Shown in pieces: positions 1 to 64,000 of a stretch of 64,000 bases of DNA. The stretch is from Methanomassiliicoccales archaeon (GTDB taxonomy: Archaea; Thermoplasmatota; Thermoplasmata; Methanomassiliicoccales; UBA472). A program made the translations under genes and the position numbers. The DNA lies in the NCBI GenBank assembly GCA_026394375.1, contig JAPKYJ010000024.1, positions 101,577 through 165,576 of the forward strand, given 5' to 3'. Under the pieces are notes generated by a model, which was not told the origin of the DNA, made no database searches, and saw only the letters and a list, made by a program, of their open reading frames with translations. The number at the start of each line of letters is the position of its first letter. Position 1 is the stretch's first letter.

Positions 1-240
1 CCCGCCCAGTTATCCTCAGGACAGAACACAATCTATGTCAAAGCAACATACCAGCGGGGAGACTTCTGGTACAACTACACCAAGGCTTTCAGCCTAAGTG
101 TTGACACCACATGGATATACCAGAAGAACGGAAGCACTAACCTAGGTATTGGGACTATCGGAGTCATTATCACTGTTATTGCCATTGCTGGCGTTGGCGG
201 ATTCATACTGTTCCGTAGGAGTGGAAGAAAGAAGCCTTAG
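1..240 (+). CDS. 3' end of a cell-surface protein (partial, continues upstream of the window) with a C-terminal membrane anchor
   Basis: Frame 1 is open from nt 1 to TAG at 238-240. The tail reads ...NGSTNLGIGTIGVIITVIAIAGVGGFILFRRSGRKKP, a hydrophobic helix followed by a basic tail. It is absent from the ORF track because it has no start in the window. Confidence 0.45.
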   Translation, partial: PAQLSSGQNTIYVKATYQRGDFWYNYTKAFSLSVDTTWIYQKNGSTNLGIGTIGVIITVIAIAGVGGFILFRRSGRKKP

Positions 241-533
241 TCAATGGGCCATGCGGATAAGAGGCACTTTTATTAAGGATAGGATAACGTGTTTCAGCTC
301 ATCTCTCAGCCTGAGGATTAAGAAGAAGTGGAGGTTTCCATGGGATACACCCCCACTTGCGGGCTCGATGTGGGTCTATTCAGGTTAGGTTACCTCCCCC
401 CTCTCATCATTGTCTCGGTTGAAGGTGCGGTACTGATCCCGGTACTTGATCCGATACATTGCCCGGTTGAGGGGGTGGTTAAAAGGGGGGTTTCGGTTCC
501 GGTCTAAGAAAAGGAAAAAGGGGAATGAGAGAT

Positions 534-791
534 TCAGTGTTGCTTAATAGCTATATGGACCATTCCCTGTTTCACTGCGCCGAGCAATTCTGGCGTGATT
601 GGCACACCATTGTTACCAAAGTCCCCCCACTCAACCTCCCGTATGATACAATATACAAACGGTAGCATGTTCTCCTTAGGATTCGGGCGGGCTTCAATTT
701 CTGCAATCACCTCAGAAACGCGCTTCATCATCTCCAATTTTGCCTCTTTGCTGATGTTTCCCTTTATTAAATCTATTGTTACTACTGGCAC
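534..791 (-). CDS. 4-oxalocrotonate tautomerase-family protein
   Basis: 85 aa. N-terminus MPVVTIDLIKG (Pro-1 after Met removal) and the size are typical of short tautomerase-superfamily subunits. Confidence 0.6.
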   Translation of the reverse strand: MPVVTIDLIKGNISKEAKLEMMKRVSEVIAEIEARPNPKENMLPFVYCIIREVEWGDFGNNGVPITPELLGAVKQGMVHIAIKQH

Positions 792-1143
792 CTTTATTCA
801 CCTCCCCCTCCCAATGAGGAACTGAATTTTGAATAGAGAACCTACAAATGTAAGTCCCCTTATTAGTAGAAGTTTCCCATTTTTATAGGTTGTTATCAAG
901 AAAAAGGGTAAAAGGTTTGCTTATCTCTCCGGTATCCTCCCGACAAGGGATTCGACAAAAAGGGCCCTTTTCGTTTTATCCAGTGAGGAAAGGCCCTCCA
1001 AATCTCCTTGGGCCCACTTCCTCTCACTGGCTCGACCCTCAAAATGCCCTTCTGAGGGCAGACCAGGGCATTCCGATACTGAACAAGACATATCCCCTAC
1101 CTTCTCCTGACGATGGATTCATCAAGGAAAGATGATCCGATGG

Positions 1144-1422
1144 CTATTGCGGACCCCCAACGGCAATTCCGCGAAAACGGAGCTTCAGTCCGACAATGGC
1201 CAGGTTGAGGGCCAATGCCACCGCGTTCCAGAGGACGATGGGGAGGTCATTAAGACCGATCCCATAGAAAAGCCATAGTAGCATCCCCGCGGCCAAGACC
1301 ACTGGCATGATGAGGGAGACATCATCCATCTTCCTTGTACGATAGCCCTTGATGATCTGGGGCACGAACCCGGCTGTGGTGAGGGACCCGGCAAGAAGAC
1401 CCATTGAGAGCAAAGCATCCAT
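1144..1422 (-). CDS. SemiSWEET / PQ-loop family small membrane transporter
   Basis: 92 aa with three hydrophobic helices and a PQ motif in helix 1 (GFVPQIIKGYRTRK). Confidence 0.7.
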   Translation of the reverse strand: MDALLSMGLLAGSLTTAGFVPQIIKGYRTRKMDDVSLIMPVVLAAGMLLWLFYGIGLNDLPIVLWNAVALALNLAIVGLKLRFRGIAVGGPQ

Positions 1423-1514
1423 GGGACACGGATGGTCTGCCGGATAGAAGTGCTCTTCTTCGCTCTTGTAAAAGGTAGTTCCATTCTGGGCGGGGCTGAT
1501 GAGGCAGTTACCCC

Positions 1515-1994
1515 TCAGCCGATGCGCTTCCTCATGTTCAAGCTTCCCACCTCGAAGCCTGAGTCCTGATAGAGGCGCATGGCCACGGGATTGTGCGCGA
1601 ACACGTGTAGATAGAGCGTGCGCAGGCCGAGCTCTCTAGCCTTCACCTCGATCGCTGACATGATCGCCTTGCCGTATCCCTTGTTCCGGAATTCCTCGTA
1701 CACGAAAACGTCATAGATGAAGCCGGAAGGAACGGGACCGGACCGGTCCACCTTGAGCCAGATCGAGCCTACTGAAACGCCAGTACTCTCATGCCTTACC
1801 ACCAGGACGTGGTGATCGGGCGTCTTCAGCCCTTCTGGCAATAGCCTCGTATTCTCGGCCTCCGATCTCTGAAGGGAATCCTCCAGGTACCAGTATCCAG
1901 CCTTCACGTTCTCCTGGGCATATCGTTCGATGCTCTGGCGTCGGAAATCCTGGAATTCCGCCTCGGTCATGTCGTCGAACCTGACGCGCTGCAA
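1515..1994 (-). CDS. GNAT-family N-acetyltransferase
   Basis: 159 aa. Acetyl-CoA binding signature FRNKGYGKAIM and a GNAT-like C-terminal half (LHVFAHNPVAMRLYQDSGF). Confidence 0.8.
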   Translation of the reverse strand: MQRVRFDDMTEAEFQDFRRQSIERYAQENVKAGYWYLEDSLQRSEAENTRLLPEGLKTPDHHVLVVRHESTGVSVGSIWLKVDRSGPVPSGFIYDVFVYEEFRNKGYGKAIMSAIEVKARELGLRTLYLHVFAHNPVAMRLYQDSGFEVGSLNMRKRIG

Positions 1995-2095
1995 TGCATG
2001 CCTCCTTTTCCCATTTGCTTGCTCCTTATCCAGATGGGACTACGATGCTTTCAATCTGATTGTTTCGAAATTCATGAGCCTTCAATTCGGGCCTT

Positions 2096-2773
2096 GTGCG
2101 GAAAGAAGGCAAGAAATTTAGACGCGATTTGATGACAAGAATCAATCGGAAGTCATTTGTCTTTTTCCGGGCATGTCGGTCCATGCGATATATCCGAGAT
2201 CCCAACTTGTACCTTCTCCTAGGGTTGATGCAGTTCGCCATTTTTCTATTGGTGGCGGAGTTCCTCTCTCCGGACTACAGCGTCTCCAAGAACATGATCA
2301 GTGATCTGGGGGTCGGTCCTGAGCCATCGAGGACCATCTTCACCCTTTCCATCATCGCCTTCGGGTTGTTCTCATTGACCGCCGGCCTCCTATATTTGAG
2401 AGGCATGGGCAAAGCGCTCTTTCCAGTGTTCATCATCATCGCCGGGGTCGGAGGCATCGGCGTGGGCGTGTGCAATGAGAACACTGGCGCTCCTCATGTT
2501 TTGTTCGCTTTCTTGGCCTTCTTCTTCTCCGCCCTGGCCGCCCTGTGGTCCTACCGGCTCCTTACACACCCACTGTCGCTGATCTCGATGCTCCTGGGAT
2601 TCGTGAGCGTCCTGGCCCTGATCTTGACGGCCTTGCATACGGACCTGGGGCTCGGTCCTGGAGGCATGGAGAGGCTCGTTTTCTATCCTGTGCTGCTCTG
2701 GGGCCTCAGCTTCGCTGGTAATAGAATGCAGACCGAGTCCGCGGCCGAGAGACTCAAAGAGAAAAGAGGCTAG
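2096..2773 (+). CDS. DUF998-like integral membrane protein
   Basis: About six hydrophobic segments. SKNMISDLG motif after the first helix, as in DUF998 proteins. The true start may be the internal Met at 2183. Confidence 0.55.
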   Translation: MRKEGKKFRRDLMTRINRKSFVFFRACRSMRYIRDPNLYLLLGLMQFAIFLLVAEFLSPDYSVSKNMISDLGVGPEPSRTIFTLSIIAFGLFSLTAGLLYLRGMGKALFPVFIIIAGVGGIGVGVCNENTGAPHVLFAFLAFFFSALAALWSYRLLTHPLSLISMLLGFVSVLALILTALHTDLGLGPGGMERLVFYPVLLWGLSFAGNRMQTESAAERLKEKRG

Positions 2774-2775
2774 GA

Positions 2776-4227
2776 ATGCTCGAGAAACTGGATCTGTCCA
2801 AGGAAATGGGACAGGAGGAGTATCGAAAGGAGCATGAGGCGTTGAGACTACAGCTGGGCGAAGTGCAACGAGCGGCCCGCGACGCGCGGCTGCCCATCAT
2901 CCTGGTCTTCGAAGGTTGGGGACCAAGAGAAGTAGCTAGGACCATTAATCGATTCGTCGTGGCCTTGGACCCTCGAGGCTTCGACTACCATTTCATCGAT
3001 GAACCAGGGAAGGAGGAGAAGGAGCGGCCTTTCTGGTATCGCTTCTATCTGCGGACGCCGGAGAAAGGCAGGATCGCTCTCTTCGACGGCAGCTGGTATG
3101 GACGGGCGCTGCAGGAGCGAGAGGGAGAAGCCGAATTGCGACGGACGGCCGCCGAGATCGCCAGCTTCGAGAGGCAGCTGGCGGAGGATGGCGCTCTCAT
3201 CGTCAAGCTCTTCCTGCACATGAGCGAGGAAAGGGTGAAAGAGGATAAAGACGGAGGATGCGAGGCTCTAGATTCGACATCCAAGCTCGGTAGGCATTAT
3301 TCACAGCACTTGGCCAGGTTCGAGAAGCTTCTCCGTGAGACAGACAATAGCTTTGCTCCTTGGACGATGGTCGAGGCAGACGACCGGCACCACGCGACCA
3401 TTAAGTCGATGCGGACCTTCGTGAGCTCGGTCCGAAAGGGCCTGAGCGAGAAGCGACCTGAAGGCAACTTGAAAGGTCCCGATGCTGCGGATAAGAGAGA
3501 CTGGAGAAAGCATAGCCCTCGGACAAAAATGGATCTTCAGCAGTCTGTGTCCGACGAGGATTACAAGGAGGTCCTCGATGACCTGCAGAAGAAAATGGGG
3601 GAGGTGCAGTGTCAGCTGTTCAAGCAGAAGCGGTCGCTCGTGGTCCTCTTCGAAGGTTGGGACGCAGCCGGAAAAGGAGGGGACATCCAGAGACTGGCTC
3701 AAGCACTGAACCCCCGTGCCTATAGGGTGGTGCCGGTCTTCGCCCCCACGGAGGAGCAGAAGGCGCATCACTATCTGCACCGCTTCATCGACGGGTTGCC
3801 CAGCCAAGGGCAGATGAGCATCTTCGACCGCAGTTGGTACGGAAGGGTGCTGGTGGAGAGGGTGGAGGGATTCTGCAGCGCCGCCGAATGGTCCCGCGCC
3901 TACCGGGAGGTCAACGAGTTCGAAAGCATGCTGGTGGACGACGATGTGGCGTTGGTGAAGCTCTGGCTCGAGGTGGACCAAGAGGAGCAGCTTCGCCGCT
4001 TCCGCGAACGAGAGCAGGATCCGACCAAGGAATGGAAGATCACTCCTGAGGACTGGCGCAACCGCTCGAAATGGAGAGAGTACGAGGAGGCGGTGGACGA
4101 AATGCTGGTGCGCACCTCCACAGCGCAAGCTCGATGGAACGTTATCCCTTCGAACGACAAACACATCTCACGCCTCCAGGTCCTGCGCACCGTCATCTCC
4201 GGCGCGGAGGCCGCTTTGGAGGAATAA
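2776..4227 (+). CDS. two-domain polyphosphate kinase 2 (PPK2; polyphosphate:AMP phosphotransferase-like)
   Basis: 483 aa with two tandem PPK2 repeats. The C-terminal repeat has an intact Walker A (FEGWDAAGKGG) and lid (FDRSWYGRVLVERVEGF). The N-terminal repeat is degenerate (FEGWGPREVART, FDGSWYGRAL). Confidence 0.85.
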   Translation: MLEKLDLSKEMGQEEYRKEHEALRLQLGEVQRAARDARLPIILVFEGWGPREVARTINRFVVALDPRGFDYHFIDEPGKEEKERPFWYRFYLRTPEKGRIALFDGSWYGRALQEREGEAELRRTAAEIASFERQLAEDGALIVKLFLHMSEERVKEDKDGGCEALDSTSKLGRHYSQHLARFEKLLRETDNSFAPWTMVEADDRHHATIKSMRTFVSSVRKGLSEKRPEGNLKGPDAADKRDWRKHSPRTKMDLQQSVSDEDYKEVLDDLQKKMGEVQCQLFKQKRSLVVLFEGWDAAGKGGDIQRLAQALNPRAYRVVPVFAPTEEQKAHHYLHRFIDGLPSQGQMSIFDRSWYGRVLVERVEGFCSAAEWSRAYREVNEFESMLVDDDVALVKLWLEVDQEEQLRRFREREQDPTKEWKITPEDWRNRSKWREYEEAVDEMLVRTSTAQARWNVIPSNDKHISRLQVLRTVISGAEAALEE

Positions 4228-4303
4228 GCGCTCCTTGAACCCCTTCGACAACTCATTTCCGTTTTTCGTCCTGGATCAAGAAAGGCGGGACTCCGCTACC
4301 TGG

Positions 4304-4603
4304 TCAAAGCCGGAATACCCGCTCCAGCCCTTTCTCGACCTCTGGCCAAGAACCGCACTCCAGGACGTCGTCCGTGACCGGCGTGGTCCTGTCCACGCAA
4401 TAGGCGTTCTCCGGCGGGTCGCTCTCGAAATGGATGACCAACAGGCGAAAACCACCGACCTCGATCCTCTTGGCCTTCGGACTAGCTACGACCGATGCAC
4501 CGTATCCGTTAGGGAAGCGGTAGATCTTGTGTATCCTCTTCCCGTCCATGCAGCCGCAGGCGCATTTGGCGTTCAGGTCGACGATGTACTTCTCGAAATC
4601 CAC
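4304..4603 (-). CDS. hypothetical protein
   Basis: 99-aa ORF with protein-like composition and a Cys cluster (CACGC). No family recognised. An antisense ORF 4235-4636 competes with it. Confidence 0.35.
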   Translation of the reverse strand: MDFEKYIVDLNAKCACGCMDGKRIHKIYRFPNGYGASVVASPKAKRIEVGGFRLLVIHFESDPPENAYCVDRTTPVTDDVLECGSWPEVEKGLERVFRL

Positions 4604-4729
4604 ATGATCACCTCCGGTCCGTTCGGTTCAAGGTAGCATGAGCTCTTGAATCATTTGTCTGTTTCTGTTGGACGATTCCCTATTCCATGGCTCTTGAACC
4701 AGGCGAGCCCAGCGCACCAATAGTTCGTC

Positions 4730-5734
4730 CTATGCGAGCTCGACCGTGCCCACGATCCTCAATTTTCCACCTTCCATGTGCATGAGCACCCCCCTTGCGC
4801 CGGGAGGATGAACGACCTCCTTCTCCAGGGAGAGTTCTAGCATCGGCCGTCGCCAGTCAGCTCCGTTCTCGACCCCGACCACCCGGGCGGGTATGAACTG
4901 CATCCAATGTCCGAGATGGACCACCATGCCCTCTTTGAGCGGCGTGGGCCAGAAGCGTATCAGCTCCGCTTTTCCTTTTATCATGAGGTCGCATCTCATG
5001 TCCGATTGATTGGTGAGCACGAACCCTCTGTCGAGTTCGTCCGAGTCCACGCCCTTCAATGACAATCCCACTCTGTCTCCGCTAACGGCCATCTCGAAAT
5101 CGTCTTCGTGCTTCTGGACCGATCGCACCAGAGTCTCCTTCTTTCCAGGTAGGGCTTTGAGCGTATCGTGCTTGCGTATCTCCCCGCGCGCCACCAACCC
5201 CAGGACGACCGTGCCGACGCCCTTCACATTGAAACAATGGTCGATGGGGACGGAACCACCGGCCGACGACGGAGCTGGGGCGGTCGCTTTTCCCGCTTCA
5301 TCTAATAACCATTCGCGCAGTTTCACGAGGTCGCCATCAACATAAGCATAGTTCTCCGCCACCGTGCCCTTGATCATCGGTGCCAGCTGCTCCTTGGTGA
5401 GGAAGTTGCGCAGAAGTATCAGGCCACGATGGCGCTGTAGCACGTCCAGCATGAGGAGCGATTCGCCGAACTGGGCGTTTATCTGATCGACCACCAGCAG
5501 AGCCATGTCAGCGATGGCGCAAGTGTAGTACAACGGTGCAAGGCGCTCCGGATACATGGTCGCCTCGATGAAGCTGACCGTGTCCTCCCCCCTCTTCACA
5601 TCGTAGAGGGTGATGTCGCTGGATGTGCCCTTCTTCCCCAGGTCCTTGGCGAAGTCCACCGGTCCGATGACCGCCACGCTCAGGTTAGGCATCAGGCCTG
5701 CTATCGCTGCCTGGCTCTTGAGCTCTTCGGTCAA
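4730..5734 (-). CDS. EF-Tu/SelB-like protein with a degenerate GTPase P-loop
   Basis: 334 aa. GTPase-like N-domain followed by clear EF-Tu domain II/III-like beta-barrels (PIDHCFNVKGVGTVVLGLVARGEIRKHD, GDRVGLSLKGV). The G1 motif reads GPVDFAKDLGKKGT instead of GHVDHGKS/T. The start may be Met-15. Confidence 0.6.
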   Translation of the reverse strand: MTEELKSQAAIAGLMPNLSVAVIGPVDFAKDLGKKGTSSDITLYDVKRGEDTVSFIEATMYPERLAPLYYTCAIADMALLVVDQINAQFGESLLMLDVLQRHRGLILLRNFLTKEQLAPMIKGTVAENYAYVDGDLVKLREWLLDEAGKATAPAPSSAGGSVPIDHCFNVKGVGTVVLGLVARGEIRKHDTLKALPGKKETLVRSVQKHEDDFEMAVSGDRVGLSLKGVDSDELDRGFVLTNQSDMRCDLMIKGKAELIRFWPTPLKEGMVVHLGHWMQFIPARVVGVENGADWRRPMLELSLEKEVVHPPGARGVLMHMEGGKLRIVGTVELA

Positions 5735-5845
5735 CGGAAAGAGCGAGATTCATCGATGACTTCTTGTCCCTGAAACATAAAGAGTACAGATGAACCGACT
5801 CAAGTCAAGGGCGTGAAGAGGGAGCTGGAAGTGGGATCGAGGGTA

Positions 5846-6562
5846 TTAGGACAATTGGCACTGTTGCCGGGGAGCTCGCTCCCTTAGGCGCCTGGAAATG
5901 CTCTCGCTCTGCAGCTCTCGGAGAGCATCTGAGGCAATCCATCTGGCGCCCTTCGAGCCGATGGCGGCGATCTTCTTTGCCTCTTCCACTGCCACGGTGT
6001 TGAGACGGATATTGCGCTTGCCCACCTGTCTAAGCGCCCAATTGACCGCCTTCCTGACCATTGGACGCTCATCCTTCGCACCCTCCTTGATCAGCGGAAG
6101 CAAGGCCCGGAATCGCTCATCCTCTGCCTTCTTGTCGTGAACGGACCTCTGAGCGATAAGTACGAAGCCCGCCCTCTTGACGTACTCTTCCTCGCGGCAG
6201 CACCAGTCCGGGATCACTTCCCAGGCATGAGAAGTGCGATCGAAAAGCCAGTTGCAGACGCCATCGCATAGGCCCCAATTGTCGAAGTCCAGGGCCCAGC
6301 GCTCCATCTGTTCCCTGGCAACCTTCCTTGGATCGTCCACCATCGCCGCCAGGATGCGCGCCTCGTAGATGCCGCTTTGCCATGGCTCTTCCGCCAGGTC
6401 GTGGTCTTTGCCCAGCTCCTTGGCAAGAGCCTTCATGGCCGGCATGGGGATCCCGAGGACGCACTGAGAAACGATCCCGTATCGGGCCATCCCTTCTACG
6501 TTCCGTGCATCTGCGTGGGAGCGCAAGGCTCGAATGGCGGATTCCGCTTTCTTCGAGATCAT
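5846..6562 (-). CDS. DNA alkylation repair protein (AlkD/HEAT-repeat-like family)
   Basis: 238 aa. Helical-repeat protein resembling the 'DNA alkylation repair enzyme' family (MARYGI..., WNLCDGVC, VRKAVNWALRQVGKRN). Confidence 0.7.
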   Translation of the reverse strand: MISKKAESAIRALRSHADARNVEGMARYGIVSQCVLGIPMPAMKALAKELGKDHDLAEEPWQSGIYEARILAAMVDDPRKVAREQMERWALDFDNWGLCDGVCNWLFDRTSHAWEVIPDWCCREEEYVKRAGFVLIAQRSVHDKKAEDERFRALLPLIKEGAKDERPMVRKAVNWALRQVGKRNIRLNTVAVEEAKKIAAIGSKGARWIASDALRELQSESISRRLRERAPRQQCQLS

Positions 6563-6757
6563 CTCATCGCCTCTTCATGTTTGGTTTCCTAGCTGAGATC
6601 ACTGAACGTTCCTCTCTGGCGTTGCCTTGTTCAGCAAGGTCTGCTCCAGCTGAAACCGAAACGCCTTGCCAATTCTTAAATAATGCCGCCTCGAATGAAA
6701 TCAGGCCGCGGTGCTTGGGCATTGCGAGGTGTGAATATGTGTGAGGAAGACGCAAGA

Positions 6758-7402
6758 ATGGGCATTCCCCTTCTGGGTGACAAGTTCCCTGAGGTAGAGG
6801 TCCAGACCACCCATGGGATGAAGAAACTGCCTGATGACTACAAGGGCAAATGGTTCGTGCTATTCAGCCACCCCGCTGATTTCACTCCAGTCTGCACCAC
6901 CGAGTTCTATGCCTTCATGAAGAGGTATGAGAAGTTCCAGAGACTGGATTGCGAGCTCATCGGTCTCTCCATCGACCAGGTGTTCTCGCATATCAAGTGG
7001 GTGGAGTGAATCAAGGACAACCTCGATTGCGAGGTGAAGTTCCCCATCATCGCGGACAATGGAGTACTGGCGAAGAAGATGGGCGTGGTCCATCCCGGAA
7101 AAGGCTCCAACACGGTCCGGGCGGTCTTCATCATGGACGACAAGTCGATAATACGCGCCATGATCTACTATCCACAGGAAGTGGGAAGGAGCATCGATGA
7201 GGTGGTCCGGGCCTTGGAGGCGCTGCAGACCTCGGATGCCAAGAAGGTCTCCATGCCTGAGGGATGGCCAAGGAACGAACTCATCGGGGACGAGGTCATC
7301 GTGCCTCCGCCACGGGACGTCAAGAACGCCATGGAGAAGAAGAAGGGCCCGAACTGCTACGACTGGTGGTTCTGTCACAAGAAGCTCGGGGGCCGAGTGT
7401 AG
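6758..7402 (+). pseudogene. peroxiredoxin (Prx6/archaeal thiol peroxidase type) interrupted by a single in-frame TGA at 7007-7009
   Basis: ORFs 6683-7009 and 7034-7402 are in the same frame. Joined, they give a full-length Prx with the peroxidatic motif FTPVCTTE and C-terminal CYDWWFC. The stop lies in SHIKWVE*IKDNL, where homologues have Trp. Gene identity is confident; functional status is uncertain. Confidence 0.8.
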
Positions 7403-7485
7403 TCCGACGGGACCCATCCATCTTTTGCCTAGCCAGGGACACCCTGGCACTTTTCTCATCTTTCATCTGGAGTGCCTGAGATCCA

Positions 7486-8082
7486 TCAGAATCCAGGCAC
7501 GAGACCGGACACCGAGGTGAAGAACGGTAGGTAGACGATTCGAGCATCTCGAACGGTCAAGGTGTAGTCGAGGTCTTGCAGCACGCCAGGCTTCTCAGCC
7601 TCCATGGTCACCACGACGAAATCCGCCAGTTCCGCCGCCTCCACCTTTCTTACGGAGGCCGGCAAGCGTGGGACGTTGCCGAAGTCCAGACGAGAGGCAT
7701 AGCGCGGAGGGTTGGCGGTCATCATCGTGGCCAGCCTTCGGAACGTTCCGGGATCGAACTCCCCCGCGGGCACGAAGACGAAGATATCCCCACTGTTCTC
7801 CTGTGGACCTCCCCTGACCCAGTTGGAGAGCTTGAAAGCCGTTCCTCCGGAACTGGAGATGTGATTGATCACGAAATTGCAGTAGAGCCTCCAGAAAGGG
7901 ACGTAGACACGGTTCTCGAGCGGCGCACCCTTGGCGAAATCACCTATCTCAAAGTCCACCAATTGTACTCCACCGTCCCGTATGTGCATCGTGCGGCAGT
8001 TCTCGCAATAGAAGAGACGGTCCCTGACCTTCATCTGGATGGGGTTCTGGCAAGAAGGGCACTTCACCTGCACAACGCGCAT
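7486..8082 (-). CDS. N-terminal zinc-ribbon protein (soluble paralogue, last gene of the SPFH operon)
   Basis: 198 aa. CPSCQNPIQMKVRDRLFYCENC ribbon and YVPFW / VYLPFF motifs shared with the two upstream genes. Its ATG overlaps the upstream TGA (TGATG at 8080-8084). Confidence 0.7.
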   Translation of the reverse strand: MRVVQVKCPSCQNPIQMKVRDRLFYCENCRTMHIRDGGVQLVDFEIGDFAKGAPLENRVYVPFWRLYCNFVINHISSSGGTAFKLSNWVRGGPQENSGDIFVFVPAGEFDPGTFRRLATMMTANPPRYASRLDFGNVPRLPASVRKVEAAELADFVVVTMEAEKPGVLQDLDYTLTVRDARIVYLPFFTSVSGLVPGF

Positions 8083-9110
8083 CAGATATTCCCCCCGAAC
8101 TGTCCGCCCAACTGTCTAGCCACATCCTTCAGGTCCTTTGTCGAATCACCGCTTCCGTTCTGACGGTCCGAGAACTCGCCCTCGATTATCTCCGATCCGT
8201 GGCGGAAGAAGCGATAGGTGAGATAGAGCACGCCCGCTCCCAGGATGATACCTCCGATTGCGAGATAAACTGAGTCCTGGCTTGCAGAAAAGGCCGCCAG
8301 GAGCAATCCTCCTGCGGAAGCGATGCCCCCCACGGCCGAACCGGCCGTGATGGCCAAGCTCTGGAACAACGGGTCTCCAGGAGCGCGGCCGGAGAGCAGC
8401 TCCCCTGTCACCCCGTCCACGGTGTCCATGTACATGCGCTTGCGATACGAGTAGCGCATCACCCATATCGGATAGTAGATGATGGAGATGGATTTGGGGA
8501 AGGCGTGCAGGCGCTCGAAGGTGATGTGCGGCACGTGGGCGTTGGAACGGCCCCATTCGATGGCCGCTTCCTTGGCGTCCTTCATGGCATCGTCCTTGCT
8601 GGTGGTGGTCTCGAAGGTGGGGATGAGGTCGAAATCGGCCAACGCCCGCTCACCTTTGAAGTTCTTCAAGGTCTTGATGCCCAGGTCGCCTGGGTCGCAG
8701 GCGATGGCCGAGTAGCGATAGTCGCTCAGGACCATGATCTCCTTGGGCACCTTTTCCACATATACTTGACCTTTCGGTCCGGTGTGCCTCCTCTCCTCAT
8801 AGCCGCACACCCAGCCCGCGATCCTGGCCGTGGAGGACCAGAACGGGAGGTAGATGGGGTAGACCTCATCGGTCTTGCCCGTGCGCTTCAGGTCCCGAGC
8901 CTTCCAGCCCCGCTTCCACCAGGACTCGGAGGTTTGGATGGCGTTCTCGCGGGTGAGCTTGTTCTTGAAAGCGATGGTCTGCACGCCTCTGTCGCCCTCC
9001 ACGAAGAGGGTGGAGCCGCAATACTGACAGTTGATCGTGTCCTCCCCTTCGTCCATGCTCAGAGCGCCTCCGCAGGCGGGGCAGCTCAGTCCCACTGACA
9101 TCTCGGCCAT
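8082..9110 (-). CDS. N-terminal zinc-ribbon membrane protein (paralogue 2)
   Basis: 342 aa. CPACGGALSMDEGEDTINCQYC ribbon, IYLPFW and IIYYPIWVMRYSY...VDGVTGELLSG motifs, and two C-terminal hydrophobic helices (SLAITAGSAVGGIASAGGLLLAAF, LAIGGIILGAGVLYLTY). Confidence 0.7.
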   Translation of the reverse strand: MAEMSVGLSCPACGGALSMDEGEDTINCQYCGSTLFVEGDRGVQTIAFKNKLTRENAIQTSESWWKRGWKARDLKRTGKTDEVYPIYLPFWSSTARIAGWVCGYEERRHTGPKGQVYVEKVPKEIMVLSDYRYSAIACDPGDLGIKTLKNFKGERALADFDLIPTFETTTSKDDAMKDAKEAAIEWGRSNAHVPHITFERLHAFPKSISIIYYPIWVMRYSYRKRMYMDTVDGVTGELLSGRAPGDPLFQSLAITAGSAVGGIASAGGLLLAAFSASQDSVYLAIGGIILGAGVLYLTYRFFRHGSEIIEGEFSDRQNGSGDSTKDLKDVARQLGGQFGGNI

Positions 9111-9111
9111 A

Positions 9112-9855
9112 TCACATCCTCCACGCGACCAAGAGGGAGCTCACGAACACGCCCACCAAGGTGATGCCCATGAGCAGTGCCGCCAGTCCGAAGGATACGG
9201 TGGTAAGCAGGGTCTCCGCGAAGAAAGCTCCGAAGCCCACGACCGCCACGGCCGTGTAGGGGGCGGAACCCCTTCCAGGATAGGAGGCGGCGAACACCTC
9301 GCCCGATGAGCCGTCCAAGACCACTTCGTATCTCTTGCCATTGAAGACGTAGTCAAGCTTCCAGATGGGGAAGTACACCAGTGCCTGCTCTCTCGGCTTG
9401 CCCGGCAAGGACTCGAGATAGGACACCATTTCGATATCTGGCTTGATGAGTTCCACTCCTCCCAAGTCGTATTTGGAGTCGAAGATCTTCATGTCTCCGC
9501 CCACGACCTTCAGGTTGTGCAATCCAGGCAGGGTGGTGGAACCAGCGGGCTCCACCTTGACCTCCTCCTTGCCGTCCACGTCTCGTTTGAAATAGTAGAC
9601 GGGGAAGTACTGGCGCTTTACTCCAGCCAGCTGCGCCAATCGGTCCAGGTTCTTGGCCTTGGTGCTGCCCGCCGCCCATCGTCTGAACACGCCCACGGCG
9701 TCGTTCTCCTGCACCATGAACGGGATGATGTAGTAGAACCCGGCACCTGAGCGATCGATGTAGATCTGGCTCGAGCAGTATGAGCACTTGACGAACTTGC
9801 TCCCCGCTTCGAACTCCACCTTGGCATTGCACTTCGGGCATTGGACTGAGGCCAT
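9112..9855 (-). CDS. N-terminal zinc-ribbon membrane protein (paralogue 1)
   Basis: 247 aa. CPKCNAKVEFEAGSKFVKCSYC ribbon, YFPVYYF and VYFPIWKLDYVFNGKRYEVVLDGSSGEVF motifs, and two C-terminal TM helices. Confidence 0.7.
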   Translation of the reverse strand: MASVQCPKCNAKVEFEAGSKFVKCSYCSSQIYIDRSGAGFYYIIPFMVQENDAVGVFRRWAAGSTKAKNLDRLAQLAGVKRQYFPVYYFKRDVDGKEEVKVEPAGSTTLPGLHNLKVVGGDMKIFDSKYDLGGVELIKPDIEMVSYLESLPGKPREQALVYFPIWKLDYVFNGKRYEVVLDGSSGEVFAASYPGRGSAPYTAVAVVGFGAFFAETLLTTVSFGLAALLMGITLVGVFVSSLLVAWRM

Positions 9856-9878
9856 CCCATCCCCTCCTTGATCCTAGC

Positions 9879-10988
9879 TCACGCGGTCTTTCCGCACTCC
9901 GGGCAGAACTTGGAGCTGGCTGGAACCTGAGCCCCGCAGGAAGCGCATTTCTTGCTTACTCTCAGGGTAGTCCCACAGTTGGGGCAGAACTTCGTCCCTT
10001 CCGCCACCTTCTCCCCGCACTTGGGGCAGGGGACCGTGGCCGCTGCCATCTTCCCACCGCACTCGGAGCAGAACTTGCTCGTGACCGGATTGGGGGTTCC
10101 GCACTTCGGGCACGGAAGCATGGGCGCTTGCTGCGCCGGGGGCTGCTGTCCCGGGGGCGAGCGCATGGAATCCATCATCTGGTAGCCCATACCGATGCCC
10201 GCTCCCACGCCCACTCCTACGCCTGCCGCCCCACCGGACGGGTTCTGGGCCGCCTCGCGCATGGCCTGCCCGGACTGGTACTGCATGTAGTTGGCGTTCA
10301 GCACCTGCATCGACGAGCGGGTGTCCACCGCCTTCTGCACCTCGTCCGGAACGGAGACATAGAGTCCAGAGACCTTGTCCACGCTCAGTCCGTAGAGGTC
10401 GAAGTGGTCCTTGGACCGGGAGAGCACGACCTGCTCGATGTTGGTGAGGTTGGAGGCCATGTCCACCACGCCCATCCCCTGGTTCTTCATGTCGCCCAGG
10501 GAATCGTAGACCAGAAGCACCATCTGCTCCTTGATGCGCTCCTCCACGTCGGCGGAGGAAGCGAAGTTCAAGGTACCCACGAACTGGTTCACGAAGTTCG
10601 CTGCCGAGGATAACTTGTACCGGAACTCGCCGAACACCCGCAGGTTGACGATGCCAAAGTCCTTGTCCCGGAACTGGTAGGGCTGCTTGGACCCGAACTT
10701 GCCGTCGAACACCCTCTTCTGCAGGTAGACGACCTCCGCCTGCTGCTGTGCCCCGGAAAGGAATTTGACGATCTTGCCGACGATGGGCGCGTTCAGTGAG
10801 GTAAGGGCGTAACGGTCCGGTCTGTCGATGTAGTCCAGCACCTTGCCGTCGCGGAAGAAGACCGCGATCTCGTCCTCTCTTACCACGATGTTGTCGTTGA
10901 ACTTGATGTTGCGAGGGATGCGATACATGATGTTGCTGCGCTTGTCCACATCCTCCCACTTGAAAGTGTCCGCCCCGATGACGCTCAT
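9879..10988 (-). CDS. SPFH/band-7-like protein with three C-terminal zinc ribbons (COG4260/YdjI-like)
   Basis: 369 aa. The N-terminal ~250 aa resemble the SPFH 'virion core protein-like' family (FKWEDVDKRSNIMYRIP...VFFRDGKVLD...). A Gly/Gln-rich linker follows, then three C-x2-C-x9-10-C-x2-C ribbons (CPKCGTP...CSECG, CPKCGEK...CPNCG, CASCGAQ...CPECG). Confidence 0.8.
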   Translation of the reverse strand: MSVIGADTFKWEDVDKRSNIMYRIPRNIKFNDNIVVREDEIAVFFRDGKVLDYIDRPDRYALTSLNAPIVGKIVKFLSGAQQQAEVVYLQKRVFDGKFGSKQPYQFRDKDFGIVNLRVFGEFRYKLSSAANFVNQFVGTLNFASSADVEERIKEQMVLLVYDSLGDMKNQGMGVVDMASNLTNIEQVVLSRSKDHFDLYGLSVDKVSGLYVSVPDEVQKAVDTRSSMQVLNANYMQYQSGQAMREAAQNPSGGAAGVGVGVGAGIGMGYQMMDSMRSPPGQQPPAQQAPMLPCPKCGTPNPVTSKFCSECGGKMAAATVPCPKCGEKVAEGTKFCPNCGTTLRVSKKCASCGAQVPASSKFCPECGKTA

Positions 10989-10992
10989 GTCC

Positions 10993-11523
10993 TCACACCT
11001 CCGTGTTGGTTATGACCCGCATTCGCCTCCCGAAGCGGTCCTCGAAATCCGTGATGCCCTGCTTCACGGTCACCAAGTCCGTGTTCGCCTGGGCCGTGTC
11101 CTGTGCGCGGAGGCTGCCCTTCAACGACTGCACCGCCTGGCCGATCGCACCCAGCATATCGATCATGCTGGTGTCGTATTCATAGAGGCGGTTGAGCTCC
11201 GTCTCCTTGACTTGCACGTCGGCGGCGATGCCCGAGTACCCCGTCTCCGCATGGGCCACCGTCCCTTCCACCTTCTTGAAGCGACTGATGAGCCCCCCGA
11301 TGGTGTCGAGCTGAGGCGAGCTGTAATCCTGAACGATCATGGTCCGGCAGTCCTCCAGACCGCGGCGCTGCAACCCCAGCAGGCGCGCCAACTGGGCACG
11401 GAGCATGCGGTCAGAGTCCCTCAGGTCCTCTTTCAGCCTGTACCCCCGGAATCCCGGAACGAAGGTCTGAATGGTCTTTAGCAGACCCCTGTCTTCACCC
11501 ACCCTATCTCTGATATCTGTCAT
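10993..11523 (-). CDS. small predicted all-helical protein, first gene of the SPFH operon
   Basis: 176 aa with no TM segment and charged, helix-forming composition (LKEDLRDSDRMLRAQLARLLGLQRRGLED...). There are 4 nt between its stop and the SPFH start. No family recognised. Confidence 0.6.
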   Translation of the reverse strand: MTDIRDRVGEDRGLLKTIQTFVPGFRGYRLKEDLRDSDRMLRAQLARLLGLQRRGLEDCRTMIVQDYSSPQLDTIGGLISRFKKVEGTVAHAETGYSGIAADVQVKETELNRLYEYDTSMIDMLGAIGQAVQSLKGSLRAQDTAQANTDLVTVKQGITDFEDRFGRRMRVITNTEV

Positions 11524-11677
11524 GTACGGGTCCTCCCGACCCTGGCATCAATATCTCGTCCCTCTCTTAAAAGTGTCGTCTTGGGGTGCGCTCGGGTGAT
11601 AGAGGCCAGACCAACTCTTTCTGCCCCAACCCGTCATCATCACTAGCAAGGATAAAATAGCCCTACTGACGATTCAG

Positions 11678-12727
11678 ATGCATCCAGTCAAGGTGATGGG
11701 TATGGACCAGAAGCGAATCGCACTCGTGGGCTACGGGAATGTGGGGAAGGCGCTCGTTGATATGCTGTCTGGGGTAGATCCATCGGGCAAGCGGTTCGTG
11801 TTCTCGGCCGTGTGCTCGCGCTCCCTAGGCGTCGTGCGTCTCAAGGATTCCTCCCCTAAGGGCGTGGAGAAGAAGCTCAAGTCCCAGAAGGACGAAGCCA
11901 AGGCCTACAATCCGGAAGCGAGGGTGGCGGAGATCAAGTCCTATCTGAAGGACGGAGACTTCGACATCCTGGTCGAGGCGACCTCCGCCGACTATCGCAC
12001 CGCTGAGCCGGCCAGGACCTATATACTCACCGCTCTGGACCGAGGCATCGACGTCGTCACATGCAACAAGGCGCCTATCGCTCTGAATCTCAAGGAGCTG
12101 CGAGAAGCGGCCGCCCGGTCCAACGCCTCCTTCAAGTTCGAGAGCACGGTCATGGACGGCACCCCGGTCTTCTCGATGTTCAAAGGAATGCCTCCGGTGA
12201 GGCTGATGAAGATCCGGGGCGTTTTCAACTCCACCACCAGCATGATCATCGACACCATGCGCGAGGGAAAGAACTTCACCCAAGGTCTGAAGAAGGCCAA
12301 GGCGGCAGGAGTGGCGGAGACGGACCCGGACAACGACCTCAGCGGCATGGACTCCGCGGCCAAACTGGTCATTCTGTGCAACGCCCTGGGAGGCATGCAG
12401 ATCGGATTTCGGGACGTGAAGACGGAGCAGATCACCGAGGACCTGCTGAAGCAGACCATTACCGGTGTCAAGGGTGACAGATGCGTGCGCGTGCGCCAGG
12501 TGGCCACGGCGAACTTTGAGAGCAAGGAGTTCAAGGTGCAGCTGGAGGTGCTCCGGCCGGAGGACATGCTGTTCTCATGCACTGGGGCGACCAACGCCGC
12601 CATATTCTCCATGGACCTTTTCGGAGAGCTGGTGATCGCGGAGCGAGACCCGACATTGCGGGAGACGGCGTTTGGTATCTATTCTGACATCGTTGACCTC
12701 TATACGAAGGATGCCTGCTATTATTGA
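11678..12727 (+). CDS. homoserine dehydrogenase-like NAD(P)-dependent dehydrogenase
   Basis: 349 aa. N-terminal Rossmann motif IALVGYGNVGKA and catalytic-domain-like VTCNKAPIA...FESTVMDGTPVF. Confidence 0.7.
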   Translation: MHPVKVMGMDQKRIALVGYGNVGKALVDMLSGVDPSGKRFVFSAVCSRSLGVVRLKDSSPKGVEKKLKSQKDEAKAYNPEARVAEIKSYLKDGDFDILVEATSADYRTAEPARTYILTALDRGIDVVTCNKAPIALNLKELREAAARSNASFKFESTVMDGTPVFSMFKGMPPVRLMKIRGVFNSTTSMIIDTMREGKNFTQGLKKAKAAGVAETDPDNDLSGMDSAAKLVILCNALGGMQIGFRDVKTEQITEDLLKQTITGVKGDRCVRVRQVATANFESKEFKVQLEVLRPEDMLFSCTGATNAAIFSMDLFGELVIAERDPTLRETAFGIYSDIVDLYTKDACYY

Positions 12728-12994
12728 TACTGGCTGAAAGGCAGAAGGATCACACGAAGAGCGTTATTAAACGAGAAGGTCGTCATCTAAATAGTAGACC
12801 ATTCCAGCGAATCGGAGGCCAGCAATGAGACAGCCGGTTCGCACTTGACGTTTGTCCATTTGAAAGGCATATCGACCGTCGATAATAGACAAAGAGCATT
12901 GATTAGGGCCTTCGCGCAACAAAACTTCAAATACGGTCATGCAATCGACATTCGTGTCTTGCCATAGCTTGGCAGGATTCGAGCAGGGAGCGAA

Positions 12995-14617
12995 TTGAGA
13001 ATGCAGATAATAGAGAATTCTAGGTCAACGACCGGCACCAAGACCAGAGTGCAAGACGTGAATCCGACGAGCGGGATGTGCCCCTTATGCATAGAGGAAT
13101 GCCAGGTGATGTGCGAGGTCGGCAAGTCCGCCTTCCGCGGTCGCGAAGTGCTATACCCCAGTCAGGAGTACTTCGGGACCAGCACCGCATCCGCCAACAA
13201 GGACTACTTGTTGGATTGGTCGCACTTCCAGATATTGGCCGAGCTGATCGGTGCCTATGGCATCGAACCGAGCCCTGACAAGGCGTTCTTCGAGAATGCC
13301 GATGTGACCACCACAGTGGCGAACTCCTCCAAGAAGCCGATAAAGTTGGGAGTGCCATTCGTCATCGCCGGCCTGGGCTCGACCGCCGTGGCCAAGCGCA
13401 ACTGGGAATCGCTGGCGAAGGGCGCGGCGATGGTGGGCATCATCGAGACCGTGGGCGAGAACGTCTGCGGCATGGACCATGATTCCACTTATGCCAAGGG
13501 CAAGGTGCAGAGATCTCCGGACATGGAGTTCCGCATCAACTGCTTCCGCGAGCTCTGGGACGGCAAGACCGGCGACATCGCCGTGCAAACGAACGTCGAG
13601 GACCAGAGGGGAGGCGTGGACGAATACGTGCTTTCCAAGCTGGAGGTCAACATCATCGAGCGCAAGTGGGGCCAGGGTGCCAAGGCCATCGGCGGCGAGG
13701 TGCGCTTGGATAGCCTGGACCGCGCCCTAGAGCTGAAGAAGCGCGGCTATCTGGTCCTGCCGGACCCGGAGGACAAGATGGTCGCCGAGGCTTTCAAGGC
13801 CGGCGCCTTCAAGACTTTCGAGCGGCACAGCCGGGTGGGCTTTCCGAACCGAAGATCGTTCGTGGAGGACATCGAGTCATTGCGCGACAAAGGCGCCAAG
13901 TACGTCTTCTTGAAGACCGGCGCCTATCGACCAGAGATCGTCGCTTTCACCATGAAATGCGCTTCCGAGGCCAAGATCGACATGCTCACCTTCGATGGCG
14001 CGGGGGGCGGCACGGGCATGTCCCCCGTTCCCATGATGAACGAGATGTCGACGCCCACCGTTCACCTGGAGGCCGAGCTCCTCGCCTGTGCCAAGATCAT
14101 CAGGGACCAGGGACGGTTCGTGCCCGACATGGTCATGGCGGGCGGCTTCGTCAACGAGACCCAGATGTACAAGAGCATGGCCATGAGCAATATCGGCGGC
14201 GGACCGCTGATCAAGGCCATCGGAATGGCCCGCTCACCCATCCTGGCGGCCATGAAGGCCGGGTACTTCGCCCGATTGGCGGAGCAGGGCAAGTTGCCCA
14301 AGTCCTTCGCGGACGAGTATTCCACCGACCCGAAAAAGTTCTTCGTCATGGCCTCGGACCTGCAGGACCGATTCCCCAAGGCGAAGCTGGGCAAAGACAT
14401 CCCCTGGGGCGCGGTCGGGCTGTACACCTACTTTGACCGGACGGCCATTGGATTGAAGCAACTGATGGCCGGTTCGAGGAAGTTCAAACTGGAGAACCTG
14501 GCCAGGGATGACATCTGCGCCTTGAGCGAGTATGCCAGCAAGGTCACTGGCATCGATACCTTCGACTCCATGTCGGCCAGGGTCATGCCGGGCATCCTCG
14601 AGTTCTGGGACGAGTGA
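12995..14617 (+). CDS. FMN-dependent glutamate synthase-related protein (GltB domain-2 like)
   Basis: 540 aa. N-terminal Cys cluster CPLCIEECQVMCEVG. TIM-barrel FMN-domain signatures (WGQGAKAIGGE, FDGAGGGTGMSP, MAGGF). Confidence 0.75.
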   Translation: MRMQIIENSRSTTGTKTRVQDVNPTSGMCPLCIEECQVMCEVGKSAFRGREVLYPSQEYFGTSTASANKDYLLDWSHFQILAELIGAYGIEPSPDKAFFENADVTTTVANSSKKPIKLGVPFVIAGLGSTAVAKRNWESLAKGAAMVGIIETVGENVCGMDHDSTYAKGKVQRSPDMEFRINCFRELWDGKTGDIAVQTNVEDQRGGVDEYVLSKLEVNIIERKWGQGAKAIGGEVRLDSLDRALELKKRGYLVLPDPEDKMVAEAFKAGAFKTFERHSRVGFPNRRSFVEDIESLRDKGAKYVFLKTGAYRPEIVAFTMKCASEAKIDMLTFDGAGGGTGMSPVPMMNEMSTPTVHLEAELLACAKIIRDQGRFVPDMVMAGGFVNETQMYKSMAMSNIGGGPLIKAIGMARSPILAAMKAGYFARLAEQGKLPKSFADEYSTDPKKFFVMASDLQDRFPKAKLGKDIPWGAVGLYTYFDRTAIGLKQLMAGSRKFKLENLARDDICALSEYASKVTGIDTFDSMSARVMPGILEFWDE

Positions 14618-14932
14618 AGATATCGATCCACAGTTCGGATCTCTCAAACCTCTTCCATCCATTCTATTCCCATGGTCCAGACCCGGCCCTGGAATCGCGT
14701 AAGACTTAACTACGCAAATGATCATCTTGCCTCCACCGTGCTCAAGCGCGGGAGAAGGATTCAAAGGACGTCCCCGATGGGGCCGGCTTAGGAGGAGACA
14801 AACCCCTCAGAAAGGGTCGGGCCACCGATCCATTCTCGATCGGTGCTCAGACCCTTTCCCCTCCCTCCGCCTCGGATTCATTGACGGTTCCAACGAAGCT
14901 GTTATTATCCCTCTGCTCCACTGGTCTGAACC

Positions 14933-16795
14933 ATGAGCAATAGTGGGACGAAGGAAGGACCCTACCCGCGCACCAACCATCTTGCCAATGAGCGGTCGCT
15001 TTACTTGCGGCAGCACGCACACAATCCTATCGATTGGCATCCCTGGAGCGCTGAGGCGTTCCAGAAGGCAGAGCGAGAGGACCGGCCAGTGCTCCTCTCC
15101 ATCGGCTACTCCACCTGCCATTGGTGCCACGTCATGGCCCGCGAGTCGTTCGAGGACGAGTATGTGGCTAGCCTCCTCAACCGCTTCTTCGTGTGCGTCA
15201 AGGTGGACAGGGAGGAGCGGCCGGACATTGACAGCATATACATGGCCGCCTGCCAGCTTATGACCGGGGGAGGGGGCTGGCCTTTGACCTTGGTGATCAC
15301 CCCGGACCGCAGACCGTTCTTCGCGGCCACCTATCTTCCCAGAAGGGGCTCGCCAGGCTCTCCAGGCTTGGTCGACATCATGACCCAGGTTGACTCCCAC
15401 TGGAAGCTTGATCGGAACCCTTTGATGCAGACGGCCGACCAGGTCTTGAACGCGTTGAGGCAATTCGCTGCGCGCCGGGAATCGGGCCCTATCCAAGAAA
15501 ATGCGTTCGATCTGGCATACCGACAGCTTGCCGATTCCTTTGACGACATCAATGGAGGATTCGAACTCGCTCCCAAGTTCCCTTCGCCCCACCGGCTGCT
15601 GTTCTTGCTTCGCTATCATCGACCGACCGGTGAGCGTCAAGCCCTCGACATGGTCACCACGACCTTGAGCAAGATGCGCGAAGGAGGGCTCTATGACCAC
15701 GTTGGGTTCGGGTTCCATAGGTACTCGACGGACGCGCGCTGGCACCTTCCCCACTTCGAGAAGATGCTCTACGACCAGGCAATGCAGGTGCTGGCGTACA
15801 CGGAGGCGTATCGCATCACCGGGGACGAGCGTTGGAAGAGGACGGCCTTTGAGGTGCTGGCCTATGTGGAACGGGAGATGACGTCGCCCTTCGGGGGTTT
15901 CTACTCGGCGGAAAGCGCGGATAGCGAAGGGGAAGAAGGGCGCTTCTATGTTTGGACCTGGAAGGAGCTCGATTCGATGCTTTCCCCCGAAGATATGAAG
16001 ATCATGGTGGACGCCTTCGGTATCACCAAGGACGGCAACTTCCGGGAAGAGGCGACGCGCAGACGAACGGGAGCCAACGTTCTCCATGTGGTCCGTTCTG
16101 TTCCCGAATTGGCTAAGGACCATAGTGAGAGCGAGGAGCAGATCTCGGCTTCCCTATCTCGCTCCCTCTCTCAGGCCTTCGATGCCAGAGAGTCAAGGCT
16201 ACATCCGGATAGGGATGACAAGGTGCTCACCGACTGGAACGGACTGATGATCGCCGCCTCCGCCCGGGCCGCCAAGGTGCTCGGACATCCGAGCGCGCTC
16301 GATTCGGCCCGAAAGGCTGCCAACCTCATCTCGCACCACCTGATGCCAGATGGCCGTCTGAGGCACCGGATGGTGGGAACGGAGGTGGCCATCGATGGCT
16401 TCCTGGACGACTATGCCTGCTTCGCCTGGGGTCTGGTAGAGCTGTTCGCTGCCACGGGGGAGGGAGTGTATTTGGCTCAGGCCGAGAGCCTGGTGGATGT
16501 CATGTCACAGCGATTCTGGGACGAGAGGTCGGGCGGTTTCTACCAAACGGCGGAGGACGCGGAAGATGTGCTGGTGCGAATGAAAGAGTCCTATGATGGA
16601 GCCACGCCGAGCGGCAACTCGGTGGCGGCGTTCGTTCTGGCGGGACTGGCCAGGTTGACAGGCAAGAAGGAATATGCGGAAAGAGGCGTGCGCACGGTGC
16701 AGGCGTTCGCGGAAGATGTGGGGTCCAACCCCGCGGCCCACGCCTTCATGCTCTGCGCCCACCATGATCTCAAGGCGTGGCCAGAGGGACCCTAG
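14933..16795 (+). CDS. thioredoxin-domain protein (DUF255/YyaL-type) with a C-terminal six-hairpin glycosidase-like domain
   Basis: 620 aa. The region [38 protein letters not shown] is diagnostic of the DUF255 family. Confidence 0.85.
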
Positions 16796-17376
16796 ACCAG
16801 ATCGAAGGCCGCGGCCAGCGCCCCGTCCTCAGCCCGATCGTAGCTCGAGGCGGTGCCTATGATGACCACGTCCCCTTCGTTCAAGTCGAAGGTGCCCCGC
16901 AGGTCCGCGGTGATGCCGGGCTTCTCCTCGTCCAAAGAGTAGTCGGGGGGCACCACGAGCCTACCGCCGACCACTATGATGGTGGTGGCACCCTCCGCCC
17001 CCGCCTTGATGGCCGCGTCCCTTTGCTCGATTCCAAGGCTGATGCGCCTGGACCTGCCCTTGACCTGGACCGCCACGTTCCTTTCGCTTATGGAGATGTC
17101 CGAAGGATGGAGCCGCTGCACCTTCAGCGGGACCTGTTTCAGGAACTCCAGGCCTTTGTTGGAGACCTTGATCCCGGTCTGCTTAATCTCGATCATCCCT
17201 TTTTCACGCAGGTACTCGACGATGGTCCTCATCGAGCCTTCGCCCAGGCCGACCGAGCCAGCAAGCTGCCTCCGCCCCCTCCTGTGCCCATCGGCGAGCA
17301 CCAGGAGGGTGCGGTAAACGTGGTAGTCCGCGAAACGGTGCAGCGGGCCGTATTTCGGTAGGTCGACGAGCTTCAT
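16792..17376 (-). CDS. winged-helix protein with an uncharacterised C-terminal domain (possible DUF4443-type regulator)
   Basis: 194 aa. wHTH-like N-terminus ([43 protein letters not shown]). Lies immediately downstream of metK on the same strand. Confidence 0.5.
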
Positions 17377-17381
17377 CGACC

Positions 17382-18578
17382 TTAGAATACGGTTATCTCG
17401 CCATTTACAACTTTCTTCGTCACCGTGTCGATGTTGTCCAGCCAGTTATCGGCTATCGACCTCGCTTCCTTTTCCCACTTCTTGTAGTTGGCTCCAGGAG
17501 CGATGATGAGCTGCACGCTGCAGGTCTGCGGGTTGTCGATGGGCTTGCCGATCTGGGAGAGGATGCGCACCTCCGCTTCCAGCACGTCCCCGCCGGCGGC
17601 GTTCGCAATGTCCTCGGCGATGAACTTCGAAAGGATGTTGTATAGCTTGCCCGCGTGAGTGATGGGGTTCTTGCCCGCGGAGGCCTCCATGCTCATCGGC
17701 CTGAAGGGAGTGATGAGCCCGTTCACCCGGTTGCCTCGGCCGACGGAACCATCATCCCCGTTCTCCATGCTCAGGCCCGTGGCCGTGAGGTAGTACACCC
17801 CTGCCTTGTAGTTGTCCGCCGTGTTGACGTCCACCTTGACGTTCAGGTCGGTGTACTTCACTGCGTTGTCCGCGATCTTCTCCTTTATCTCTGCCACGGC
17901 ATTCTGATAGTGATCCCCGTCAGGGATGTAGCGGTCCACCATGGCGATGGCGCAGGTGAGGTTGATGGTGTCGCCCATGCGCGCGGCCATGACCTTTACG
18001 TCCTCGCCCGTTTCCTTGTACTTGCGCTTGAGCGCGCCGTTGATGTATCTCTCGCTCTCCAGCACGACCCTCTCCGTCTGGCTGTAGGGAGCGTATCCCA
18101 CGCCGAAGGAGGTGTCGTTGGAGAGGTGCTTCTTGCTCTCGTAGACGGCGCATAGGTCACAGGAGCCCTTGCCGATGCGGCAGTCCACCATGACATCCGT
18201 CTCCAGGTCGAGGTTGGGGAAATGGTTCTTGAGGTACTCGTAGGCCGAATGGACTGCGGTGGAACGATACGGGAGACGCTCGCCGCCGACCTCGGTGGTG
18301 GCCCGACCGACGAGGAGGATGTAGACCGGTTCGAGCACATCGCCGCCGCCGAAGCGGGGGTTGGACTGTCCTCCGACGATCTGCGTCTCATCGGTGTTGT
18401 GATGCAGCACTCGGTCGTATTTCTCCAGATACATTCGGCACAGCGCTCGGCTGACCGACTCGGAGAGACCATCGGCGATGCTATCCGGATGACCGATGCC
18501 CTTGCGTTCCACCAGCTCCACTCTCTGCTTCTCTATCGGAGTGTAATCTATCTTCTCCACGATGATGTTCTTGGCCAT
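17382..18578 (-). CDS. metK: archaeal-type S-adenosylmethionine synthetase (methionine adenosyltransferase)
   Basis: 398 aa. [18 protein letters not shown] and overall similarity to the archaeal MAT family. Confidence 0.9.
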
Positions 18579-18709
18579 TTGATCTTCACCTTACTTATCC
18601 GACTAGCTTCCACGGACTTGAGTAAAACCCGTGGCTAGCGCGGTTTAGCGCTCGAAGAGGTTGCATCGATATATAGGTGCTTGACAAAAATATTCATATG
18701 TGAATAGCA

Positions 18710-19285
18710 ATGGAGTACAGTATGAAATTTCCGCCCGCCACCGAGATCATGCGATTGCGACACGCGCTGGACATCACCCAGATGCAGCTGTCCTCCATGT
18801 CCGGGGTCTCGCAATCCACCATCGCCAAGATCGAGAAGGGGGCGATCAACGGCTCCTATGAATCGGTGGTGCGCATCTTCGACGCACTGCAAGGTGAGAT
18901 GGACCGAAGGAGGAAGGGGAGGCAGGCGAAGGACGTCATGTCCCGCAACATCATCTCCATCCAGGCCAGGGACCGGGTGAAGAAGGCATCGGAACTGATG
19001 CGCCGTTCGGGATACTCCCAGCTGCCGGTCTTCGACGGCTCGCAGCCGGTAGGGAACATCAGCGAGTTCGGCATCCTGACACAGCTGCGGGACGGCACGA
19101 GCATGGACGAAGTGCGCGATCGTCCTGTCCGGGAGGTAATGAACGAGGCATTCCCAGTGGTGAACGAAGACACGCCCCTGGAGACCGCAACGAGCCTGCT
19201 GTCCACCTCCAAGGCGGTGCTGGTTGGCAGAAAAGGCAAGATTACGGGCATAATCACCTCCTCGGACGTGCTGAAGCTGATCTAG
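18710..19285 (+). CDS. XRE-type HTH regulator fused to a CBS-domain pair
   Basis: 191 aa. HTH LRHALDITQMQLSSMSGVSQSTIAKIEKG followed by two CBS repeats (VMSRNIISIQ..., VMNEAFPVVNEDT...). Divergent from metK. Confidence 0.8.
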   Translation: MEYSMKFPPATEIMRLRHALDITQMQLSSMSGVSQSTIAKIEKGAINGSYESVVRIFDALQGEMDRRRKGRQAKDVMSRNIISIQARDRVKKASELMRRSGYSQLPVFDGSQPVGNISEFGILTQLRDGTSMDEVRDRPVREVMNEAFPVVNEDTPLETATSLLSTSKAVLVGRKGKITGIITSSDVLKLI

Positions 19286-19288
19286 GTC

Positions 19289-20203
19289 TCATTCCCCTTT
19301 CGGAGGGTCGACCTGGACCACCATCAGGTCCTCCGCAACGTAGGAATCAGGGAATACCTTTCTAGCCTCCTCCTCCAGTTCCTTGGCCTCATCGTAGCGG
19401 CTGCTCAGATGGTAGAGGTAGAGGCGCTTGGCTTCCGATCTCCTAGCCACCTCCGCTGCCTCTGCAGCGGTGGAATGCCCATACTCTCGCGCATCGGAGA
19501 TGAGACCGGAAGCGACGGTGGCCTCGTGCACCAGCACGTCGGCTCCCTTGGCCGCCTCGATCAGAGCTTCGCAAGGCCGAGTGTCCCCGGATATGGCGAT
19601 CTTCCTTCCTGGTCTTCTTGGCCCCATGACCATCTCGGGCGCGACCGTGCGATCGTTCACAGAGACGGAGTGGCCTTCCTGCAGACGTCTGAACGAAGGT
19701 CCTGTTGGGATTCCTAGAGCTTTTGCCTTGTCGAGGTCGAACTTCCCCGGGCGCGCCTGCTCTTCCAGAACATATGCCAACGAGGGCACGGAATGCATCG
19801 ATCGCACCGCCTTGACCTTGAAATGCTGGAAATCGACCTCGTCCCCATCCTCGAGATCCTGTGCCGTCACCGGGAACCCCGATTGGAAATAGCCAAGGTG
19901 CAACATGGCTGCCGTTGTCTCGGCAGTGCCTGCCGGTCCGAAGACGAAGAGCTCCTTCTCCCTTCCGCTGAAGCTCATGGACTGGACCAGAGCGGGAATG
20001 CCCAGGAAATGATCTCCATGCAGATGGGTGATGAAGACGGTGTGCACCTTCATGAAGGAGGCCGAGGAACGCATGAACTGCCTTTGTGTCCCTTCGCCAC
20101 AGTCGAATAGGATGATCTCCGAGCCCACCTGCACCGCCACCGCGCTCACATTCCGCTTTGGAGTAGGGAGACTTCCGCCGGTGCCGAGGAACACTATGCG
20201 CAC
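19289..20203 (-). CDS. rnz: ribonuclease Z (tRNA 3' endonuclease)
   Basis: 304 aa. Metallo-beta-lactamase motif ITHLHGDHFLG and N-terminus MRIVFLGTGGSLPT. Confidence 0.85.
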   Translation of the reverse strand: MRIVFLGTGGSLPTPKRNVSAVAVQVGSEIILFDCGEGTQRQFMRSSASFMKVHTVFITHLHGDHFLGIPALVQSMSFSGREKELFVFGPAGTAETTAAMLHLGYFQSGFPVTAQDLEDGDEVDFQHFKVKAVRSMHSVPSLAYVLEEQARPGKFDLDKAKALGIPTGPSFRRLQEGHSVSVNDRTVAPEMVMGPRRPGRKIAISGDTRPCEALIEAAKGADVLVHEATVASGLISDAREYGHSTAAEAAEVARRSEAKRLYLYHLSSRYDEAKELEEEARKVFPDSYVAEDLMVVQVDPPKGE

Positions 20204-20210
20204 GTCGGTC

Positions 20211-21317
20211 CTATTGGCCGGAGGGAATTAAGCTTTTGTCCACGTTCCTCGACATCCAGCGGTCCGTGACTATGAAAATGATCAGGCCGAGGATGCCCAT
20301 GCCCGTGGCGATGTACATGCAGCCATGGTATCCGTAGACCTGGGCCGCGATGCCTCCTAGCAGGGCGCCGATGATGGCGGACACGCTGAGAGAGGACTGC
20401 AGCAGTCCTGCCGAGGTACCCTTCTCATCGTTTCGTTCCATCACGTACTTGATCGAGCCTATGTACAAGGTGGACCACGCCAGGGCGATCATGATCTGCG
20501 CCGGGATTATCTCCCAATAGACCCTCGCCAGGGTATACGACGGGAAGGTGAGGATGGACATGATGAAACCTACGTTCACCAGCAATACGGAGCGATATCT
20601 ATCGCAGAACCGCATGAAGACGAACTGCCCCAGGGCGTTGATGGCATAGATGGCCCCGATGAAGACCGGGTCGGCCCCCAGGTCCGCCAGGAAGAGAGGA
20701 TAGATGACCCAGATCATGTTCGCCCCAATGTGACGGAACATCACTGATGTGTACACCGGAAAATTGCGCTTCATTATCTTGATGGGGAAGATAGGGACCT
20801 TGTGGTGCGTCTCCTTGCCGAATGGCAGGTAGAGAGAGACGAGGAAGGCTCCCGCCATCATGATGGCCGCGAACAGGAAGATGCCGTCATAGATGCTTAT
20901 CAGACCGGCCACGAAGACCCCGAACCCAAAGCCCAACGAACCGAAGCTGGTGAACTTGCCCACTTTTTTGTCCGTTTCATAGACGTGAGCGAGGAGGGCG
21001 GAGGGGAATATGCCAGCGCACAGCCCCACGAGGACCCGCACCATGAGCAGGACGAAGGCGCTGTCAGCGAAGATCTGCAGGGAGGCGGCGATGATCGACA
21101 GGAACAACCCTGCCTTGAGCACCGAGCGTCGGCCGTAGACGTCCGAGATCCGACCAAACACGTAGGACGAGGCGAAGATGGCCGCGCTGTAGGATGCGAC
21201 GATCACCCCTATCTCGGCGGTGCTGGACTGGAACTGGTCCCTCGCCAGATTGGGGATCAGCAGCGAGGACGCGGACAGCCCCGCACTGGAGAACATCTGA
21301 ATGGTCGATGCCTTCAT
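20211..21317 (-). CDS. MFS transporter
   Basis: 368 aa with about 10-12 TM segments and the MFS loop motif GRISDVYGRR. Confidence 0.8.
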   Translation of the reverse strand: MKASTIQMFSSAGLSASSLLIPNLARDQFQSSTAEIGVIVASYSAAIFASSYVFGRISDVYGRRSVLKAGLFLSIIAASLQIFADSAFVLLMVRVLVGLCAGIFPSALLAHVYETDKKVGKFTSFGSLGFGFGVFVAGLISIYDGIFLFAAIMMAGAFLVSLYLPFGKETHHKVPIFPIKIMKRNFPVYTSVMFRHIGANMIWVIYPLFLADLGADPVFIGAIYAINALGQFVFMRFCDRYRSVLLVNVGFIMSILTFPSYTLARVYWEIIPAQIMIALAWSTLYIGSIKYVMERNDEKGTSAGLLQSSLSVSAIIGALLGGIAAQVYGYHGCMYIATGMGILGLIIFIVTDRWMSRNVDKSLIPSGQ

Positions 21318-21372
21318 CCGCGGCTCGAACCAGATTGGGGCTATTTATAAATGAAGCCTGACAGCCGCGGAA

Positions 21373-21588
21373 TCAGTGACCTAACGAATCCAGTATGCGG
21401 TCCTGCTTGGTGGCCTTCTTGAATTGGCGATAGTGGTCCTTGCACAGGTGCGCCCTCTTGGTCCCCTCTTCCACATCCAGCCCGGCCTCGCGCGCGCTCT
21501 CGCCAGAAACGGACCTCTCGGCCTCCTTGCCGCAGTCCTTCACCATGCACCTTTCAACATCGCGGACTGCGCTCTTCCTGTCTTCCAT
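21373..21588 (-). CDS. small Cys/His-containing hypothetical protein
   Basis: 71 aa from the internal Met (MEDRKSAVRDVERCMVKDCGKEA...HLCKDHYRQFKK). The longer 174-aa ORF would overlap rpe and is rejected. Confidence 0.4.
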   Translation of the reverse strand: MEDRKSAVRDVERCMVKDCGKEAERSVSGESAREAGLDVEEGTKRAHLCKDHYRQFKKATKQDRILDSLGH

Positions 21589-21736
21589 GAGTTCGCAATA
21601 ATACAGCAACAATAAAAAAGTTGTTCGCCCGGAACAAGGCGTCAAGCGCTGAAATGAGCGATACTTCAGTCGTCGCCTCTTTCCTTCGAAAAGCCAATGA
21701 CAAATATAATTAGTCCTGGACGAGATAGCAGGCCAG

Positions 21737-22384
21737 ATGATCAAGGTCGCCCCCTCTATCTTGTCCGCCAACTTCGGTGCGCTCGGCGAAGAGGTGAAGC
21801 GCCTGGAAGATGCGGAAGCGGACTGGGTGCACGTGGACGTGATGGATGGTGACTTCGTCCCGAACATCACCATCGGTCCGTGCGTGATCAAATCCATCCG
21901 GGCCTTCTCCAGGCTGCCTTTCGACGTCCACCTGATGATCAGCCGACCGGAGCGCTACGTGGACGTCTTCGCCGGGGCCGGTGCGGACATCATGACGGTG
22001 CATTTGGAGGCGACCAGCGACGTGGAAGGTACTCTAAGGCACATCCGTTCGCTGGGAAAGAGGGCGGGGCTCTCGATCAACCCAGGTACTCCCTTCTCCG
22101 CCGCGAGACCGTTCCTGCACCAGCTTGACCTATTGCTCATCATGACCGTCAACCCAGGATTCGGAGGGCAGCCTTTCATCGTCGAATGTCTGCCGAAGAT
22201 CACGGAGGCACGGGACTTCGTCCGCAAGAACGAGCTTGGCGTGGAGATCGAGGTGGACGGCGGCATCAACGCCAAGACGGGGAAAATGTGCGCTCAGGCC
22301 GGGGCGAGCGTTTTGGCGGCCGGCAACGCCCTCTTCGGATGCTCTGACATGAAGCGGGAGATCGCCCTCTGGAAGAGCTTCTGA
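21737..22384 (+). CDS. rpe: ribulose-phosphate 3-epimerase
   Basis: 215 aa. MIKVAPSILSANF, HVDVMDGDFVPN, MTVNPGFGGQ and VDGGIN motifs. Confidence 0.9.
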   Translation: MIKVAPSILSANFGALGEEVKRLEDAEADWVHVDVMDGDFVPNITIGPCVIKSIRAFSRLPFDVHLMISRPERYVDVFAGAGADIMTVHLEATSDVEGTLRHIRSLGKRAGLSINPGTPFSAARPFLHQLDLLLIMTVNPGFGGQPFIVECLPKITEARDFVRKNELGVEIEVDGGINAKTGKMCAQAGASVLAAGNALFGCSDMKREIALWKSF

Positions 22385-22466
22385 ACCTCATTTCCGAAAG
22401 AAGAACTGTGGAACCGATTGGCAAACCTTCATAAACGGTTCCTCTCATTCAGCCTCAAGTGGACAA

Positions 22467-22637
22467 ATGGTTGAGCTCTCCAGAGACAAGCTTGTGATAC
22501 TGTTCGCCGTGGTGTTCCCGCTCGCCCTGATGCTAACCGCGATCTACCTCGGCTCGGGGGTATGCGTGATCATCCCCCTGATGGTCTGGATAGGGATCGC
22601 TTTGATGATACTCTATTTGCCCACCGAGCAAGATTGA
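22467..22637 (+). CDS. small two-helix membrane protein (below the ORF-track size cutoff)
   Basis: Hand translation: MVELSRDKLVILFAVVFPLALMLTAIYLGSGVCVIIPLMVWIGIALMILYLPTEQD (56 aa). ATG at 22467, TGA at 22635-22637. Confidence 0.35.
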   Translation: MVELSRDKLVILFAVVFPLALMLTAIYLGSGVCVIIPLMVWIGIALMILYLPTEQD

Positions 22638-22850
22638 TCAAGGCACTACCTGGGCGAAGGCCGATTTATTGCCCACCCGGGTGATCTTGATCTTGACCGT
22701 TTGACCGACCTTGGTCTCCGGTACGAAGACCACCAGCCCTTCCATCCGAGCGATGCCGTCGCCCTGGGAGCCGACATCTGTGATCGTGACGGTGTACTCC
22801 TTGCCCTCTTCTACTGGTTTCTTCCCCTTGAACCCATGCTCGAACGCCAT
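22638..22850 (-). CDS. stand-alone TRAM-domain protein
   Basis: About 70 aa from the internal Met (MAFEHGFKGKKPVEEGKEYTVTITDVGSQGDGIARMEGLVVFVPETKVGQTVKIKITRVGNKSAFAQVV), a typical TRAM OB-like domain. Confidence 0.75.
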   Translation of the reverse strand: MAFEHGFKGKKPVEEGKEYTVTITDVGSQGDGIARMEGLVVFVPETKVGQTVKIKITRVGNKSAFAQVVP

Positions 22851-22933
22851 GGGGCCAAGATTCAACCTAGCAGTATAAAGAAGTGGCGCAGGCAAGGTTT
22901 TTTCCCAGGCTGGTGCCTTCATATACTGGGAAT

Positions 22934-23968
22934 ATGGGCGTCAATCTCTCCGACATCGTTCCAGCTCAGAGAATAGAGCTGGAATCACTTGCTGGCCGCA
23001 CGGTGGCCATCGATGCCTACAATGCCATCTATCAGTTCCTGTCGGTCATCAGGCAGCCGGATGGCACTCCCCTGCGCGATCAGAGAGGTAGGGTCACGTC
23101 GCATCTGGCGGGACTGCTGTATCGAAATGCCAACCTGTTGGAGATGGGCGTTATGCCTGCTTACGTCTTCGATGGCCTTCCTTCCAAGCTGAAGCAGCGC
23201 ACCATCGTCGAGCGAAGCGAGCGTCGCACCAAAGCGAAGAAGGAGTGGGAGGCGGCGGTGGAGAGAGGAGACTACCAGGCAGCGTATTCCAAAGCCACGC
23301 AATCGTCCCGCATAACCAATGAGATCGTGGAATCGTCGAGGCTCCTGCTCACCCATTTGGGCATTCCAGTGATCCAGGCGCCAGAGGAAGGAGAGGCCCA
23401 AGCGGCCTTCATGGCGCTGAAGGGGGACGTGTGGACGGCCTCTTCGCAGGATTTCGACTCCTTGCTGTTCGGAGCACCACGCCTGGTGCGCAATCTCACC
23501 CTGACGCAGAAGCGCAAGCTTCCGGGCAAGGAGATAGCCAAGGAAGTGAGCGTGGAGATGATCGAGCTGGAGTCCACCCTTCGGACCTTGAACTTGAGTC
23601 GAGAGCAGCTCGTGGACCTCTGCATCCTCGTGGGCACCGACTACAACGAGGGGGTGCTTGGCATCGGGCCGAAGAAGGGGTTGAAGCTGATCCAAGAACA
23701 CAAGGACCTGGAGAGTGTGATGCGCTTCCTGCAGGTGGAGATCGAGGATCACCAGCATATCCGCGACCTCTTCCTCCGCTATGAGAGCACGTCCGAGTAC
23801 AAGCTGGAATGGAAAGCGCCTGACGAGGCGAAGGTCATCGATCTCCTGTCAGGGCAGTTCGATTTCTCCCAGGCCCGGGTGGAAGGGGCGTTGAAGCGCA
23901 TGATCACTCTTCCCGGAGGGAGGAAGCGCGTCGCGACCGCGGGGCAGAGGAGCTTGGACCTGTTCTGA
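22934..23968 (+). CDS. fen: flap endonuclease 1
   Basis: Starts MGVNLSDIVP...AIDAYNAIYQFLS. XPG-N/XPG-I motifs (GEAQAAFMALKGDVWTASSQDFDSLLFG). The ORF-track start at 22883 (GTG) is probably too long. Confidence 0.9.
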   Translation: MGVNLSDIVPAQRIELESLAGRTVAIDAYNAIYQFLSVIRQPDGTPLRDQRGRVTSHLAGLLYRNANLLEMGVMPAYVFDGLPSKLKQRTIVERSERRTKAKKEWEAAVERGDYQAAYSKATQSSRITNEIVESSRLLLTHLGIPVIQAPEEGEAQAAFMALKGDVWTASSQDFDSLLFGAPRLVRNLTLTQKRKLPGKEIAKEVSVEMIELESTLRTLNLSREQLVDLCILVGTDYNEGVLGIGPKKGLKLIQEHKDLESVMRFLQVEIEDHQHIRDLFLRYESTSEYKLEWKAPDEAKVIDLLSGQFDFSQARVEGALKRMITLPGGRKRVATAGQRSLDLF

Positions 23969-24043
23969 CCGTGGTCACGAACCGAATAGCCAGGACCGCC
24001 TGTTTTTAAAAGGGGCAACGTATATAGGGGCGTCGGGACGGCG

Positions 24044-27000
24044 ATGATAAAGCAGGTCCAAGCGAACTACGATCCCGCGGAACTCGAGAAAAGGGTTCGG
24101 GAATACTGGAAACAGAGCAATGCCTACAGGAAGACCAAGGAGTTGCGGTCTTCCGGGACGGACTTCTATTTCGTGGACGGCCCTCCTTACACTACTGGCT
24201 CGATCCATTTAGGCACGTCCTTTAACAAGACGCTCAAGGACACTTTCATCCGCTACAAGCGCATGCAGCGCTTCAACGTGCGCGACCAGCCCGGGTATGA
24301 TATGCACGGGCTTCCGATCGAGGTCAAGGTCGAACAGTCCATCGGGGTAAAGAACAAGAAGGAGATCGAGGAGTACGGCATCGATCGCTTCGTCAGCACG
24401 TGCAAGAACTTCGCCGTGGACTTCCAGAAGAAGATGACCGAACAGTTCAAGGAGCTCGGGATCTGGATGGACTGGGATAATCCCTATCTCACTATCACAT
24501 CCAACTACATCGAGGCGGCTTGGTGGACTCTTAAAAGGGCATATGACAAGGGGTTGCTCATCCCCGCCAACCGCGTACTCTCATGGTGCCCTCGCTGCGA
24601 GACCGCTCTGGCGGAGGCGGAGATCGAGTACCGGGACGAGAAGGACCCTTCCATCTACGTGCGCTTCCCGCTCAAGGACGATGAGGGCGTTTCATTGCTC
24701 ATCTGGACCACTACTCCCTGGACGCTGCCAGCGAATATGGCGGTAGCGGTGCATCCGGACCTCACCTATGCCAAGGTCAAGTACTTCAAGAAGGAAGGCG
24801 GCGAGACGGTCATCTTGCTGGAGAGCCTGGTGGAGCAGGTAGGGCAGCTGGCAGGCTACGAGGGCTACGAGGTTCTGGAAGGCATCGAGGGCGATGACCT
24901 CATCGGCCTGGAGTATGTGCCCCCGTTCCTGAACGATGTGCAATTCCAGCGCGAGACCACGGGGAAGTGGGTGCACCGGATCATCCCCTCCACCACGGTG
25001 GCCGCGGAGAACACCGGCCTGGTGCACATCGCCCCCGGACACGGCCCTGAGGACTTCGAACTGGGCAAGGAGTTCAACCTGGAGCCCTTCTGTCCGGTCG
25101 ATGAGTCAGGGAAATTCAGCAAGGACATGCCTCCGAAATACGCGGGAATGAACGTCAAGGAGGCCAACAAGCACATCATGGAGGAGCTCAACGAACGTGG
25201 CCTGATGTACTCCGTCGGAACGATCGTCCACCGCTATGGACACTGCTGGCGCTGCGATTCAGGAGTGATATTCCGCAACACCGCGCAGTGGTTCCTCAAG
25301 ATCACCCAGATAAAGAACCTCATGCTGGAGGAGATCGACAAGGTGCGCTGGACGCCGGATTGGGCCGGGTCGTCGAGGGAATACGACTGGACGGTGAACG
25401 CGCGCGACTGGTGCATCTCCAGGCAGAGATACTGGGGCATCCCCTTGCCGATCTGGACATGTTCCTGCGGAGAGATGAAGGTCATCGGTTCCACCATAGA
25501 CCTGGAGAAGGGCGATGGCTACCGAAAGGACATGGAACTGCACCGCCCATGGATCGATGCCGTCACCTTCAAATGCACCCACTGCGGCAAGACCATGAAG
25601 CGTGTGCCAGATGTCTTGGACGTTTGGTTCGATTCCGGGGTGGCCTCTTGGGCTCAGCTGGGCTTCCCCAAGAGCCGAACCGAGTTCGACAAGTGGTGGC
25701 CATGCAAGTGGATCACCGAGGCGCATGATCAGACCCGGGGCTGGTTCTACTCTCAGCTGGCAGCGGGTTGCATCGCCTTCGACCGGGCTCCCTATGAAGG
25801 CGTGCTGATGCATGGCTGGGTGCTCGATCCGAACGGTCAACCGATGTCCAAGTCCCGGGGCAACGTCATCGAACCGGAGAAGGTCATCAAGGACTATGGT
25901 GCGGACGCCCTGCGCTTCTACCTCATGCGCACCAACGCTCCCTGGGAAGACACCTGCTTCCAATGGGATGGGGTGAAGAACGCGCGCAAGACCCTCAATA
26001 TCCTTTGGAACGTGGTGAACTTCGCAACCACCTACATGTCCATCGATTCGTACGATCCCAGCAAGATGTCCGTGGACGCTCTGCGAGGGAACCTCCGACC
26101 CGAGGACCGGTGGATGATCTCGCGCACGGAGGGAATGAAGAACGAGGTCACCAAGTACCTCAATTCCTACGAACTGCACAAGGCCTGCCGGGCCCTGGAG
26201 GACTTCGTGCTGGAAGATCTGTCACGCTGGTACGTTAGATTGATCCGCGACCGTATGTGGAAGGAAACCGGCGACCTGGACAAGCTCGCCGCCTACCGCG
26301 TGCTGTTCGATGCCATCTCCGCTCTCAATCGGGCCCTGGCGCCCTTCTGCCCTCACATCACCGAGGAGATCTTCCAGCACATGGAAGGGAACAAGGAAAC
26401 GGTGCACATGTTGGACTGGCCGGTCTCGGACCAGACCAACCGCGATGAGCGCCTGGAGCAGAACGTGGCCACGGTGCAGGAGCTGGTGGAGATCGTCACC
26501 AAGGAGCGCCAGTCGCGCAACATCAAGCTCCGTTGGCCGATGAAGCGCATCGTGGTCCGGGCGGCGAACAACGACGCCTTGGAAGCGATGAAGTCGCTCG
26601 AGTCCGTCCTCCTCTCCCAAGCCAATGTGAAGAAGGTGGAGTACATTCCACCGGGTCAGGAATGGAACGAGATCATCCTCTCCGCGGTCCCGAACCCCAA
26701 TGCCATTGGGAAGGTCTACCGGCAATGGTCCAGCAAGATCGCCGTTCTTCTCAAGTCCCGGCCGGCAAAACAGATCCGGGAGTGCATCGACAAAGGCTCG
26801 TACTCCCTGGGCATCGAAGGACAAATGATCAAGATCGAGCCCAACATGGTCACTTTCACAAGCTCGTTACCGGAGAAGGTCGTGGGGGTCAAGTTCTCCA
26901 GCGGCGACCTCTACATGGACTTCGAGATAACCCCAGAGATAGAGGCCGAAGGATTCACTCGAGAGCTCACCCGGCGCATCCAGCAGATGCGCAAGGACAT

Positions 27001-28237
27001 GAAGCTGGACGTGGAGGAGTTCGTGCGAGCAGAGGTCAACGCACCGGTCCGCCTGGTGGAGTACTTCCGGGTGTGGAAAGAGCACATCATGAACGAAACG
27101 CGCTGCCGGCAGCTGGAGTTCACCGAGTCCCCACATGGAGATCACACCGCGGAATGGGATGTGGAAGGTGAGCATCTGCAAGTCTCGCTGGTCTCGCTCC
27201 ATTTCAAGGAAGCCATGGGCCAGCTTATGACCATCTCGGGTCTATCGCAGAGCTCGGCCATCACCCTCATCGAAGCGGGGCACCGGATCCTCAACGACGT
27301 CAAGCCCTTGACCGAAGACCAGCTGGTGGCCAGCGGGCTTCCCAGGACCGAGGCCAAGAAAGTGGTTCACTTCCTTAGCCGAGCAGGGGTCGAGGAGATC
27401 AGCCCCGCACCCGCTCAGGCCGCGGCCACGGTCATAATTGCCATGCCTAAGGAGAAGCTGATGCCTTACCTCCTGCGGGTCCCGCGCATGAATGAGGTCA
27501 AGGCTGAGATGCTCTATGAGGCGGGATTCAACGCCCTGGACAAGATCAAGGCCGCGAGCAAGGAATCGCTCCGCACCGTCAAAGGCATGGGCGGCAAGAC
27601 CGTGGACGAACTGGTCCAGTATGCCGCTCGCGGCGGTTTCGAGGCCGTGGTGAAATGCAATTCCTGCGGAGCCGACGTCGGGCCCAATGCGGTCACCTGC
27701 TCGAACTGCGGAACCAAGGTGCCTTCCGAGCATCTGGTGGAGGGGGAGGAAGAGGTCGAGGCTGCCCCGCCGGTTGGCCCGGAGATCGAGCTGGAACGCT
27801 CATTCACCTACCTCATAAAGGAGGAGAAGTCGGAGCGCTCCTACCACATGTTCGAGAAGGCCATGACCATGGGGATGAGGGGGTTCTGCGTCACCCGCAA
27901 CTACCCGCTCAAGATAAAGGCCAAGTACAACTTGGGCGAGACACCCATACTATGGCTCTCCAACGTGGGCAAGGAGAGCAGCATCCGGCCCAAGGACCTG
28001 GAGAAGCTGAGCGTCTCACTGGAGCAGTTCCTGGGGACGGAGGGCGGAGTCATCCTCCTGGACGGCCTGGAGTATCTGATCACCAATAACAACTTCCTCA
28101 CCGTGCTCCGGCTGGTGCAGTCGCTCAGGGATCAGGTGGCGATCAACCATTCCATACTCATGCTGGCCCTGAACCCTTCGACGCTGGACGCGCACGAGCT
28201 CAATCTGTTGGAGAAGGAAGTGGACGCCACCATTTGA
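24044..28237 (+). CDS. ileS: isoleucyl-tRNA synthetase with a ~330-aa C-terminal extension (HhH motifs, zinc ribbon, DUF835-like domain)
   Basis: 1397 aa. Class I signatures PPYTTGSIHLGT and KMSKSRGN, plus an editing domain. A canonical archaeal-length core (~1060 aa) is followed without a stop by HhH-like repeats, CNSCGADVGPNAVTCSNCG, and a DUF835-like tail (GFCVTRNYP...ILWLSN...ILLDGLEYLITNNNF...LALNP). Confidence 0.95.
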   Translation: MIKQVQANYDPAELEKRVREYWKQSNAYRKTKELRSSGTDFYFVDGPPYTTGSIHLGTSFNKTLKDTFIRYKRMQRFNVRDQPGYDMHGLPIEVKVEQSIGVKNKKEIEEYGIDRFVSTCKNFAVDFQKKMTEQFKELGIWMDWDNPYLTITSNYIEAAWWTLKRAYDKGLLIPANRVLSWCPRCETALAEAEIEYRDEKDPSIYVRFPLKDDEGVSLLIWTTTPWTLPANMAVAVHPDLTYAKVKYFKKEGGETVILLESLVEQVGQLAGYEGYEVLEGIEGDDLIGLEYVPPFLNDVQFQRETTGKWVHRIIPSTTVAAENTGLVHIAPGHGPEDFELGKEFNLEPFCPVDESGKFSKDMPPKYAGMNVKEANKHIMEELNERGLMYSVGTIVHRYGHCWRCDSGVIFRNTAQWFLKITQIKNLMLEEIDKVRWTPDWAGSSREYDWTVNARDWCISRQRYWGIPLPIWTCSCGEMKVIGSTIDLEKGDGYRKDMELHRPWIDAVTFKCTHCGKTMKRVPDVLDVWFDSGVASWAQLGFPKSRTEFDKWWPCKWITEAHDQTRGWFYSQLAAGCIAFDRAPYEGVLMHGWVLDPNGQPMSKSRGNVIEPEKVIKDYGADALRFYLMRTNAPWEDTCFQWDGVKNARKTLNILWNVVNFATTYMSIDSYDPSKMSVDALRGNLRPEDRWMISRTEGMKNEVTKYLNSYELHKACRALEDFVLEDLSRWYVRLIRDRMWKETGDLDKLAAYRVLFDAISALNRALAPFCPHITEEIFQHMEGNKETVHMLDWPVSDQTNRDERLEQNVATVQELVEIVTKERQSRNIKLRWPMKRIVVRAANNDALEAMKSLESVLLSQANVKKVEYIPPGQEWNEIILSAVPNPNAIGKVYRQWSSKIAVLLKSRPAKQIRECIDKGSYSLGIEGQMIKIEPNMVTFTSSLPEKVVGVKFSSGDLYMDFEITPEIEAEGFTRELTRRIQQMRKDMKLDVEEFVRAEVNAPVRLVEYFRVWKEHIMNETRCRQLEFTESPHGDHTAEWDVEGEHLQVSLVSLHFKEAMGQLMTISGLSQSSAITLIEAGHRILNDVKPLTEDQLVASGLPRTEAKKVVHFLSRAGVEEISPAPAQAAATVIIAMPKEKLMPYLLRVPRMNEVKAEMLYEAGFNALDKIKAASKESLRTVKGMGGKTVDELVQYAARGGFEAVVKCNSCGADVGPNAVTCSNCGTKVPSEHLVEGEEEVEAAPPVGPEIELERSFTYLIKEEKSERSYHMFEKAMTMGMRGFCVTRNYPLKIKAKYNLGETPILWLSNVGKESSIRPKDLEKLSVSLEQFLGTEGGVILLDGLEYLITNNNFLTVLRLVQSLRDQVAINHSILMLALNPSTLDAHELNLLEKEVDATI

Positions 28238-28248
28238 GCATTCTTGGC

Positions 28249-29127
28249 CTAGAGCAATGACCTCAGGATGCGCAGGAACCCAGGCACCGCGGATAGCTCC
28301 GATGCCTGATGGGGATAGATCCAACGATACTCGGTGTGTTCCCAGTCGAGTGTGACCAGATCTGTATCCACCTCGAAGAGAAAGGGATGGACGCACCACA
28401 CCCGGTCCTCGACGCGTATCGACTGGACCGGGGCCTCCTTGAGCAGCCGAGGCGATTCGACGGACACTTCCTCCCTGATCTCCTTGCTGGCGGTGTCAAT
28501 GGGCCTCTCCCCGGGCTCTATGTACCCTGAGACCCCGGCCCACATGCCCCTATTGGTCGAGACCTTGTCGCTTCGCTTCAAGGCGAGCACCTTTCCCTGG
28601 TGCACGAGGACGCAGGTGACCACCTTCGACTCCTCGACCGAAATAAGCTCGACCGATCCCTCCGATCCATCGACCTTCACCTGGTCTCCGTCTCGTAGCA
28701 ATGAGAGATCGATGGAGTCCACCATGGGCAGTCCGGCCATAATCGCACCCGTGGCCACGATCGTCTCAGCCCGCTCGTTGATGATGGCGATGGGGAGCGT
28801 GCTGTTCTTCCTCATTTGCAGAAGGGTGTATGAGCCCACGGTACTCCCTCTCCCATGGGGGAAGCCGAAAACCGTGCCCGTTATGTTCCGTCCCTCCGCT
28901 CCAGAGGTGCTGCTGAGCTTGCCGGTGTTGACATCTACCCCTCCAAGAAAGCTGAAGGCCTTTTCCAGCAGGACCAGCTCGCCTTCGCCCTTGCCATTCG
29001 ATATAGAACGCCCTCGGAGGATCAGAGGATCATCTCCAATAGAGCAGAATACGAATCGCAGACCACCTTCTGGGAGCAGAGGCCGGGAAGATAGGTGCAG
29101 GCCTTGGCCGAGTTGGTGGCGGTGCAT
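28249..29127 (-). CDS. aconitase-X small subunit (DUF126) fused to a C-terminal Nudix hydrolase domain; start codon uncertain
   Basis: DUF126-like part: ILRGRSISNGKGEGELVLLEKAFSFLGGVD...GFPHGRGSTVGSYTL...IINERAETIVATGAIMAGLPMV. Nudix box: GVSGYIEPGERPIDTASKEIREEVSV. The nearest in-frame ATG/GTG/TTG upstream of the conserved N-terminus is at 29127, 106 nt inside the large-subunit gene. Confidence 0.65.
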   Translation of the reverse strand: MHRHQLGQGLHLSSRPLLPEGGLRFVFCSIGDDPLILRGRSISNGKGEGELVLLEKAFSFLGGVDVNTGKLSSTSGAEGRNITGTVFGFPHGRGSTVGSYTLLQMRKNSTLPIAIINERAETIVATGAIMAGLPMVDSIDLSLLRDGDQVKVDGSEGSVELISVEESKVVTCVLVHQGKVLALKRSDKVSTNRGMWAGVSGYIEPGERPIDTASKEIREEVSVESPRLLKEAPVQSIRVEDRVWCVHPFLFEVDTDLVTLDWEHTEYRWIYPHQASELSAVPGFLRILRSLL

Positions 29128-30194
29128 TTGTGAGCGGGTTCGATGGGAGCAACGATCATGCAGGTGTCGCAAAGGACCTTGCCAAAGCGTTCCAGCACCG
29201 CCGTCTCCTTGGGGCACCAGGTGCGCACCGTGCGAGAGGTGCAGAACCAGACCTCTGGCGCATCGGGTCGCTTTCTCCGCCCGTCGAGCCTGGAGGCAAG
29301 CATCTTCATCTCCATCTGGGAGAGGTGCGGGCATCCTAAGGCTATGAGGTCCGGATCTCTTCCGGTGGTGAGGGAGTCCTTGGCCCGCTCTATCTCCTCT
29401 CTTCCGATCTGCACCCTCTCCAGGCTTTCGAGTTTCTGAGCGGAGGCTTTGGGCGTGATGCCTTCGACGTGGAACAACGCGACGGACCCAGCGGCCGCCA
29501 TGGCCGCCGCCATTGTCTTCAGGCCGTTCACGTCCGGGCGGATGCCTTTGAAGTAGGGCACCGCTCCCCCAAGTTTCAGTCCGACCGCATGACCGAGAAG
29601 GGAGTAGTCGGTTATCTCATCCTGGACCTCCGCCTCGATGACCACTGTGGCATGTCGGTTCTCTTCGAGGTGCAGGCCGTACATCGGGGTCTTGCCGACG
29701 ATGGCCGCTGCCAGAGCCCCAGGACCACCTTCGCGGTTCGTCCGGGCGTCCAGCACGGAGTTGACGTACGACAACGCCGAGCTCTCTGCCCAAGCGACGG
29801 TCTCCCCCTGCCTCGGTGTGTTGCCTGTCAAATAGGGAGTGCAGGTGCAGTTCGCCTCCACCCCCATCTTGGCATAGGCATCGATGATGGCGGTCTGCTT
29901 CCGGGCGAACTCCGGGCTCACACCCATCTCTCCCCATCGCTCGCGGTCCATTCCCGCGGGGTTGAGGGTGGTGCGCACCGAGACCCGGGCATTCTCTGCC
30001 ATCTGCATGAGGAAGTCGAGCCCGCCATCGCCGATGGTCTTGTAGGAAACGCCTGAGAGATGGGCGGAGGTCACGGGCACGAGCCGCTCCGCGTCATAGA
30101 TCTTTCCGATGGCCAGGAGCAGTTCCATGGCTCGTTGGGACCCAATCCCTTTCTCCCCTGCCAGAATCCGTTCTTCTTCAGCGGTCAGATACAT
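29022..30194 (-). CDS. aconitase-X large subunit (DUF521; phosphomevalonate dehydratase large subunit-like)
   Basis: 390 aa. MYLTAEEERILAGEKG...VPVTSAHLSGVSYKTIGDGGLDFL is typical of AcnX/DUF521. Confidence 0.85.
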   Translation of the reverse strand: MYLTAEEERILAGEKGIGSQRAMELLLAIGKIYDAERLVPVTSAHLSGVSYKTIGDGGLDFLMQMAENARVSVRTTLNPAGMDRERWGEMGVSPEFARKQTAIIDAYAKMGVEANCTCTPYLTGNTPRQGETVAWAESSALSYVNSVLDARTNREGGPGALAAAIVGKTPMYGLHLEENRHATVVIEAEVQDEITDYSLLGHAVGLKLGGAVPYFKGIRPDVNGLKTMAAAMAAAGSVALFHVEGITPKASAQKLESLERVQIGREEIERAKDSLTTGRDPDLIALGCPHLSQMEMKMLASRLDGRRKRPDAPEVWFCTSRTVRTWCPKETAVLERFGKVLCDTCMIVAPIEPAHKCTATNSAKACTYLPGLCSQKVVCDSYSALLEMIL

Positions 30195-30260
30195 GGCGTG
30201 GCCAAGTACCCTTTCATCGCATAAAACCCTTTTGCGCAGACCCTACGACAGCATAGGAAA

Positions 30261-30380
30261 TGGCGGGCCCGCCGAGATTTTCGTCCCCCGAAGGGGATTT
30301 CGAACTCGGGTTCGAGGCTCTCTCCGATCCGTTCCGGACCGCCGGAGGCCTCTGTGATATCCAAGCTACACTACGGGCCC
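30261..30380 (-). tRNA. tRNA-Arg(CCG) with two introns (canonical 37/38 and T-loop), CCA encoded
   Basis: Hand-folded minus-strand sequence: GGGCCCG TA GTGT AGCTTGGATA TCAC A GAGGC CTCCGG[22-nt intron]A GCCTC GAAC CCGAG TTCGAA[21-nt intron]T CTCGG CGGGCCC G CCA. Acceptor, anticodon and T stems pair perfectly once the introns are removed. Confidence 0.7.
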
Positions 30381-30515
30381 GCAGCCCACGCATGATCGAT
30401 GTCGGGGATAAACCTTGCTATGTCCAGAGCAGCAAGATGGCGCTTTTATATCGCGGACAGTATTTATATAGAGTGATGACCGCTACCCAATTGAATGTGA
30501 AGAAGGCTCAAGAGG

Positions 30516-31181
30516 TTGCTTCGAGAGAGGCGAAGCACGGTGCTGTACGCGCGGTTCGCCCTCTTCCTCCTGCTGGACGCTGGGCTGGCCTACTATTACG
30601 TCACCTCTGCCACGGCCAAGGTCGAATCAGCGAAGGACCAACTCCCGTTCAATCTCATCGATCTTCAGACCTCTCTCTCCGATATGGAGCTCTATCTAAC
30701 TAGCACAGGAGTATTTGTGCCCACGAGGAGCGGCTACTCCCAGCTGAACGTTGCCGGAACGGCAAAGGAGATCGCCCTGGGCCAGGCTAGCGACTCTGCG
30801 GCCGTGCTCACGACCGATGGGAAAGTGCAGTTCTTTCCCGCCGGAGCCTCGAATCCCGGCTTCACGGTGGCGCTCGACGGCGACCTCGCCCAGATCGGCA
30901 TCATGGAGATGTACGACCCCATGCAGTACGTGCCCATGGTGGTGTCGGTGCTAGGACACAATGGGTCGGGTGACTACCTTCTCACCCTCTCTGTGACCCA
31001 AGGAGGAAAGATCGACTTCACCCATCATTTCGAGGCCAATGTGACCTCTTTTTCGCAGTCCTCGACCGTCACCATGATGGCCTTCGGCATCGACAACGGC
31101 AAGACGCTCATGTTCCGCACCTCGGACCGCAAGATCACCAACACCATTTCCAGCCCTGGTGGCGTGGGAGAAAAGGATTAG
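30516..31181 (+). CDS. hypothetical membrane-anchored protein
   Basis: 221 aa. N-terminal TM segment (FALFLLLDAGLAYYYV) followed by a beta-rich extracytoplasmic part. No family recognised. Confidence 0.45.
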   Translation: MLRERRSTVLYARFALFLLLDAGLAYYYVTSATAKVESAKDQLPFNLIDLQTSLSDMELYLTSTGVFVPTRSGYSQLNVAGTAKEIALGQASDSAAVLTTDGKVQFFPAGASNPGFTVALDGDLAQIGIMEMYDPMQYVPMVVSVLGHNGSGDYLLTLSVTQGGKIDFTHHFEANVTSFSQSSTVTMMAFGIDNGKTLMFRTSDRKITNTISSPGGVGEKD

Positions 31182-31548
31182 GCGCCTCGGATTCGGACCC
31201 CTGTATGCCGGCATAATAGGTGTGCTGGCGGGAGCGGCCACCGCGGCCATCTTCCAGGATGCCACGGCCATCGCGTGGTTCGGTAGCGAACTGGCATATC
31301 TTGGCATAGCGGCTGCGGTTGGGACGGTGGGATGCGTACTATCCTGGAACGCCCAGGCCGGACCCCTGGGGCTGGTGCTTGGGGCGGCGGGAGGTCTGAT
31401 CTCCTCCGTTCCCATCTCCATCGTGGCCGCCTTCCTCTTGTGGTCTTATGGCTACATTGTTCCAGGGCAGGACCCGATCATCGGAAGCGCGCTCAATGGG
31501 ATCGGGACCGGCTTCTGGGGCGGATTGGTCGGTGGGGCCGCGGGTTAA
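31159..31548 (+). CDS. hypothetical Gly/Ala-rich integral membrane protein
   Basis: 129 aa with four hydrophobic segments. Overlaps the preceding gene by 23 nt on the same strand. Confidence 0.45.
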   Translation: MAWEKRIRRLGFGPLYAGIIGVLAGAATAAIFQDATAIAWFGSELAYLGIAAAVGTVGCVLSWNAQAGPLGLVLGAAGGLISSVPISIVAAFLLWSYGYIVPGQDPIIGSALNGIGTGFWGGLVGGAAG

Positions 31549-31661
31549 GTCGCCACCCGGTTCGTGAAGTAGGTGCTCGAGGACCGAAATCATCGAGCGG
31601 TGACCTGGGTAGAAATGGGGGATCGAACTCGAGAGTAAAAGAAGGAACGATTTCTTTGTGA

Positions 31662-31856
31662 TCACTTCTTCCTGAACTCGGTGTATCCGCACTTGCCGCA
31701 GGCGAGGCGATTCTCGTGCTCGCCCAGGAATACTCCCGGTCCGCATTTGGGGCAGTGCTTCCTCTTCCGCTCCAGCTTGCCTTCCTTGTTCACGGCGTAG
31801 CTGTCCTTCTTCGATTTCCTGGGCGTCTTCGGGCCCTTCTCTTTCTTCTCTGCCAA
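31662..31856 (-). CDS. rps27ae: 30S ribosomal protein S27ae (eS31)
   Basis: 64 aa. Basic N-terminus plus zinc ribbon [23 protein letters not shown]. Confidence 0.9.
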
Positions 31857-31867
31857 TCAGATCACCT

Positions 31868-32200
31868 TCACTTCGCCTTGGGGGCAGCTCTCGTCTTGGG
31901 GGCTGCCTTGTCCTTCACCTTCTTCTCCGCCATCTTATTGCGGACCAGCTGGTGATGGCGCTCAGAACGATTGATGGCCTCTGGGCTCTCATACACCTTG
32001 GCGTAGCCGCGGCTTATTCCCACCCCATACTCTGAGTCCATGTGGTCGATGATGACCCGGTCCTTGGAAACGTCCATCATGCTGGCCATGCTGGACTGCA
32101 CCGCCTCCCGGGTGGGCGTGGGCTCTCCCGCGTGCTCCACGGAAAAGACCACTTCGATGCGTTCCTGAAGCTGGTTCTCTTTCTTACTCTCGATGTTCAT
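31868..32200 (-). CDS. rps24e: 30S ribosomal protein S24e
   Basis: 110 aa from the internal Met (MNIESKKENQLQERIEVVFSVEHAGEPTPTREAV...GYAKVYES). The ORF-track N-terminal extension overlaps the upstream gene. Confidence 0.9.
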   Translation of the reverse strand: MNIESKKENQLQERIEVVFSVEHAGEPTPTREAVQSSMASMMDVSKDRVIIDHMDSEYGVGISRGYAKVYESPEAINRSERHHQLVRNKMAEKKVKDKAAPKTRAAPKAK

Positions 32201-32202
32201 CT

Positions 32203-32700
32203 TCAAATCGATTCCTCCATTGAGTTCATGAACTTCTTCGCCTTCTGCCTGACGCCCTCGTCCACATTGACGAAGACGATCCCTTTGCCAGGGAGCCCGT
32301 AGAGCACGCAGCTGCCGTCGGGCGCGACCGCGGCGCATACCAAGGCCGCCAGGTCCTCTTCTCCCTCCACTCGCAACTTCGTGACCTCTTTGCTAGCGAA
32401 CGATTCCTCGATCGCCCGAACCATCTCGGGCATGATACGTCCCGCGGGATTGCGGACCAATACGTCCGTCCCTTGCACTCGGCCAAGAGCGCCCTGAAGC
32501 GAGTCCGTTCGCTCTCGACGCGTGGCCAGGTCGAATATGATAGTTCTCGGAACGACGCCGTTCTCGAGCATGCGCAGGGAGATCACATCGCCCACGGTGA
32601 TCAAACGCGAGCACTTGACCGCCTTCTGCAGCGCCGTGCTCTCGTCCAACAGTTCTCCGAAAGGCATGACCAGTTCTCCCCTCATTCTATCCGGCAACAT
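32203..32700 (-). CDS. DUF359 protein (GTP-dependent dephospho-CoA kinase family)
   Basis: ITVGDVIS and VEGEEDLAALVCAAVAPDGSCVLYGLPGKGIVFV motifs. Conserved archaeal position between spt4 and rps24e. The start is taken at the internal Met. Confidence 0.7.
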   Translation of the reverse strand: MLPDRMRGELVMPFGELLDESTALQKAVKCSRLITVGDVISLRMLENGVVPRTIIFDLATRRERTDSLQGALGRVQGTDVLVRNPAGRIMPEMVRAIEESFASKEVTKLRVEGEEDLAALVCAAVAPDGSCVLYGLPGKGIVFVNVDEGVRQKAKKFMNSMEESI

Positions 32701-32725
32701 CAGTCCCTTAGCGGGCAGGCGCAAT

Positions 32726-32911
32726 CTAGCGCACCCTGAGGGCGAATTTGCCGTTGACATTGATATGCATCCTCTTGGCGATCTCTGACCGGGTGTGATC
32801 CAGGATGATCACGTAGCCCTGCCATTCCTTCGAAGTGGTGTTCCCGCACAATGGGCAGGTGTCCTCTTCGGTGATGAAGCTGCAATGCTTGCAGGCCTTC
32901 TGGACCTTCAT
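32726..32911 (-). CDS. spt4: transcription elongation factor Spt4 (RpoE'')
   Basis: 61 aa. Zinc ribbon CKHCSFITEEDTCPLCG followed by WQGYVIILD. Confidence 0.85.
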   Translation of the reverse strand: MKVQKACKHCSFITEEDTCPLCGNTTSKEWQGYVIILDHTRSEIAKRMHINVNGKFALRVR

Positions 32912-33474
32912 GCCGCCTTCTCCCCCTTCTTCTTACGATCCTCTTCCAGCCACTCCATCTTGCCCATGCCCGGCTGCCGCATGGTCAGACCTATCTTGCT
33001 CTCCCGGGGGTTTCGCTCGTTCATGGACAGGGCCACGATCCTGGCCCGGACCCGATCCCCGACCCTGAGGTCGCGCTTGGTGTCCTTGCCTAGCAGCCTC
33101 TGGTTCACATCGTCGATGTCGATGCGATCGTCCATGATCTGGGAGATATGCAATAGCCCATCCAGAGGGCCGAAGCGCACGAAGGCGCCGAACTTGAGCA
33201 CCTCCACCACGTTTCCTTCCACGACCTCCTGCAGCACCGGCCGAAAGATGAGCGATTCGAACGCCACCTTCTGATACACCGCCCCGTCCCCGTGGACGAT
33301 GCGACCCGGGCCCTCGCACTTGATGTTGCGCACGAGCACGGTGAGCGAGTCGCTCCCCTCCACCTTGCCCTCAAAGGACTCGCGGGCGAGCTGTTCTACC
33401 GTCTGATCAATATCTTCACCCAGACGATCAGGGGGGATGCGCACAACCTTCTCTCGCTGCGCTAGCAAATACAT
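32908..33474 (-). CDS. rpo7: DNA-directed RNA polymerase subunit E' (Rpo7) with an S1 domain
   Basis: 188 aa. Rpo7 N-domain, then an S1 fold (VVEGNVVEVLKFGAFVRFGPLDGLLHISQI). 4-nt overlap with spt4. Confidence 0.9.
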   Translation of the reverse strand: MYLLAQREKVVRIPPDRLGEDIDQTVEQLARESFEGKVEGSDSLTVLVRNIKCEGPGRIVHGDGAVYQKVAFESLIFRPVLQEVVEGNVVEVLKFGAFVRFGPLDGLLHISQIMDDRIDIDDVNQRLLGKDTKRDLRVGDRVRARIVALSMNERNPRESKIGLTMRQPGMGKMEWLEEDRKKKGEKAA

Positions 33475-33511
33475 AGGTTACCCTCTCGGCGAGTGTTGCA
33501 TACGCCAACCC

Positions 33512-33520
33512 TTATATAAA
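33512..33520 (-). promoter_or_regulatory. TATA-box-like element upstream of the rpo7-spt4-DUF359-rps24e-rps27ae operon
   Basis: TTATATAAA lies about 40 nt upstream of the rpo7 start codon in an otherwise GC-rich context. Confidence 0.35.
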
Positions 33521-33599
33521 GGTTCACTGAAGCGGAACGAGGCCCAGACTCATCTGGACGAGGAAGAAAAAGAAGAAGAACGAAAGAGGTTCAAGGGGT

Positions 33600-35762
33600 C
33601 TAGGGCGCCACCACGAAGATCGAGGCAAAGACCAGGGTGATGGTGGAGAGCAGCTTCACCAGCACGTGCAGGGAAGGTCCAGCGGTGTCCTTGAAAGGAT
33701 CGCCGACCGTGTCGCCCACGACCGCAGCAGCGTGCACCGGGGTGCGCTTCAATCCCTTAGCCTCGATGTACTTCTTGCCGTTGTCCCAGGCGCCACCGCC
33801 GTTGTTCATGAGCAGGGCCATGAGCACTCCAGTAATGGTCCCGACCATGAGCAAGGCTCCGACCGATTGGTAGGGGATGTCCGTATTGCCGGTGTAGGCG
33901 AAGCGCATGATCAGACCCAAGCTCACCGGGACGACCACGGGCAGGATGCCCGGAAGGATCATGGCCTTCAAGGCGCCCTTGGTGCTGATGTCCACGCATC
34001 GGGCGTAGTCCGGCTTATCGTTGCCTGCCAGGATGTTCGGGTTCTCCCTGAACTGGCGGCGCACCTCGGCGATCATGTCGCCCGCAGCCTTTCCCACCGC
34101 CCTGATGGCCAGGGCGGAGAACAGGAATACGAGCATGCCACCGATGAGCGCCCCCACGAACACTGGTGGGTTGGCTATGTTCACGACGAAGACATCGTAG
34201 GGGGTCTTGTGCAGGATCTCCGCCACCTTGTCGAAGTAGGCGCCGAAGAGCAGAAAGGCTGCCAGAGCGGCAGAGCCCATCGCATAGCCCTTGGTGAGCG
34301 CCTTGGTGGTGTTGCCGATGGAGTCCAACCTATCGGTCCGCTTGCGGATATCCTCGGGCTGGTCCGACATCTCCACGATGCCGCCCGCGTTGTCCGTGAT
34401 GGGACCAAAAGTGTCCTCGGCCAAGATGAACGCGCAGGTGGCCAGCATTCCCATGGTCGCCACGGCCGTGCCATACAGACCGAAGACGAAGGTCATGCTA
34501 ACATCGGCGGGATTGGGCGAGGCCATCTGGCCTAGGGCGAAGGAGCCGAGCAGAGCGACGGCGATGCTGATGATGGGCAGCGCCGTGGTCTCCAGACCGA
34601 CAGCGAACCCAGTTATGATATTGGTCGCCGCTCCGGTCTCGGAAGCTTTCGCGATCTCTCTGACCGGTCGATACTCGCCAGAGGTGTAGTACTGCGTGAT
34701 GTACACTATGGCGATGCTGAGAATGATGCCGATGATGCCGCAGATCATGAAGTATATCCAGTTCGGACCGAGCAAGACGCTCGCGGAATAGGCAAAGAAC
34801 GCGGCTGCGATGACGGCCGTGATGTAATATCCCCGGTTCAAGGCCTTCATCGGGTTCTCGTTCTCATTCCTTAGCTTGACGGTCATTATGCCGACAATAC
34901 CAGCAAGCAGACCGAAGGCTCGAACGATGAGCGGGAAGAGCACGAAGCCGACCATGCCCGTGACCGCGTAGACCGAGAAACCGAGAATCATCGCACCGAT
35001 GTTCTCGGCAGCGGTGGACTCGAAGAGGTCAGCCCCACGTCCGGCACAGTCGCCCACGTTGTCCCCGACCAGGTCAGCGATGACCGCGGGGTTCTTGGGG
35101 GAGTCCTCGGGAATGCCCACCTCTACCTTGCCGACCAGGTCAGCTCCCACATCCGCTGCCTTGGTGTAGATCCCTCCCCCTAACTGCGCGAAGAGGGCAG
35201 CGAAAGAGGCGCCAAAGGCGTATCCAACGGCGGCAAACAGAGCCGCCTGGATTCCACCATCGGTCCCGGGAATGGAACCAGTGGGAGCGGGAGCGTTAGG
35301 GAAGATGAAGACCCAGAACAGGAAGAACACGCCGGCGACGCCTATAAGGCTCAAGGTCACGACTGCGACGCCCGACACCGCACCACCTCGGAACGAGGTC
35401 TGTAGCGCCTCGTTCAGGGTGCGTCGGGCCGCGCTCGCCGTCCGGACGTTCGCGTTCACGGACACATACATCCCAATGTATCCCGACAGGACCGAGCAGA
35501 AGGCGCCTATCAGGAAAGCCGCACCAGTCTGCCAATTGATGCCAACGGTTATGATGGCACCCAATATGACGCTGATGACGCTGATCGTCTTGTACTGGCG
35601 TGCAAGATAGGCCATGGCACCTTCGCGAATGGCGTCCCCGATCGCCCTCATTTCGGGCGTCCCGGTATCCTTCTTGAAGATACTTCGGGTGAGGAGCCCC
35701 ACGAAGATGAGACCTATGATGCCCGCCACGGGTATTGAGTAGACCAGTGGATCCAATTGCAT
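33600..35762 (-). CDS. hppA: membrane-bound ion-translocating pyrophosphatase
   Basis: 720 aa polytopic protein. GGGIYTKAADVGADLVGKVE, DNVGDCAGRGADLFES and VGDTVGDPFKDTAGPS motifs. Confidence 0.95.
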   Translation of the reverse strand: MQLDPLVYSIPVAGIIGLIFVGLLTRSIFKKDTGTPEMRAIGDAIREGAMAYLARQYKTISVISVILGAIITVGINWQTGAAFLIGAFCSVLSGYIGMYVSVNANVRTASAARRTLNEALQTSFRGGAVSGVAVVTLSLIGVAGVFFLFWVFIFPNAPAPTGSIPGTDGGIQAALFAAVGYAFGASFAALFAQLGGGIYTKAADVGADLVGKVEVGIPEDSPKNPAVIADLVGDNVGDCAGRGADLFESTAAENIGAMILGFSVYAVTGMVGFVLFPLIVRAFGLLAGIVGIMTVKLRNENENPMKALNRGYYITAVIAAAFFAYSASVLLGPNWIYFMICGIIGIILSIAIVYITQYYTSGEYRPVREIAKASETGAATNIITGFAVGLETTALPIISIAVALLGSFALGQMASPNPADVSMTFVFGLYGTAVATMGMLATCAFILAEDTFGPITDNAGGIVEMSDQPEDIRKRTDRLDSIGNTTKALTKGYAMGSAALAAFLLFGAYFDKVAEILHKTPYDVFVVNIANPPVFVGALIGGMLVFLFSALAIRAVGKAAGDMIAEVRRQFRENPNILAGNDKPDYARCVDISTKGALKAMILPGILPVVVPVSLGLIMRFAYTGNTDIPYQSVGALLMVGTITGVLMALLMNNGGGAWDNGKKYIEAKGLKRTPVHAAAVVGDTVGDPFKDTAGPSLHVLVKLLSTITLVFASIFVVAP

Positions 35763-35939
35763 AAGTCAAACCTCTTTATATGGGGGTTTTTACGCGGTAA
35801 TGCTAATCCCCGTATAAATGTGTTACCGCCCTTGGCCGAACGTATTGGTACGTCTGGATTGCCACGTCGCGCCAAGACCTGACAGTGAAGGGCGGCAGGG
35901 CGCTCTCTTTTTCTGCCCGCAGAGCTCTACCAAGCAGTC

Positions 35940-37241
35940 GTGGTCAATGATATCGAATTCCTCTACCACCTGATCATCGCGGCGGGGGTAGGGGCTCTGG
36001 TGGGCGTGGAGAGGGAGCACCACAAGGGCGATGACGTCATCATCGCTGGCATCCGCACTTTCCCCCTGGTCTCGCTATTGGGCTTCATGCTCGCTTTCCT
36101 AGGCAGGAACGGCAACGCCTTGGGAGTGGACGGAGGAGGGTCGTTGAACCTGGCCGTGCTCATCGGGCTGCCCATCGTGGGAGCCTTGGCCGTGGGCCTG
36201 CTCTACATCCGCTTTCAGATAGGCGCACCTGGTCTGACCACCCCCTTCGCTCTGGTGCTCACCTACATCAGCGGCGTCCTGGTCGGCTACGGCCTGATCA
36301 TGGAAGCGGTCGTGCTCTCCGTCACCATCACCTTCCTTTTAGTCTCCAAGCGCAGGCTGCATAAGTTCGCCCAAGTCCTGGACGATGAGGAGCTCATCTC
36401 CGCCCTGCAGTTCATCACGGTGGCGTTCATCGTCTACCCGCTGACGCTGCAAATCGCCCTTCCCGCCCCTTACGATGTGTTCAACCGGGGAATGGCGCTG
36501 GACATCAGTTCCCTCTTTCTGATAGTCATCTTCGTCTCCTCGATCTCCTTCGTATCCTTCCTCCTCATCCGCTGGAAGGGAGCTTCGTTGGGCATGAAGT
36601 ACTCCGGCCTTCTCGGAGGACTGGTCAGCTCGGAGGCGGCGACCATTTCCCTCTCCAATCTGGCGAAGCAGAAGAACGAGCTGGTCACGACCGCAGCGGC
36701 GGGCATCCTCATGGCCAACGCCACCATGTTCGTGCGGGACCTGGCAATCTGTGGCTTCGCCGATCCCAGTCTGGCCACGGCCACCATCCTCGCCCTGCCG
36801 TTGGTGCTTTTGTTCGGGGTGAACATGCTGCTCGGCCTGACCTTCAAGGTGCAGCAAAGCAAGGCGGAGCTGGAGGTCCGCTCGCCCTTCTCCATCGGTC
36901 CGGCGCTGAAATTCGGGGCGTTCTTCGTGGCCATATCAGCCATGGACGTTCTGATCCAGGACTTGTTCGGCAGCCAAGCGATCTACCTGATCGCCCTGGG
37001 CGGCCTGGTCTCATCGGCGGCGGTGGTGGCCTCGGTGTCCACTCTAGCTTTCGTCGGTACGATCGACCCGTGGACCGCAGCGGTCACGGCCATCCTGGCC
37101 ACGGCCATCTCCTCAATCAATAAGCTGGTCCTGTCCCGGGCCACCTGCCAGGATGTGTCCAAGGCGGTCCTGGGACGCATGACCCTGGTGGCAGCGCTGG
37201 CCATAGTGCTGACGGTAATGGTCCTGGTGCTCAGAATCTAG
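35940..37241 (+). CDS. MgtC/SapB-family plus DUF4010-like integral membrane protein
   Basis: 433 aa polytopic protein with an MgtC-like N-terminus (AAGVGALVGVEREHHK...AGIRTFPLVSLLG). Confidence 0.65.
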   Translation: MVNDIEFLYHLIIAAGVGALVGVEREHHKGDDVIIAGIRTFPLVSLLGFMLAFLGRNGNALGVDGGGSLNLAVLIGLPIVGALAVGLLYIRFQIGAPGLTTPFALVLTYISGVLVGYGLIMEAVVLSVTITFLLVSKRRLHKFAQVLDDEELISALQFITVAFIVYPLTLQIALPAPYDVFNRGMALDISSLFLIVIFVSSISFVSFLLIRWKGASLGMKYSGLLGGLVSSEAATISLSNLAKQKNELVTTAAAGILMANATMFVRDLAICGFADPSLATATILALPLVLLFGVNMLLGLTFKVQQSKAELEVRSPFSIGPALKFGAFFVAISAMDVLIQDLFGSQAIYLIALGGLVSSAAVVASVSTLAFVGTIDPWTAAVTAILATAISSINKLVLSRATCQDVSKAVLGRMTLVAALAIVLTVMVLVLRI

Positions 37242-37941
37242 CCTTCAGGACGACGATGCCTTCGCTCCGGGAGATGTCGATGGACTGCTTCCCCGTGAGG
37301 TGATTGGTGCCACGCATCTTGAGCACCTCCAAGTACTTCCGCCTGGCTCCGCCCTCTTCGGAGAGCATGAGCAGCACAATGCCGTCCACCGCGTAGGAGA
37401 CCTCCGGCGGATATATCTCCCCTGGGCCGACCTCGCCAGTGACCAGTGTGGTCGCGTTCCAATTCTTCAGACGATTGAAGAGATCGAAGAGGAACAGGCG
37501 GTAATCGCCCTTGAGCATGCCTCCTACCACCGTGATGGGGTCGATGACGATGCGCTGGGGCACCACCTCAGCGATCTTCTCCTCCATGGCCGCCAGGATC
37601 TGGCTAGCATCCAGCTCGCGCATCATGTTGCCCAGGTCCATGTACACTATCTGATCTCCGAAGAAATCCCTGTCCATGAAGTCGAACTGCGAGGCGTAGC
37701 GTAGCATCCACTGGGTCGGCTCGCTCAGGGTGGTGAAATACAGCCCTTGCTCGCCTCTCTTCGCCCCCTCGCACAGATATTTGAGTGCGAAGGTGGTCTT
37801 GCCCGTGCCCGCGGGGCCAGAGATGAGGACCACGGACGGGAACGGGAATCCTCCCTCGATCATCTCGTCCAGCCCCGGGATCCCCGTAGGGATGCGAACC
37901 AGGTCCATCCTCTTCGTACGCTCATCGCTTTTCTTGTCCAT
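37231..37941 (-). CDS. single-domain KaiC/RecA-superfamily ATPase
   Basis: 236 aa. IPTGIPGLDEMIEGGFPFPSVVLISGPAGTGKTTFALKYL (Walker A), Walker B-like RIVIDPI, and YLEVLKMRGTNH. Confidence 0.85.
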   Translation of the reverse strand: MDKKSDERTKRMDLVRIPTGIPGLDEMIEGGFPFPSVVLISGPAGTGKTTFALKYLCEGAKRGEQGLYFTTLSEPTQWMLRYASQFDFMDRDFFGDQIVYMDLGNMMRELDASQILAAMEEKIAEVVPQRIVIDPITVVGGMLKGDYRLFLFDLFNRLKNWNATTLVTGEVGPGEIYPPEVSYAVDGIVLLMLSEEGGARRKYLEVLKMRGTNHLTGKQSIDISRSEGIVVLKARF

Positions 37942-37943
37942 CT

Positions 37944-38615
37944 CTATCCCTTCTTACAATAGGTAATGTCCGTAATCGTCTTGACCCCCGAGTCTCCGGA
38001 TGCTCTTGCTTCGATGGTCTGCCGGAAGCTTATCTCGCTCGCGCATAGCGTCTTGGCCAATTCGTACAACGGGGCGCTTTTCTCTTTGTCAATGACCAAA
38101 AGTACCAATGCGTTCCGGGGACTCTCGAACACTTTAACGAAGTTGCGGAGGAAAAGCTCCACCGATTCGAAGCTGTTGTAGGTCAGGAGCGCCGAGAGAT
38201 TGTCGATGATGGCATATCGGCAGTCCTTGAGCCCGGTCTTCTTGCCGTCGTCGGAGGAGTTGTACTCGCTAATGGCGGCCGGTAGTTTATCGATATGGAA
38301 CGGACCGTCGACGAAGCCTACGTTGGCAGGAGCGATCTTGCAGTCGGCGGAGAAGCGGGAGATGGCGTCGATGTACATCAAGCGCTCAGCCTTGATGTGG
38401 TGCATCGAAAGGAGATGCACCATGTATTGATGCGGCCGGTCCACGGAAACGAACAGGCCGGTGAGACCCCTGTCCTGCGAAAGGCCTCGAAGGAGCATGA
38501 TGTTGAACCGCACGAACTGAGTGGATGGGACGTCGACCAAGATGGCGCCGCTCAGGCCGCTTGCGTCCAAGGCCCTCAGAAGCTCCTCCATCTGCATCAG
38601 GTCTTTCTCGTTCAT
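37944..38615 (-). CDS. KaiC-like paralogue lacking a Walker A motif (probably inactive partner)
   Basis: 223 aa. Similar length and layout (GLFVSVDRPHQYMV..., AIIDNLSALL, LVLLVIDKEK) but no GxxGxGKT. Two nt separate it from the downstream KaiC-like ATPase. Confidence 0.5.
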   Translation of the reverse strand: MNEKDLMQMEELLRALDASGLSGAILVDVPSTQFVRFNIMLLRGLSQDRGLTGLFVSVDRPHQYMVHLLSMHHIKAERLMYIDAISRFSADCKIAPANVGFVDGPFHIDKLPAAISEYNSSDDGKKTGLKDCRYAIIDNLSALLTYNSFESVELFLRNFVKVFESPRNALVLLVIDKEKSAPLYELAKTLCASEISFRQTIEARASGDSGVKTITDITYCKKG

Positions 38616-39154
38616 GCCAGTCGCCTGATGGATTCGGGTGGTCCGCTTATAAACCTTTTCGGTTGATTATCTCATGTGATTCGAGTGACCATGGACATTC
38701 AGCCATGCGGTCGAATGAGGGGTCGCTCTCCCACGAGGGCGCTCGGAAAGAGAGATGTCAGCTACTCACGATCAAGATCGTGGGCTTGTAACTGTGCTCG
38801 ACCTTATCCAAGGTGTCACGGCACGCTACATTCGGTCGGCTGACTCCTGCCTGCAGAACAGGGGAGACGATTCTCCGGCGACCTGCTCTATCGAGGCGTT
38901 CAAATGCCTTTCCCGCAGACCGTTGCCAGTCTCGTGCCCGAAGGAGCGATGTGTTTGAAGTCTTAGCCCAGAGCTTCAGCCGTCTTTCTCTCCCAGGCGA
39001 GAGTGCCTTACCCCTTGCGAGGTGTCTGGAAACTTCTGTATGCACCAGGTATGTTTGTCTGATGTTTATGTTTGTCGCTATTCATTCCACGACTAAAGTT
39101 CGTGGGTTTTATGGCGACTCATCTTATAACTCTCATCCCGATTCGGTAGCCATC

Positions 39155-39859
39155 ATGTTCACCCAGGGGGACATCGTCGGCCTGGTCGCCGTGTATGCCT
39201 ACGTGGGCCTGGTCATAGTTCTGGCGGCCAAGCTCAAGGTCGTCCGCAACGCCAAGATGCACCGCAAGTTCGTGCACATCATGGTAGGTAACATCGTCTT
39301 CATCTGGTGGGTGTTCGACTCCTCCTATGTAATGGCCCTTCTGGCCGCCGCGCCTTTCATCCCCTTGCTCATCCTCGCCTCGCCCTACTCCCCGATGAAG
39401 AAGGTCCGCGATTCCTTCATAGGCCAGACCACGGGGGAGAGCCACGACCTTGGTTTGGTCTACTATGCCATCGCCTGGACGGTCCTGGCCTTCTTCCTGT
39501 TCGACAATCGCCTGGTGGCCTCCATCGCCATCGTCTCCATGTCCTACGGGGACGGCATGGGTGGCCTAATCGGGAAGAGGTTCGGCAAGAAGAAGATATG
39601 CGGCCCCAAGACCCTGGAAGGCACCACGGCGGTATTCGTAGCCACCACCCTAGCAACGTTCGTGGTCTTCGTTTTCTACGGTTGGCTGAACGCGCAACAT
39701 CTGATCGTTTCCCCGGAGATTTCCCTCGCCGCGGCGGGGTTGTTCTCTCTACTCATCGGAGCCTTCGTGGCCGTAGTGGAGCTCCTCACACCCGGGCAGT
39801 ACGACAATCTGGTCATCCCCTTCGGCACGGCGGGGCTGTTGCTCGTGGCCGGGTTGTGA
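39155..39859 (+). CDS. dolichol kinase / CTP-dependent polyprenol kinase-like membrane protein (COG0170 family)
   Basis: About 234 aa from the Met at 39155, polytopic. SYGDGMGGLIGKRFGKKK...KTLEGT motif of the cytidylyltransferase/dolichol kinase family. The upstream part of the ORF is non-protein-like. Confidence 0.6.
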   Translation: MFTQGDIVGLVAVYAYVGLVIVLAAKLKVVRNAKMHRKFVHIMVGNIVFIWWVFDSSYVMALLAAAPFIPLLILASPYSPMKKVRDSFIGQTTGESHDLGLVYYAIAWTVLAFFLFDNRLVASIAIVSMSYGDGMGGLIGKRFGKKKICGPKTLEGTTAVFVATTLATFVVFVFYGWLNAQHLIVSPEISLAAAGLFSLLIGAFVAVVELLTPGQYDNLVIPFGTAGLLLVAGL

Positions 39860-39865
39860 TGAAGC

Positions 39866-40456
39866 ATGCGCTGGATCGTGGTGGATGGTATCGATGGCTC
39901 AGGGAAGAGCACTCATGCCCGCTGGATCAAGGACCTCTACGAGAGGAAAGGGTGCAAGGTGCTCCTTCGCATCCATCCCTCGGACGGCTTCCTAGGGAAA
40001 GTGGCCAGGGGGGGCCTGGAAGGAAGAGGGAGGGCCATGCGCACGGTCGCGACCGTCTTCTTCATACTGGATGTGCTCTCGTCCGTGCGCAGGCTCAGGC
40101 GCGATCGAGCGGAGTACGACGTCGTCATCTTCGTGCGCTATCTCATGGCCACGGCCTATCTGCCCGACCGGTTCGTGCAGACGGGCTATGACTTCTTTGC
40201 CAAGGTGCTTCCCGTCCCCCGACGCCTGCTGCTAATAGATGTACGGCCGGAGAACGCACTCGAACGCATCTTGCAGCGAGAGCATAAGAAGGAAATGTTC
40301 GAGGATCTGGATAGTTTGAGCAGGACACGGGGCAAGGTCCTTCGCCTGGCCCGTCCGCCCTGGAGGGTGCTGGACAACAACGTCGCCGAGGAGGACGTCC
40401 GGAAGGCGCTCATCTCGGTCCTGGAGGATTGGGACGCCCAACGACCCGAGGATTGA
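39866..40456 (+). CDS. thymidylate kinase-family P-loop kinase
   Basis: 196 aa. VVDGIDGSGKSTHARWI P-loop and a VRYLMATAYL (DRY-like) region. Confidence 0.65.
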   Translation: MRWIVVDGIDGSGKSTHARWIKDLYERKGCKVLLRIHPSDGFLGKVARGGLEGRGRAMRTVATVFFILDVLSSVRRLRRDRAEYDVVIFVRYLMATAYLPDRFVQTGYDFFAKVLPVPRRLLLIDVRPENALERILQREHKKEMFEDLDSLSRTRGKVLRLARPPWRVLDNNVAEEDVRKALISVLEDWDAQRPED

Positions 40457-41618
40457 TCGCTCGCACTGTCAACCAAGTTGCGATCAGGGCGAGAGTGGCG
40501 ATGAACACGCCTATCATTTGGATCGAATCCATGCCCAGGGAGACATAGATCGGACCGAACAGCACAGGCGCAACAGCATATCCAAGGAAACGGCTGCTGT
40601 TGAAGATGGATGAGACCGTGCCTCGGCTCCTTGGCATCACCTCCACGGTCAGGGTGAGGAGAGAGGCCCACACCACCGAGGAACCGCAGCCTAGAAGCGC
40701 CAGGGAAGCGGAATAGGTCAGGAACGAATCGGCACGAGTGAGCACCAGGAAGGCCACCATCATGATGACGAAGCCGATCATCGCCGCCTTCAATCGACCT
40801 AGATTGTCCACAAGCCAGCCGCCGACCGGCGCCATGAAGATGCCGGCGATGCCCGCAGAGGCGATGGCGATGCCTATCAGGTCCTCCGCCAAGGACAACG
40901 GAGGCAGGGAGAGCACGTCCGACATGAATGCCAGGGTGCTCATGTAGCAGAGGAACGTCATGAAGCCCGCCAGGGAGAGGGTGATGACCTTGCGTTCGCC
41001 CAACGCCTCCTTCATGAGCGCGGCGAAGGCGCCCATGCCTTTCCTATCCTTCTTCACCTCCTGATGTCCCTTGAAGGCCACCAGGTATAAGACGTTCATG
41101 AACAAGGAAAGGATGGAGATGGTGATGAATGTCAAGCGCCAGTCCACCTGACTGATGAAGCCGGCCATGAACGGACCAAGGGCGATGCCGGCGGTGGTCG
41201 CAGCACCGAGCAAACCCATCGCCCGACCGGTCTCCTTTGGGTCCACAATATCCCCCAATAATGCGACCAAGACAGGCGACACAAAGGCGAACCCGAACCC
41301 CTGTAGGGCGCGGGCCATGTAGAACGTGCTCAGATCCGGACTGAAAGCGGTGCAGAACCCACCCAGGGCGTAGATGACATATCCCAGGGTGAGCACCTTC
41401 CTCCGGCCGTGGATGTCGGAAAGGGTCCCAGTGAACAGCATGCTGACCGCGAAGGGCAGCATGAAGAAGGTGATGGATAGGAGCACCTGCGGTCCCGTTG
41501 CGTGGTACTCGCTCTTGAGTATAGGGACCAGGGCGAGCACCGCGTTGCCGGCCAAGGGACCTATGAACGAGCCCCCGTATATCGCCACTCGTCTAAGGTC
41601 TGCCATCCAGCCCTGCAT
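40410..41618 (-). CDS. MFS transporter
   Basis: 402 aa with about 12 TM segments and loop motif GTLSDIHGRRKV. Its 3' end overlaps the convergent kinase gene by 47 nt. Confidence 0.8.
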   Translation of the reverse strand: MQGWMADLRRVAIYGGSFIGPLAGNAVLALVPILKSEYHATGPQVLLSITFFMLPFAVSMLFTGTLSDIHGRRKVLTLGYVIYALGGFCTAFSPDLSTFYMARALQGFGFAFVSPVLVALLGDIVDPKETGRAMGLLGAATTAGIALGPFMAGFISQVDWRLTFITISILSLFMNVLYLVAFKGHQEVKKDRKGMGAFAALMKEALGERKVITLSLAGFMTFLCYMSTLAFMSDVLSLPPLSLAEDLIGIAIASAGIAGIFMAPVGGWLVDNLGRLKAAMIGFVIMMVAFLVLTRADSFLTYSASLALLGCGSSVVWASLLTLTVEVMPRSRGTVSSIFNSSRFLGYAVAPVLFGPIYVSLGMDSIQMIGVFIATLALIATWLTVRAINPRVVGRPNPPGPR

Positions 41619-41658
41619 TCCCGGCCAGATACTTAATATGCGCTAGCTCGGGTCCGCG

Positions 41659-42573
41659 TCACCTCTTCGTCCCATCGATCTTGACGAACTTATCGCCCTT
41701 GATATAGGGGCAATCCTTGTCTTCGCATGGCTCGAGATGGATGAGCACGTTGGTGTGGGGCAACCTCGCCTCGATGTCCTTCTCCAGGTCCTCGCACAGC
41801 TGATGGGCGTCCAGGATGCACATCCGTCGGTTCACGACCAGGTGCAGGTCGATGAAACGCTCCGCCCCGGATTTCCTGGTCCTGAGCGCATGGAAGTTCA
41901 CGAACTGGAACGAGTGCTGGTCCAGCACCTCGCGCACGACCTTCTCCTCGTTCGGAGGCAGGGATTCGTCCACCAGGCCCTTGCTCGATTCCCTGGTGAG
42001 TTCGTACGCCGCCCGGATGATGAGCATGGCTACCATGATTGCCACGAGAGGGTCGAGGATGGGGAGGTTCGTCAATTGGATTATGATCAGGCCCAGGAAC
42101 ACTCCCAGAGAGGTGTAGACGTCGGTACGCAGGTGCATGCCATCGGCGATGAGGGCTATGGAATCCTCATCCTTCCCGACCCGGATGAGCTGCCGCGACA
42201 CCAGGATGTTCGCCACGGCCGATATGCCCATGACCACGATGCCCGCCCAGACGAACTCCACCGGCGCGTTGTTGAAAAGGCGGAGCGATGCCTCGTAGAT
42301 GATCAGGCCAGCAGCGAGGAGGATCAATATCGCCTCCACCACTCCGGCGTAGTTCTCGTACTTACCATGACCATAGGGATGATCGGCATCCGCCGGGATG
42401 GTGGCCTTGCGCACCGAGTAGTTGGCTATGACCGCGGCGATCAGGTCGATCATGGAATGGATAGCCTCGGACAGCACGCTCACCGACATCATCATGATTC
42501 CGACGGCCAGTTTTAGGCCCACCAGAGTGGTGTTGCTGTAGATGGAGAGCATCGCTGCCCGGACTTTCTTCAA
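41659..42573 (-). CDS. cation diffusion facilitator (CDF) metal efflux transporter
   Basis: 304 aa. SEAIHSMIDL and MHLRTDVYTSLGV motifs and a C-terminal cytoplasmic domain (HALRTRKSGAERFIDLHLVV). Confidence 0.9.
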   Translation of the reverse strand: MKKVRAAMLSIYSNTTLVGLKLAVGIMMMSVSVLSEAIHSMIDLIAAVIANYSVRKATIPADADHPYGHGKYENYAGVVEAILILLAAGLIIYEASLRLFNNAPVEFVWAGIVVMGISAVANILVSRQLIRVGKDEDSIALIADGMHLRTDVYTSLGVFLGLIIIQLTNLPILDPLVAIMVAMLIIRAAYELTRESSKGLVDESLPPNEEKVVREVLDQHSFQFVNFHALRTRKSGAERFIDLHLVVNRRMCILDAHQLCEDLEKDIEARLPHTNVLIHLEPCEDKDCPYIKGDKFVKIDGTKR

Positions 42574-42595
42574 GCTATCCTCCTTCCCGAGAGGG

Positions 42596-43123
42596 CTAGC
42601 CCGATTTAGGCTTTTCTGAGCTGGTTCCGATCAGGTGGTCCATGTCCACCGTTCCCAGGTAGCGGATGACGTCCGCCCGGGTGAGGATGCCCACGACGCG
42701 GGTGCCTTCGATCACCGGGATCCGATTCACGCCGAAGGCGCTCATGATGAGCACGGCCCTTTGGATGGTGTCCTCTGGTCCTAGGACGTAGACATCGCGG
42801 GTCATGACCTCCTGCACCTTGATGTTCTGGATCCGCGCGATGGCCTCGGCCATCTCGGTTTCCTTGTAGCTGGATTGAAATGAGACGCCGAAGAGTGATG
42901 CTGAGGGATAGACCATGCTCAATCGCTTCTCGTAGGTCTTCACCGCTTTGAGTACGTCGGTCTCGGAGATAACGCCCAGTATCTTGCCCTCATCGTCCAC
43001 CACTGGCGCTCCCGAGATGTGGTGCTCGAAGAAGATGCGTGAGACCTGCTGCAAGGTCATCTCCGGTCTGACCGTGACCACTTCCTTGGTCATCACTTCC
43101 TTGATCAAGCTCGCCGGCGTCAT
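42596..43123 (-). CDS. CBS-domain pair protein
   Basis: About 175 aa from the internal Met (MTPASLIKEVMTKEVVTVRPEMT...), with two CBS repeats. The longer ORF would overlap the dys upstream region. Confidence 0.8.
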   Translation of the reverse strand: MTPASLIKEVMTKEVVTVRPEMTLQQVSRIFFEHHISGAPVVDDEGKILGVISETDVLKAVKTYEKRLSMVYPSASLFGVSFQSSYKETEMAEAIARIQNIKVQEVMTRDVYVLGPEDTIQRAVLIMSAFGVNRIPVIEGTRVVGILTRADVIRYLGTVDMDHLIGTSSEKPKSG

Positions 43124-43207
43124 CTTTCGTCCCTCCCGTGGTCTATCGACATTGGCAATATTTATTTTGCTGAGGATGCCTCTCGTCCAAGGCGGAGTTG
43201 ATGCAGG

Positions 43208-44149
43208 ATGACGAAGCAGAGGCCGGTTAGGGACGTACAGCTGATCGATGGCATGACCGTCGACTCCTTGGTCAGGGAACTGAAGCAATCAGGAGGCTTC
43301 ACCGGCCGCAAGCTGGCAGATGCGGTGGACATCATCGAGAAGATGATGAGGCGAGATTGCACGGTCTTCCTTTCGTTCCCAGCTTGCATCATGGCCACTG
43401 GCACCCGCGGCGTCATCGTGGAGCTGGTCAAGAGGAAGCTGGTGGACGTCATCATCACCACCTGTGGCACCCTGGACCACGACCTGGCCCGCACCTGGAA
43501 GAAGTACTATCACGGTGATTTCTTCATGGACGATGCCGACCTCCGGCATAAGGGCATCAACCGATTGGGCAACGTGCTCGTTCCTGACGAAAGCTACGGC
43601 CTGATCCTGGAGAAGAAGCTCATCCCCATGTTCGAGGAGATCCTCCGGGGCAAGGATTCCATCTCCACCTGGGAGCTCATCGACCAGGTCGGTTCCCGCA
43701 TCGAAGATGAGAAATCGCTCCTGCATTGGTGCCACAAGAACCGAGTGCCCATCTATGTCCCGGGCATCACCGACGGCTCCTTCGGCAGCCAGCTCTGGAT
43801 GTACTGGCAGACCCATCGTGCTCTGAAGATCGACCTCTTCCGCGACGAACAGGAGCTCTCGGACATCACCTTCGAGGCCAAGGAGACGGGCGCGATAATC
43901 GTCGGGGGCGGGATCTCCAAGCATCATACGATCTGGTGGAACCAGTTCCGCGGAGGCCTCGACTATGCTGTCTACTTGACCACCGCTACCGAGTACGATG
44001 GCTCGCTCTCCGGCGCTCAGGTCAGAGAGGCGATCTCCTGGGGCAAGGTCAAGGAGGGGGCGGACCAGATAACGGTGGAGGGGGACGCGACCATCACCCT
44101 GCCCATGGTGGTAGCGAGCCTCATAGATAGGTTGGGTGGCTCCCGGTGA
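43208..44149 (+). CDS. dys: deoxyhypusine synthase
   Basis: 313 aa. VFLSFPACIMATGTRG, IITTCGTLDHD and GGGISKHH motifs. Confidence 0.9.
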   Translation: MTKQRPVRDVQLIDGMTVDSLVRELKQSGGFTGRKLADAVDIIEKMMRRDCTVFLSFPACIMATGTRGVIVELVKRKLVDVIITTCGTLDHDLARTWKKYYHGDFFMDDADLRHKGINRLGNVLVPDESYGLILEKKLIPMFEEILRGKDSISTWELIDQVGSRIEDEKSLLHWCHKNRVPIYVPGITDGSFGSQLWMYWQTHRALKIDLFRDEQELSDITFEAKETGAIIVGGGISKHHTIWWNQFRGGLDYAVYLTTATEYDGSLSGAQVREAISWGKVKEGADQITVEGDATITLPMVVASLIDRLGGSR

Positions 44150-45138
44150 AGCGGGTAGTGGTCATCAAGGGGGACGGCATAGGCAAAGAGGTCATCCCTC
44201 AGGCGGTGCGGGTGCTCCAGGCCGTCACTAGCGATCTGGAGCTTGTCCCGGCGCACATGGGACTGGAGTGCAACGCCATCTATGGCTGGTTCCTGCCGCC
44301 CAAGACCCTGGAGATCATCAAGGGCTCCGATGCCGTGCTGTTCGGAGCTATCACCACCCCTATTGCCGACCCGGACTACCGATCTCCTCTGCTCTTCCTT
44401 CGGCGAGAGCTCGATCTCTACGCGAACGTCCGACCGGCCAAGAAGATCATACCGAACATCGGGGTGGTGGACCTCGACCTGGTGCTGGTGCGTGAGAACA
44501 CCGAGGGCATGTACACTGGCGTGGAAAGGGAGGAAGGCGATGCCATCATCCTGGAGAGGAAGGTGAGCGAGAAGGCATGCCGCCGCATCGTCCGCTACGC
44601 CATCGACCTCTGCAAGACACGCGGGCTGCAGCGCATACACTGCGTGCACAAGGCCAACGTCATCCGCAGATCGGACGGTCTGTTCCGGCGGGTGTTCTTC
44701 AAGGAGATGGAAGGGACCGGTCTGGAGGCAAGAGAGATGCTGGTGGACGCCGCGGCCGCGGCCCTCATCACCAGGCCGAAGGAGTTCCAATGCATCGTCA
44801 CCCTGAATCTATATGGTGATATCCTCTCCGACGAAGCGGCCGCGCTGGTAGGAGGTCTGGGCTTCACCCCTTGCGGCAACATCGGAGATCGCTACGCCTT
44901 ATTCGAGCCGTGCCACGGTTCGGCCCCGGACATAGCTGGCAAAGGCATAGCCAATCCCACGGCCACCATCCTCTCGGCGACGATGATGCTTCGGCACCTG
45001 GGCATGCTGCGAGAGGCGGAGACGGCGGAGGAAGCCCTTACAGATACCTATCGTGCTGGAATCGCCACACCAGATGCCGGAGGAAGCCATTCGACCACCG
45101 CTTTCACGGATGAAGTGATCTCCCGCTTGGTCGGGTGA
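44146..45138 (+). CDS. isopropylmalate/homoisocitrate/isocitrate dehydrogenase-family enzyme
   Basis: 330 aa. GDGIGKEV, LDLYANVRP, VRENTEGMYTG and NLYGDILSDEAAALVGGLG motifs. 4-nt overlap (GTGA: GTG start, TGA stop) with dys. Confidence 0.85.
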   Translation: MKRVVVIKGDGIGKEVIPQAVRVLQAVTSDLELVPAHMGLECNAIYGWFLPPKTLEIIKGSDAVLFGAITTPIADPDYRSPLLFLRRELDLYANVRPAKKIIPNIGVVDLDLVLVRENTEGMYTGVEREEGDAIILERKVSEKACRRIVRYAIDLCKTRGLQRIHCVHKANVIRRSDGLFRRVFFKEMEGTGLEAREMLVDAAAAALITRPKEFQCIVTLNLYGDILSDEAAALVGGLGFTPCGNIGDRYALFEPCHGSAPDIAGKGIANPTATILSATMMLRHLGMLREAETAEEALTDTYRAGIATPDAGGSHSTTAFTDEVISRLVG

Positions 45139-45189
45139 AGACCGAGCTAGACACCATCATATTGGTTCTGCGAGAAAGGATGCGAGGAA

Positions 45190-45208
45190 GTGCAGGGGGT
45201 GCGATTTG
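45190..45208. repeat. 19-bp direct repeat (distal att site; displaced copy of the tRNA-Leu 3' end)
   Basis: GTGCAGGGGGTGCGATTTG is identical to 46932-46950. Confidence 0.7.
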
Positions 45209-45702
45209 CACCCGCACCTATCCAGATGCTGAGAAAGGCGTTTCAATCAGAGGGGGATAGATTTTTTTCAAGGACGGACGCTATGCCCGAAGAGGGGGAA
45301 GTTACTCTCACTTCCCAAGAATAGACTAGAGGAGCGGGATATGACTATCTGGCTAAGTCTAGTCTGTTCATTCTAGAGTAGCCTAGAGTAACTAGACTTG
45401 ATATCAACCTGCACTCAAAACGGGAAAAGGGAAGTTGGAAGAATCTCGGCATCTTTTCATATCTGGCTATGGAGAAGTGACAGCATCTCGCGGTCCTCCG
45501 CGGAGATCTGCTTCGAGGACACGACCCCGGGGCCTCTCATAAACCATCGGCAAAGGCAACAGCCTATAGCACCATCACCGCTCCATGCCAGGGCTGCCCA
45601 TGCCATACTGGAGAGGACCATACTGGATGCGGCTATCGTTGACAAATTATTAAGGTACCAATCAGGCATACGAATTCCAGCTCATTTGTAATGAGCTGAG
45701 CC

Positions 45703-46692
45703 GTGATGTCAGAGCGGGGTGCTTCCATGGGAAAGAGATCAGGAATACATGTGAGATCCACAATTTTCGTGCTTATGCTGCTTTTGAGTGCGTTCTTCGT
45801 CGTTGCCACGGATACGGTGTCCGCAGCCGACAGCGACTATACCTATACAACGAGCGGCAGCCCCGCCGTTGCCACTATCACGGGATACACTGGCGCTGGC
45901 GGAGCGATCACGATCCCCTCCACATTAGGTGGGTATGCCACAGTGGCCATCGGAGACTCTGCGTTCTACTCCTGCACCTCCCTGACCTCCGTGACCATTC
46001 CCAACAGCGTCACGTCCATCGGGGACTGGGCGTTCTACAACTGCACCTCCCTGACCTCCGTGACCATTCCCAACAGCGTCACGTCCATCGGGGACGGTGC
46101 GTTCGCCGTCTGCACCTCCCTGACCTCCGTGACCATCCCCAGCAGCGTCACGTCCATCGGGTCTATGACGTTCAGTGTCTGCACCTCCCTGACCTCGATC
46201 GATGTGAATACAGGCAACGCGAACTATGCCAGCATCGATGGCGTGCTTCATAACAAAGCCATTACTACACTGATCCAGTACCCGGGCGGTAGGGTAGGGG
46301 CGTTCACCATCCGCAGCAGCGTCACGTCCATCGGGGGCTGGGCGTTCAACTCCTGCACCTCCCTGACCTCCGTGACCATCCCCCGCAGCGTCACGTCCAT
46401 CGGGGAATATGCGTTCTCCTCCTGCACCTCCCTGACATCAATTACATTCCTGGGGCTCGTTGCGCCGACCACCGTTGGTGCGAATTGGATCCTAGATACA
46501 CCCATGGGAATAAGAGGCCACGCATACCCCGCCTCGAATTTCCCTGCCCCGGGTGGCGATTTTCATGGGCTGACGATGGGTGCGGTCATCGGCAGCCCGG
46601 CGAGCGACAATACAATGCTGATATTAGTGGCAGTGATCGCGATCGCCGTGGTGGTGGCGGTGCTGCTCGTCCTACGCAAGCGCAAGAAGTAG
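45703..46692 (+). CDS. BspA-type leucine-rich-repeat cell-surface protein with signal peptide and C-terminal TM anchor
   Basis: 329 aa. N-terminal hydrophobic signal (IFVLMLLLSAFFVVA). About seven 23-aa repeats (CTSLTSVTIPNSVTSIGDWAFYN). C-terminal LILVAVIAIAVVVAVLLVLRKRKK. Confidence 0.8.
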   Translation: MMSERGASMGKRSGIHVRSTIFVLMLLLSAFFVVATDTVSAADSDYTYTTSGSPAVATITGYTGAGGAITIPSTLGGYATVAIGDSAFYSCTSLTSVTIPNSVTSIGDWAFYNCTSLTSVTIPNSVTSIGDGAFAVCTSLTSVTIPSSVTSIGSMTFSVCTSLTSIDVNTGNANYASIDGVLHNKAITTLIQYPGGRVGAFTIRSSVTSIGGWAFNSCTSLTSVTIPRSVTSIGEYAFSSCTSLTSITFLGLVAPTTVGANWILDTPMGIRGHAYPASNFPAPGGDFHGLTMGAVIGSPASDNTMLILVAVIAIAVVVAVLLVLRKRKK

Positions 46693-46698
46693 GCGAGG

Positions 46699-46929
46699 AT
46701 GTGCCGTCGCACGTACGGGCAGCATAACATCGACCAAGGCGTCCCCCTCGACGCGGTGTCGAGGATGCTCGGGCAAAGGACTATGAAGACAACGGAGACC
46801 TACTACTGTAGGAGAACGAACGAGTCGGCCGTCCTAGAAACTCAGAAGGTCTGGGAACGGCAGATTAAACCTCTAGAACCTAATACCCCCCTGATCGAGA
46901 AGCGTTCTTCTCTGCCTGGTTATGCTTAG
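46699..46929 (+). pseudogene. C-terminal fragment of a tyrosine recombinase/integrase
   Basis: The 76-aa ORF contains RRTYGQHNIDQGVPLDAVSRMLGQRTMKTTETYY, matching the R-x-x...LGH...Y end of the integrase catalytic domain (His replaced by Gln). The N-terminal ~250 aa are absent. Confidence 0.5.
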
Positions 46930-46931
46930 GT

Positions 46932-46950
46932 GTGCAGGGGGTGCGATTTG
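46932..46950. repeat. 19-bp direct repeat (proximal att site inside tRNA-Leu)
   Basis: Identical to 45190-45208. Covers the acceptor 3' strand and part of the T arm. Confidence 0.7.
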
Positions 46951-47016
46951 AACACACGGACCGCTAGGGACTAGACCCTCAATCTAGCGCCTTTGGCCAG
47001 GCTTGGCTACCCCTGC
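46933..47016 (-). tRNA. tRNA-Leu(GAG)
   Basis: Hand-folded: GCAGGGG TA GCC AAGCCTGGCCAAA GGC G CTAGA TTGAGGG TCTAG [long variable arm] GTGTG TTCAAAT CGCAC CCCCTGC A. Class II tRNA, CCA not encoded. Confidence 0.85.
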
Positions 47017-47120
47017 CTGCGCTGTTGGGAATACTGCATGACTAATTAAGCTTTCGTAGTCCAGTGGCCAATCCATTCCAGTATGCCGAAGAACAGTCCA
47101 ATAGGCCTTCCCCACGAGGC

Positions 47121-47127
47121 TTAAATA
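47121..47127 (+). promoter_or_regulatory. TATA-box-like element upstream of RNase P RNA
   Basis: TTAAATA lies about 25 nt upstream of the first nucleotide of the predicted P1 helix. Confidence 0.35.
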
Positions 47128-47147
47128 CAGCTTCCGAGCTAGGCTGC

Positions 47148-47450
47148 GTCGCCAGGAGAGGGAGGGCGGCCGACGGTAGGACTTCGGTCCGGCTGAGGAA
47201 GGTCCCCCCTCGATGAGAAAGGTGGACCACGCGAGTGGTCAGGCGAGAGCCTGGGCAAGGGCACAGAAACGGCACAGCCCCGACCGAGGATGATCCGCTT
47301 GGCGGTGACGTTGGTCGGGGATTTGGTGAAACGGCGACTCCCCACCCGAGCAAGCCCAAACAGCCGGGATGACCTCTCAGGACCGGCGGGTAGGGTGCTT
47401 AGTTGAATGCCGCCTGAAACAGAAGGGGGCCTATTACCCTCACCTGGCAC
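47148..47450 (+). ncRNA. rnpB: RNase P RNA (archaeal type A)
   Basis: Conserved blocks: GAGGAAGGTCC (CR-I-like), GGGCACAGAAAC, GGTGAAACGG, GCAAGCCCAAACAG, AGTTGAATGCCGCC...ACAGAAGGGGGCC (CR-V-like). The terminal helix pairs GCCAGGAGAGGG (47151-47162) with CCCTCACCTGGC (47437-47448). No credible ORF. Confidence 0.7.
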
Positions 47451-47760
47451 TCACCTTCATCCGGTCAGCTTGCTTGTCGATGAGCCGTAGGCGGTCACGG
47501 ATGCGTCGCCTCTGCTAGGCCGATTCGAACGATGTGTCGATCAACGCAGGCAGCGAGAACAATCCGTTCGTCCATGGAAGTTGAATGAGTTAGATAGATG
47601 CCTAGTCAAAATGGAATTCAATAATCATTTGTCACCGTTCATTGCTCGTTCTTAACAATCGTTTTCTTGGCGGGAAAACGAGCGATCGCCCGACAAAGGA
47701 GCGGGCAACCTAATTGAATCGACATGCCCTCGATTTCTCCTAGGAAAGGGGAGGATAAGG

Positions 47761-48246
47761 GTGAAGATTACCTCGGGCAGGCTTTACTTGTTCAAGGAGA
47801 GAGTGCCGCTGCGAACGCATCAGATCCTAAGAACGGAGCTCCACGGGGGACGGCCGACGCTGTACATCTCGAAGCATTCGCCCGCGCAATTGAGGACGCA
47901 GTTCGATTTCGATCCGAGCATCATGCATACCTTGTGGCTCAGCCCGAGACCGGAGCCGGATTGCATTCCGCCGATGAACCTGGGGATCTTCGAGAAGAGA
48001 GTGGACGAGTTCATAGCGGAAAGCCCGGACGGGATCATCGCGCTCAACGGCATCGATGTGCTGGAGATGTGGAACGGACTGCGCCCGGTCATCGACGTCC
48101 TGCGACGGGCTCAGAGCAAGGTCTCTTTGTATCAGACCAATCTGCTCATCTCCCTGGACCCCAAGATGTACCGAGAGAATACGCTCACAGAGCTGGAGAA
48201 TATCTCCGACGAGGTAGTCAGCTCAGTCTGCGAAGCCGACTCATAG
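47761..48246 (+). CDS. DUF835-like domain protein
   Basis: 161 aa. LYISKHSP...TLWLS...IIALNGIDVLEMWNG...LLISLDP aligns with the other DUF835-like copies in the window. Confidence 0.6.
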   Translation: MKITSGRLYLFKERVPLRTHQILRTELHGGRPTLYISKHSPAQLRTQFDFDPSIMHTLWLSPRPEPDCIPPMNLGIFEKRVDEFIAESPDGIIALNGIDVLEMWNGLRPVIDVLRRAQSKVSLYQTNLLISLDPKMYRENTLTELENISDEVVSSVCEADS

Positions 48247-48418
48247 GTAACAACTAGATTTGCGAAGGGTACCATGCGAAAGGCATGGACACCCGCCTTC
48301 AGTTCATTCTGGACAAGGTGATTGCGGAGCGCACCTCCGTCAGTCCTTCCTAACGCGATCGGGAGAATGTCGTCGGCGGACACGTGGAAGCGCCTTGAGT
48401 TGGGCGAAGGAAAACCAT

Positions 48419-49156
48419 ATGCCCAAGCAATCCCTAGCGAGACACGTGAAGCTCATCGGACTCAAGAAAGAGGGCAAGAGCGTGAGCGTGCAGTTCTACG
48501 GTTGTCAGCTTCGTTGCGGCTATTGCACCCACCTCAAGCAACCGAGGACGGAGCATGAGCTGCAGGAGGTGCTAGAGCTCATAGCCGATCCGAAGGTGGA
48601 AGACGTCTACATCGGCGGCGCGGAGCCCACGGTCCAGAAGAAAGAACTGCTGGAGCTGCTGCAACGCCTGCAACGTATGAACCGGCGGGTGACGTTGAAG
48701 ACCAACGGCCATGACCCCCAGTTCCTGCGCGATTCCCTCGGCCTGGTGGACATGTATATCTTGGAGATCAAGTGCCCCTTGGACGATCTAGACTGTATAG
48801 CCACGCTCACCGGGCTCTCTCGGGAGAGAGCTGAGAAGTACGCGTCATCATTGAAGCAGAGCCTGGAAGTGCTCCGAGGCGCCAAAGTGAGGATCTGGAT
48901 CCGGGTCATCCCAGGATACGTCACCCTGGACAAGGTAGGATGCCTGGGAGACCTGATCGCGGGAACGGCCACCGAGGTCTACCTCATCCAGTTCTTGAGC
49001 GCGCCTGAGAACGACGCCCCTTTCGACGGCATCGACACTCCTTCCCCGGCCGAAGGCGAGATGGTGGCCATGGCACGGAGATTGCTGGAGTTCGTTCCGA
49101 ACGTCTACGTGCGCGGCAGGGATTTCAAGAGCGACTTCCGAGCGGGAAGGCAGTAG
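48419..49156 (+). CDS. radical SAM protein (activating-enzyme-like)
   Basis: About 245 aa from the ATG at 48419. CQLRCGYC (CxxxCxxC) cluster and an IGGAEPT SAM-binding motif. The upstream part of the ORF-track ORF is not protein-like. Confidence 0.8.
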   Translation: MPKQSLARHVKLIGLKKEGKSVSVQFYGCQLRCGYCTHLKQPRTEHELQEVLELIADPKVEDVYIGGAEPTVQKKELLELLQRLQRMNRRVTLKTNGHDPQFLRDSLGLVDMYILEIKCPLDDLDCIATLTGLSRERAEKYASSLKQSLEVLRGAKVRIWIRVIPGYVTLDKVGCLGDLIAGTATEVYLIQFLSAPENDAPFDGIDTPSPAEGEMVAMARRLLEFVPNVYVRGRDFKSDFRAGRQ

Positions 49157-49159
49157 CCT

Positions 49160-49414
49160 CTATTCTTCCGACTTCTTCTCCGTATCGCCCGCCGCCTCTC
49201 CTTCGACGATCCGCTGGGCGAAGGCGCAGTTGCGCCCGAGTCGCGTGACCAACACCCTCACCTCATCTCCGGGCGCAGTGCCGGGCACGAACAGTATCAG
49301 CCCGCCGACGCGGGCGATCCCATCACCCTGCTTTCCACGGTCCACGATGCGGACGGTGTATTCTTTCCCCTGTTCGATACTGACCAGATTGCCGGCCGAT
49401 CCTTTCTCGTCCAT
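49160..49414 (-). CDS. stand-alone TRAM-domain protein
   Basis: 84 aa. GKEYTVRIVDRGKQGDGIARVGGLILFVPGTAPGDEVRVLVTRLGRNCAFAQRI. Paralogue of 22638-22850. Confidence 0.75.
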   Translation of the reverse strand: MDEKGSAGNLVSIEQGKEYTVRIVDRGKQGDGIARVGGLILFVPGTAPGDEVRVLVTRLGRNCAFAQRIVEGEAAGDTEKKSEE

Positions 49415-49427
49415 CCTTATTCCCTCA

Positions 49428-49730
49428 TCATGATATGCGCTGGAGGAACTGCTTCACGTGAGCGTTCCATTCCTGGGTGACGATGTCCACGTCGGTCTCC
49501 TTGCCAGCACTGGCGCTCAGGTCGATATACCCGCCTCCGCCTTCCATCAGCAGGGTGCAGGCGTCGCGCTCCTTGACCTCGAGCCCAAGCTTGCCAAAAA
49601 AGTCCACGGCCTTCTCGATGACCTTCTCGGGAGGAAGTCTCGTGCTTATGCCGTAATGCATCGTCCCCGGCTCCAAGACCATACCTTCCTTGGCGGTATA
49701 TATGCGTGCGGTAGGGAGGGCGACACGCAT
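49428..49730 (-). CDS. hypothetical protein
   Basis: 100-aa ORF with protein-like composition. No family recognised. Confidence 0.4.
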   Translation of the reverse strand: MRVALPTARIYTAKEGMVLEPGTMHYGISTRLPPEKVIEKAVDFFGKLGLEVKERDACTLLMEGGGGYIDLSASAGKETDVDIVTQEWNAHVKQFLQRIS

Positions 49731-49759
49731 ATCTACCCTCAGCTTGAATAGCGTCCATC

Positions 49760-51634
49760 ATGGCCGGAAGCGCCTTCGCCGAGTTGAGCGAGAACGCCAT
49801 GGTCGTGCTGGAAAGACGCTACTTGTTGAAAGACACCAACGGTCGGCCTGTCGAGAGACCGGACGAATTGTTCCGTCGGGTGGCCAGGTGCGTTGCCGCC
49901 GCCAACTCCCTCTACAATGATGATCGTAGCGCGGAGCAGGAGGAAGAGGAGTTCTACCTCGCCATGAGGCGGTTGGAGTTCCTGCCCAACTCCCCCACGC
50001 TGATGAACGCGGGCACGGACATGCAGCAGCTGGCGGCGTGCTTCGTCTTGCCAGTGGAGGATTCCATCGAAGGCATCTACGATGCGGTCAAGTGGGCCGC
50101 CATCATCCATCAGACCGGAGGAGGCACTGGCTTCTCATTCTCCAGGTTGCGTCCGGCAGGCGACCTGGTCCGATCCACCATGGGGGTCGCCTCTGGTCCG
50201 GTTTCGTTCATGCGCGTGTTCGACGCGGCCACGGAAGCGATCAAGCAGGGAGGAAGGAGACGCGGGGCCTCCATGGGCATCCTGAGGGTGGACCATCCAG
50301 ACATCTATGTCTTCATCCATGCCAAGGATGACCTCAGGTCGCTCATCAACTTCAACCTCTCCGTGGGAGCTACGGACGATTTCATCGAAAGGGCGAGAAA
50401 GGACGAGGACTACGACCTGGTCAATCCTCGCAACATGGCGAAGATAGGGAAGAGGAGCGCCGCCAAGGTCCTCGAGGACGTATGCAGAGGGGCCTGGCTG
50501 ACGGGCGATCCCGGGGTGGTCTTCCTGGACCAGATCAATCGGGCGAATCCCACACCGGGGATGGGGGAGATCGAATCCACCAATCCATGTGGCGAAGTGC
50601 CTCTGCTGCCTTTCGAGGCTTGCAACCTGGGCTCGGTGAACTTGGACCGTATGCTGGTCGAGCGTGGAGGAACCTTCGAGGTGGACTGGGCGAGACTCGG
50701 CGCGGTGGTGGACATGGGCGTGCGTTTTCTTGACAACGTCATCGACGTCAGCAGGTATCCCCTGCCCCAGATAGAGAAGATGGCCCGAGGGAACCGCAAG
50801 ATCGGGCTGGGGGTCATGGGTTTCGCGGACGCCCTGGTGCGCATGGGGGTGCGCTACGGCTCATCCGAGTCTTTGCGGATCGCTCAGGAGCTGATCTCCT
50901 ACGTCCGTCGTCATGCGGACGAGACCTCCAGACGCATCGGCGAGGAACGAGGGGATTTCCCGAACATCGAGCTGAGCGTGCACACGTCCCCCCGACGCAA
51001 CGCCACCGTGCTCAGCATCGCTCCCACGGGGACCATAAGCATGATCGCCTCCTGTTCCAGCGGCATCGAACCACTCTACGCCCTCTCCTATGTCAAGCAT
51101 GTAATGGATGGGGCGCACCTGCGAGAGATCCACCCGTATTTCCTGGAATTGGCGAGGAAGAGGGGCTTTGACGACGAGAGGCTGCAGGACATCTTGGCGG
51201 CATCCCGTTCCATCAAAGACCTCAGCTTGGTCCCCCAAGACGTGCGGGACGTCTTCGTGACCGCATATGATGTGACTCCAGAGGAGCACGTGCGCATGCA
51301 GGCCGTCTTCCAGGAGAACGTGGACAACGCCGTATCGAAGACCATCAACCTGCCTCCCGATAGCACCTGGGAGGACGTTCGCTCGGTATACTTGCTAGCG
51401 CACCATCTCGGCTGCAAAGGCATCACCGTCTTCCGGGAGGGCTCAAGACCAGCTCAGGTGCTGACCGCAGGCACGACCTATGGCTCCTGCCCGGACTGCG
51501 GTTCGTCCCTAAGACTGGAAGAGGACGCCCTGGTGTGTCCAGCATGTGGCTATGCGATCGGCCAGCTGGCTATCTTGAAGCTCTGGGAATCAGACCTGAT
51601 TGCCGGAAAAGCATGTTTATATGCCCGGCGGTAG
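49760..51634 (+). CDS. nrdJ: class II (adenosylcobalamin-dependent) ribonucleotide reductase
   Basis: 624 aa. VLERRYLLKD, PNSPTLMNAG, STNPCGEVPLLPFEACNLGS and KTINLP motifs. C-terminal zinc ribbon CPDCGSSLRLEEDALVCPACG. Confidence 0.9.
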   Translation: MAGSAFAELSENAMVVLERRYLLKDTNGRPVERPDELFRRVARCVAAANSLYNDDRSAEQEEEEFYLAMRRLEFLPNSPTLMNAGTDMQQLAACFVLPVEDSIEGIYDAVKWAAIIHQTGGGTGFSFSRLRPAGDLVRSTMGVASGPVSFMRVFDAATEAIKQGGRRRGASMGILRVDHPDIYVFIHAKDDLRSLINFNLSVGATDDFIERARKDEDYDLVNPRNMAKIGKRSAAKVLEDVCRGAWLTGDPGVVFLDQINRANPTPGMGEIESTNPCGEVPLLPFEACNLGSVNLDRMLVERGGTFEVDWARLGAVVDMGVRFLDNVIDVSRYPLPQIEKMARGNRKIGLGVMGFADALVRMGVRYGSSESLRIAQELISYVRRHADETSRRIGEERGDFPNIELSVHTSPRRNATVLSIAPTGTISMIASCSSGIEPLYALSYVKHVMDGAHLREIHPYFLELARKRGFDDERLQDILAASRSIKDLSLVPQDVRDVFVTAYDVTPEEHVRMQAVFQENVDNAVSKTINLPPDSTWEDVRSVYLLAHHLGCKGITVFREGSRPAQVLTAGTTYGSCPDCGSSLRLEEDALVCPACGYAIGQLAILKLWESDLIAGKACLYARR

Positions 51635-51887
51635 AATAGAATGTCGCTCCGAGGTGACTCGGGGCGAGTCCGCCCGAAGGGACGGACAACCGGCTTCACC
51701 CCCTAATAGTACAAGCTTTCCTCCCAATCCTTTCCCCCCTCATGAATCGATGAGGCGTGAAGTCGGTCTCTTCTTCTTAGTTCCTTTGACGTCGTTGTTC
51801 CGTGTCATCTGGTCATTTGCGTATTGAACAATAATATACGTTGTTAGACAGAAATGTTATATACGCCTCCGTTGTTATCCTCGGCCA

Positions 51888-53213
51888 ATGAAGCATGAAG
51901 GCTCCGATATCAGAGTGACCCTCGGCATAGAGGACATCCCTAAGAAATGGTACAACATCGTCGCTGATCTGCCTGAGAAGCTACCTCCTCCCCTCAATCC
52001 AGGGACAAAGGAACCGATCAAGTTCGAGGAGTTCCGGGCCATCTTCCCGGACGAGATCATTCGGCAAGAGATGTCCGAGGAAAGATACATCGACATCCCG
52101 GACGAGATTCGCCAGGCGCTGATAATGCTCAATAGGCCCAGCCCGTTGGTGCGCGCCATTCGCCTGGAGAAAGTGCTCAATACGCCCGCGAAGATATTCT
52201 ACAAACGCGAGGACCTCAGCCCCACTGGAAGCCACAAACCCAACACCGCGGTGGCGCAGGCCTACTACAACATGAAGGAGGGCATCGAGAACCTCACCAC
52301 GGAAACGGGCGCCGGGCAATGGGGATCGGCATTGGCCCTGGCGTGCAGCATGTTCGGCCTGAGCTGCACGGTGTTCATGGTGCGCGTCAGCTACGACCAG
52401 AAGCCCTACCGCCGCTACGTCATGGAGACCTACGGGGCGAAGGTACATCCGTCGCCCAGCACGGTCACGGACTTTGGCCAGAAGCTCCTCAAGGAGAACC
52501 CGAAGAACAGCGGATCCTTGGGGATCGCCATAAGCGAGGCTATCGAGACCTGCGTCAAAGGTCAGAAGACCAAATACGCCCTGGGAAGCGTCGCCAATCA
52601 CGTCATGATGCACCAGACCGTCATCGGACAGGAAGTGGTGAAGCAGATGGAGATGATCGACACCGTGCCTGACTACATGATCGGCTGCGTCGGCGGCGGC
52701 AGCAATTTCGCAGGCTTCGCCTTCCCGATGATGGGGTTGAAGATCAAAGGCAAGGTGCATACCGAGTTCATCGCCGCGGAGCCCGTGGCCGTTCCTTCGC
52801 TCACCGAGGGAGAGTATCGCTACGACTTCGGCGACACGGCGGGCATGACCCCTCTGTTCAAGATGTACACCCTGGGCCACGACTTCATGCCCTCGCCCAT
52901 CCACGCCGGCGGACTGAGGTACCATGGAATGGCGCCCACCGTCAGCGCGGCCACCAAGCAGGGATTGGTGACGCCCATGGCCATAGACCAGAACGACACC
53001 TTCTCCGCCGGCCTGATGTTCGCCCGGGCGGAGGGCATCATCCCTGCGCCGGAGAGCACCCACGCCATCCGGGCCGCCATCGATCTGGCCTTGAAGGCGA
53101 AGAAGGAGAACCAGAAGAAGGTCATCGTCTTCAACCTCTCGGGCCACGGACTTCTGGACATGTCCGGATACGCCTCGTACCTGAGCGGGCAGATGAACGG
53201 GCATACTCATTGA
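51888..53213 (+). CDS. trpB2: TrpB2-type tryptophan synthase beta-like PLP enzyme
   Basis: 441 aa. [16 protein letters not shown] (PLP lysine), [21 protein letters not shown]. Confidence 0.85.
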
Positions 53214-53351
53214 AACTCAAACGCCTGCTCCTCGGCAGGCGCCCTTTCCCCCGTTTTTCTCCATCTCCAGTCCATTTCTGGGCAAAAGCAATTATCCCGC
53301 TCTTAGCCATCAGTCATCCGTTCGAACGTTGAATCTCATGGAGATCTGACA

Positions 53352-54266
53352 ATGAAGTCCTGCATCATCGTCCATGGAGGGGCTTGGGACATACCGGAAC
53401 GGACATGGGAAGCGCACAAGCGGGGCTGTGGCAAAGCCGTCGAGGAAGGCCACTCCGTTCTGGTCGGAGGAGGCTCGGCCCTGGATGCGGTGGAGGCGGC
53501 GGTCAAGGTGATGGAGGACGATCCGACCTTCGACTCCGGCAAAGGCTCGTTCCTGAACCTGGAGGGCGAGGTGGAGCTGGACGCCATCATCATGGACGGT
53601 AACACCCTCAGCTTCGGCGCAGTGGGGGCGGTGCAGCATATCCTGCATCCGGTCACCCTGGCCCGAATGGTCATGGAGAAGACGCAACATTGCATGCTGG
53701 TGGGTGAGGGGGCGCTGAGCTTCGCCCGTTCCATAGGCATGGAGCAGGTTGAGACCCACGAACTGCTCACTGACAGAGAGCTGGAGAGATGGAAGGAGAT
53801 ACAGCAACGCCAGAACTTCCGACCAAAAGAGGTCTTCGAGGACTTACGTGGACGCTATTCGCGCAAAGGAACGGTAGGAGCGGTCGCCCTGGACGAACGG
53901 GGCAACATCGCCGCCGCCACATCCACCGGCGGGACGCCCAACAAGATGGCCGGCAGAGTGGGCGACAGCCCCTTGGTGGGCTGCGGCAACTACGCTGACA
54001 ATCGTTCCGCTGGAGTATCGGCCACGGGCTGGGGCGAGTCGTTGATGAAGGCCGTGATCGCCCGCAGAGTCTGCGAGTACGTGGAACGGGGCATGGATGT
54101 GCAGGCGGCTTCCGACCAAGCGATAGCCTATCTGCAGGAAAGGGTGCAGGGACTGGGAGGTGTCATCGCCCTTGGCCATGAGGGCAGCATGGCCTACGCG
54201 CACAACACCCCGAGGATGGCTGTCGCCTCCATCGACCAGGCGGGTGGCAGGGTCGTTCGCATCTGA
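53352..54266 (+). CDS. isoaspartyl peptidase / L-asparaginase (Ntn hydrolase)
   Basis: 304 aa. HGGAW, autoproteolysis/nucleophile site GTVGAVALD, GRVGDSPLVGCG. Confidence 0.85.
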   Translation: MKSCIIVHGGAWDIPERTWEAHKRGCGKAVEEGHSVLVGGGSALDAVEAAVKVMEDDPTFDSGKGSFLNLEGEVELDAIIMDGNTLSFGAVGAVQHILHPVTLARMVMEKTQHCMLVGEGALSFARSIGMEQVETHELLTDRELERWKEIQQRQNFRPKEVFEDLRGRYSRKGTVGAVALDERGNIAAATSTGGTPNKMAGRVGDSPLVGCGNYADNRSAGVSATGWGESLMKAVIARRVCEYVERGMDVQAASDQAIAYLQERVQGLGGVIALGHEGSMAYAHNTPRMAVASIDQAGGRVVRI

Positions 54267-54442
54267 GAAGCAGAGACCTCGAACCGGGCATGACCAGCCT
54301 CGGCGAGACTCAATGAAGCTGCGAAATGTGTATAGGGGCATCCAATAGCCCGCTGGGCGATGCGATAAGTATTTGATACCTGCTAACCATTAATTGGACG
54401 CCCGTTCGCCAACGGTCGCGGCCCAGGTTGGTGTGTTGAGGT

Positions 54443-54970
54443 TTGATCGCTGAGACGCCCAGGAACGCGGATAGCCGTTACGCCACCGTAACCCTCAGTT
54501 CTGGAAAGATGGTCCTGGCCTTCGACTATGGACGCACCTATCTGGTGATGGGTGAACGAATCGACAAAGCCATGCGAATTGCGCAGGATTTCGTTTTCTC
54601 CGGCAGCAATGTGATGTGCATCTCGCGAATGCATCCGGACCTTATCGGCGAGCGCTGGGCTGGTAAGAAGGTGGATACCATTTGGCTCAGTGAAAGGCCC
54701 GGAGAACGCAACGTTCCTCCGGATCAGCTGCAGAGCTTGGTGCACCGAGTGCTCACGTTCGCCAACGGGAAAAAGCGCGCCATCATCATCATCGATGGGA
54801 TCGAGTACCTGGCGCTCTTCAACGACTTTCACCGGCTGCAGATGTTCTTCGAGCAGCTCAACGACATAGCGATGGAAAGCGGATCGATACTCCTGGTGGC
54901 GCTCGATCCTAGACTGTTTGACCAACGCTCAATGGCGCGGCTGCGACGCTTTGCTGAGGTTGTGAACTAG
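54443..54970 (+). CDS. DUF835-like domain protein
   Basis: 175 aa (TTG start). VMCISRMHPDLI...TIWLSE...IIIIDGIEYLALFNDF...LLVALDP. Confidence 0.6.
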   Translation: MIAETPRNADSRYATVTLSSGKMVLAFDYGRTYLVMGERIDKAMRIAQDFVFSGSNVMCISRMHPDLIGERWAGKKVDTIWLSERPGERNVPPDQLQSLVHRVLTFANGKKRAIIIIDGIEYLALFNDFHRLQMFFEQLNDIAMESGSILLVALDPRLFDQRSMARLRRFAEVVN

Positions 54971-55499
54971 GCAGCATCGCGCTGAGCTCCTCTGCCTTCA
55001 GGCGCGGGAAAACGGAGAACAACTGATCCAGGTCACGCTGCTCGAAGGTCAGGGGATCGATGCTCACCAGCATTTCGGCGTTTTGCTTGAGTAGGCTCGC
55101 TTCCATGTCCCTGAGGAATCCCATGACCTTGTTCAGATCGTTGTAGAGAAGAAGGTACTCCAGACCATCCAGGAAGACGGCCGTTTCCTTTCCTTCCTTG
55201 ATGGCTCCGCGCAGGGACTTGGAGACCTGGCTCAGGACCTTGGGCTGCATGACATCCTTGCCCTTGCAGCTGCTTAGCCAGAAGCAGCGTGCCTCTGGCA
55301 GGTCGTACTTCTGCATGACGTACTCTGGATGCATCCGGCTCACGCACACCCCTTCCACGCCGGTCTTCAGCAACCTGGAGTACAGCTGGAATCCCAGTCG
55401 AGGATAGCCTTCCACGAGCAAGGAGATCCTGCGGTCGTTCTTGTTAATCACGATTCTCATGCCTCCTTGAGGTTCGCGTCTCATTCGAGGGCTATCCAC
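54909..55499 (-). CDS. DUF835-like domain protein
   Basis: 196 aa. GVCVSRMHPEYV...CFWLSS...VFLDGLEYLLLYNDL...MLVSIDP. Its 3' end overlaps the convergent paralogue by 62 nt. Confidence 0.6.
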   Translation of the reverse strand: MDSPRMRREPQGGMRIVINKNDRRISLLVEGYPRLGFQLYSRLLKTGVEGVCVSRMHPEYVMQKYDLPEARCFWLSSCKGKDVMQPKVLSQVSKSLRGAIKEGKETAVFLDGLEYLLLYNDLNKVMGFLRDMEASLLKQNAEMLVSIDPLTFEQRDLDQLFSVFPRLKAEELSAMLPSSQPQQSVAAAPLSVGQTV

Positions 55500-55573
55500 C
55501 CTATATAAAGCTCATTTGAGCATGCTACTTTTCAAAGCAGAATCTTTTTTTCATCGGACAGCGAATCAGTGGC

Positions 55574-58279
55574 GTGAACAGGACCACGCGCAAGTCATTC
55601 CTCACCATCAAGGAGAAGGTCCTGCTCCACCTTCTCACCTTCCATCGCTTCTGCCAGGATGCCGATGCTCCCAAAGGGGTGACCCAAGAGGGCATAGCCA
55701 TCGGCGTGGGTGTGGGAAGGAACAACGTGACCAAGCTCGTCGTCGAGCTATCCGCGGCGGGAGCGGTGGAGATCCAGAACAAGCATGTCAAGGGGCTGTC
55801 CAGCACGCGCAAGGTCTACTTCCTTACCCATCGAGGGTTCGAAGAGGCCCTGACCCTGAAGAAGGAAGTGGAGGCGCTCGAGGTCCGGGTGGTGGACATG
55901 CAAGGTCAGGAGCACCGGGAGGAGTTCGGTCGGGTGGGCGTGTACCTGCCGAGGCGCTTTTCCTTGGTGGAGCTGGCCTTGGGAGTGGAGAGGGGTCGAT
56001 TCGACTGTGCCTCCTTCCACGAAGGCAAGGTCAAGGAGGAACGAAGGTTCGTCGATTTCACTGACCGGAAGCCAACGATCCGCGTGTTCTACGGTCGGGA
56101 AGAGGAGCTGGCCCGCCTCAACGAGCTCGTGGACTCGGAGGTCACTCGCCTGGTTGTAGTTCAAGGCATCGCGGGCATCGGCAAGACAACCCTATTGGCC
56201 AAGTTCGCGCAGGACCGACGGGAAAGGGTGAACACTTTCTGGTTCCGCATCCATGAGTGGATGAACCTCAAGGGGTTGTTGCGGCCTATCGCCGAGTTCC
56301 TCTCCCAGCTGGGTAAGAAAGGATTGGAGTGGTACCTGACCCAGACCGAAGCCCCCAATCTAGGCGAGATCAGTCATCTCCTGGAGACGGACCTAAGGGA
56401 TGTGACCGCGCTCATCATCCTGGATGATGTGCACAAGTCGGAGCGGGGGGTGTTGGATTTTCTGGGCGCCTTGATGGGCACGCTCGAGCACACCCCGAAC
56501 ATCAAGCTGATATGCACCAGCCGGGAATCGTTAGCCTTCTACCACCGTAGCGCGGTCATGAATGGAGTGGTGGTGGAGATCCATCTAGGTGGTTTGGACC
56601 GGGAAAGCAGCATGCGCCTGATGCGCGACCGTGCACTGCCCGAGGAAGCGCTTGAAGACATCTACCGCATCACCAAAGGCCACCCCTTCTTCATGGAACT
56701 GGTGGAGGACCCCAAGCTGGCTCTGGGCAAGAGCATCCGCATGTTCATCGAGCAAGAGGTGCAATCCAAGCTGGAGATCACGGAAAAACGCATCCTGGAG
56801 ATCGCCTCGGTCTTCCGTTATCCAGTGTCGACCGATTCCTTCTTCGTCATGGAAGAGGAGATCGCCAAGGAACAAGGCCAGGGTCACAAGGAACGTTCCT
56901 ACCAGGATTATATGGTGGACTACGACACCATCGAGGTCCTGATCCGAAAGGCATTGCTGAACGAGACCTCCGGGCGCATGGTAGGCATGCACGACGTCAT
57001 GCGCGAGTTCTTCTACTCCAGACTTTCGCCCAGACAGAGGAGGGTGTACCACAAGGCCGCTTCCAGGTACTACCAGGGAGACGAGACCGCCCCCTCTTAT
57101 GTCGAGGCCCTATACCACAGCATCATGGCAGGCGAACTCGATGTGGCGGCTCAGATAGCCGCGGCCAATGGCCGGGATATCCTCACCCGGGGTTATGCCA
57201 GCCTCCTGGCTCCATTGCTGGCGAGCATCTCGGAAAGGCAGGGGGGCGAAGTGAGGGACCACATCGAGATACTCCTCCTGCAAGCGGAGATATGGGACAT
57301 CCAGGGAGAATGGGAGAAGGCGCTCGATCGATACGTGGAGCTGCTGAGCACGGCCTCGCCCGAAAATGACCGCCGGCTGCTGGCGGAAGTGAACCGCCGA
57401 GTGGGAGTGGTGCACCTGCGCCGCTACGAGTACCAGGAAGCGGGCGTCTATCTGAAACGCAGCCAGGAAATCGCAGAAAGCATCCAGGACTCGCACACCC
57501 TTACCCAAGTGCATTATGACCTGGGGGGAGTGGCGGAACGGGAGGGGCGCTTCCAAGAGGCCGTAGAACATTTCACGCGGGCCGAGGAGCTGGCCAAGTC
57601 CATCGGCGACGATGTTGGCCACGGCAAGGCGATTCATGGCATCGGCAAGGCCTATAGTCAGCTCAGGGACCTGGAAACGGCGGTGCGCTACAAGCGGCAG
57701 GCGCTGGAGGTGCTGGAGCGGACCTCGGACCAGGACGAGATCGCCAAGGTCTGTGCTTCCCTGGGGAATGACCTCTGGAACCTCGGGTTCAGGGACGAAG
57801 GCATTCATCAGCTCGAACGGGCAGTGGAGCTGGCATGCTCGGTAGGTGACATTGTCGTTCAGGGCTATGCTCTATCCAACCTGGCAGGCTCGTACGTGGA
57901 GATCGGCAACGTGAAGAAGGCGGAGATCACGCTCGAACGGTCGGAGCAGATCGCCCAAAAACTGAACGAGCGCTTCTTGTTGGCCGCCTCGCACCTGTAT
58001 CGTGGCTATCTATATCATAAGAAGGGGGACTGGGAATGGGCCAAGGAGGAGTTCGCCACAAGCTTGCAGATAATGAGGGATGCCAATTCGCCCCTGAGGC
58101 TCTGTTACTGGATGTGCGAGATCGCAGTGACCTACCGTGAGAATTCGGATCTTGAAGGGGCTGACCAGCTGTTCGAAGAGGCCATGACGATTGCCAAAGG
58201 CACTGGCCAAGAAAGCCTTGTCAAACAAGTGGAAGAGATGAAGCAGTCCGTCAAAGGCTCAAAGAAAATGGAGAAGTAA
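55574..58279 (+). CDS. wHTH - STAND/AAA ATPase - TPR repeat protein
   Basis: 901 aa. N-terminal wHTH-like segment (GVTQEGIAIGVGVGRNNVTKLVVELSAAGAVE). FYGREEELARL...VVVQGIAGIGKTTLLAKF (Walker A) and LIILDDVHK (Walker B). The C-terminal ~350 aa are TPR-like repeats. Confidence 0.8.
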   Translation: MNRTTRKSFLTIKEKVLLHLLTFHRFCQDADAPKGVTQEGIAIGVGVGRNNVTKLVVELSAAGAVEIQNKHVKGLSSTRKVYFLTHRGFEEALTLKKEVEALEVRVVDMQGQEHREEFGRVGVYLPRRFSLVELALGVERGRFDCASFHEGKVKEERRFVDFTDRKPTIRVFYGREEELARLNELVDSEVTRLVVVQGIAGIGKTTLLAKFAQDRRERVNTFWFRIHEWMNLKGLLRPIAEFLSQLGKKGLEWYLTQTEAPNLGEISHLLETDLRDVTALIILDDVHKSERGVLDFLGALMGTLEHTPNIKLICTSRESLAFYHRSAVMNGVVVEIHLGGLDRESSMRLMRDRALPEEALEDIYRITKGHPFFMELVEDPKLALGKSIRMFIEQEVQSKLEITEKRILEIASVFRYPVSTDSFFVMEEEIAKEQGQGHKERSYQDYMVDYDTIEVLIRKALLNETSGRMVGMHDVMREFFYSRLSPRQRRVYHKAASRYYQGDETAPSYVEALYHSIMAGELDVAAQIAAANGRDILTRGYASLLAPLLASISERQGGEVRDHIEILLLQAEIWDIQGEWEKALDRYVELLSTASPENDRRLLAEVNRRVGVVHLRRYEYQEAGVYLKRSQEIAESIQDSHTLTQVHYDLGGVAEREGRFQEAVEHFTRAEELAKSIGDDVGHGKAIHGIGKAYSQLRDLETAVRYKRQALEVLERTSDQDEIAKVCASLGNDLWNLGFRDEGIHQLERAVELACSVGDIVVQGYALSNLAGSYVEIGNVKKAEITLERSEQIAQKLNERFLLAASHLYRGYLYHKKGDWEWAKEEFATSLQIMRDANSPLRLCYWMCEIAVTYRENSDLEGADQLFEEAMTIAKGTGQESLVKQVEEMKQSVKGSKKMEK

Positions 58280-58308
58280 GGAGTTTAGGAGGACTGAATT
58301 GCTAAGCT

Positions 58309-58464
58309 CTAATGGGGGTCCAACATCGGGATGGTGTGGGGGTCCAACATCGGAATCCCAAGAACAGCTGCATTCGCATCGACGCAAGAGCATGCAATCG
58401 CAAGCCCAGCCGCGGCGGCGATGAACGATATCGCCGCAACCATCGTCACTACCTTCGGGTTCAT
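58309..58464 (-). CDS. small putative secreted/lipobox peptide with a duplicated C-terminal heptapeptide
   Basis: 51 aa from the internal Met: MNPKVVTMVAAISFIAAAAGLAIACSCVDANAAVLGIPMLDPHTIPMLDPH. Hydrophobic signal ending in a lipobox-like AIAC. Weak call. Confidence 0.3.
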   Translation of the reverse strand: MNPKVVTMVAAISFIAAAAGLAIACSCVDANAAVLGIPMLDPHTIPMLDPH

Positions 58465-58660
58465 TGAGTCACCTTGAGTTGTATTGGCAGTTTTGACCTG
58501 GAAAATATATAATAGGTGTTTGAGCATGCTACAGTTAATCTTTTATATTAGGATGCCGAAATTCGTCTGCTGGCTGTCCCAATATGGCGAATTCCGTGTC
58601 TTCACCTCGCGGTAGGAAGGGAAAGGCTCATCCGCGACCGCGCAATGCAGGAGCGAGAAG

Positions 58661-59356
58661 ATGCGGAACGTGCTCCGGCCGAAGGCCGTTGTTTTCGACC
58701 TTGACAACACCCTCGTGGAGAGCGCGGTCGATTTCCAAGAGATGCGCAGGAGGGTGGTCGCGGAGCTGGAGCGGTGCGGGGCCTCCAGGCACGCCGTGGA
58801 CACCGAGAAGACCGTACTGACGAACATCCGAGAAGGACGCAACTACCTCTCTAGACTGCGGGACGAAAGTTACCTCTTAGATCTGGATGTGCGTCTGGGA
58901 GGCATCCTCACGGACTGCGAGCTGAGCACCTTGCCTATGGTCAAAGCCGTGGAAGGTGCCCATGATGCCCTGGCGATGCTTGGATCCCAGGGTCTTGCCT
59001 TGGGCGTTCTCACCCGCGGATCGAGACCCTATGCCTCTGCCGCCCTGCGGAAGGTGGGACTCGACGAGGTGCTGCATCACATGGTCTGCCGCGACGACCA
59101 CCCCCTGGAAGAAGCGAAGCCCAACCCTTTGGCGATGCAGCGTATCGCATCCAAGCTTGGGGTTCATGCCCGGGAGTGCCTCTACGTGGGCGATCACCTC
59201 ATCGACCTGGAATGCGCCCGTGCCTCCGGATCCGCGTTCGTAGGGGTTCTGACCGGGGTGATGACCGTCGAGGAGTGGCGGAAGCACACCTGCCCGCAGG
59301 TGGTGAGGAGCGTGGCCGATATCCCTAGTACAATAGCGCTCCGCGGTGCCAGATAG
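58661..59356 (+). CDS. HAD-superfamily phosphatase
   Basis: 231 aa. AVVFDLDNTLV (motif I), VLTRGS (motif II), VGDHLIDLECARASG (motif IV). Confidence 0.8.
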   Translation: MRNVLRPKAVVFDLDNTLVESAVDFQEMRRRVVAELERCGASRHAVDTEKTVLTNIREGRNYLSRLRDESYLLDLDVRLGGILTDCELSTLPMVKAVEGAHDALAMLGSQGLALGVLTRGSRPYASAALRKVGLDEVLHHMVCRDDHPLEEAKPNPLAMQRIASKLGVHARECLYVGDHLIDLECARASGSAFVGVLTGVMTVEEWRKHTCPQVVRSVADIPSTIALRGAR

Positions 59357-59399
59357 ATGCGAGGATATCGCTTATCTCTCCTGAGCTGCATGCAATCTC

Positions 59400-59786
59400 A
59401 TGCACAAGATCATCTTCACCGAGCACGCGCCGCGACCTGTCGGACCCTATTCGCAAGCAGTGGTCATGGGGAACATGCTTTTCTGCTCCGGTCAGATCGG
59501 CCTCGATCCTGCCACTGGAAAGCTCGTCCCCGGGAACGTGGCCGAGGAGACGGATCAATGCCTGCGCAATCTGTCCAAGGTACTGGAGGCTGGCGGAAGT
59601 GCGCTGAGCAAGGTCATCAAGACCACCGTCTTCGTGACGGACCTGGCTCATTTCAAGGAAGTGAACGAAGCATATGCATCGTTCTTTCCCGAGTCACCAC
59701 CTGCAAGGAGCGCCGTGCAAGTGAGCGCCCTGCCGCTAAGCGCGCGGGTGGAGATCGAGGCCATCGCCTTCTTGAGCGGTGACTAG
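59400..59786 (+). CDS. ridA: RidA/YjgF-family reactive intermediate deaminase
   Basis: 128 aa. APRPVGPYSQAV, KTTVFVTDL, PARSAVQVSALP, VEIEAIA. Confidence 0.9.
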   Translation: MHKIIFTEHAPRPVGPYSQAVVMGNMLFCSGQIGLDPATGKLVPGNVAEETDQCLRNLSKVLEAGGSALSKVIKTTVFVTDLAHFKEVNEAYASFFPESPPARSAVQVSALPLSARVEIEAIAFLSGD

Positions 59787-60382
59787 GCCAGGCTCTTCAG
59801 CTTCTCGTACTTCTCCTGGAAGGCCTTCTGACAGGTCTGGCAGCAAAGGTAGTAGTCCTTCCCGTCCAACTTCATCTTCACCGCTTCGTCGCGAATCTCC
59901 TTCTTGCAGTAGATGCATTGGAGGACCACCGTCAGCCCAGGGGTCACCAACGCCCTTTGGTCCTCCCGCATCACCCCGATGATGCTGGCGACGTCGTACT
60001 CGATGATCTCCGGCTGCTCGGACAGACGGCTGACGAAGTCGTTGACCATATGCGACTCGGTGAAGCTGCACAAGAGCAGCACTCTGCTGTTGCTGGTGAG
60101 ATATACTTGTCGAACATGCTCGCTCTGCTTCAATCTCTCCCCCAATGGACGAAGCTCCGATGGCTTGGCCTTGATGGTGATGATGACGCAAATCTCTCCC
60201 AACTTCTCCGGGTCTAATAGGGCAGTGTAACCGCGTATGACGCCAGTGTTCTCCATGTTGGCGATCTTGCTGCTGACCGTGGGGACGCTGACCCCGACCC
60301 GCTCGGCGATCTGCCTGAAGGAGAGGCGCCCGTTCTCCTGGAGCACTTTCAGAATGCTCACATCCGTCCCGTCCAGGTTCAT
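59783..60382 (-). CDS. Lrp/AsnC-family regulator with a C-terminal TRASH metal-binding domain (CopR-like)
   Basis: 199 aa. HTH LDGTDVSILKVLQENGRLSFRQIAERVGVSVPTV and C-terminal CIYCKKEI...YYLCCQTCQKAF. Divergent from copA. Confidence 0.85.
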   Translation of the reverse strand: MNLDGTDVSILKVLQENGRLSFRQIAERVGVSVPTVSSKIANMENTGVIRGYTALLDPEKLGEICVIITIKAKPSELRPLGERLKQSEHVRQVYLTSNSRVLLLCSFTESHMVNDFVSRLSEQPEIIEYDVASIIGVMREDQRALVTPGLTVVLQCIYCKKEIRDEAVKMKLDGKDYYLCCQTCQKAFQEKYEKLKSLA

Positions 60383-60513
60383 GAACGTAAGATTCCTCGA
60401 CCTGAGTTAAAGTTTTCGGGGTATCTTCACGTTCGTTAAGTCCTGGCGCTTCGAATGATAGCGAACGTCAGGCAGAACTGACTTCTAGGTGGGCCTGCAA
60501 TAGCCACGCCGTC

Positions 60514-63027
60514 ATGGCAGAAGAGAAGGACGAGCACGAAAAAGCGGCGGAACGCCAGCATGCTGAGAAGCGCACCGCTTCCTTTGGCTTGACAGGCATG
60601 ACCTGCGCCACCTGCGCGGAGACGATCCAACGGAGCCTGGTCGATCTTTCCGGCGTGGATGATGCTCAGGTCAACTTTGCCACCGAGCGCGCCACCGTCT
60701 CCTACGATCCTAAGAAGGTGAACGTCGAACGGTTGAAGGCAGCGGTCAGGGACGCAGGATATGACCTGGTCATCAACGACGCCACCATCTTGGTGGGGGG
60801 GATGACCTGCGCCACCTGCGTGGAGACCATCGAATTGGCGCTGCTGGAGTTGGACGGAGTGCAGGCAGCCGTAGCGAACCTGACCACGGAGAAAGTGAAG
60901 GTGGTCTACGACCCCTCGCGCATCCGCATGGCGGACATCAAGCGCAAGATCCGTGAGGTCGGATACGAAGTCATCGAGGCCGAGACCCGGGACGCGGAGA
61001 AGGAAGCGAGGGAAAGGGAGATGCGCCGACAGAAACGGCTGCTCTACTTCTCCCTGGTCTTCTCAATTCCCACGCTGGCGCTCGCCCTGGCCATGATGTT
61101 CACCGACCTGGGCAAGGTCGAGTTCTTCATGCTGTACGGCAACCTGGTGCTTTTCTTCCTGGCCACTCCCGTGCAGTTCGTGGCCGGCTACCATTTCTAC
61201 ATCAACGCCTACAAGGCGCTGCGCAACCGCTCTGCCACCATGGACACGCTCATAGCCGTTGGCACTTCCGCTGCCTATCTATACAGCGTGGCGGTGGTCT
61301 TCTTCCCCGATGCGGTGGCGTTCAAGGATACCTACTTCGACTCCTCGGCCATGATCATCACCCTCATCCTCTTCGGCAAGTATCTGGAGGCGAAGGCCAA
61401 AGGCAGTACTTCCGAGGCTATCCGCAAGCTAGTGGACCTGCAGGCCAAGACCGCTCGGGTGGTCAGGGAAGGCATCGAGGTGGAGGTGCCTGTGGACGAC
61501 GTCGACGTGGGCGAGGTATTCGTCGTTCGGCCGGGGGAGAAGGTGCCGACCGATGGCGAGGTGATTGAGGGCTTTTCGGCGGTCGACGAGTCCATGCTCA
61601 CCGGCGAGAGCATCCCGGTGGAGAAGCGCACGAATTCGGAGGTCATCGGCGGTTCGATAAACAAGAACGGCTTGCTGCGGGTTCGTGCCACCAGGGTGGG
61701 GAAGGACACCGCCTTAGCGCAGATCGTCCGCCTGGTGGAAGATGCCCAAGGCTCCAAGGCACCAGTACAACGACTCGCAGACCGAGTGGCAGGCGTGTTC
61801 GTGCCCACGGTCATCAGCATTGCCGTTCTGACCTTCCTCCTTTGGTACTTCCTTGCCTACGGACAATTCGCGGACATGCCCGCCCCGAGGTTCGTCTTCT
61901 CGCTCACGGCCTTCATATCCGTGCTGGTGATCGCCTGCCCGTGCGCCCTTGGCCTGGCGACCCCGACGGCCATCATGGTCGGCACGGGACGAGGGGCGGA
62001 GAACGGCATCCTGATCAAGGGCGGAGAGGCCCTGGAGATCGCTGGCAATGTCCAGGTAATGGCGTTCGACAAGACCGGCACTCTGACCAAAGGTGAGCCA
62101 GAGGTGACGGATGTCGTGCCCATCGCCGCCGATGAGAAGGAGATCATCGCACTGGCTGCCGTGGCCGAGAAGGGCTCCGAACATCCCCTCGGTCAGGCCA
62201 TATTGAGGCGGGCACAGTCGCTGGGCATCAAGATCGCAGATTCCGAGGCTTTCGAGAACCTGCCTGGTCGCGGCGTCAGGGTGGAAAGCGCCGGACGCGT
62301 TCTGCTGCTGGGCAACCGCAAGCTCATGGCGGAGTACAAGGTGCCTCTGGAATCGGCCGAGGGCAAGGTGTTCGCTGTGGAAGAGCAAGGTAGGACGGCC
62401 ATGATCCTGGCGGCCGATTCGAAGGTGCTGGGGATCATCGCGGTGGCGGATGTCGCCAAGGAGAGCGCCCCTGAGGCCATCCAAGCCCTCAAAGATATGG
62501 GCATTGAGGTGGTGATGATCACCGGCGACAACCGTCGCACCGCCAACGTCATAGCCAAGCAGCTGGGCATCGAGCGCGTGCTGGCCGAAGTCCTCCCCGA
62601 GGACAAGGCCAAGGAAGTGGAGAAGCTGCAGAAGGAGGGCAAGGTGGTCGCCATGGTCGGAGATGGCGTGAACGACGCACCCGCCCTGGCGAAGGCGGAC
62701 GTGGGCATCGCCATCGGTTCTGGGACGGACGTTGCGATAGAGACCGGCAGCATAGTGCTCATCCGCAACGACCTGAAGGACGTGGTGGCAGCGATCCAGC
62801 TCTCCAAGAGGACCATGCGGAAGATCCGGCAGAATCTTTTCTGGGCATTCGGCTACAACACGGCCGGCATTCCTCTGGCCGCTGGGCTGCTGTTCCCGTT
62901 CTTCCACGTGCTGCTCCCGCCCATCGTGGCCGCGGGGGCAATGGCTCTCAGCTCCGTGTCGGTGGTTTCCAACGCGGCGCTGCTGAAGAGATACACTCCT
63001 GAGATCAAGAGAAAGGAGAAGAGGTGA
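60514..63027 (+). CDS. copA: copper-translocating P1B-type ATPase with two N-terminal HMA domains
   Basis: 837 aa. Two GMTCATC motifs, CPC in a TM helix, DKTGTLT, GDGVNDAP. Confidence 0.95.
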   Translation: MAEEKDEHEKAAERQHAEKRTASFGLTGMTCATCAETIQRSLVDLSGVDDAQVNFATERATVSYDPKKVNVERLKAAVRDAGYDLVINDATILVGGMTCATCVETIELALLELDGVQAAVANLTTEKVKVVYDPSRIRMADIKRKIREVGYEVIEAETRDAEKEAREREMRRQKRLLYFSLVFSIPTLALALAMMFTDLGKVEFFMLYGNLVLFFLATPVQFVAGYHFYINAYKALRNRSATMDTLIAVGTSAAYLYSVAVVFFPDAVAFKDTYFDSSAMIITLILFGKYLEAKAKGSTSEAIRKLVDLQAKTARVVREGIEVEVPVDDVDVGEVFVVRPGEKVPTDGEVIEGFSAVDESMLTGESIPVEKRTNSEVIGGSINKNGLLRVRATRVGKDTALAQIVRLVEDAQGSKAPVQRLADRVAGVFVPTVISIAVLTFLLWYFLAYGQFADMPAPRFVFSLTAFISVLVIACPCALGLATPTAIMVGTGRGAENGILIKGGEALEIAGNVQVMAFDKTGTLTKGEPEVTDVVPIAADEKEIIALAAVAEKGSEHPLGQAILRRAQSLGIKIADSEAFENLPGRGVRVESAGRVLLLGNRKLMAEYKVPLESAEGKVFAVEEQGRTAMILAADSKVLGIIAVADVAKESAPEAIQALKDMGIEVVMITGDNRRTANVIAKQLGIERVLAEVLPEDKAKEVEKLQKEGKVVAMVGDGVNDAPALAKADVGIAIGSGTDVAIETGSIVLIRNDLKDVVAAIQLSKRTMRKIRQNLFWAFGYNTAGIPLAAGLLFPFFHVLLPPIVAAGAMALSSVSVVSNAALLKRYTPEIKRKEKR

Positions 63028-63031
63028 ATCG

Positions 63032-63181
63032 ATGACCGCAATAGACCCGATATGCAAGATGGAAGTGAATGAGAAGACCGCCAAATGGAAATCGAACTAC
63101 AAGGGCAAGGGCTACTACTTCTGCGCCCCCGGCTGCAAGAAGAGGTTCGACTCCGACCCGGATAAGTATTCGAAGGGCTGA
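63032..63181 (+). CDS. small TRASH/YHS-domain metal-binding protein (below the ORF-track cutoff)
   Basis: Hand translation: MTAIDPICKMEVNEKTAKWKSNYKGKGYYFCAPGCKKRFDSDPDKYSKG (49 aa). Starts 4 nt after the copA stop. Confidence 0.65.
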   Translation: MTAIDPICKMEVNEKTAKWKSNYKGKGYYFCAPGCKKRFDSDPDKYSKG

Positions 63182-63314
63182 GTCGGCAATCCTCTTCCTC
63201 GCCTTCTCTCAATGAGAAGGATGATCGCCTGAACGTTCAGCGCTAGATCCGCTGGAATAGCCGGAGGCAGAAGAATCTAGGATAGAAGAGCATGGAAGGC
63301 GTTTGAGAAACGGA

Positions 63315-64000
63315 TCAGTGCTTGTGCTCCGCCTTCTCCTTCTTGGCCCGTTCCGCTTCGTAGATCTCCGCCTTGGCCTCGAACTGCTCCACCCGGGGCA
63401 ACATCTTCTTGCCCATTCCGGCGGCGTCCATGGCGATCTCGAACAGCTTGGACGAGATGCCGATGCCGAAGCGGGTCTTCATCTCCAGGAGCTTGCCGGG
63501 GTTCATTATCTCATTGGCATCCAGCGCATTCTTGATGCGCTTCATCTGCTCAGTGCCATCCTTTCCCCGGATGATCTGCAGGTTGGCGGCGAAGAACGCC
63601 CCGAAGCCGAGCGGTCTGCCTCCGTGCTCGAATGAGGCGTCCGAGAGCTTCTTGTTGTAGGCGTAGGACATCATGCTAATGAGCGAGTCCGTGTCCAGAT
63701 AGTAGTAGGGCATGAACATGACCGTGTTGCGGTCGCACATGATGCCGATGATCGCGCCTTCCATCTTGAACTCCTTCAGCAGGTCGTAGCACTTCTGGGT
63801 GACGACCTTGAAGTCCTTGAGCCTGACGACAACTTCTCCAGGGATGGCGCCCAACCCGACCTCGCGGGAGCGGAACTCGTAGCAGCGCTCGTCCCATTCG
63901 TGGACGCCGACCTCAGGCGCCATCTTCTTGCCGCCGTGCTTGGCCACGATCGCGTCGACGAACGCTTCCTGACGTTCCACGTCCTCCTTCGTGCCGTCGA
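63315..64000 (-). CDS. FAD-linked oxidase family protein, C-terminal part (partial; continues beyond the window end)
   Basis: The frame stays open to nt 64000. HGGRPLGFGAFF...MKRIKNALDANEIMNPGKLL is typical of the FAD-oxidase C-terminal domain (GlcD/D-lactate dehydrogenase-like). Confidence 0.7.
   Translation of the reverse strand, partial: DGTKEDVERQEAFVDAIVAKHGGKKMAPEVGVHEWDERCYEFRSREVGLGAIPGEVVVRLKDFKVVTQKCYDLLKEFKMEGAIIGIMCDRNTVMFMPYYYLDTDSLISMMSYAYNKKLSDASFEHGGRPLGFGAFFAANLQIIRGKDGTEQMKRIKNALDANEIMNPGKLLEMKTRFGIGISSKLFEIAMDAAGMGKKMLPRVEQFEAKAEIYEAERAKKEKAEHKH

Follow-up and report, generated by a model that had tools for sequence, protein, structure and literature searches.

What kind of membrane system is encoded by an operon in which an SPFH gene is packed between a small helical protein and a set of zinc-ribbon proteins, and does its first gene take the place of PspA? 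The question is raised by five minus-strand genes at positions 7486-11523 of the 64,000-nt stretch of archaeal DNA analysed here (the window). The original prediction described them as co-directional and tightly packed, and the ORFs are present as predicted, with intergenic distances of 4, 23, 1 and −1 nt, the last being a 1-nt overlap of the fourth and fifth genes (G4 and G5) that reads TGATG. Both sides of the unit are flanked by opposite-strand genes; each of the genes G1–G5 is preceded by a GGAGG-type Shine-Dalgarno sequence, and all five end in TGA. Upstream of G1 (10993-11523, minus strand), a GGGAGGA Shine-Dalgarno sequence (11531-11537, minus strand) is located 7 nt before the ATG, and a TATA-box-like element CTTTTAAGAG (11564-11573, minus strand), matched to the consensus by eye, lies about 45 nt from the G1 start codon as a candidate archaeal promoter.

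The second product, G2 (9879-10988, minus strand, 369 aa), had been assigned to the SPFH proteins with a triple zinc ribbon, and this assignment was confirmed by a match to Pfam Band_7_1 (PF13421) over profile positions 7-211 of 211, at 116.4 bits with a cut-off of 24 (E 1.7e-33). The Band_7_1 domain occupies residues 24-229 (10302-10919, minus strand). Six CxxC motifs form three C-terminal ribbons at residues 293-366 (9891-10112, minus strand), where Pfam finds three Zn_Ribbon_1 stretches; a Gly/Gln/Pro-rich low-complexity linker precedes the ribbons, and TM prediction returned no segment in G2. The reference for comparisons with YdjI, YdjG, YdjH and PspA was the genuine pspA-ydjGHI operon, located by the published ydjG primer sequence; a tblastn search of plasmids with G2, in which a Firmicutes ydj operon was sought, returned only proteobacterial and other SPFH genes. 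BLASTP aligned residues 9-322 of the B. subtilis-type YdjI with residues 6-342 of G2 (3e-12), and by sequence G2 is a true YdjI homologue. Both proteins combine a Band_7_1 SPFH domain, a low-complexity linker and a C-terminal Zn-ribbon with the absence of TM segments, differing in the number of ribbons (three in G2, one in YdjI), and YdjI has been described likewise as a protein with no membrane anchor of its own, a linker and a C-terminal Zn-ribbon (PMC8581546).

The two genes that follow encode G3 (9112-9855, minus strand, 247 aa) and G4 (8082-9110, minus strand, 342 aa). In G3, a single N-terminal Zn-ribbon is followed by an alpha+beta central domain, and two C-terminal TM helices (residues 202-243) are predicted to form a hairpin; its AF2 model has a pLDDT of 74. 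G4 has an N-terminal ribbon, a central domain enlarged by an insertion, and a tail of ~45 aa in addition to its C-terminal TM helices. The two are paralogues by BLASTP (1e-12) and by hhalign with the ribbons removed (98.5%). YdjG aligned with G4 over about 250 residues (BLASTP 2e-7), and its core without ribbons reached hhalign values of 96.8% with the family of G4 (R4) and 92.5% with that of G3 (R3), the latter at E 3e-10 with the R3 family HMM. The G3 and G4 family HMMs found YdjG at E about 1e-10, compared with 0.6-0.8 for the best of 200 shuffles. These profile comparisons identify G3 and G4 as true YdjG homologues beyond the ribbon. A Zn-ribbon, a central domain and a C-terminal TM anchor are common to all three proteins, the C-terminal TM helices agree with the YdjG layout, and the central domains share the motifs IPF...W, Y-P-F-W and P-V/I-W...G-x-x-G. 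YdjG has two ribbons, whereas the window encodes two YdjG-type copies with one ribbon each. A YpeB/PepSY-like (NTF2-like) fold has been claimed for the YdjG family (Ravi et al. 2024, PMC11237479). Foldseek found nothing significant for the G3 model; the tandem-PepSY structure 4exr ranked first (E 0.08) and 5boi fifth (E 0.35), both with TM-scores below 0.2, and PepSY was not among the 25 Pfam families most often matched in 42 family members. One orthologue carries the NCBI name 'PepSY domain-containing'.

G5 (7486-8082, minus strand, 198 aa) consists of an N-terminal Zn-ribbon and a conserved domain without TM segments, so that the predicted topology of all three ribbon proteins, with C-terminal TM helices in G3 and G4 and a soluble G5, was upheld by TM prediction. 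The idea that the three are paralogues and that the ribbon component is triplicated survived in part: G3 and G4 are a duplicated pair, while the kinship of G5 as a third relative is doubtful because it shares with them only the ribbon and a Y-P-F/W motif. With the ribbon removed, the G5 core reached hhalign values of 54% with R4, 40% with type-C proteins, 1.6% with R3, 9.6% with YdjG and 0.2% with YdjH, which leaves a clear paralogy to G3/G4 unsupported, and the G5 family profile matched only ribbons in the PDB. Among the matches listed, G5 always occurs together with R3 and R4.

The first product, G1 (176 aa), was expected to be all-helical and soluble, in agreement with its predicted secondary structure, the lack of a predicted TM segment and an AF2 model (pTM 0.82) in which five helices, each 18-33 residues long (4-21, 31-62, 70-90, 107-139 and 143-171), pack into a compact bundle. 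The N-terminal helix is highly charged and not amphipathic. Invariant residues (P23, R35, D38, R42, D117 and R167, together with G24, G27, Y28, E32, G95, Y96, L110 and Y114) cluster in the model at one pole of the bundle, in two loops and the adjacent helix ends. No Pfam family was matched by G1 or by 73 diverse relatives. The NCBIfam model NF047596 ('LIMLP_15305 family') aligned with G1 over nearly the full length (residues 13-171 with 16-173 of 175; E 3e-10); as the score of 40.2 bits is below the curated cut-off of 210, G1 is a homologue, not a member, of this equivalog. The Leptospira peroxide transcriptome paper that names LIMLP_15305 gives neither function nor expression for it. The G1 family comprises 1,293 clusters at 50% identity and is missing from the accessible texts of the comparative Psp surveys. 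Judged by these searches and by the gene neighbourhoods described below, G1 founds a family, so far undescribed, whose members are partners of YdjI-type SPFH proteins.

G1 resembles PspA, Vipp1 and ESCRT-III proteins in being small, soluble and all-helical, and in heading an operon that also encodes a YdjI-type SPFH protein; it was compared with them at the profile and structure levels. The G1 profile gave hhalign values of 0.6% with the PspA profile and 0.8% with the B. subtilis-type PspA, compared with 99.5% for a PspA-PspA positive control, and Foldseek of the G1 model against the PDB returned nothing at E < 0.1 and no PspA, Vipp1 or ESCRT-III among the top 50. Together with PDB sequence and profile searches, these results rule out G1 as a diverged PspA or ESCRT-III protein and confirm the earlier impression that it lacks their signature; no kinship was detected, and the compact five-helix bundle differs from the extended alpha1-alpha2 hairpin of those proteins. 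PspA and ESCRT-III genes are also absent from the operon and from the 64-kb window (PspA profile against window ORFs, E > 5).

Gene neighbourhoods were surveyed in a motif-selected sample obtained by a degenerate DNA motif scan, in 8-kb blocks that were often incomplete. In 98 of the 101 loci among the matches listed, the gene immediately downstream of G1 on the same strand encodes a YdjI-type SPFH protein; these loci span Thermoplasmatota, Halobacteriota, Chloroflexota and other bacteria, that is, two archaeal and several bacterial phyla. The identical five-gene order recurs in at least 13 other Thermoplasmatota or unclassified-euryarchaeal loci and in one Methanocellaceae locus, with flanking genes that vary among them, and the arrangement is far beyond chance. 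The five genes are thus co-conserved, the SPFH profile holds, and no characterised unrelated family was matched, all of which sustains the module envisaged in the original prediction; its presumed archaeal specificity was not sustained, as Chloroflexota and other bacteria have the G1-SPFH core too. Three relatives (L003, L005 and L006) have an NfeD-stomatin pair immediately downstream of the module. One apparent fusion of the N-terminal half of G1 with Band_7_1 (P0172) looks like a gene-call or frameshift artefact and was set aside.

The bacterial loci place G1 next to PspA itself. Among the matches listed, PspA adjoins a G1-domain protein in 11 of 11 Thermomicrobia/Chloroflexia loci and in L011, and the SPFH gene follows in nine of these 12, which is wherever the locus extends far enough. 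Except in L010, the G1-domain protein is a fusion of G1 with DUF4178, a known PspA-operon domain (PMC11237479). The position of this fusion beside a real PspA and an SPFH gene therefore marks G1 as a Psp/SPFH partner, not as PspA in disguise. This uncharacterised Thermomicrobia/Chloroflexia operon, consisting of a small TM-TM-ZnR protein, the G1-DUF4178 fusion, PspA and Band_7_1+ZnR, resembles that of the window in its G1 domain, YdjI-type SPFH protein and ribbon-bearing membrane protein. It differs in the real PspA, the fusion of G1 to DUF4178 and the absence of G5, and its ribbon protein, with an N-terminal TM pair and the ribbon at the C-terminus, has no YdjG central domain.

The closest characterised system is the sigma-W regulated Psp system pspA-ydjG-ydjH-ydjI of B. 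subtilis (Scholz et al. 2021, PMC8581546; Ravi et al. 2024, PMC11237479), where PspA recruitment needs YdjI, and YdjG and YdjH are required for membrane foci of YdjI and PspA (PMC8581546). An analogy to this operon had been suggested and proved stronger than supposed, given the YdjI and YdjG homologies documented above. Each is a single co-directional operon, with the order G1, ydjI-like, two ydjG-like genes and G5 in the window and pspA, ydjG, ydjH, ydjI in B. subtilis. The window operon lacks both a PspA_IM30 gene and YdjH, a TPM-domain protein (Ravi et al., PMC11237479): none of G1–G5 matched Pfam PspA_IM30 or TPM, and hhalign of YdjH with G1 gave 0.1%. G1 and G5 are additional families, and the Bacillus loci contain no G1-like ORF.

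More distant parallels are found among other SPFH operons. Stomatin-NfeD, flotillin-YuaF/YqiJ and HflK/C-FtsH resemble the window operon in the tight coupling of an SPFH gene to a small upstream partner; however, stomatin, flotillin and HflK/C are members of the Band_7 (PF01145) branch and, unlike G2, have a membrane anchor of their own, and they are paired with a protease or a beta-barrel NfeD instead of a helical bundle. The 'Meth_adaptin' ESCRT loci of Methanobacteriales, in which an SPFH+coiled-coil+Zn-ribbon protein occurs with Vps4, ESCRT-III and adaptin-like proteins (Makarova et al. 2024, PMC11188069), likewise place an archaeal SPFH+Zn-ribbon protein in an ESCRT-III/PspA context. Vps4, ESCRT-III and adaptin-like genes are absent here, and G1- and YdjG-type genes are unreported at the Meth_adaptin loci (PMC11188069).

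Taken together, we consider it reasonably probable that the operon is a variant of the YdjG/YdjI membrane module that lacks PspA and YdjH and has gained a new core subunit. From the homologies, architectures, predicted topology, operon structure and linkage described above, we infer the following physical interactions, direction of recruitment and physiological role. The C-terminal TM hairpins of G3 and G4 would anchor these proteins in the membrane, with the Zn-ribbon and central domain facing the cytoplasm, and would recruit the soluble, oligomerising G2 to the inner membrane face, in the manner of YdjG and YdjH with YdjI. Recruitment may work differently here, since a counterpart of YdjH (TPM) is missing from the operon. 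G1 would be an obligate soluble partner of the SPFH protein, an adaptor or regulator coupling the scaffold to its output; a direct contact between G1 and G2 is proposed from gene adjacency. That output may be PspA in Thermomicrobia/Chloroflexia and, in archaea, a factor encoded elsewhere or the scaffold itself, and G5 may serve the G3/G4 pair as a soluble accessory protein with a ribbon. A membrane-stress role is likely by analogy, from homology and gene context, and could consist in monitoring or stabilising the cytoplasmic membrane during envelope stress.

A different division of labour would make G1 itself the effector, a non-ESCRT-III membrane binder or stabiliser that replaces PspA in archaea and is recruited by the SPFH/YdjG scaffold. 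G1 heads its operon like pspA in B. subtilis and is all-helical like PspA, PspA was found in none of the archaeal operons surveyed (among the matches listed), and Psp domains of any kind are reported to be missing from over half of 915 archaeal genomes (Popp et al., PMC9239133). We nonetheless regard this role as rather unlikely: G1 has no sequence or fold similarity to PspA/ESCRT-III, its model is a compact bundle and not a polymerisable extended hairpin, its charged N-terminal helix is not amphipathic, and the presence of both G1 and a real PspA in a single Chloroflexota operon argues for non-overlapping roles. Quite unlikely, too, is the broader proposition that G1 represents a new, widespread class of SPFH-associated membrane-protection effectors recruited by the YdjG/YdjI scaffold instead of an ESCRT-III-type protein; if true, membrane repair in archaea with PspA-less operons would rest on a protein unrelated to PspA/ESCRT-III.

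Two readings would take the module out of the Psp context. SPFH proteins usually act with an operon partner, and the NfeD-stomatin pair lies downstream of the module in the three relatives named above, as would suit a protein quality-control or microdomain system (cf. stomatin-NfeD, HflK/C-FtsH) with G1 as client or assembly chaperone. The conserved unit, however, includes no protease or NfeD gene, G1 is tied to PspA and DUF4178 by fusion and adjacency, and G2 belongs to the YdjI subfamily (Band_7_1), of which YdjI is to our knowledge the sole characterised member, a partner of PspA whose only known role is to connect PspA with the membrane in B. subtilis; we regard such a system as improbable. 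Instead, the variable flanking genes could point to a mobile or viral cassette or an anti-virus defence system. Zn-ribbon membrane proteins are also known from some candidate defence systems, and weak PADLOC matches were obtained for the ribbons alone. Such an origin is very hard to credit and was rejected: PADLOC-DB 2.0 gave no match for G1 or G2 and an insignificant best E of 2e-4 for ribbons alone, PHROGs matched only ribbons, the viral-contig scan found no G1 relatives, the composition profile showed no anomaly across the operon, and the strong conservation within archaeal orders resembles vertical inheritance.

The analysis shows that the YdjI/YdjG pair goes back much further, and is spread much more widely, than the Firmicutes operon. 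Across two archaeal and several bacterial phyla, the steadiest neighbour of the YdjI-type SPFH protein is the undescribed five-helix protein and not PspA, which provides the Psp/SPFH/ESCRT-III field with a concrete new component. Natural variants that include PspA (Chloroflexia) or lack it (archaea and other bacteria) allow a direct test of whether SPFH scaffolds act only via ESCRT-III-type effectors. The operon also offers a first candidate for a membrane-stress module in Methanomassiliicoccales, Methanomicrobiales and related archaea, whose Psp networks are essentially unknown. At the loci of Methanomicrobiales and Methanocorpusculum, the ribbon triad is shifted upstream and the linkage is kept.

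The five ORFs of the proposed operon were all found on the minus strand where they had been predicted, coding for G1 (10993–11523, 176 aa), G2 (9879–10988, 369 aa), G3 (9112–9855, 247 aa), G4 (8082–9110, 342 aa) and G5 (7486–8082, 198 aa), and the tight packing claimed for them was confirmed, with intergenic gaps of 4, 23 and 1 nt and a 1-nt overlap (TGATG) between G4 and G5. Each gene was preceded by a GGAGG-type Shine-Dalgarno sequence and ended in TGA. The unit was flanked on both sides by opposite-strand genes, a divergent homoserine-dehydrogenase-like ORF starting at 11678 (+) and a convergent peroxiredoxin gene (6758–7402, +) ending at 7402. A candidate TATA-like element, CTTTTAAGAG, matched by eye only, lay ~45 nt before the start codon of G1, and the composition profile of the region revealed no base-composition anomaly.

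The original prediction likened this operon to pspA-ydjGHI of B. subtilis, in which YdjI consists of a band-7 domain and a C-terminal zinc ribbon, YdjG of two zinc ribbons, an uncharacterised YpeB-related domain and a TM segment, and YdjH is a TPM-domain membrane protein (Ravi et al. 2024, PMC11237479). The membrane foci of YdjI and PspA require YdjG and YdjH, and recruitment of PspA requires YdjI (Scholz et al. 2021, PMC8581546). For comparison we used the reference operon pspA-ydjG-ydjH-ydjI, located with the ydjG cloning primer (PMC8581546) as an exact DNA pattern. G2 matched Pfam Band_7_1 with 116 bits (cut-off 24), carried three zinc ribbons (six CxxC motifs, residues 293–366) after a Gly/Gln/Pro-rich linker, and aligned with YdjI over nearly its full length (BLASTP 3e-12), in agreement with its assignment as a YdjI-like SPFH protein with a triple zinc ribbon; no TM segment was predicted. 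G2 is thus a YdjI homologue, and homology establishes it as a putative soluble, oligomerising SPFH scaffold.

In both G3 and G4 a single ribbon lay at the N-terminus and TM helices at the C-terminus, while G5 had a ribbon and no TM segment, so that TM prediction reproduced the proposed division into two membrane-anchored ribbon proteins and one soluble one. The similarity between G3 and G4 (BLASTP 1e-12; hhalign 98.5% after ribbon removal) identified them as paralogues of each other. YdjG aligned with G4 over ~250 residues that span the entire central domain (BLASTP 2e-7), its core without ribbons matched the G4 and G3 families at hhalign 96.8% and 92.5%, respectively, and the G3/G4 family HMMs detected this core at E ~1e-10 compared to 0.6–0.8 for the best of 200 shuffles. 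By these measures G3 and G4 are YdjG homologues, and the pspA-ydjGHI analogy held for both components. The description of all three ribbon proteins as paralogues was only partly right, because the resemblance of G5 to G3/G4 was limited to the ribbon and a short Y-P-F/W motif; without ribbons it reached hhalign 54% against G4 and 1.6% against G3, and ribbon proteins were the sole matches of its family profile in the PDB. No counterpart of YdjH was found in the operon (hhalign of YdjH 0.1% against G1 and 0.2% against the G5 core). The finding is real: compared to pspA-ydjGHI, the archaeal operon is a YdjG/YdjI module without PspA and YdjH, in which YdjG is duplicated (G3, G4) and to which a further ribbon protein (G5) and a putative helical core subunit (G1) are added.

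The predicted structure of G1 was a compact five-helix bundle of good confidence (pTM 0.82). G1 had no Pfam family match, nor was a consistent one found in 73 diverse relatives, and sequence and profile searches of the PDB returned nothing. Foldseek against the PDB gave nothing at E < 0.1, with PspA, Vipp1 and ESCRT-III absent from the top 50. The G1 profile reached hhalign 0.6% against the PspA profile and 0.8% against B. subtilis-type PspA, which itself matched the Chloroflexota PspA profile at 99.5% as a positive control. These searches ruled out G1 as a PspA and bore out the absence of a PspA/ESCRT-III signature noted originally. The sole named relative was the NCBIfam ‘LIMLP_15305 family’ (NF047596; E 3e-10, nearly full length), against which G1 scored 40 bits, far under the 210-bit cut-off. 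Invariant residues were found in two loops (H1–H2 and H3–H4), in the initial third of helices H2 and H4, and where H5 ends. Because the bundle is up-down, they would gather at one pole, where the PGFxGY and GYSG loops, R35/D38/R42, Y114/D117 and R167 would lie, and in the model this clustering suggests one conserved site of interaction.

An exhaustive profile search placed 1,293 clusters (50% identity) in the G1 family at E <= 1e-3, 686 of them at E <= 1e-10, nearly all ~175 aa long. Loci were surveyed in species-representative genomes with a degenerate DNA motif designed on the invariant segment PG[FY]xGYxxxEDxRxxD, and so were selected by G1 and viewed as 8-kb blocks, often incomplete. At least 120 loci were recovered, with a G1-family ORF in every locus listed. 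The matches listed included Thermoplasmatota (Methanomassiliicoccales, Thermoplasmatales, Sysuiplasma, DHVE2), Halobacteriota (Methanomicrobiales, Methanocorpusculum, Methanocellaceae, Methanoperedenaceae) and bacteria (Chloroflexota, Vulcanimicrobiota/Eremiobacterota, Planctomycetota, Myxococcota, Armatimonadota, Binatota, Eisenbacteria). Among them, 101 loci extended at least 1.2 kb beyond the 3′ end of G1, and in 98 of these a YdjI-type SPFH gene came after G1 in the same orientation.

The accessory genes around this dyad differed by lineage. The order G1, SPFH and the families of G3, G4 and G5 (type A) was shared, among the matches listed, by the window, 13 other Thermoplasmatota or unclassified-euryarchaeal loci and one Methanocellaceae locus; in Methanomicrobiales and Methanocorpusculum the three ribbon genes preceded G1 and SPFH (type B). 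About 35 of the Thermoplasmata loci listed had G1, SPFH and one two-ribbon YdjG-like protein (type C), whose core matched the G3 and G4 families at hhalign 92–96%. Anaerolineae and most other bacteria had G1 and SPFH alone (type E). The order was kept in type A relatives, and the genes flanking the module varied between loci among close relatives; therefore the five genes are co-conserved as a unit, with the G1-SPFH dyad as its invariant core. Many type C proteins (L007 7707–8741, L030 2467–3483, L044 3951–4973 and others like them) carried two N-terminal ribbons, like YdjG, and no C-terminal TM hairpin; a Gly/Met-rich hydrophobic stretch (e.g. GGMGGGLVDGMMIGGIMGGGMM) inserted in the middle of their central domain may provide an alternative membrane association. 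At three other loci (L003 11070–12733, L005 7390–8967, L006 8408–9430) NfeD and a classical stomatin-type Band_7 gene lay directly 3′ of the module, so that two different SPFH systems adjoin there, which is not so in the window. Three G1-family representatives (P0136, P0140, P0148) had an N-terminal zinc ribbon fused straight onto the G1 domain, a putative further tie of G1 to the ribbon theme common to all components.

With G1 the YdjG/YdjI module gains a putative helical core subunit that is new and conserved across many lineages. Neither its family, nor the G1-SPFH dyad, nor the archaeal operon is described in Ravi et al. (PMC11237479), Popp et al. (PMC9239133), Scholz et al. (PMC8581546) or Makarova et al. 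(PMC11188069), and a search for literature on COG4260, PF13421 and LIMLP_15305 found nothing relevant. The SPFH+coiled-coil+ribbon protein of Methanobacteriales ESCRT loci, reported with the suggestion that an SPFH-ESCRT-III connection may be ancient, differs from the SPFH protein of our operon (Makarova et al., PMC11188069).

In all 11 Thermomicrobia/Chloroflexia loci listed and in L011, a TM-TM-ribbon protein, a G1-DUF4178 fusion, PspA and SPFH occurred together (type D; SPFH seen wherever the block reached far enough, 9 of 12), except that G1 was unfused and extended in L010. Pfam returned DUF4178 (on the G1 fusion), PspA_IM30 and Band_7_1 with ribbons, in this order, at L011; the G1 domain thus occurs in one operon with both a true PspA and an SPFH protein of the YdjI type. 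DUF4178 was found earlier in PspA operons (Ravi et al. 2024, PMC11237479). The extended protein of L010 (Chloroflexia, 6001–7308, P0218, 435 aa) continued after the G1 domain for ~260 residues with no Pfam match, in place of DUF4178, between genes for a DUF2207 membrane protein and for PspA-like and SPFH proteins; P0236 and P0257 were similar long forms. The small protein upstream of G1-DUF4178 in L021 (1290–1814), L023 (6652–7176), L038 (6165–6683) and other Chloroflexota began with two TM helices and ended in one zinc ribbon, and it matched the archaeal ribbon family through the ribbon only; it is thus a separate kind of membrane-anchored ribbon protein that takes the same place in the operon.

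PspA was absent from the archaeal operons among the loci listed, and its profile detected no PspA-like ORF within the 64-kb window. G1 itself might be the effector replacing PspA in archaea; we consider this unlikely, and the co-occurrence of both proteins in type D operons argues that their roles are non-redundant. An SPFH quality-control system independent of Psp is more doubtful still, since G1 is connected with the Psp network in two independent ways, by the operon it shares with PspA and SPFH and by its fusion to DUF4178. It is highly improbable that the module is a defence or mobile cassette, as PADLOC, PHROG and viral-contig searches were all negative.

Zinc ribbons are cytoplasmic. Since G3 and G4 are anchored by the C-terminal hairpin, their ribbon and central domain would face the cytoplasm, and homology establishes the two proteins as putative membrane-anchored YdjG-type receptors. 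G2 would be docked at the membrane by G3 and G4 and would be bound by G1, for which we favour the role of adaptor or regulator of the SPFH scaffold. A YdjG/YdjI module lacking PspA and YdjH, with G1 in this role, is the reading we hold to be reasonably probable.

Elsewhere in the window, the peroxiredoxin gene contained an in-frame TGA at 7007–7009 (‘SHIKWVE*IKDNLDCEVKFPIIAD’). Archaeal peroxiredoxins presumably have Trp at this position, so that one TGG-to-TGA substitution would account for the stop. The gene could be a pseudogene, or the stop could stem from a sequencing error or from polymorphism. Recoding is unlikely because TGA is a genuine stop in G1–G5. A 334-aa ORF (4730–5734, −) appeared by eye to encode a translation-factor relative with motifs of an EF-Tu-like beta-barrel domain II and a degenerate-looking N-terminal G-domain.

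Follow-up and report, generated by a model that had tools for sequence, protein, structure and literature searches.

The HisRS-like domain of GCN2 and the HisZ protein are synthetase-derived pseudoenzymes serving as sensors or regulators. In archaea, KaiC-like ATPases have been proposed, only on genomic grounds, as the main signalling hubs, and proteins with the RecA/KaiC fold act as rings or filaments. The primary description of the so-called iKaiC domains is reportedly that of Makarova et al. 2017 (mBio). DUF835 was listed as 'iKaiC' by Galperin et al. 2018 (PMC5847659), where its homology to KaiC is asserted with reference to Makarova 2017; it is the output domain of the REC-DUF835 and PAS-GAF-DUF835 signalling proteins of Thermoplasmata and Methanomicrobia, and in response regulators it is placed C-terminal to REC (PMC5847659). 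The closest precedent on the synthetase side is the UNE-I region of vertebrate IARS1, a tandem UBX-like C-terminal domain that docks isoleucyl-tRNA synthetase (IleRS) to EPRS1 within the multi-synthetase complex (PMC9643514).

The DNA analysed in the present study (the window) is a stretch of 64,000 nucleotides of a Methanomassiliicoccales archaeon, for which it had been predicted that the frame of an IleRS gene continues beyond the core, with no stop, into a tail containing HhH, zinc-ribbon and DUF835-like parts. The ORF list revealed a stop-free frame at positions 24044–28237 of the forward strand (stop codon included), i.e. a single ORF encoding 1397 aa. The IleRS core and DUF835 were also found in one continuous frame, of 1372–1504 aa, in 62 other genomes (species representatives of Methanomassiliicoccales/Thermoplasmata, independent of the window genome). 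Since these genomes keep both parts in one frame, a missed stop or frameshift, against which the original prediction had advised a check, is excluded by orthologue comparison, without read-level evidence for the window genome. A relative of the tail is encoded in 194 species genomes, and an exhaustive scan identified database proteins of 1289–2329 aa that span the full length.

We therefore attach virtually no weight to the possibility that an unrecognised stop codon or frameshift in the assembly merges separate IleRS and DUF835 genes. Some observations do point that way: public gene calls are often fragmentary, in GCA_014361295.1 the fusion frame contains a 'DUF835' call of 242 aa, and the gene is broken in several long-read assemblies. 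However, the fragments result from short contigs, frameshift-prone long-read assemblies and one scaffold gap. Split genes, suggested by an initial database search in which no match exceeded 630 aa, were rejected on the same grounds, odd gene calls adding to the short contigs and the frameshifts of long-read assemblies. A seemingly free-standing Zn-ribbon-DUF835 orthologue in the same syntenic position (L089) proved to be a scaffold-gap artefact, as tblastn detected an IleRS core immediately upstream, on the other side of a run of N; no truly free-standing orthologue was found among the tail relatives examined. The idea that the tail is expressed separately from a conserved internal start codon was likewise dismissed, as the Met preceding the second HhH domain is not conserved in the orthologue alignment (A1). 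The IleRS-DUF835 gene is thus a genuine fusion that is vertically conserved, and we are nearly certain of its overall anatomy: an IleRS core, a spacer with HhH domains and a zinc ribbon, and a DUF835 end. Like UNE-I, the tail is a lineage-specific, non-catalytic C-terminal addition to an IleRS of the eukaryal/archaeal type. The two differ in lineage and are unrelated in fold (ubiquitin-like in the protein-docking UNE-I, RecA-like in the tail), which indicates independent acquisition, and a partner is known only for UNE-I.

The canonical enzyme part (aa 1 to ~1050) consists of a class I catalytic Rossmann domain with an inserted CP1 editing domain (aa 20–631, positions 24101–25936; PF00133, tRNA-synt_1, 1e-125), an anticodon-binding domain (Anticodon_1; aa 688–835, positions 26105–26548; PF08264, 6e-37) and, at its end, the C-terminal domain of archaeal/eukaryal-type IleRS (DUF5915; aa 858–1049, positions 26615–27190; PF19302, 2e-22), all on the forward strand. 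The HIGH motif has the form HLGT (aa 55), PMSKS is found at approximately aa 600, and the editing motifs WTTTPWTL and PGHGPEDF are intact; HIGH, MSKS, TTTPWT and GHGPEDF are unbroken in the window protein and in all 62 orthologues. With its catalytic, CP1 editing, anticodon-binding and C-terminal elements the protein meets the criteria of a class Ia archaeal/eukaryal IleRS. Judging from these motifs, it is apparently an active housekeeping-type enzyme; formation of Ile-tRNA-Ile is only presumed, and it may or may not be the sole IleRS of the cell, the window covering only 64 kb. The loss of catalytic motifs that defines a pseudo-synthetase is met only by distant relatives (see below).

Beyond the core, two HhH-like segments had been predicted. 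The second, a (HhH)2 domain (HHH_5; aa 1142–1192, positions 27467–27619, forward strand), was recognized by Pfam (PF14520; 40.9 bits against a cut-off of 27), with an E-value of 3e-9 on the whole protein and of 1e-10 to 3e-10 otherwise (1e-10 for the tail alone). The first (aa ~1066–1115, positions 27239–27388, forward strand) is degenerate and gave no Pfam detection in the window copy. It is supported only by the structural model, in which its helices (pLDDT >90) form a putative domain like the RadA N-terminal one, and by its fit to the pattern IPGxxxxxAxxLxxAGY, conserved in the orthologues, which give two HHH_5 matches in Pfam. The zinc ribbon of the original prediction is present, but its spacing is C-x2-C-x10-C-x2-C and not x11, and it occupies positions 27656–27709 (aa 1205–1222, forward strand), not 27653–27721. 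Its match to Zn_Ribbon_1 (PF13240, aa 1204–1226) is borderline, with 22.6 bits for the whole protein and 25.5 for the tail alone at a cut-off of 25. Two linkers on the same strand are predicted to be disordered (pLDDT <50): a P/A-rich one (aa 1116–1129, positions 27389–27430; tail residues 83–96), whose length varies from 8 to 73 aa among the orthologues, and an acidic one (aa 1230–1244, positions 27731–27775; tail residues 197–211), with a net charge of about -20 per 100 aa across the orthologues.

As far as can be judged from the model, DUF835 is joined to IleRS via a flexible, partly disordered spacer. The tether measures 123–292 aa in the 62 orthologues; that of P0199 is only ~40 aa long and has neither HhH nor zinc ribbon, and the spacer of P0124 reaches ~1150 aa of E/P/K-rich low-complexity sequence. 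The number of HhH domains and zinc ribbons varies among the orthologues (the ribbon is missing in some and multiplied in others) and both are optional. The mean net charge of these parts (-1.4 and -1.1) shows no basic character, and Foldseek revealed a resemblance of the HhH domains to the DNA-binding N-terminal domain of RadA/Rad51.

The protein ends with the DUF835 domain (PF05763; aa 1253–1397, positions 27800–28234, forward strand), whose homology, initially proposed from conserved motifs, was borne out by a Pfam match at aa 1261–1392 over nearly the full profile (positions 3–135 of 136; E-value 2.4e-32, 112 bits against a cut-off of 33.1). The AF2 model of this domain is of high quality (pLDDT 95, pTM 0.90), and a Foldseek search with DUF835 alone identified FlaH/ArlH (4yds, 4wia; 4.8e-6, TMq 0.70), PH0284 (2dr3; TMq 0.73) and KaiC (TMq 0.64–0.70), as well as RecA. 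Walker A ([AG]x4GK[ST]) was detected in 0/63 sequences, either in the last 160 aa or in the last 360 aa, which places the domain outside the family of active KaiC ATPases. As modelled, it is a RecA/KaiC fold without a P-loop: it has the Walker-B-like strand (hhhDGhE) in common with the KaiC-like ATPases (FlaH/ArlH, PH0284, KaiC CI/CII), but lacks Walker A and is shorter (~145 versus 225–240 aa). Sequence comparison contributed little. A search of the domain against PDB chains gave nothing meaningful (best E-value 0.2), and hhalign of the tail alignment with the KaiC protein of the window returned a probability of 0.5% (the profile was shallow and was compared with one sequence only). Because this profile comparison gave no signal, the link of DUF835 with KaiC-like ATPases, already suggested by the original prediction, rests on the fold match and on the literature (PMC5847659).

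The whole tail is colinear with full-length RadA/Rad51 in Foldseek and has the same domain order (an HhH N-terminal part followed by a RecA-fold core); moreover, FEN1 is the upstream neighbour of the fusion gene in conserved synteny. It might be argued from this that the RadA-like tail binds DNA and ties IleRS to chromatin, replication or repair. We consider such moonlighting very unlikely, since the ATP-binding motif is absent, the core is minimal, the HhH parts are dispensable, and the best matches of DUF835 alone are KaiC-like proteins (FlaH, PH0284) and not recombinases. The recombinase criterion is therefore not met, and the adjacency of FEN1 may be merely inherited synteny.

Analysis of conservation revealed that DUF835 has the highest mean identity of the whole protein (74%), compared with 69% for the catalytic domain and 20–47% for the parts of the spacer; conservation is lowest in the HhH and zinc-ribbon parts (25–47%). 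Within the DUF835 family (~2800 cluster representatives at E ≤ 1e-3), the IleRS-borne domains constitute their own highly conserved subfamily, with RPKDLEKL and EYLxTNNxF invariant in the orthologue alignment. Contact of DUF835 with the IleRS body inside the same molecule is another possible cause of this strong conservation.

More distant IleRS-like paralogues of Thermoplasmata's phylum, the Thermoplasmatota, represented by seven 50%-cluster representatives (P0137, P0144, P0149, P0150, P0152, P0170 and P0192), have lost the HIGH, KMSKS and editing motifs. Compared with the fusion, their catalytic part is only 21–27% identical and their DUF835 46–54%; among themselves the respective values are 24–39% and 49–69%. 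As these relatives keep the tail after losing the catalytic motifs, its role is inferred to be independent of aminoacylation chemistry. It should be mentioned that this argument lacks a count of IleRS genes per genome and presupposes a second, active IleRS beside the degenerate form. No recurrent partner gene was found near the degenerate forms in the gene contexts inspected; in a single case (P0137) the gene adjoins that of archaeosine TGT.

The same data bear on a simpler function of the tail. Eukaryotic synthetases carry appended tRNA-binding domains (Arc1p/EMAPII/Trbp111-type, and Lys-rich extensions), and the HhH domains and zinc ribbon, with or without DUF835, might similarly act in cis by binding tRNA-Ile non-specifically, so that it is locally more concentrated or more tightly bound for aminoacylation. 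The presence of HHH_5 and a zinc ribbon, the resemblance of the HhH domains to a DNA-binding domain, and the retention of the anticodon-binding and C-terminal domains in the degenerate relatives are compatible with such a helper. Nevertheless, it appears quite unlikely, because the elements supposed to bind tRNA are those with the lowest conservation, vary in number, are absent in P0199 and are not basic, a spacer that can reach 1150 aa is ill-suited to precise positioning of tRNA, and the tail survives the loss of the aminoacylation motifs.

No partner protein of the fusion has been identified. The window contains three free-standing DUF835 proteins, whose paralogy with the tail domain, predicted from shared motifs, was substantiated by Pfam and by full-length alignment (21–28% identity): proteins of 161 aa (positions 47761–48246, forward strand; Pfam 1e-14, 21% identity), 175 aa (54443–54970, forward strand; 8e-29, 26%) and 196 aa (54909–55499, reverse strand; 3e-24, 28%). 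They are regarded as candidate partners on the basis of genomic context only. A further candidate class is represented by a single-domain KaiC-family ATPase of 236 aa (positions 37231–37941, reverse strand; PF06745, 1e-44), encoded 9 kb downstream of the fusion, for which no specific link has been shown. A KaiC gene as a conserved neighbour of the fusion was rejected, since the KaiC genes lying near it share only 26% identity between two lineages.

Our tentative interpretation, in which belief does not quite balance doubt, is that the tail gives IleRS a non-catalytic docking or signalling role. DUF835 would be the functional core of the tail and would act as a protein-protein docking or oligomerization ('output') module, the latter being inferred solely from its analogy to RecA-fold proteins that form rings. 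The remaining elements of the tail, HhH domains and zinc ribbon, would be accessory spacers or modules for weak contact with nucleic acids. The tethered domain may self-assemble, or slot in with KaiC-family ATPases or free DUF835 paralogues, and so link the IleRS body, a binder of isoleucine and tRNA-Ile, to a regulatory network. For the suggestion of the original prediction that isoleucine charging could be coupled to signalling or localization, the support is only indirect and comes from the pattern of conservation and from the dead paralogues that retain the tail. As in the REC-DUF835 and PAS-GAF-DUF835 proteins, DUF835 is here the C-terminal end of a multidomain protein, and database matches also place it after PAS-GAF; IleRS would take the place held there by the sensor modules. 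The difference is that the N-terminal module of the fusion is an essential-type translation enzyme and not a receiver or ligand-sensor domain.

The tail could also be a pure scaffold that transmits no signal: DUF835 would merely oligomerize IleRS, or anchor it in a cellular assembly such as a cluster close to the ribosome or one resembling the multi-synthetase complex. Ring or filament formation in this fold family, the flexible tether, the existing example of an IleRS with a docking domain at its C-terminus (UNE-I of vertebrate IARS1; PMC9643514) and the several free DUF835 proteins of the same genome that could co-assemble make this a real possibility. It remains rather doubtful, since the sensor architectures (PAS-GAF-DUF835 and, in PMC5847659, REC-DUF835) suggest that DUF835 carries information too, retention of a dead synthetase in a translation scaffold is harder to rationalize, and among the long matches scanned no other aminoacyl-tRNA synthetase or translation factor is fused to DUF835.

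A more specific form of the signalling role, which we think unlikely although still worth stating, is that IleRS-DUF835 acts in archaea as a sensor of isoleucine or of the charging status of tRNA-Ile, with a GCN2-like logic but no kinase. The synthetase body would read substrate or tRNA occupancy, and the tethered, ATPase-dead KaiC-like domain would pass the state on by inserting itself into rings formed by free DUF835 proteins or KaiC-family ATPases, or by dissociating from them. GCN2 and HisZ similarly combine a synthetase-like body with a regulatory module, and the degenerate IleRS-like-DUF835 proteins show the same pseudo-synthetase logic. In contrast to GCN2 and HisZ, the window enzyme keeps all catalytic motifs (tRNA sensing has not been demonstrated), and its effector is a dead KaiC-like domain and not a kinase or a metabolic enzyme. 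If the sensor reading is true, the fusion would have given rise to dedicated sensors, namely the dead paralogues of other Thermoplasmatota.

Of the refuting condition set by the original prediction, that the fusion be already widespread and characterized, only the first half is fulfilled: it is widespread, but no characterization was found. Our literature search found no paper describing DUF835 attached to an aminoacyl-tRNA synthetase, although a mention in Makarova et al. 2017 is not excluded. Public pipelines label the products as 'isoleucine--tRNA ligase', 'class I tRNA ligase family protein' or 'DUF835 domain-containing protein', and currently split, truncate or mislabel the fusion gene. 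Among the products labelled 'class I tRNA ligase family proteins', those with dead motifs should be left out of IleRS counts in metabolic reconstructions and marker-gene sets.

To our knowledge, neither the RelA/(p)ppGpp pathway of bacteria nor the GCN2 pathway of eukaryotes is present in archaea, and we know of little that explains how archaeal translation capacity is coupled to nutrient or stress state. An essential-type synthetase permanently tied to a dead KaiC-like output domain offers a testable entry into this coupling, and also into the function of DUF835, because the tail is better conserved than the catalytic domain and outlasts the decay of the enzyme part.

A single uninterrupted ORF (24044..28237, + strand) encodes a 1397-aa protein in which Pfam recognizes tRNA-synt_1 (aa 20-631, E 1e-125), Anticodon_1 (aa 688-835) and DUF5915, the archaeal/eukaryal IleRS C-terminal domain (aa 858-1049), followed in the same frame by HHH_5 (aa 1142-1192), a zinc ribbon (aa 1204-1226) and DUF835 (aa 1261-1392, E 2.4e-32), the last at 112 bits (cut-off 33.1) and matching positions 3-135 of the 136-position profile. 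The predicted passage of the IleRS core, without a stop, into an HhH, ribbon and DUF835 tail was thus borne out. The catalytic and editing signatures HLGT, PMSKS, TTTPWT and GHGPEDF are all intact. Judged from its sequence, the class Ia synthetase is complete and the protein meets the tested features of both IleRS and DUF835. Two details of the original prediction required correction. The ribbon is present, but its spacing is C-x2-C-x10-C-x2-C (nt 27656-27709, pattern check) and not C-x2-C-x11-C-x2-C. Of the two proposed HhH segments, the second corresponds to HHH_5, whereas the first (aa ~1066-1115) has no Pfam match in the window copy and is supported by the structure model, as a confident helical domain, and by its fit to the pattern IPGxxxxxAxxLxxAGY conserved among orthologues.

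Conserved tail peptides used as queries against one genome per GTDB species revealed tail relatives in 194 genomes; the best 80 loci all belong to Methanomassiliicoccales or Thermoplasmata MAGs. In 62 of these 80, one open frame of 1372-1504 aa spans the IleRS core (aa 1-1060) as well as DUF835. The tail is therefore carried by orthologues in other Methanomassiliicoccales/Thermoplasmata genomes, and a missed stop or frameshift in the window assembly, fusing two separate genes, can be practically ruled out, since it is contradicted by the continuous frame in 62 other genomes. The broken-frame exceptions trace to contig edges, to repeated frame breaks in long-read assemblies, or to a scaffold gap. 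At loci L012, L013, L019, L023, L028, L030, L034, L037, L052, L054 and L057 the DUF835 frame stops short of the whole IleRS core; most of these ("MFD ... contig_" long-read assemblies) look like frameshift errors rather than biology, while L013, L030 and L034 belong to different kinds of assembly. Locus L002 (6983-8836; GCA_041320395.1, 944-kb contig) carries a 611-aa ORF beginning at IleRS residue ~765, with the anticodon domain, DUF5915, two HhH and DUF835 but no catalytic domain, directly downstream of a minus-strand EamA gene. Either this copy is truly truncated or the assembly is chimeric here.

The initial database search returned only fragments (<=630 aa), because of short contigs and inconsistent gene calling. 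At locus L003 (3410-7729; GCA_014361295.1, 1.78-Mb contig), public annotation hides or splits the fusion: the frame is continuous (1439 aa), but the protein records for it list no IleRS gene, just a 242-aa "DUF835 domain-containing protein" within that frame. An exhaustive HMMER scan listed full-length fusion proteins of 1228-2329 aa, named "isoleucine--tRNA ligase", "isoleucyl-tRNA synthetase" or "class I tRNA ligase family protein" at source.

DUF835 is the best-conserved segment of the fusion protein. The 62 intact orthologues match the window protein at a mean identity of 74% in DUF835, 69% in the catalytic domain, 61-62% in the anticodon-binding and C-terminal domains, and 20-47% in the HhH, Zn ribbon and linkers; by this measure, DUF835 is under stronger constraint than the IleRS active site. 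The spacer measures 123-292 aa in these orthologues, only ~40 aa in relative P0199 (without HhH or Zn ribbon), and 300 to ~1150 aa in relatives of 1644-2329 aa, where it is E/P/K-rich, of low complexity and scattered with HhH, Zn-ribbon and TPR pieces. Given this plasticity, the conserved unit is the IleRS body plus a tethered DUF835. On average, the HhH domains are not basic; the linker preceding DUF835 is strongly acidic. A role of the tail as a cis-acting tRNA-binding helper seems unlikely, as its HhH and Zn parts are poorly conserved and dispensable.

The whole tail was modelled confidently by AlphaFold2 (mean pLDDT 87), with disorder limited to aa 1116-1129 and the acidic aa 1230-1244. 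DUF835 modelled alone (pLDDT 95, pTM 0.90) gave Foldseek matches to KaiC-like FlaH/ArlH (E 5e-6, TMq 0.70), PH0284 (TMq 0.73) and KaiC CI/CII (TMq 0.64-0.70), with RecA also among the best. A Walker A motif was found in the tails of none of 63 orthologues, while a Walker-B-like strand, hhhDGhE, is universal among them. This is consistent with the label "iKaiC", an inactivated KaiC-like ATPase domain that serves as the output domain of REC-DUF835 response regulators (Galperin et al. 2018, PMC5847659). Profile comparison of the tail with the window's KaiC-family ATPase gave no sequence signal, so the predicted KaiC relationship, which we uphold, rests on fold and literature. The whole tail is also colinear, in Foldseek alignments, with full-length RadA/Rad51 (HhH N-domain, then RecA core). 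With Walker A missing, the fusion protein falls outside both active KaiC ATPases and RadA/Rad51, and RadA-like DNA moonlighting by the tail is very improbable.

More distant Thermoplasmatota have the IleRS-DUF835 architecture too, with the enzyme part decayed. Proteins P0137, P0144, P0149, P0150, P0152, P0170 and P0192 lack HIGH, KMSKS, TTTPWT and GHGPEDF, and share 21-27% identity with the window protein in the catalytic domain and 46-54% in DUF835; KMSKS is lost in P0122, P0124 and P0139. In rough distance-based NJ trees, the "dead" forms seem to make up one main clade, in which the catalytic body is 24-39% and DUF835 49-69% identical, plus at least one independent case. Archaeosine tRNA-guanine transglycosylase (TGT + PUA) is the gene immediately upstream of P0137 (L086 3245-9899), and a second assembly (L087) shows this arrangement too.

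The conserved gene order is FEN1, fusion, a convergent AcnX-swivel/NUDIX gene and AcnX; P0124 shares the S24e-DUF359-RpoE neighbourhood of the window's fusion gene. The fusion is followed, 9 kb downstream, by a single-domain KaiC-family ATPase (37231-37941, - strand; Pfam 1e-44); this gene was rejected as a conserved neighbour, the KaiC near P0124 (L085 4024-4722) being just 26% identical. The three predicted free DUF835 genes are real, their products being 21-28% identical to the tail domain in end-to-end alignments. One (47761-48246) lies directly downstream of archaeal RNase P RNA (47154-47445, + strand; Rfam 215 bits) and tRNA-Leu(GAG) (46932-47016, - strand), and is followed by a radical-SAM gene (48260-49156). 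The others (54443-54970, + strand; 54909-55499, - strand) are convergent, their 3' ends overlapping by ~62 nt, and directly precede a 901-aa STAND NTPase with TPR repeats (55574-58279, + strand); 54443-58279 may be a signalling cluster. A BspA-type leucine-rich-repeat gene (45703-46692, + strand; LRR_5, 6e-48) sits amid otherwise housekeeping genes (deoxyhypusine synthase, 43208-44149; isopropylmalate/isocitrate dehydrogenase, 44146-45138).

The remaining long DUF835 proteins that were scanned pair the domain with PAS-GAF sensor arrays, with acidic/helical regions or with unknown partners, never with another synthetase or a translation factor. P0215 (1378 aa) and P0240 (1329 aa) carry DUF835 N-terminally (aa 5-152), and Pfam recognizes nothing else in the ~1200 aa that follow. 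Outside IleRS, the tail's DUF835 has its closest relatives (~45-52% identity) in P0146 (L090 4755-7175) and P0142, free-standing proteins of 720-870 aa with an extremely acidic D/E-rich N-terminal region, a long helical region and then DUF835.

The fusion protein is an apparently active IleRS, as its intact motifs indicate, joined by a covalent, flexible tether to a KaiC/RecA-fold domain that has no P-loop. We infer that DUF835 would act as a docking/oligomerisation ("output") module, coupling the IleRS body, which binds Ile and tRNA-Ile, to other DUF835 or KaiC-family proteins. A non-catalytic role is favoured because structural relatives of DUF835 act as rings or filaments, because paralogues place it behind the sensor inputs PAS, GAF and REC, and because it is kept after catalysis is lost (judged by motif loss). 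In mode of working, the fusion most resembles sensor-DUF835 proteins; conceptually, it recalls the HisRS-like domain of GCN2, a synthetase-derived sensor. The closest IleRS precedent, yet unrelated to DUF835, is UNE-I, the docking domain of vertebrate IARS1 (PMC9643514); a pure scaffold or localisation role of that kind is conceivable, if rather doubtful. As the prediction supposed, no account of DUF835 attached to an aminoacyl-tRNA synthetase was found in the literature searched, which did not cover the primary iKaiC paper (Makarova 2017), and the architecture is widespread, visible in databases and apparently undescribed. With no partner or signal identified, we tentatively prefer the inference that the tail may give IleRS a non-catalytic regulatory or scaffolding role via other DUF835/KaiC-family proteins.

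Follow-up and report, generated by a model that had tools for sequence, protein, structure and literature searches.

MalT of Escherichia coli senses maltotriose, multimerises upon an ADP/ATP switch and carries a LuxR-type HTH at its C-terminus; it is restrained by the inhibitory proteins MalK (a RecA-fold ATPase), MalY and Aes. The RRNPP regulators of Firmicutes and their phages comprise the receptor-peptide pairs PlcR-PapR, Rgg-SHP, ComR-ComS, Rap-Phr and AimR-AimP. Multi-copy peptide precursors are represented by MFalpha1 in yeast and, among multi-core RiPPs, by dikaritins and cyanobactins. PH0952 of Pyrococcus horikoshii (PDB 6mfv) has an ArsR-like effector domain at its N-terminus, and STAND proteins of the PH0952/MalT type are held inactive by inhibitory proteins (PMC6468293). 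DUF835, to which the original prediction assigned no function, has been published as an archaeal signalling domain: in archaeal response regulators it serves as an output domain of an inactivated KaiC type, REC-DUF835 being listed as 'iKaiC' (Galperin et al. 2018, PMC5847659).

The locus described here lies in a 64-kb window (the whole stretch of DNA that was analysed) of a Methanomassiliicoccales archaeon. The three orfs originally predicted, two DUF835 genes (hereafter D1 and D2) and a STAND gene, were all present as described. Missing from that prediction were two features presented below, a pair of operators and a gene for a repeat peptide, the latter being situated immediately outside the interval it covered. 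The best explanation, which we hold with moderate confidence, is a regulatory cassette specific to the methanogen family Methanomassiliicoccaceae, namely a local regulon controlled by the STAND protein and having as its outputs D2 and the peptide.

A STAND transcription factor of the PH0952/MalT type

The 901-aa protein (55574..58279, plus strand) is a wHTH-NOD-TPR STAND transcription factor of the PH0952/MalT type, as recognised from Pfam, NCBIfam, a match to PDB 6mfv and an AF2 model (pLDDT 86.6). A wHTH (aa 1-101) and a small beta domain precede the NOD (aa 172 to ~480), which is followed by an arm and a TPR sensor (aa ~486-900). Pfam families AAA_16, ATPase_2 and NB-ARC matched aa 172-372, and TPR families matched ~aa 557-890. 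Walker A (GIAGIGKT, aa 198-205) and Walker B (ILDDVH) motifs were found, with GIAGIGKT and the DD pair invariant across orthologues. The protein therefore displays the P-loop NOD with Walker A/B motifs and subsequent repeat sensor that characterise STAND NTPases, and the 6mfv match covers both NOD and TPR. At the N-terminus, a profile built from aa 1-175 matched only wHTH regulators (MepR/MarR, CRP and PadR), weakly (E from 0.03), and aa 12-101 of the model displayed the topology H-H-H-beta-beta-H. The N-terminal wHTH effector expected for the PH0952 clade is thus indicated by weak profile E-values together with the AF2 topology and the PH0952 literature. Pfam, the wHTH-only profile matches, the model and the likeness to PH0952 all bear out the wHTH-STAND-TPR architecture that had been proposed.

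PH0952 is the closest solved relative (sequence E=2.5e-27; Foldseek 6mfv_A E=1e-22, TM 0.71). Both proteins share the order N-terminal wHTH effector, NOD, arm and TPR sensor, yet their identity is only ~20% and neither a DUF835 nor a peptide partner has been described for PH0952. Further Foldseek matches of the model included MalT (among them the MalT-MalY structure), LGN and Rap-pheromone complexes. MalT, an activator of transcription, resembles the 901-aa protein in being a STAND whose sensor is TPR-like; assignment as a MalT equivalog was nevertheless rejected, given the lack of a GerE domain and an NCBIfam MalT score of 43 bits, below the cut-off of 537. Membership of the RRNPP family was likewise rejected, since a wHTH and a STAND NOD precede the TPRs instead of a direct fusion of XRE or phosphatase to TPR.

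DUF835 genes D1 and D2

D1 (54443..54970, plus strand, 175 aa) and D2 (54909..55460, minus strand, probably 183 aa) are stand-alone DUF835 proteins sharing 24% identity. Their DUF835 assignment was firmly supported by matches to PF05763 far over the gathering score (D1, E=8e-29, 100.6 bits; D2, E=2.6e-24, 86 bits; cut-off 33.1). Besides D1 and D2, two more DUF835 domains bring the total of the window to four, one being fused to IleRS (24044-28237) and one forming a third stand-alone copy (47761-48246, 54.7 bits). D1 and D2 overlap in antisense by 62 nt at their 3' coding ends (54909..54970, by ORF coordinates); in orthologous loci this overlap is exactly 101 nt in many cases and zero in others. 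The N-terminus of D1 is conserved with an orthologue beginning at ATG. The longest ORF of D2 (54909-55499, 196 aa) opens at GTG 55499, yet orthologue alignment and a near-identical database protein of 183 aa (P0121) make ATG 55460 the probable start. D2 is thus divergent from the STAND gene as predicted, across a spacer of 113 bp rather than the 74 bp counted from GTG 55499.

The D2 model (AF2, pLDDT 89.6) adopted a RecA/KaiC-like alpha/beta fold with FlaH (4yds), KaiC and PH0284 as top Foldseek matches, and D1 displayed weak ArlH/FlaH matches. A search for the Walker A motif GxxxxGK[ST] found no GK[ST] anywhere in D1 or D2, the position after beta-1 being occupied by EGYPR in D2 and GERID in D1. 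This combination of a RecA/KaiC-like fold with a missing Walker A loop is that of iKaiC domains and sets D1 and D2 apart from ArlH and KaiC, with which they share the fold. They were also rejected as active KaiC/ArlH ATPases at the profile level (no PF06745 match; ArlH NCBIfam 25 bits, cut-off 215). The true KaiC-like gene of the window is situated at 37231-37941, and no link to KaiC was found.

D1 and D2 belong to the same Pfam family as the published iKaiC outputs but differ from them in standing alone, as a convergent pair, with neither receiver nor sensor domain. The family comprised 3469 clusters, and the partners recorded among 99 multidomain representatives were 7TM sensor regions (21), REC (8), PAS, GAF and TPR (3), one of the latter having the order DUF835-TPR-DUF835. 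Tandem DUF835 pairs were frequent in this set. Tandem DUF835 pairs being very common on signalling proteins, 7TM receptors among them, the most likely role of D1 and D2 is that of a heterodimeric adaptor/output module or of a modulator acting on the STAND protein by feedback, while an enzymatic role is unlikely.

A shared promoter element and its conservation

Both sides of the STAND gene carry a composite element, TATA-N7-TTGAGCATGCT, whose core is palindromic. The TATA box of D2 (TATATAAA, read as TTTATATA on the minus strand; 55502..55509) lies 41 nt from the D2 ATG and 7 nt from operator copy 1 (TTGAGCATGCTAC, palindromic core AGCATGCT; 55516..55528). Copy 2 (again TTGAGCATGCTAC, in the same orientation; 58520..58532) has a TATA 7 nt off on each side. 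The left one (58505..58512, minus strand), recognised from the sequence and from a 50-sequence alignment of the element regions, is located 41 nt from the peptide ATG, so that D2 and the peptide gene display identical promoter geometry. On the right, a second TATA-like element (TTTTATATTA; 58542..58551, plus strand) faces a HAD-family hydrolase gene (58661..59356, plus strand; Pfam and conserved position); in the same alignment it corresponds to an TTTAAATA-like block conserved among the copy-2 sequences. For a wHTH dimer, a contiguous palindrome of 8-10 bp is short.

Only two exact matches to the 12-mer are present in the window, one on each side of the STAND gene, and 35 loci displayed exactly two exact copies ~3.1-3.3 kb apart. 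Copy 1 was kept within one mismatch in all orthologous loci. In the alignment, the TATA and GAG..TGCT columns were invariant (T12 and T14 invariant, the A's nearly so) and the flanks had diverged. Changes of the element were concerted within a genome: both cores had changed together in locus L007 (GAGCTTGCT and GAGATTGCT), and L042 and L048 displayed TGGAGC in both copies.

Contigs of four metatranscriptomes were mapped on orthologous locus L014. D2 contigs finished at 6881-6884 (adapter read-through being seen in one), those of STAND began at 7000-7026 (start codon at 7001) and the operator region between them (6885-6999) was uncovered in three of the four runs; D2 is therefore transcribed divergently from STAND. 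Because the STAND contigs begin at or just after the start codon, a T-rich TATA-like element seen in the window sequence (55541..55552, plus strand, with its centre ~27 nt before the STAND GTG) is proposed as the promoter of a leaderless STAND mRNA. Contig depth, a crude measure, was 107/110/50 for D1-D2 (34 for D2 versus 5.8 for D1 in X37), 13/9/2-10/0-5 for STAND and 3-5 for HAD; for the peptide gene it reached 1523/1454/about 164/99, values that repeat k-mers inflate perhaps 2-3 fold. D2 RNA thus exceeded STAND RNA ~5-10 fold, and depths ranked alike on a second locus (L041). Membership of HAD in the regulon is possible but weak; its RNA depth is low, and in L014 a separate proximal TATA probably serves it.

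The order D1-D2-STAND was kept in ~50 Methanomassiliicoccaceae species, and L044 was the only orthologous locus, among those with sufficient upstream DNA, to lack the D2(-)/STAND(+) pair. STAND orthologues were single-copy, with 47-64% identity. The genes are, however, part of a collinear 15-kb block found family-wide (RNR-TrpB-like-asparaginase-D1-D2-STAND-HAD-RidA-Lrp/TRASH-CopA; RidA next to HAD at 59400-59786), whose housekeeping members TrpB-like, asparaginase, HAD, RidA and CopA were conserved just as well. No independent recurrence of the DUF835-STAND linkage was seen; it was restricted to one orthologous group within this syntenic block: none of the four contexts examined of STAND homologues at ~30% identity had a DUF835 neighbour, nor did these distant homologues have a peptide neighbour. 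Gene order by itself is therefore of little value as evidence.

These observations lend some weight to an explanation by descent only, according to which the DUF835, STAND, peptide and HAD genes are vertically inherited neighbours unrelated in function and the element is another regulator's site or a promoter-strength element. It agrees with the collinearity of the whole RNR-to-CopA region, with the other neighbours of the ~30%-identity homologues, with a possible third element copy before an unrelated kinase gene in L106 and with the survival of STAND in L044, from which it also follows that D1 and D2 are not obligatory STAND partners. Yet four parts of the cassette (D1, D2, copy 2 and the peptide gene) have been lost jointly from L044, whose remaining copy 1 is mutated, with a decayed left TATA. 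This joint loss, the confinement of the element to the two STAND flanks in 64 kb and across ~0.8 Mb of orthologous loci (L106 possibly excepted), its concerted changes and the identical geometry of the D2 and peptide promoters speak against descent only, which we regard as unlikely.

D2 and STAND are very probably coupled functionally, since they share a divergent promoter with an invariant palindromic element. The signalling module originally suggested thus probably holds for D2 and STAND, as indicated by this element, the retention of the gene arrangement in ~50 species, the loss of D1/D2 along with other cassette parts and the divergent transcription; D1 falls outside the promoter link, having its own separate promoter from which the element is absent. 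In the STAND-controlled regulon, an inducer would bind the TPR sensor, upon which the STAND protein would exchange ADP for ATP and multimerise. We infer that its wHTH would then occupy the element just upstream of the D2 and peptide-gene TATA boxes and turn transcription on. The protein would also modulate expression of the STAND gene itself, whose mRNA is scarce and probably leaderless. D1 and D2 would pair as a heterodimeric adaptor/output module or feed back on the STAND protein.

The repeat-peptide gene and its possible role

Just downstream of STAND, a small ORF (58309..58464, minus strand) codes for 51 aa, MNPKVVTMVAAISFIAAAAGLAIACSCVDANAAVLG-IPMLDPH-T-IPMLDPH, ending at the stop codon. 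Its product consists of an N-terminal hydrophobic, signal- or anchor-like helix followed by tandem xIPxxDPH units and displayed no match to known families. The gene is conserved beside STAND in orthologous loci, with 2-16 repeats, and nearly all proteins stop exactly at a repeat boundary; repeat variants in L007 differed only synonymously. Repeat sequences vary by lineage (IPGIDPH, IPFLDPH, IPGVDPH, IPMLDPH and LPGVGPH), one clade with MPLPGVGPH repeats lacking the hydrophobic N-terminus. Judged from these sequence features, the gene is a candidate multi-copy precursor of a secreted peptide. It resembles yeast alpha-factor MFalpha1 and multi-core RiPPs (dikaritins, cyanobactins) in its predicted N-terminal export signal, in short identical units whose number varies and in ending at a unit boundary, a likeness of design only, in contrast to their Kex2-type sites or adjacent maturases, which it lacks.

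A tentative reading, by analogy with bacterial RRNPP systems, is that the cassette forms an archaeal peptide-based circuit for cell-cell signalling. The precursor would be exported, cut into identical xIPxxDPH octapeptides and re-imported to reach the TPR sensor; peptide-bound STAND would multimerise on the TTGAGCATGCT operators, yielding more precursor (autoinduction) and inducing the iKaiC protein D2 as intracellular output. As in RRNPP systems, a small pro-peptide gene (here with predicted export, from the hydrophobic N-terminus and repeats) lies beside the gene for a cytoplasmic receptor that joins TPRs to a DNA-binding domain, a palindromic box precedes the peptide gene and the peptide sequence has diversified by lineage. 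In structure, Rap-pheromone complexes align with the TPR domain at TM 0.70. The cassette differs in its STAND NTPase module, a winged helix instead of an XRE-type HTH, a tandem-copy pro-peptide and an archaeal host. If this reading is true, lineage-specific repeats would represent 'pherotypes'. The conserved operator together with the very highly transcribed peptide gene makes archaeal peptide signalling testable.

Alternatively, the peptide may be unrelated to sensing and merely regulated by the cassette, either as an antimicrobial/RiPP-like precursor or as a His/Asp-rich metal-binding or surface peptide, with STAND sensing another small molecule. The very high RNA level, typical of structural or bacteriocin precursors, the Asp/Pro/His-rich repeats near a copper ATPase and TRASH regulator, the MPLPGVGPH clade devoid of a hydrophobic N-terminus and the response of MalT itself to a sugar would all agree with such a role. 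It is doubtful, however, given that no maturation, modification, export or immunity genes were found in the conserved block (HAD, RidA, Lrp/TRASH, CopA), that repeat-boundary ends and 2-16 copies fit the release of identical short units and that the TPR sensor resembles peptide-binding TPRs. A radical SAM gene is located 9 kb away, beside another DUF835 gene, and RiPP partners farther from the precursor may exist.

More improbable is a negative loop, closed by STAND-dependent expression of D2, in which D2, alone or with D1, would bind the NOD or sensor of STAND and hold it in its resting state, by analogy with the inhibitory proteins of PH0952/MalT-type STANDs, such as MalK and MalY for MalT. 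D2 combines a RecA-like fold with missing catalytic motifs, is expressed ~5-10 fold over STAND from the shared divergent promoter, and the MalT-MalY structure is among the fold matches of the STAND model; yet most DUF835 domains are borne by receptors or response regulators unrelated to STAND proteins, and distant STAND homologues have no DUF835 neighbours. Finally, an Avs-like antiviral defence with DUF835 proteins as effectors is extremely improbable: STAND-TPR proteins are common in defence and weak PADLOC matches were obtained (STAND_TPR, 1.8e-6 over 70 aa; Avs4, 0.009), but the effector is a wHTH, a killing domain such as a nuclease, protease or TIR is absent, and the gene is a single-copy orthologue of 47-64% identity in a stable family-wide housekeeping block rather than in a variable island.

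The convergent DUF835 pair, the STAND gene and their surroundings

Two DUF835-like proteins facing each other beside a large winged-helix STAND-TPR ATPase constituted the original prediction, and all three ORFs were found at the positions claimed for them. Pfam recognised DUF835 in both D1 (54443-54970, plus strand, E=8e-29) and D2 (54909-55499, minus strand, E=2.6e-24), which are only 24% identical. The D2 start supported by orthologues is the ATG at 55460, with a TATA 41 nt away. D1 and D2 are convergent and their 3' coding ends overlap in antisense by 62 nt in the window (54909-54970); about half of the orthologous loci (e.g. L009, 6292-6392) have an overlap of exactly 101 nt, and others have none. 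The DNA encoding the final D1 helix carries, on its other strand, the codons of a semi-conserved tail at the D2 C-terminus (SQQ...GQTV). The best fold matches of the confidently predicted D2 structure (pLDDT 89.6) were FlaH/ArlH, KaiC and the RecA-superfamily protein PH0284, and the D1 sequence displayed a weak match to ArlH/FlaH. When D2 orthologues were aligned with the paralogues in the window, the conserved motifs C(I/V)(S/T)RxHP, WLS, DG(L/I)EYL and DP emerged, together with EGYPR or GERID at the Walker A position after the first strand. This replacement of Walker A within a KaiC-like fold agrees with Galperin et al. 2018, who name DUF835 'iKaiC' and count it among the output domains found in archaeal response regulators.

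The 901-aa STAND ORF (55574-58279, plus strand) matched AAA_16, ATPase_2, NB-ARC and many TPR families in Pfam, and its AF2 model reached a pLDDT of 86.6. The N-terminal winged helix attributed to it was likewise recovered: the first 175 aa matched exclusively wHTH regulators, if weakly, and AF2 folded aa 12-84 as helix-helix-helix-hairpin. Its closest solved relative is PH0952 (6mfv), at the level of both sequence (E=2.5e-27) and fold (E=1e-22, TM 0.71), and its TPR part superposed on the peptide-binding TPRs of LGN and Rap-pheromone complexes (TM about 0.7). A defence system was rejected, since defence-system profiles match weakly. Orthologues are 47-64% identical, one of them from Methanomassiliicoccus luminyensis, a human-gut methanogen that belongs to the cassette-bearing family; these relatives assign the window to the Methanomassiliicoccales.

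Scanning the GTDB species, each represented by one genome, yielded 51 Methanomassiliicoccales loci. The divergent D2/STAND pair occurred in every locus with sufficient upstream DNA, L044 excepted, and D1 was missing or fragmentary in L022, L024, L026, L046, L047 and L044. Yet the whole block is collinear (RNR, TrpB-like, asparaginase, D1, D2, STAND, HAD, RidA, Lrp/TRASH, CopA), so that gene order does not constitute independent evidence. More distant STAND homologues from other Thermoplasmatota (about 30% identity) had unrelated neighbours, i.e. purine salvage genes, PKD surface proteins and alpha-2-macroglobulin, and neither a DUF835 gene nor a small repeat ORF was seen beside those examined. 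The suggested recurrent DUF835-STAND linkage thus stands inside the family, as a conserved pair, and fails outside it among the STAND homologues examined. Farther along the block, a copper ATPase of the CopA type, which has two HMA domains (60514-63027, plus strand), and an Lrp/AsnC-type wHTH regulator (59783-60382, minus strand), which ends in a TRASH metal-binding domain, are transcribed divergently; the two resemble an ordinary pair for copper resistance and are conserved as part of the synteny. DNA runs containing the window were of freshwater sediment origin.

A composite element and a repeat-peptide gene

Alignment of the D2-STAND spacers disclosed the pattern TATA-N7-TTGAGCATGCT(A/C)C. 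The exact 12-mer had only two sites in the window, at 55516 and, just downstream of the STAND gene, at 58520. Each belongs to one copy of a composite element that combines TATA-N7-TTGAGCATGCTAC with a further TATA or T-rich box. The two copies lie in the same orientation on either side of the STAND gene (copy 1, 55502-55552; copy 2, 58505-58551) and are invariant in about 50 species; in copy 2, the second TATA lies 7 nt to the right. The exact 11-mer was present in 49 of 56 loci, 35 of which displayed exactly two copies 3.1-3.3 kb apart, and copy 1 was recorded in every orthologous locus with at most one mismatch. In an alignment of 50 sequences (26 of copy 1 and 24 of copy 2), the T's of TATA and GAG..TGCT were invariant and the flanks variable. 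Deviations from the core GAGCATGCT were concerted within genomes: both cores are altered in L007, and both copies read TGGAGC in L042 and L048. L007 is also alone in having an Asn in the recognition helix, which is RNNV(S/T/A)K elsewhere; coming from a single genome, this coincidence of sequence changes is only a hint that recognition helix and operator may be related.

In one species (L044, 4101-8900), D1, D2, the peptide gene and operator copy 2 are missing as a set. STAND remains, abutting asparaginase and HAD and with an ORF broken only by an assembly gap, and so does copy 1, with one mismatch and beside a decayed left TATA.

Scanning metagenomes with TATWWAW-N7-TTGAGCATGCT gave at least 120 matches. 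About 25-30 of the matches listed were orthologous loci, and those sampled among the others were chance matches in bacterial or eukaryotic DNA. One plausible third site appeared among the matches listed (TATTAAA-N7-TTGAGCATGCTAC-N6-TGATAAATA, 2160-2186, minus strand, in L106, a 600-kb fermentation-metagenome contig). It is located between TruA-like and Fap7/adenylate-kinase-like genes, about 155 nt upstream of the latter, and Rfam detected no RNA gene in this interval. An extra GAGCATGC core, not conserved in the window, was noticed in L014 (10107-10114), some 11 nt ahead of a TATA-like box that precedes the HAD start codon.

To the left of copy 2 lies a 51-aa ORF (58309-58464, minus strand) with a GGTGA ribosome-binding site and a TATA 41 nt away. 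Its product starts with a signal-peptide-like hydrophobic helix and continues as IPMLDPH-T-IPMLDPH up to the stop. The number of units in orthologues ranges from 2 to about 16, and almost all of these proteins terminate at a unit boundary. The units are lineage-specific (IPGIDPH, IPFLDPH, IPVLDPH, IPGVDPH, IPGLEPH and IPGNSPH, among others), and one clade displays MPLPGVGPH units without the hydrophobic N-terminus. According to a back-translated pattern search, the repeats occur at this position only, on the strand opposite STAND. Two alternating unit variants in L007 differ at 6 of 24 nt, all six changes being synonymous, which argues for protein-level selection on the ORF. Furthermore, a metatranscriptome contig of L041 skips 48 nt, i.e. 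two units, of the gene (9759-9808), indicating that repeat number is polymorphic within a population. The ORF is present in NCBI nr, unnamed, and matched no family in Pfam or NCBIfam. Tandem Repeats Finder detected nothing at 58200-58700, because the window has just two 24-nt units.

Transcription and a putative STAND regulon

RNA evidence came from metatranscriptomes covering two orthologous loci, L014 and L041, rather than the window itself. Assembler contig depths in four L014 runs were 1523, 1454, about 164 and 99 for the peptide gene, and 13, 9, 2-10 and 0-5 for STAND; D1-D2 reached 107, 110 and 50 in three runs, with D2 at 34 and D1 at 5.8 in the fourth, and HAD remained at 3-5. Repeats inflate the peptide values a few-fold, yet the unique 5' part still reached 99 versus 2-5 for STAND; the peptide gene provided the most abundant transcript of the locus. 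The ranking of genes was the same in L041. A single L014 RNA contig spans D1 and D2, and three of the four runs left the operator region uncovered. The contigs of D2 stop at 6881-6884, 6-9 nt upstream of its ATG, and one of them runs into adapter sequence. Those of STAND start at 7000-7026, with the start codon at 7001, which implies that the STAND mRNA is leaderless and transcribed from the T-rich element some 27 nt before that codon.

The element immediately precedes the BRE/TATA of the genes read leftward, a position usually occupied by activators in archaeal promoters, and D1 has a separate promoter without it. The most economical reading would be a local regulon of the STAND factor, in a putative DNA-binding role, with D2 and the peptide gene as strongly expressed targets and STAND itself kept at a low level. 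HAD would at best be loosely attached, since it probably has its own proximal TATA in L014. The peptide may be the inducer or just a product, and D1 and D2 may either pass the signal on or exert feedback on STAND.

No archaeal STAND regulator of the PH0952 type has, to our knowledge, an established inducer, DNA site or target gene. In the present locus, candidates for operator, targets and ligand lie together within 4 kb, across about 50 species. DUF835/iKaiC is, as far as we know, a widespread archaeal signalling domain without an experimentally defined role, and one member, D2, here appears as a specific and well-expressed output of a defined regulator. Archaeal quorum sensing is poorly characterised (PMC12642392), and we found no peptide-based system described for archaea in the literature. 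A conserved, extremely highly transcribed, multi-copy candidate secreted-peptide gene beside a TPR receptor is a concrete candidate for archaeal peptide signalling.

The DUF835 family and its other copies in the window

A full HMMER scan delineated 3469 DUF835 clusters at 50% identity. Partners in 99 multidomain representatives included 7TM sensor regions (21), DUF7504 (14), HHH_5 (11), receiver domains (8), IleRS or DUF5915 parts (7), PAS (5) and TPR (3, one arranged as DUF835-TPR-DUF835), and tandem DUF835 pairs were frequent. From these partners and tandem pairs, DUF835 is a signalling module that tends to pair; this tendency is the reason for proposing that D1 and D2 may form a heterodimer. 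In word-indexed searches with D2 or with an alignment of diverse DUF835 sequences, all homologues recovered were Methanomassiliicoccales orthologues.

A local profile search counted four DUF835 domains in the 64-kb window. Besides D1 and D2, these are the previously noticed IleRS fusion, which is indeed present (24044-28237, plus strand) with HHH_5, a zinc ribbon and a C-terminal DUF835 (aa 1261-1392), and a third stand-alone gene (47761-48246, plus strand, Pfam E=1.2e-14). The latter is masked in simple ORF lists by a longer ORF in another frame (47724-48257), and a radical SAM gene (48260-49156, plus strand) starts 14 nt downstream of it. The window also encodes a genuine KaiC-family ATPase (37231-37941, minus strand, PF06745 E=1.3e-44). 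In hhalign the D2 profile aligned to it with a probability of 2.6%, the resemblance of D2 to KaiC being seen by fold search instead. No link between this ATPase and the DUF835 genes was found. Directly upstream of it is a 223-aa protein (37944-38615, minus strand) with no Pfam match. Finally, a BspA-type leucine-rich-repeat (LRR_5) protein (45703-46692, plus strand) is unusual amid housekeeping genes.
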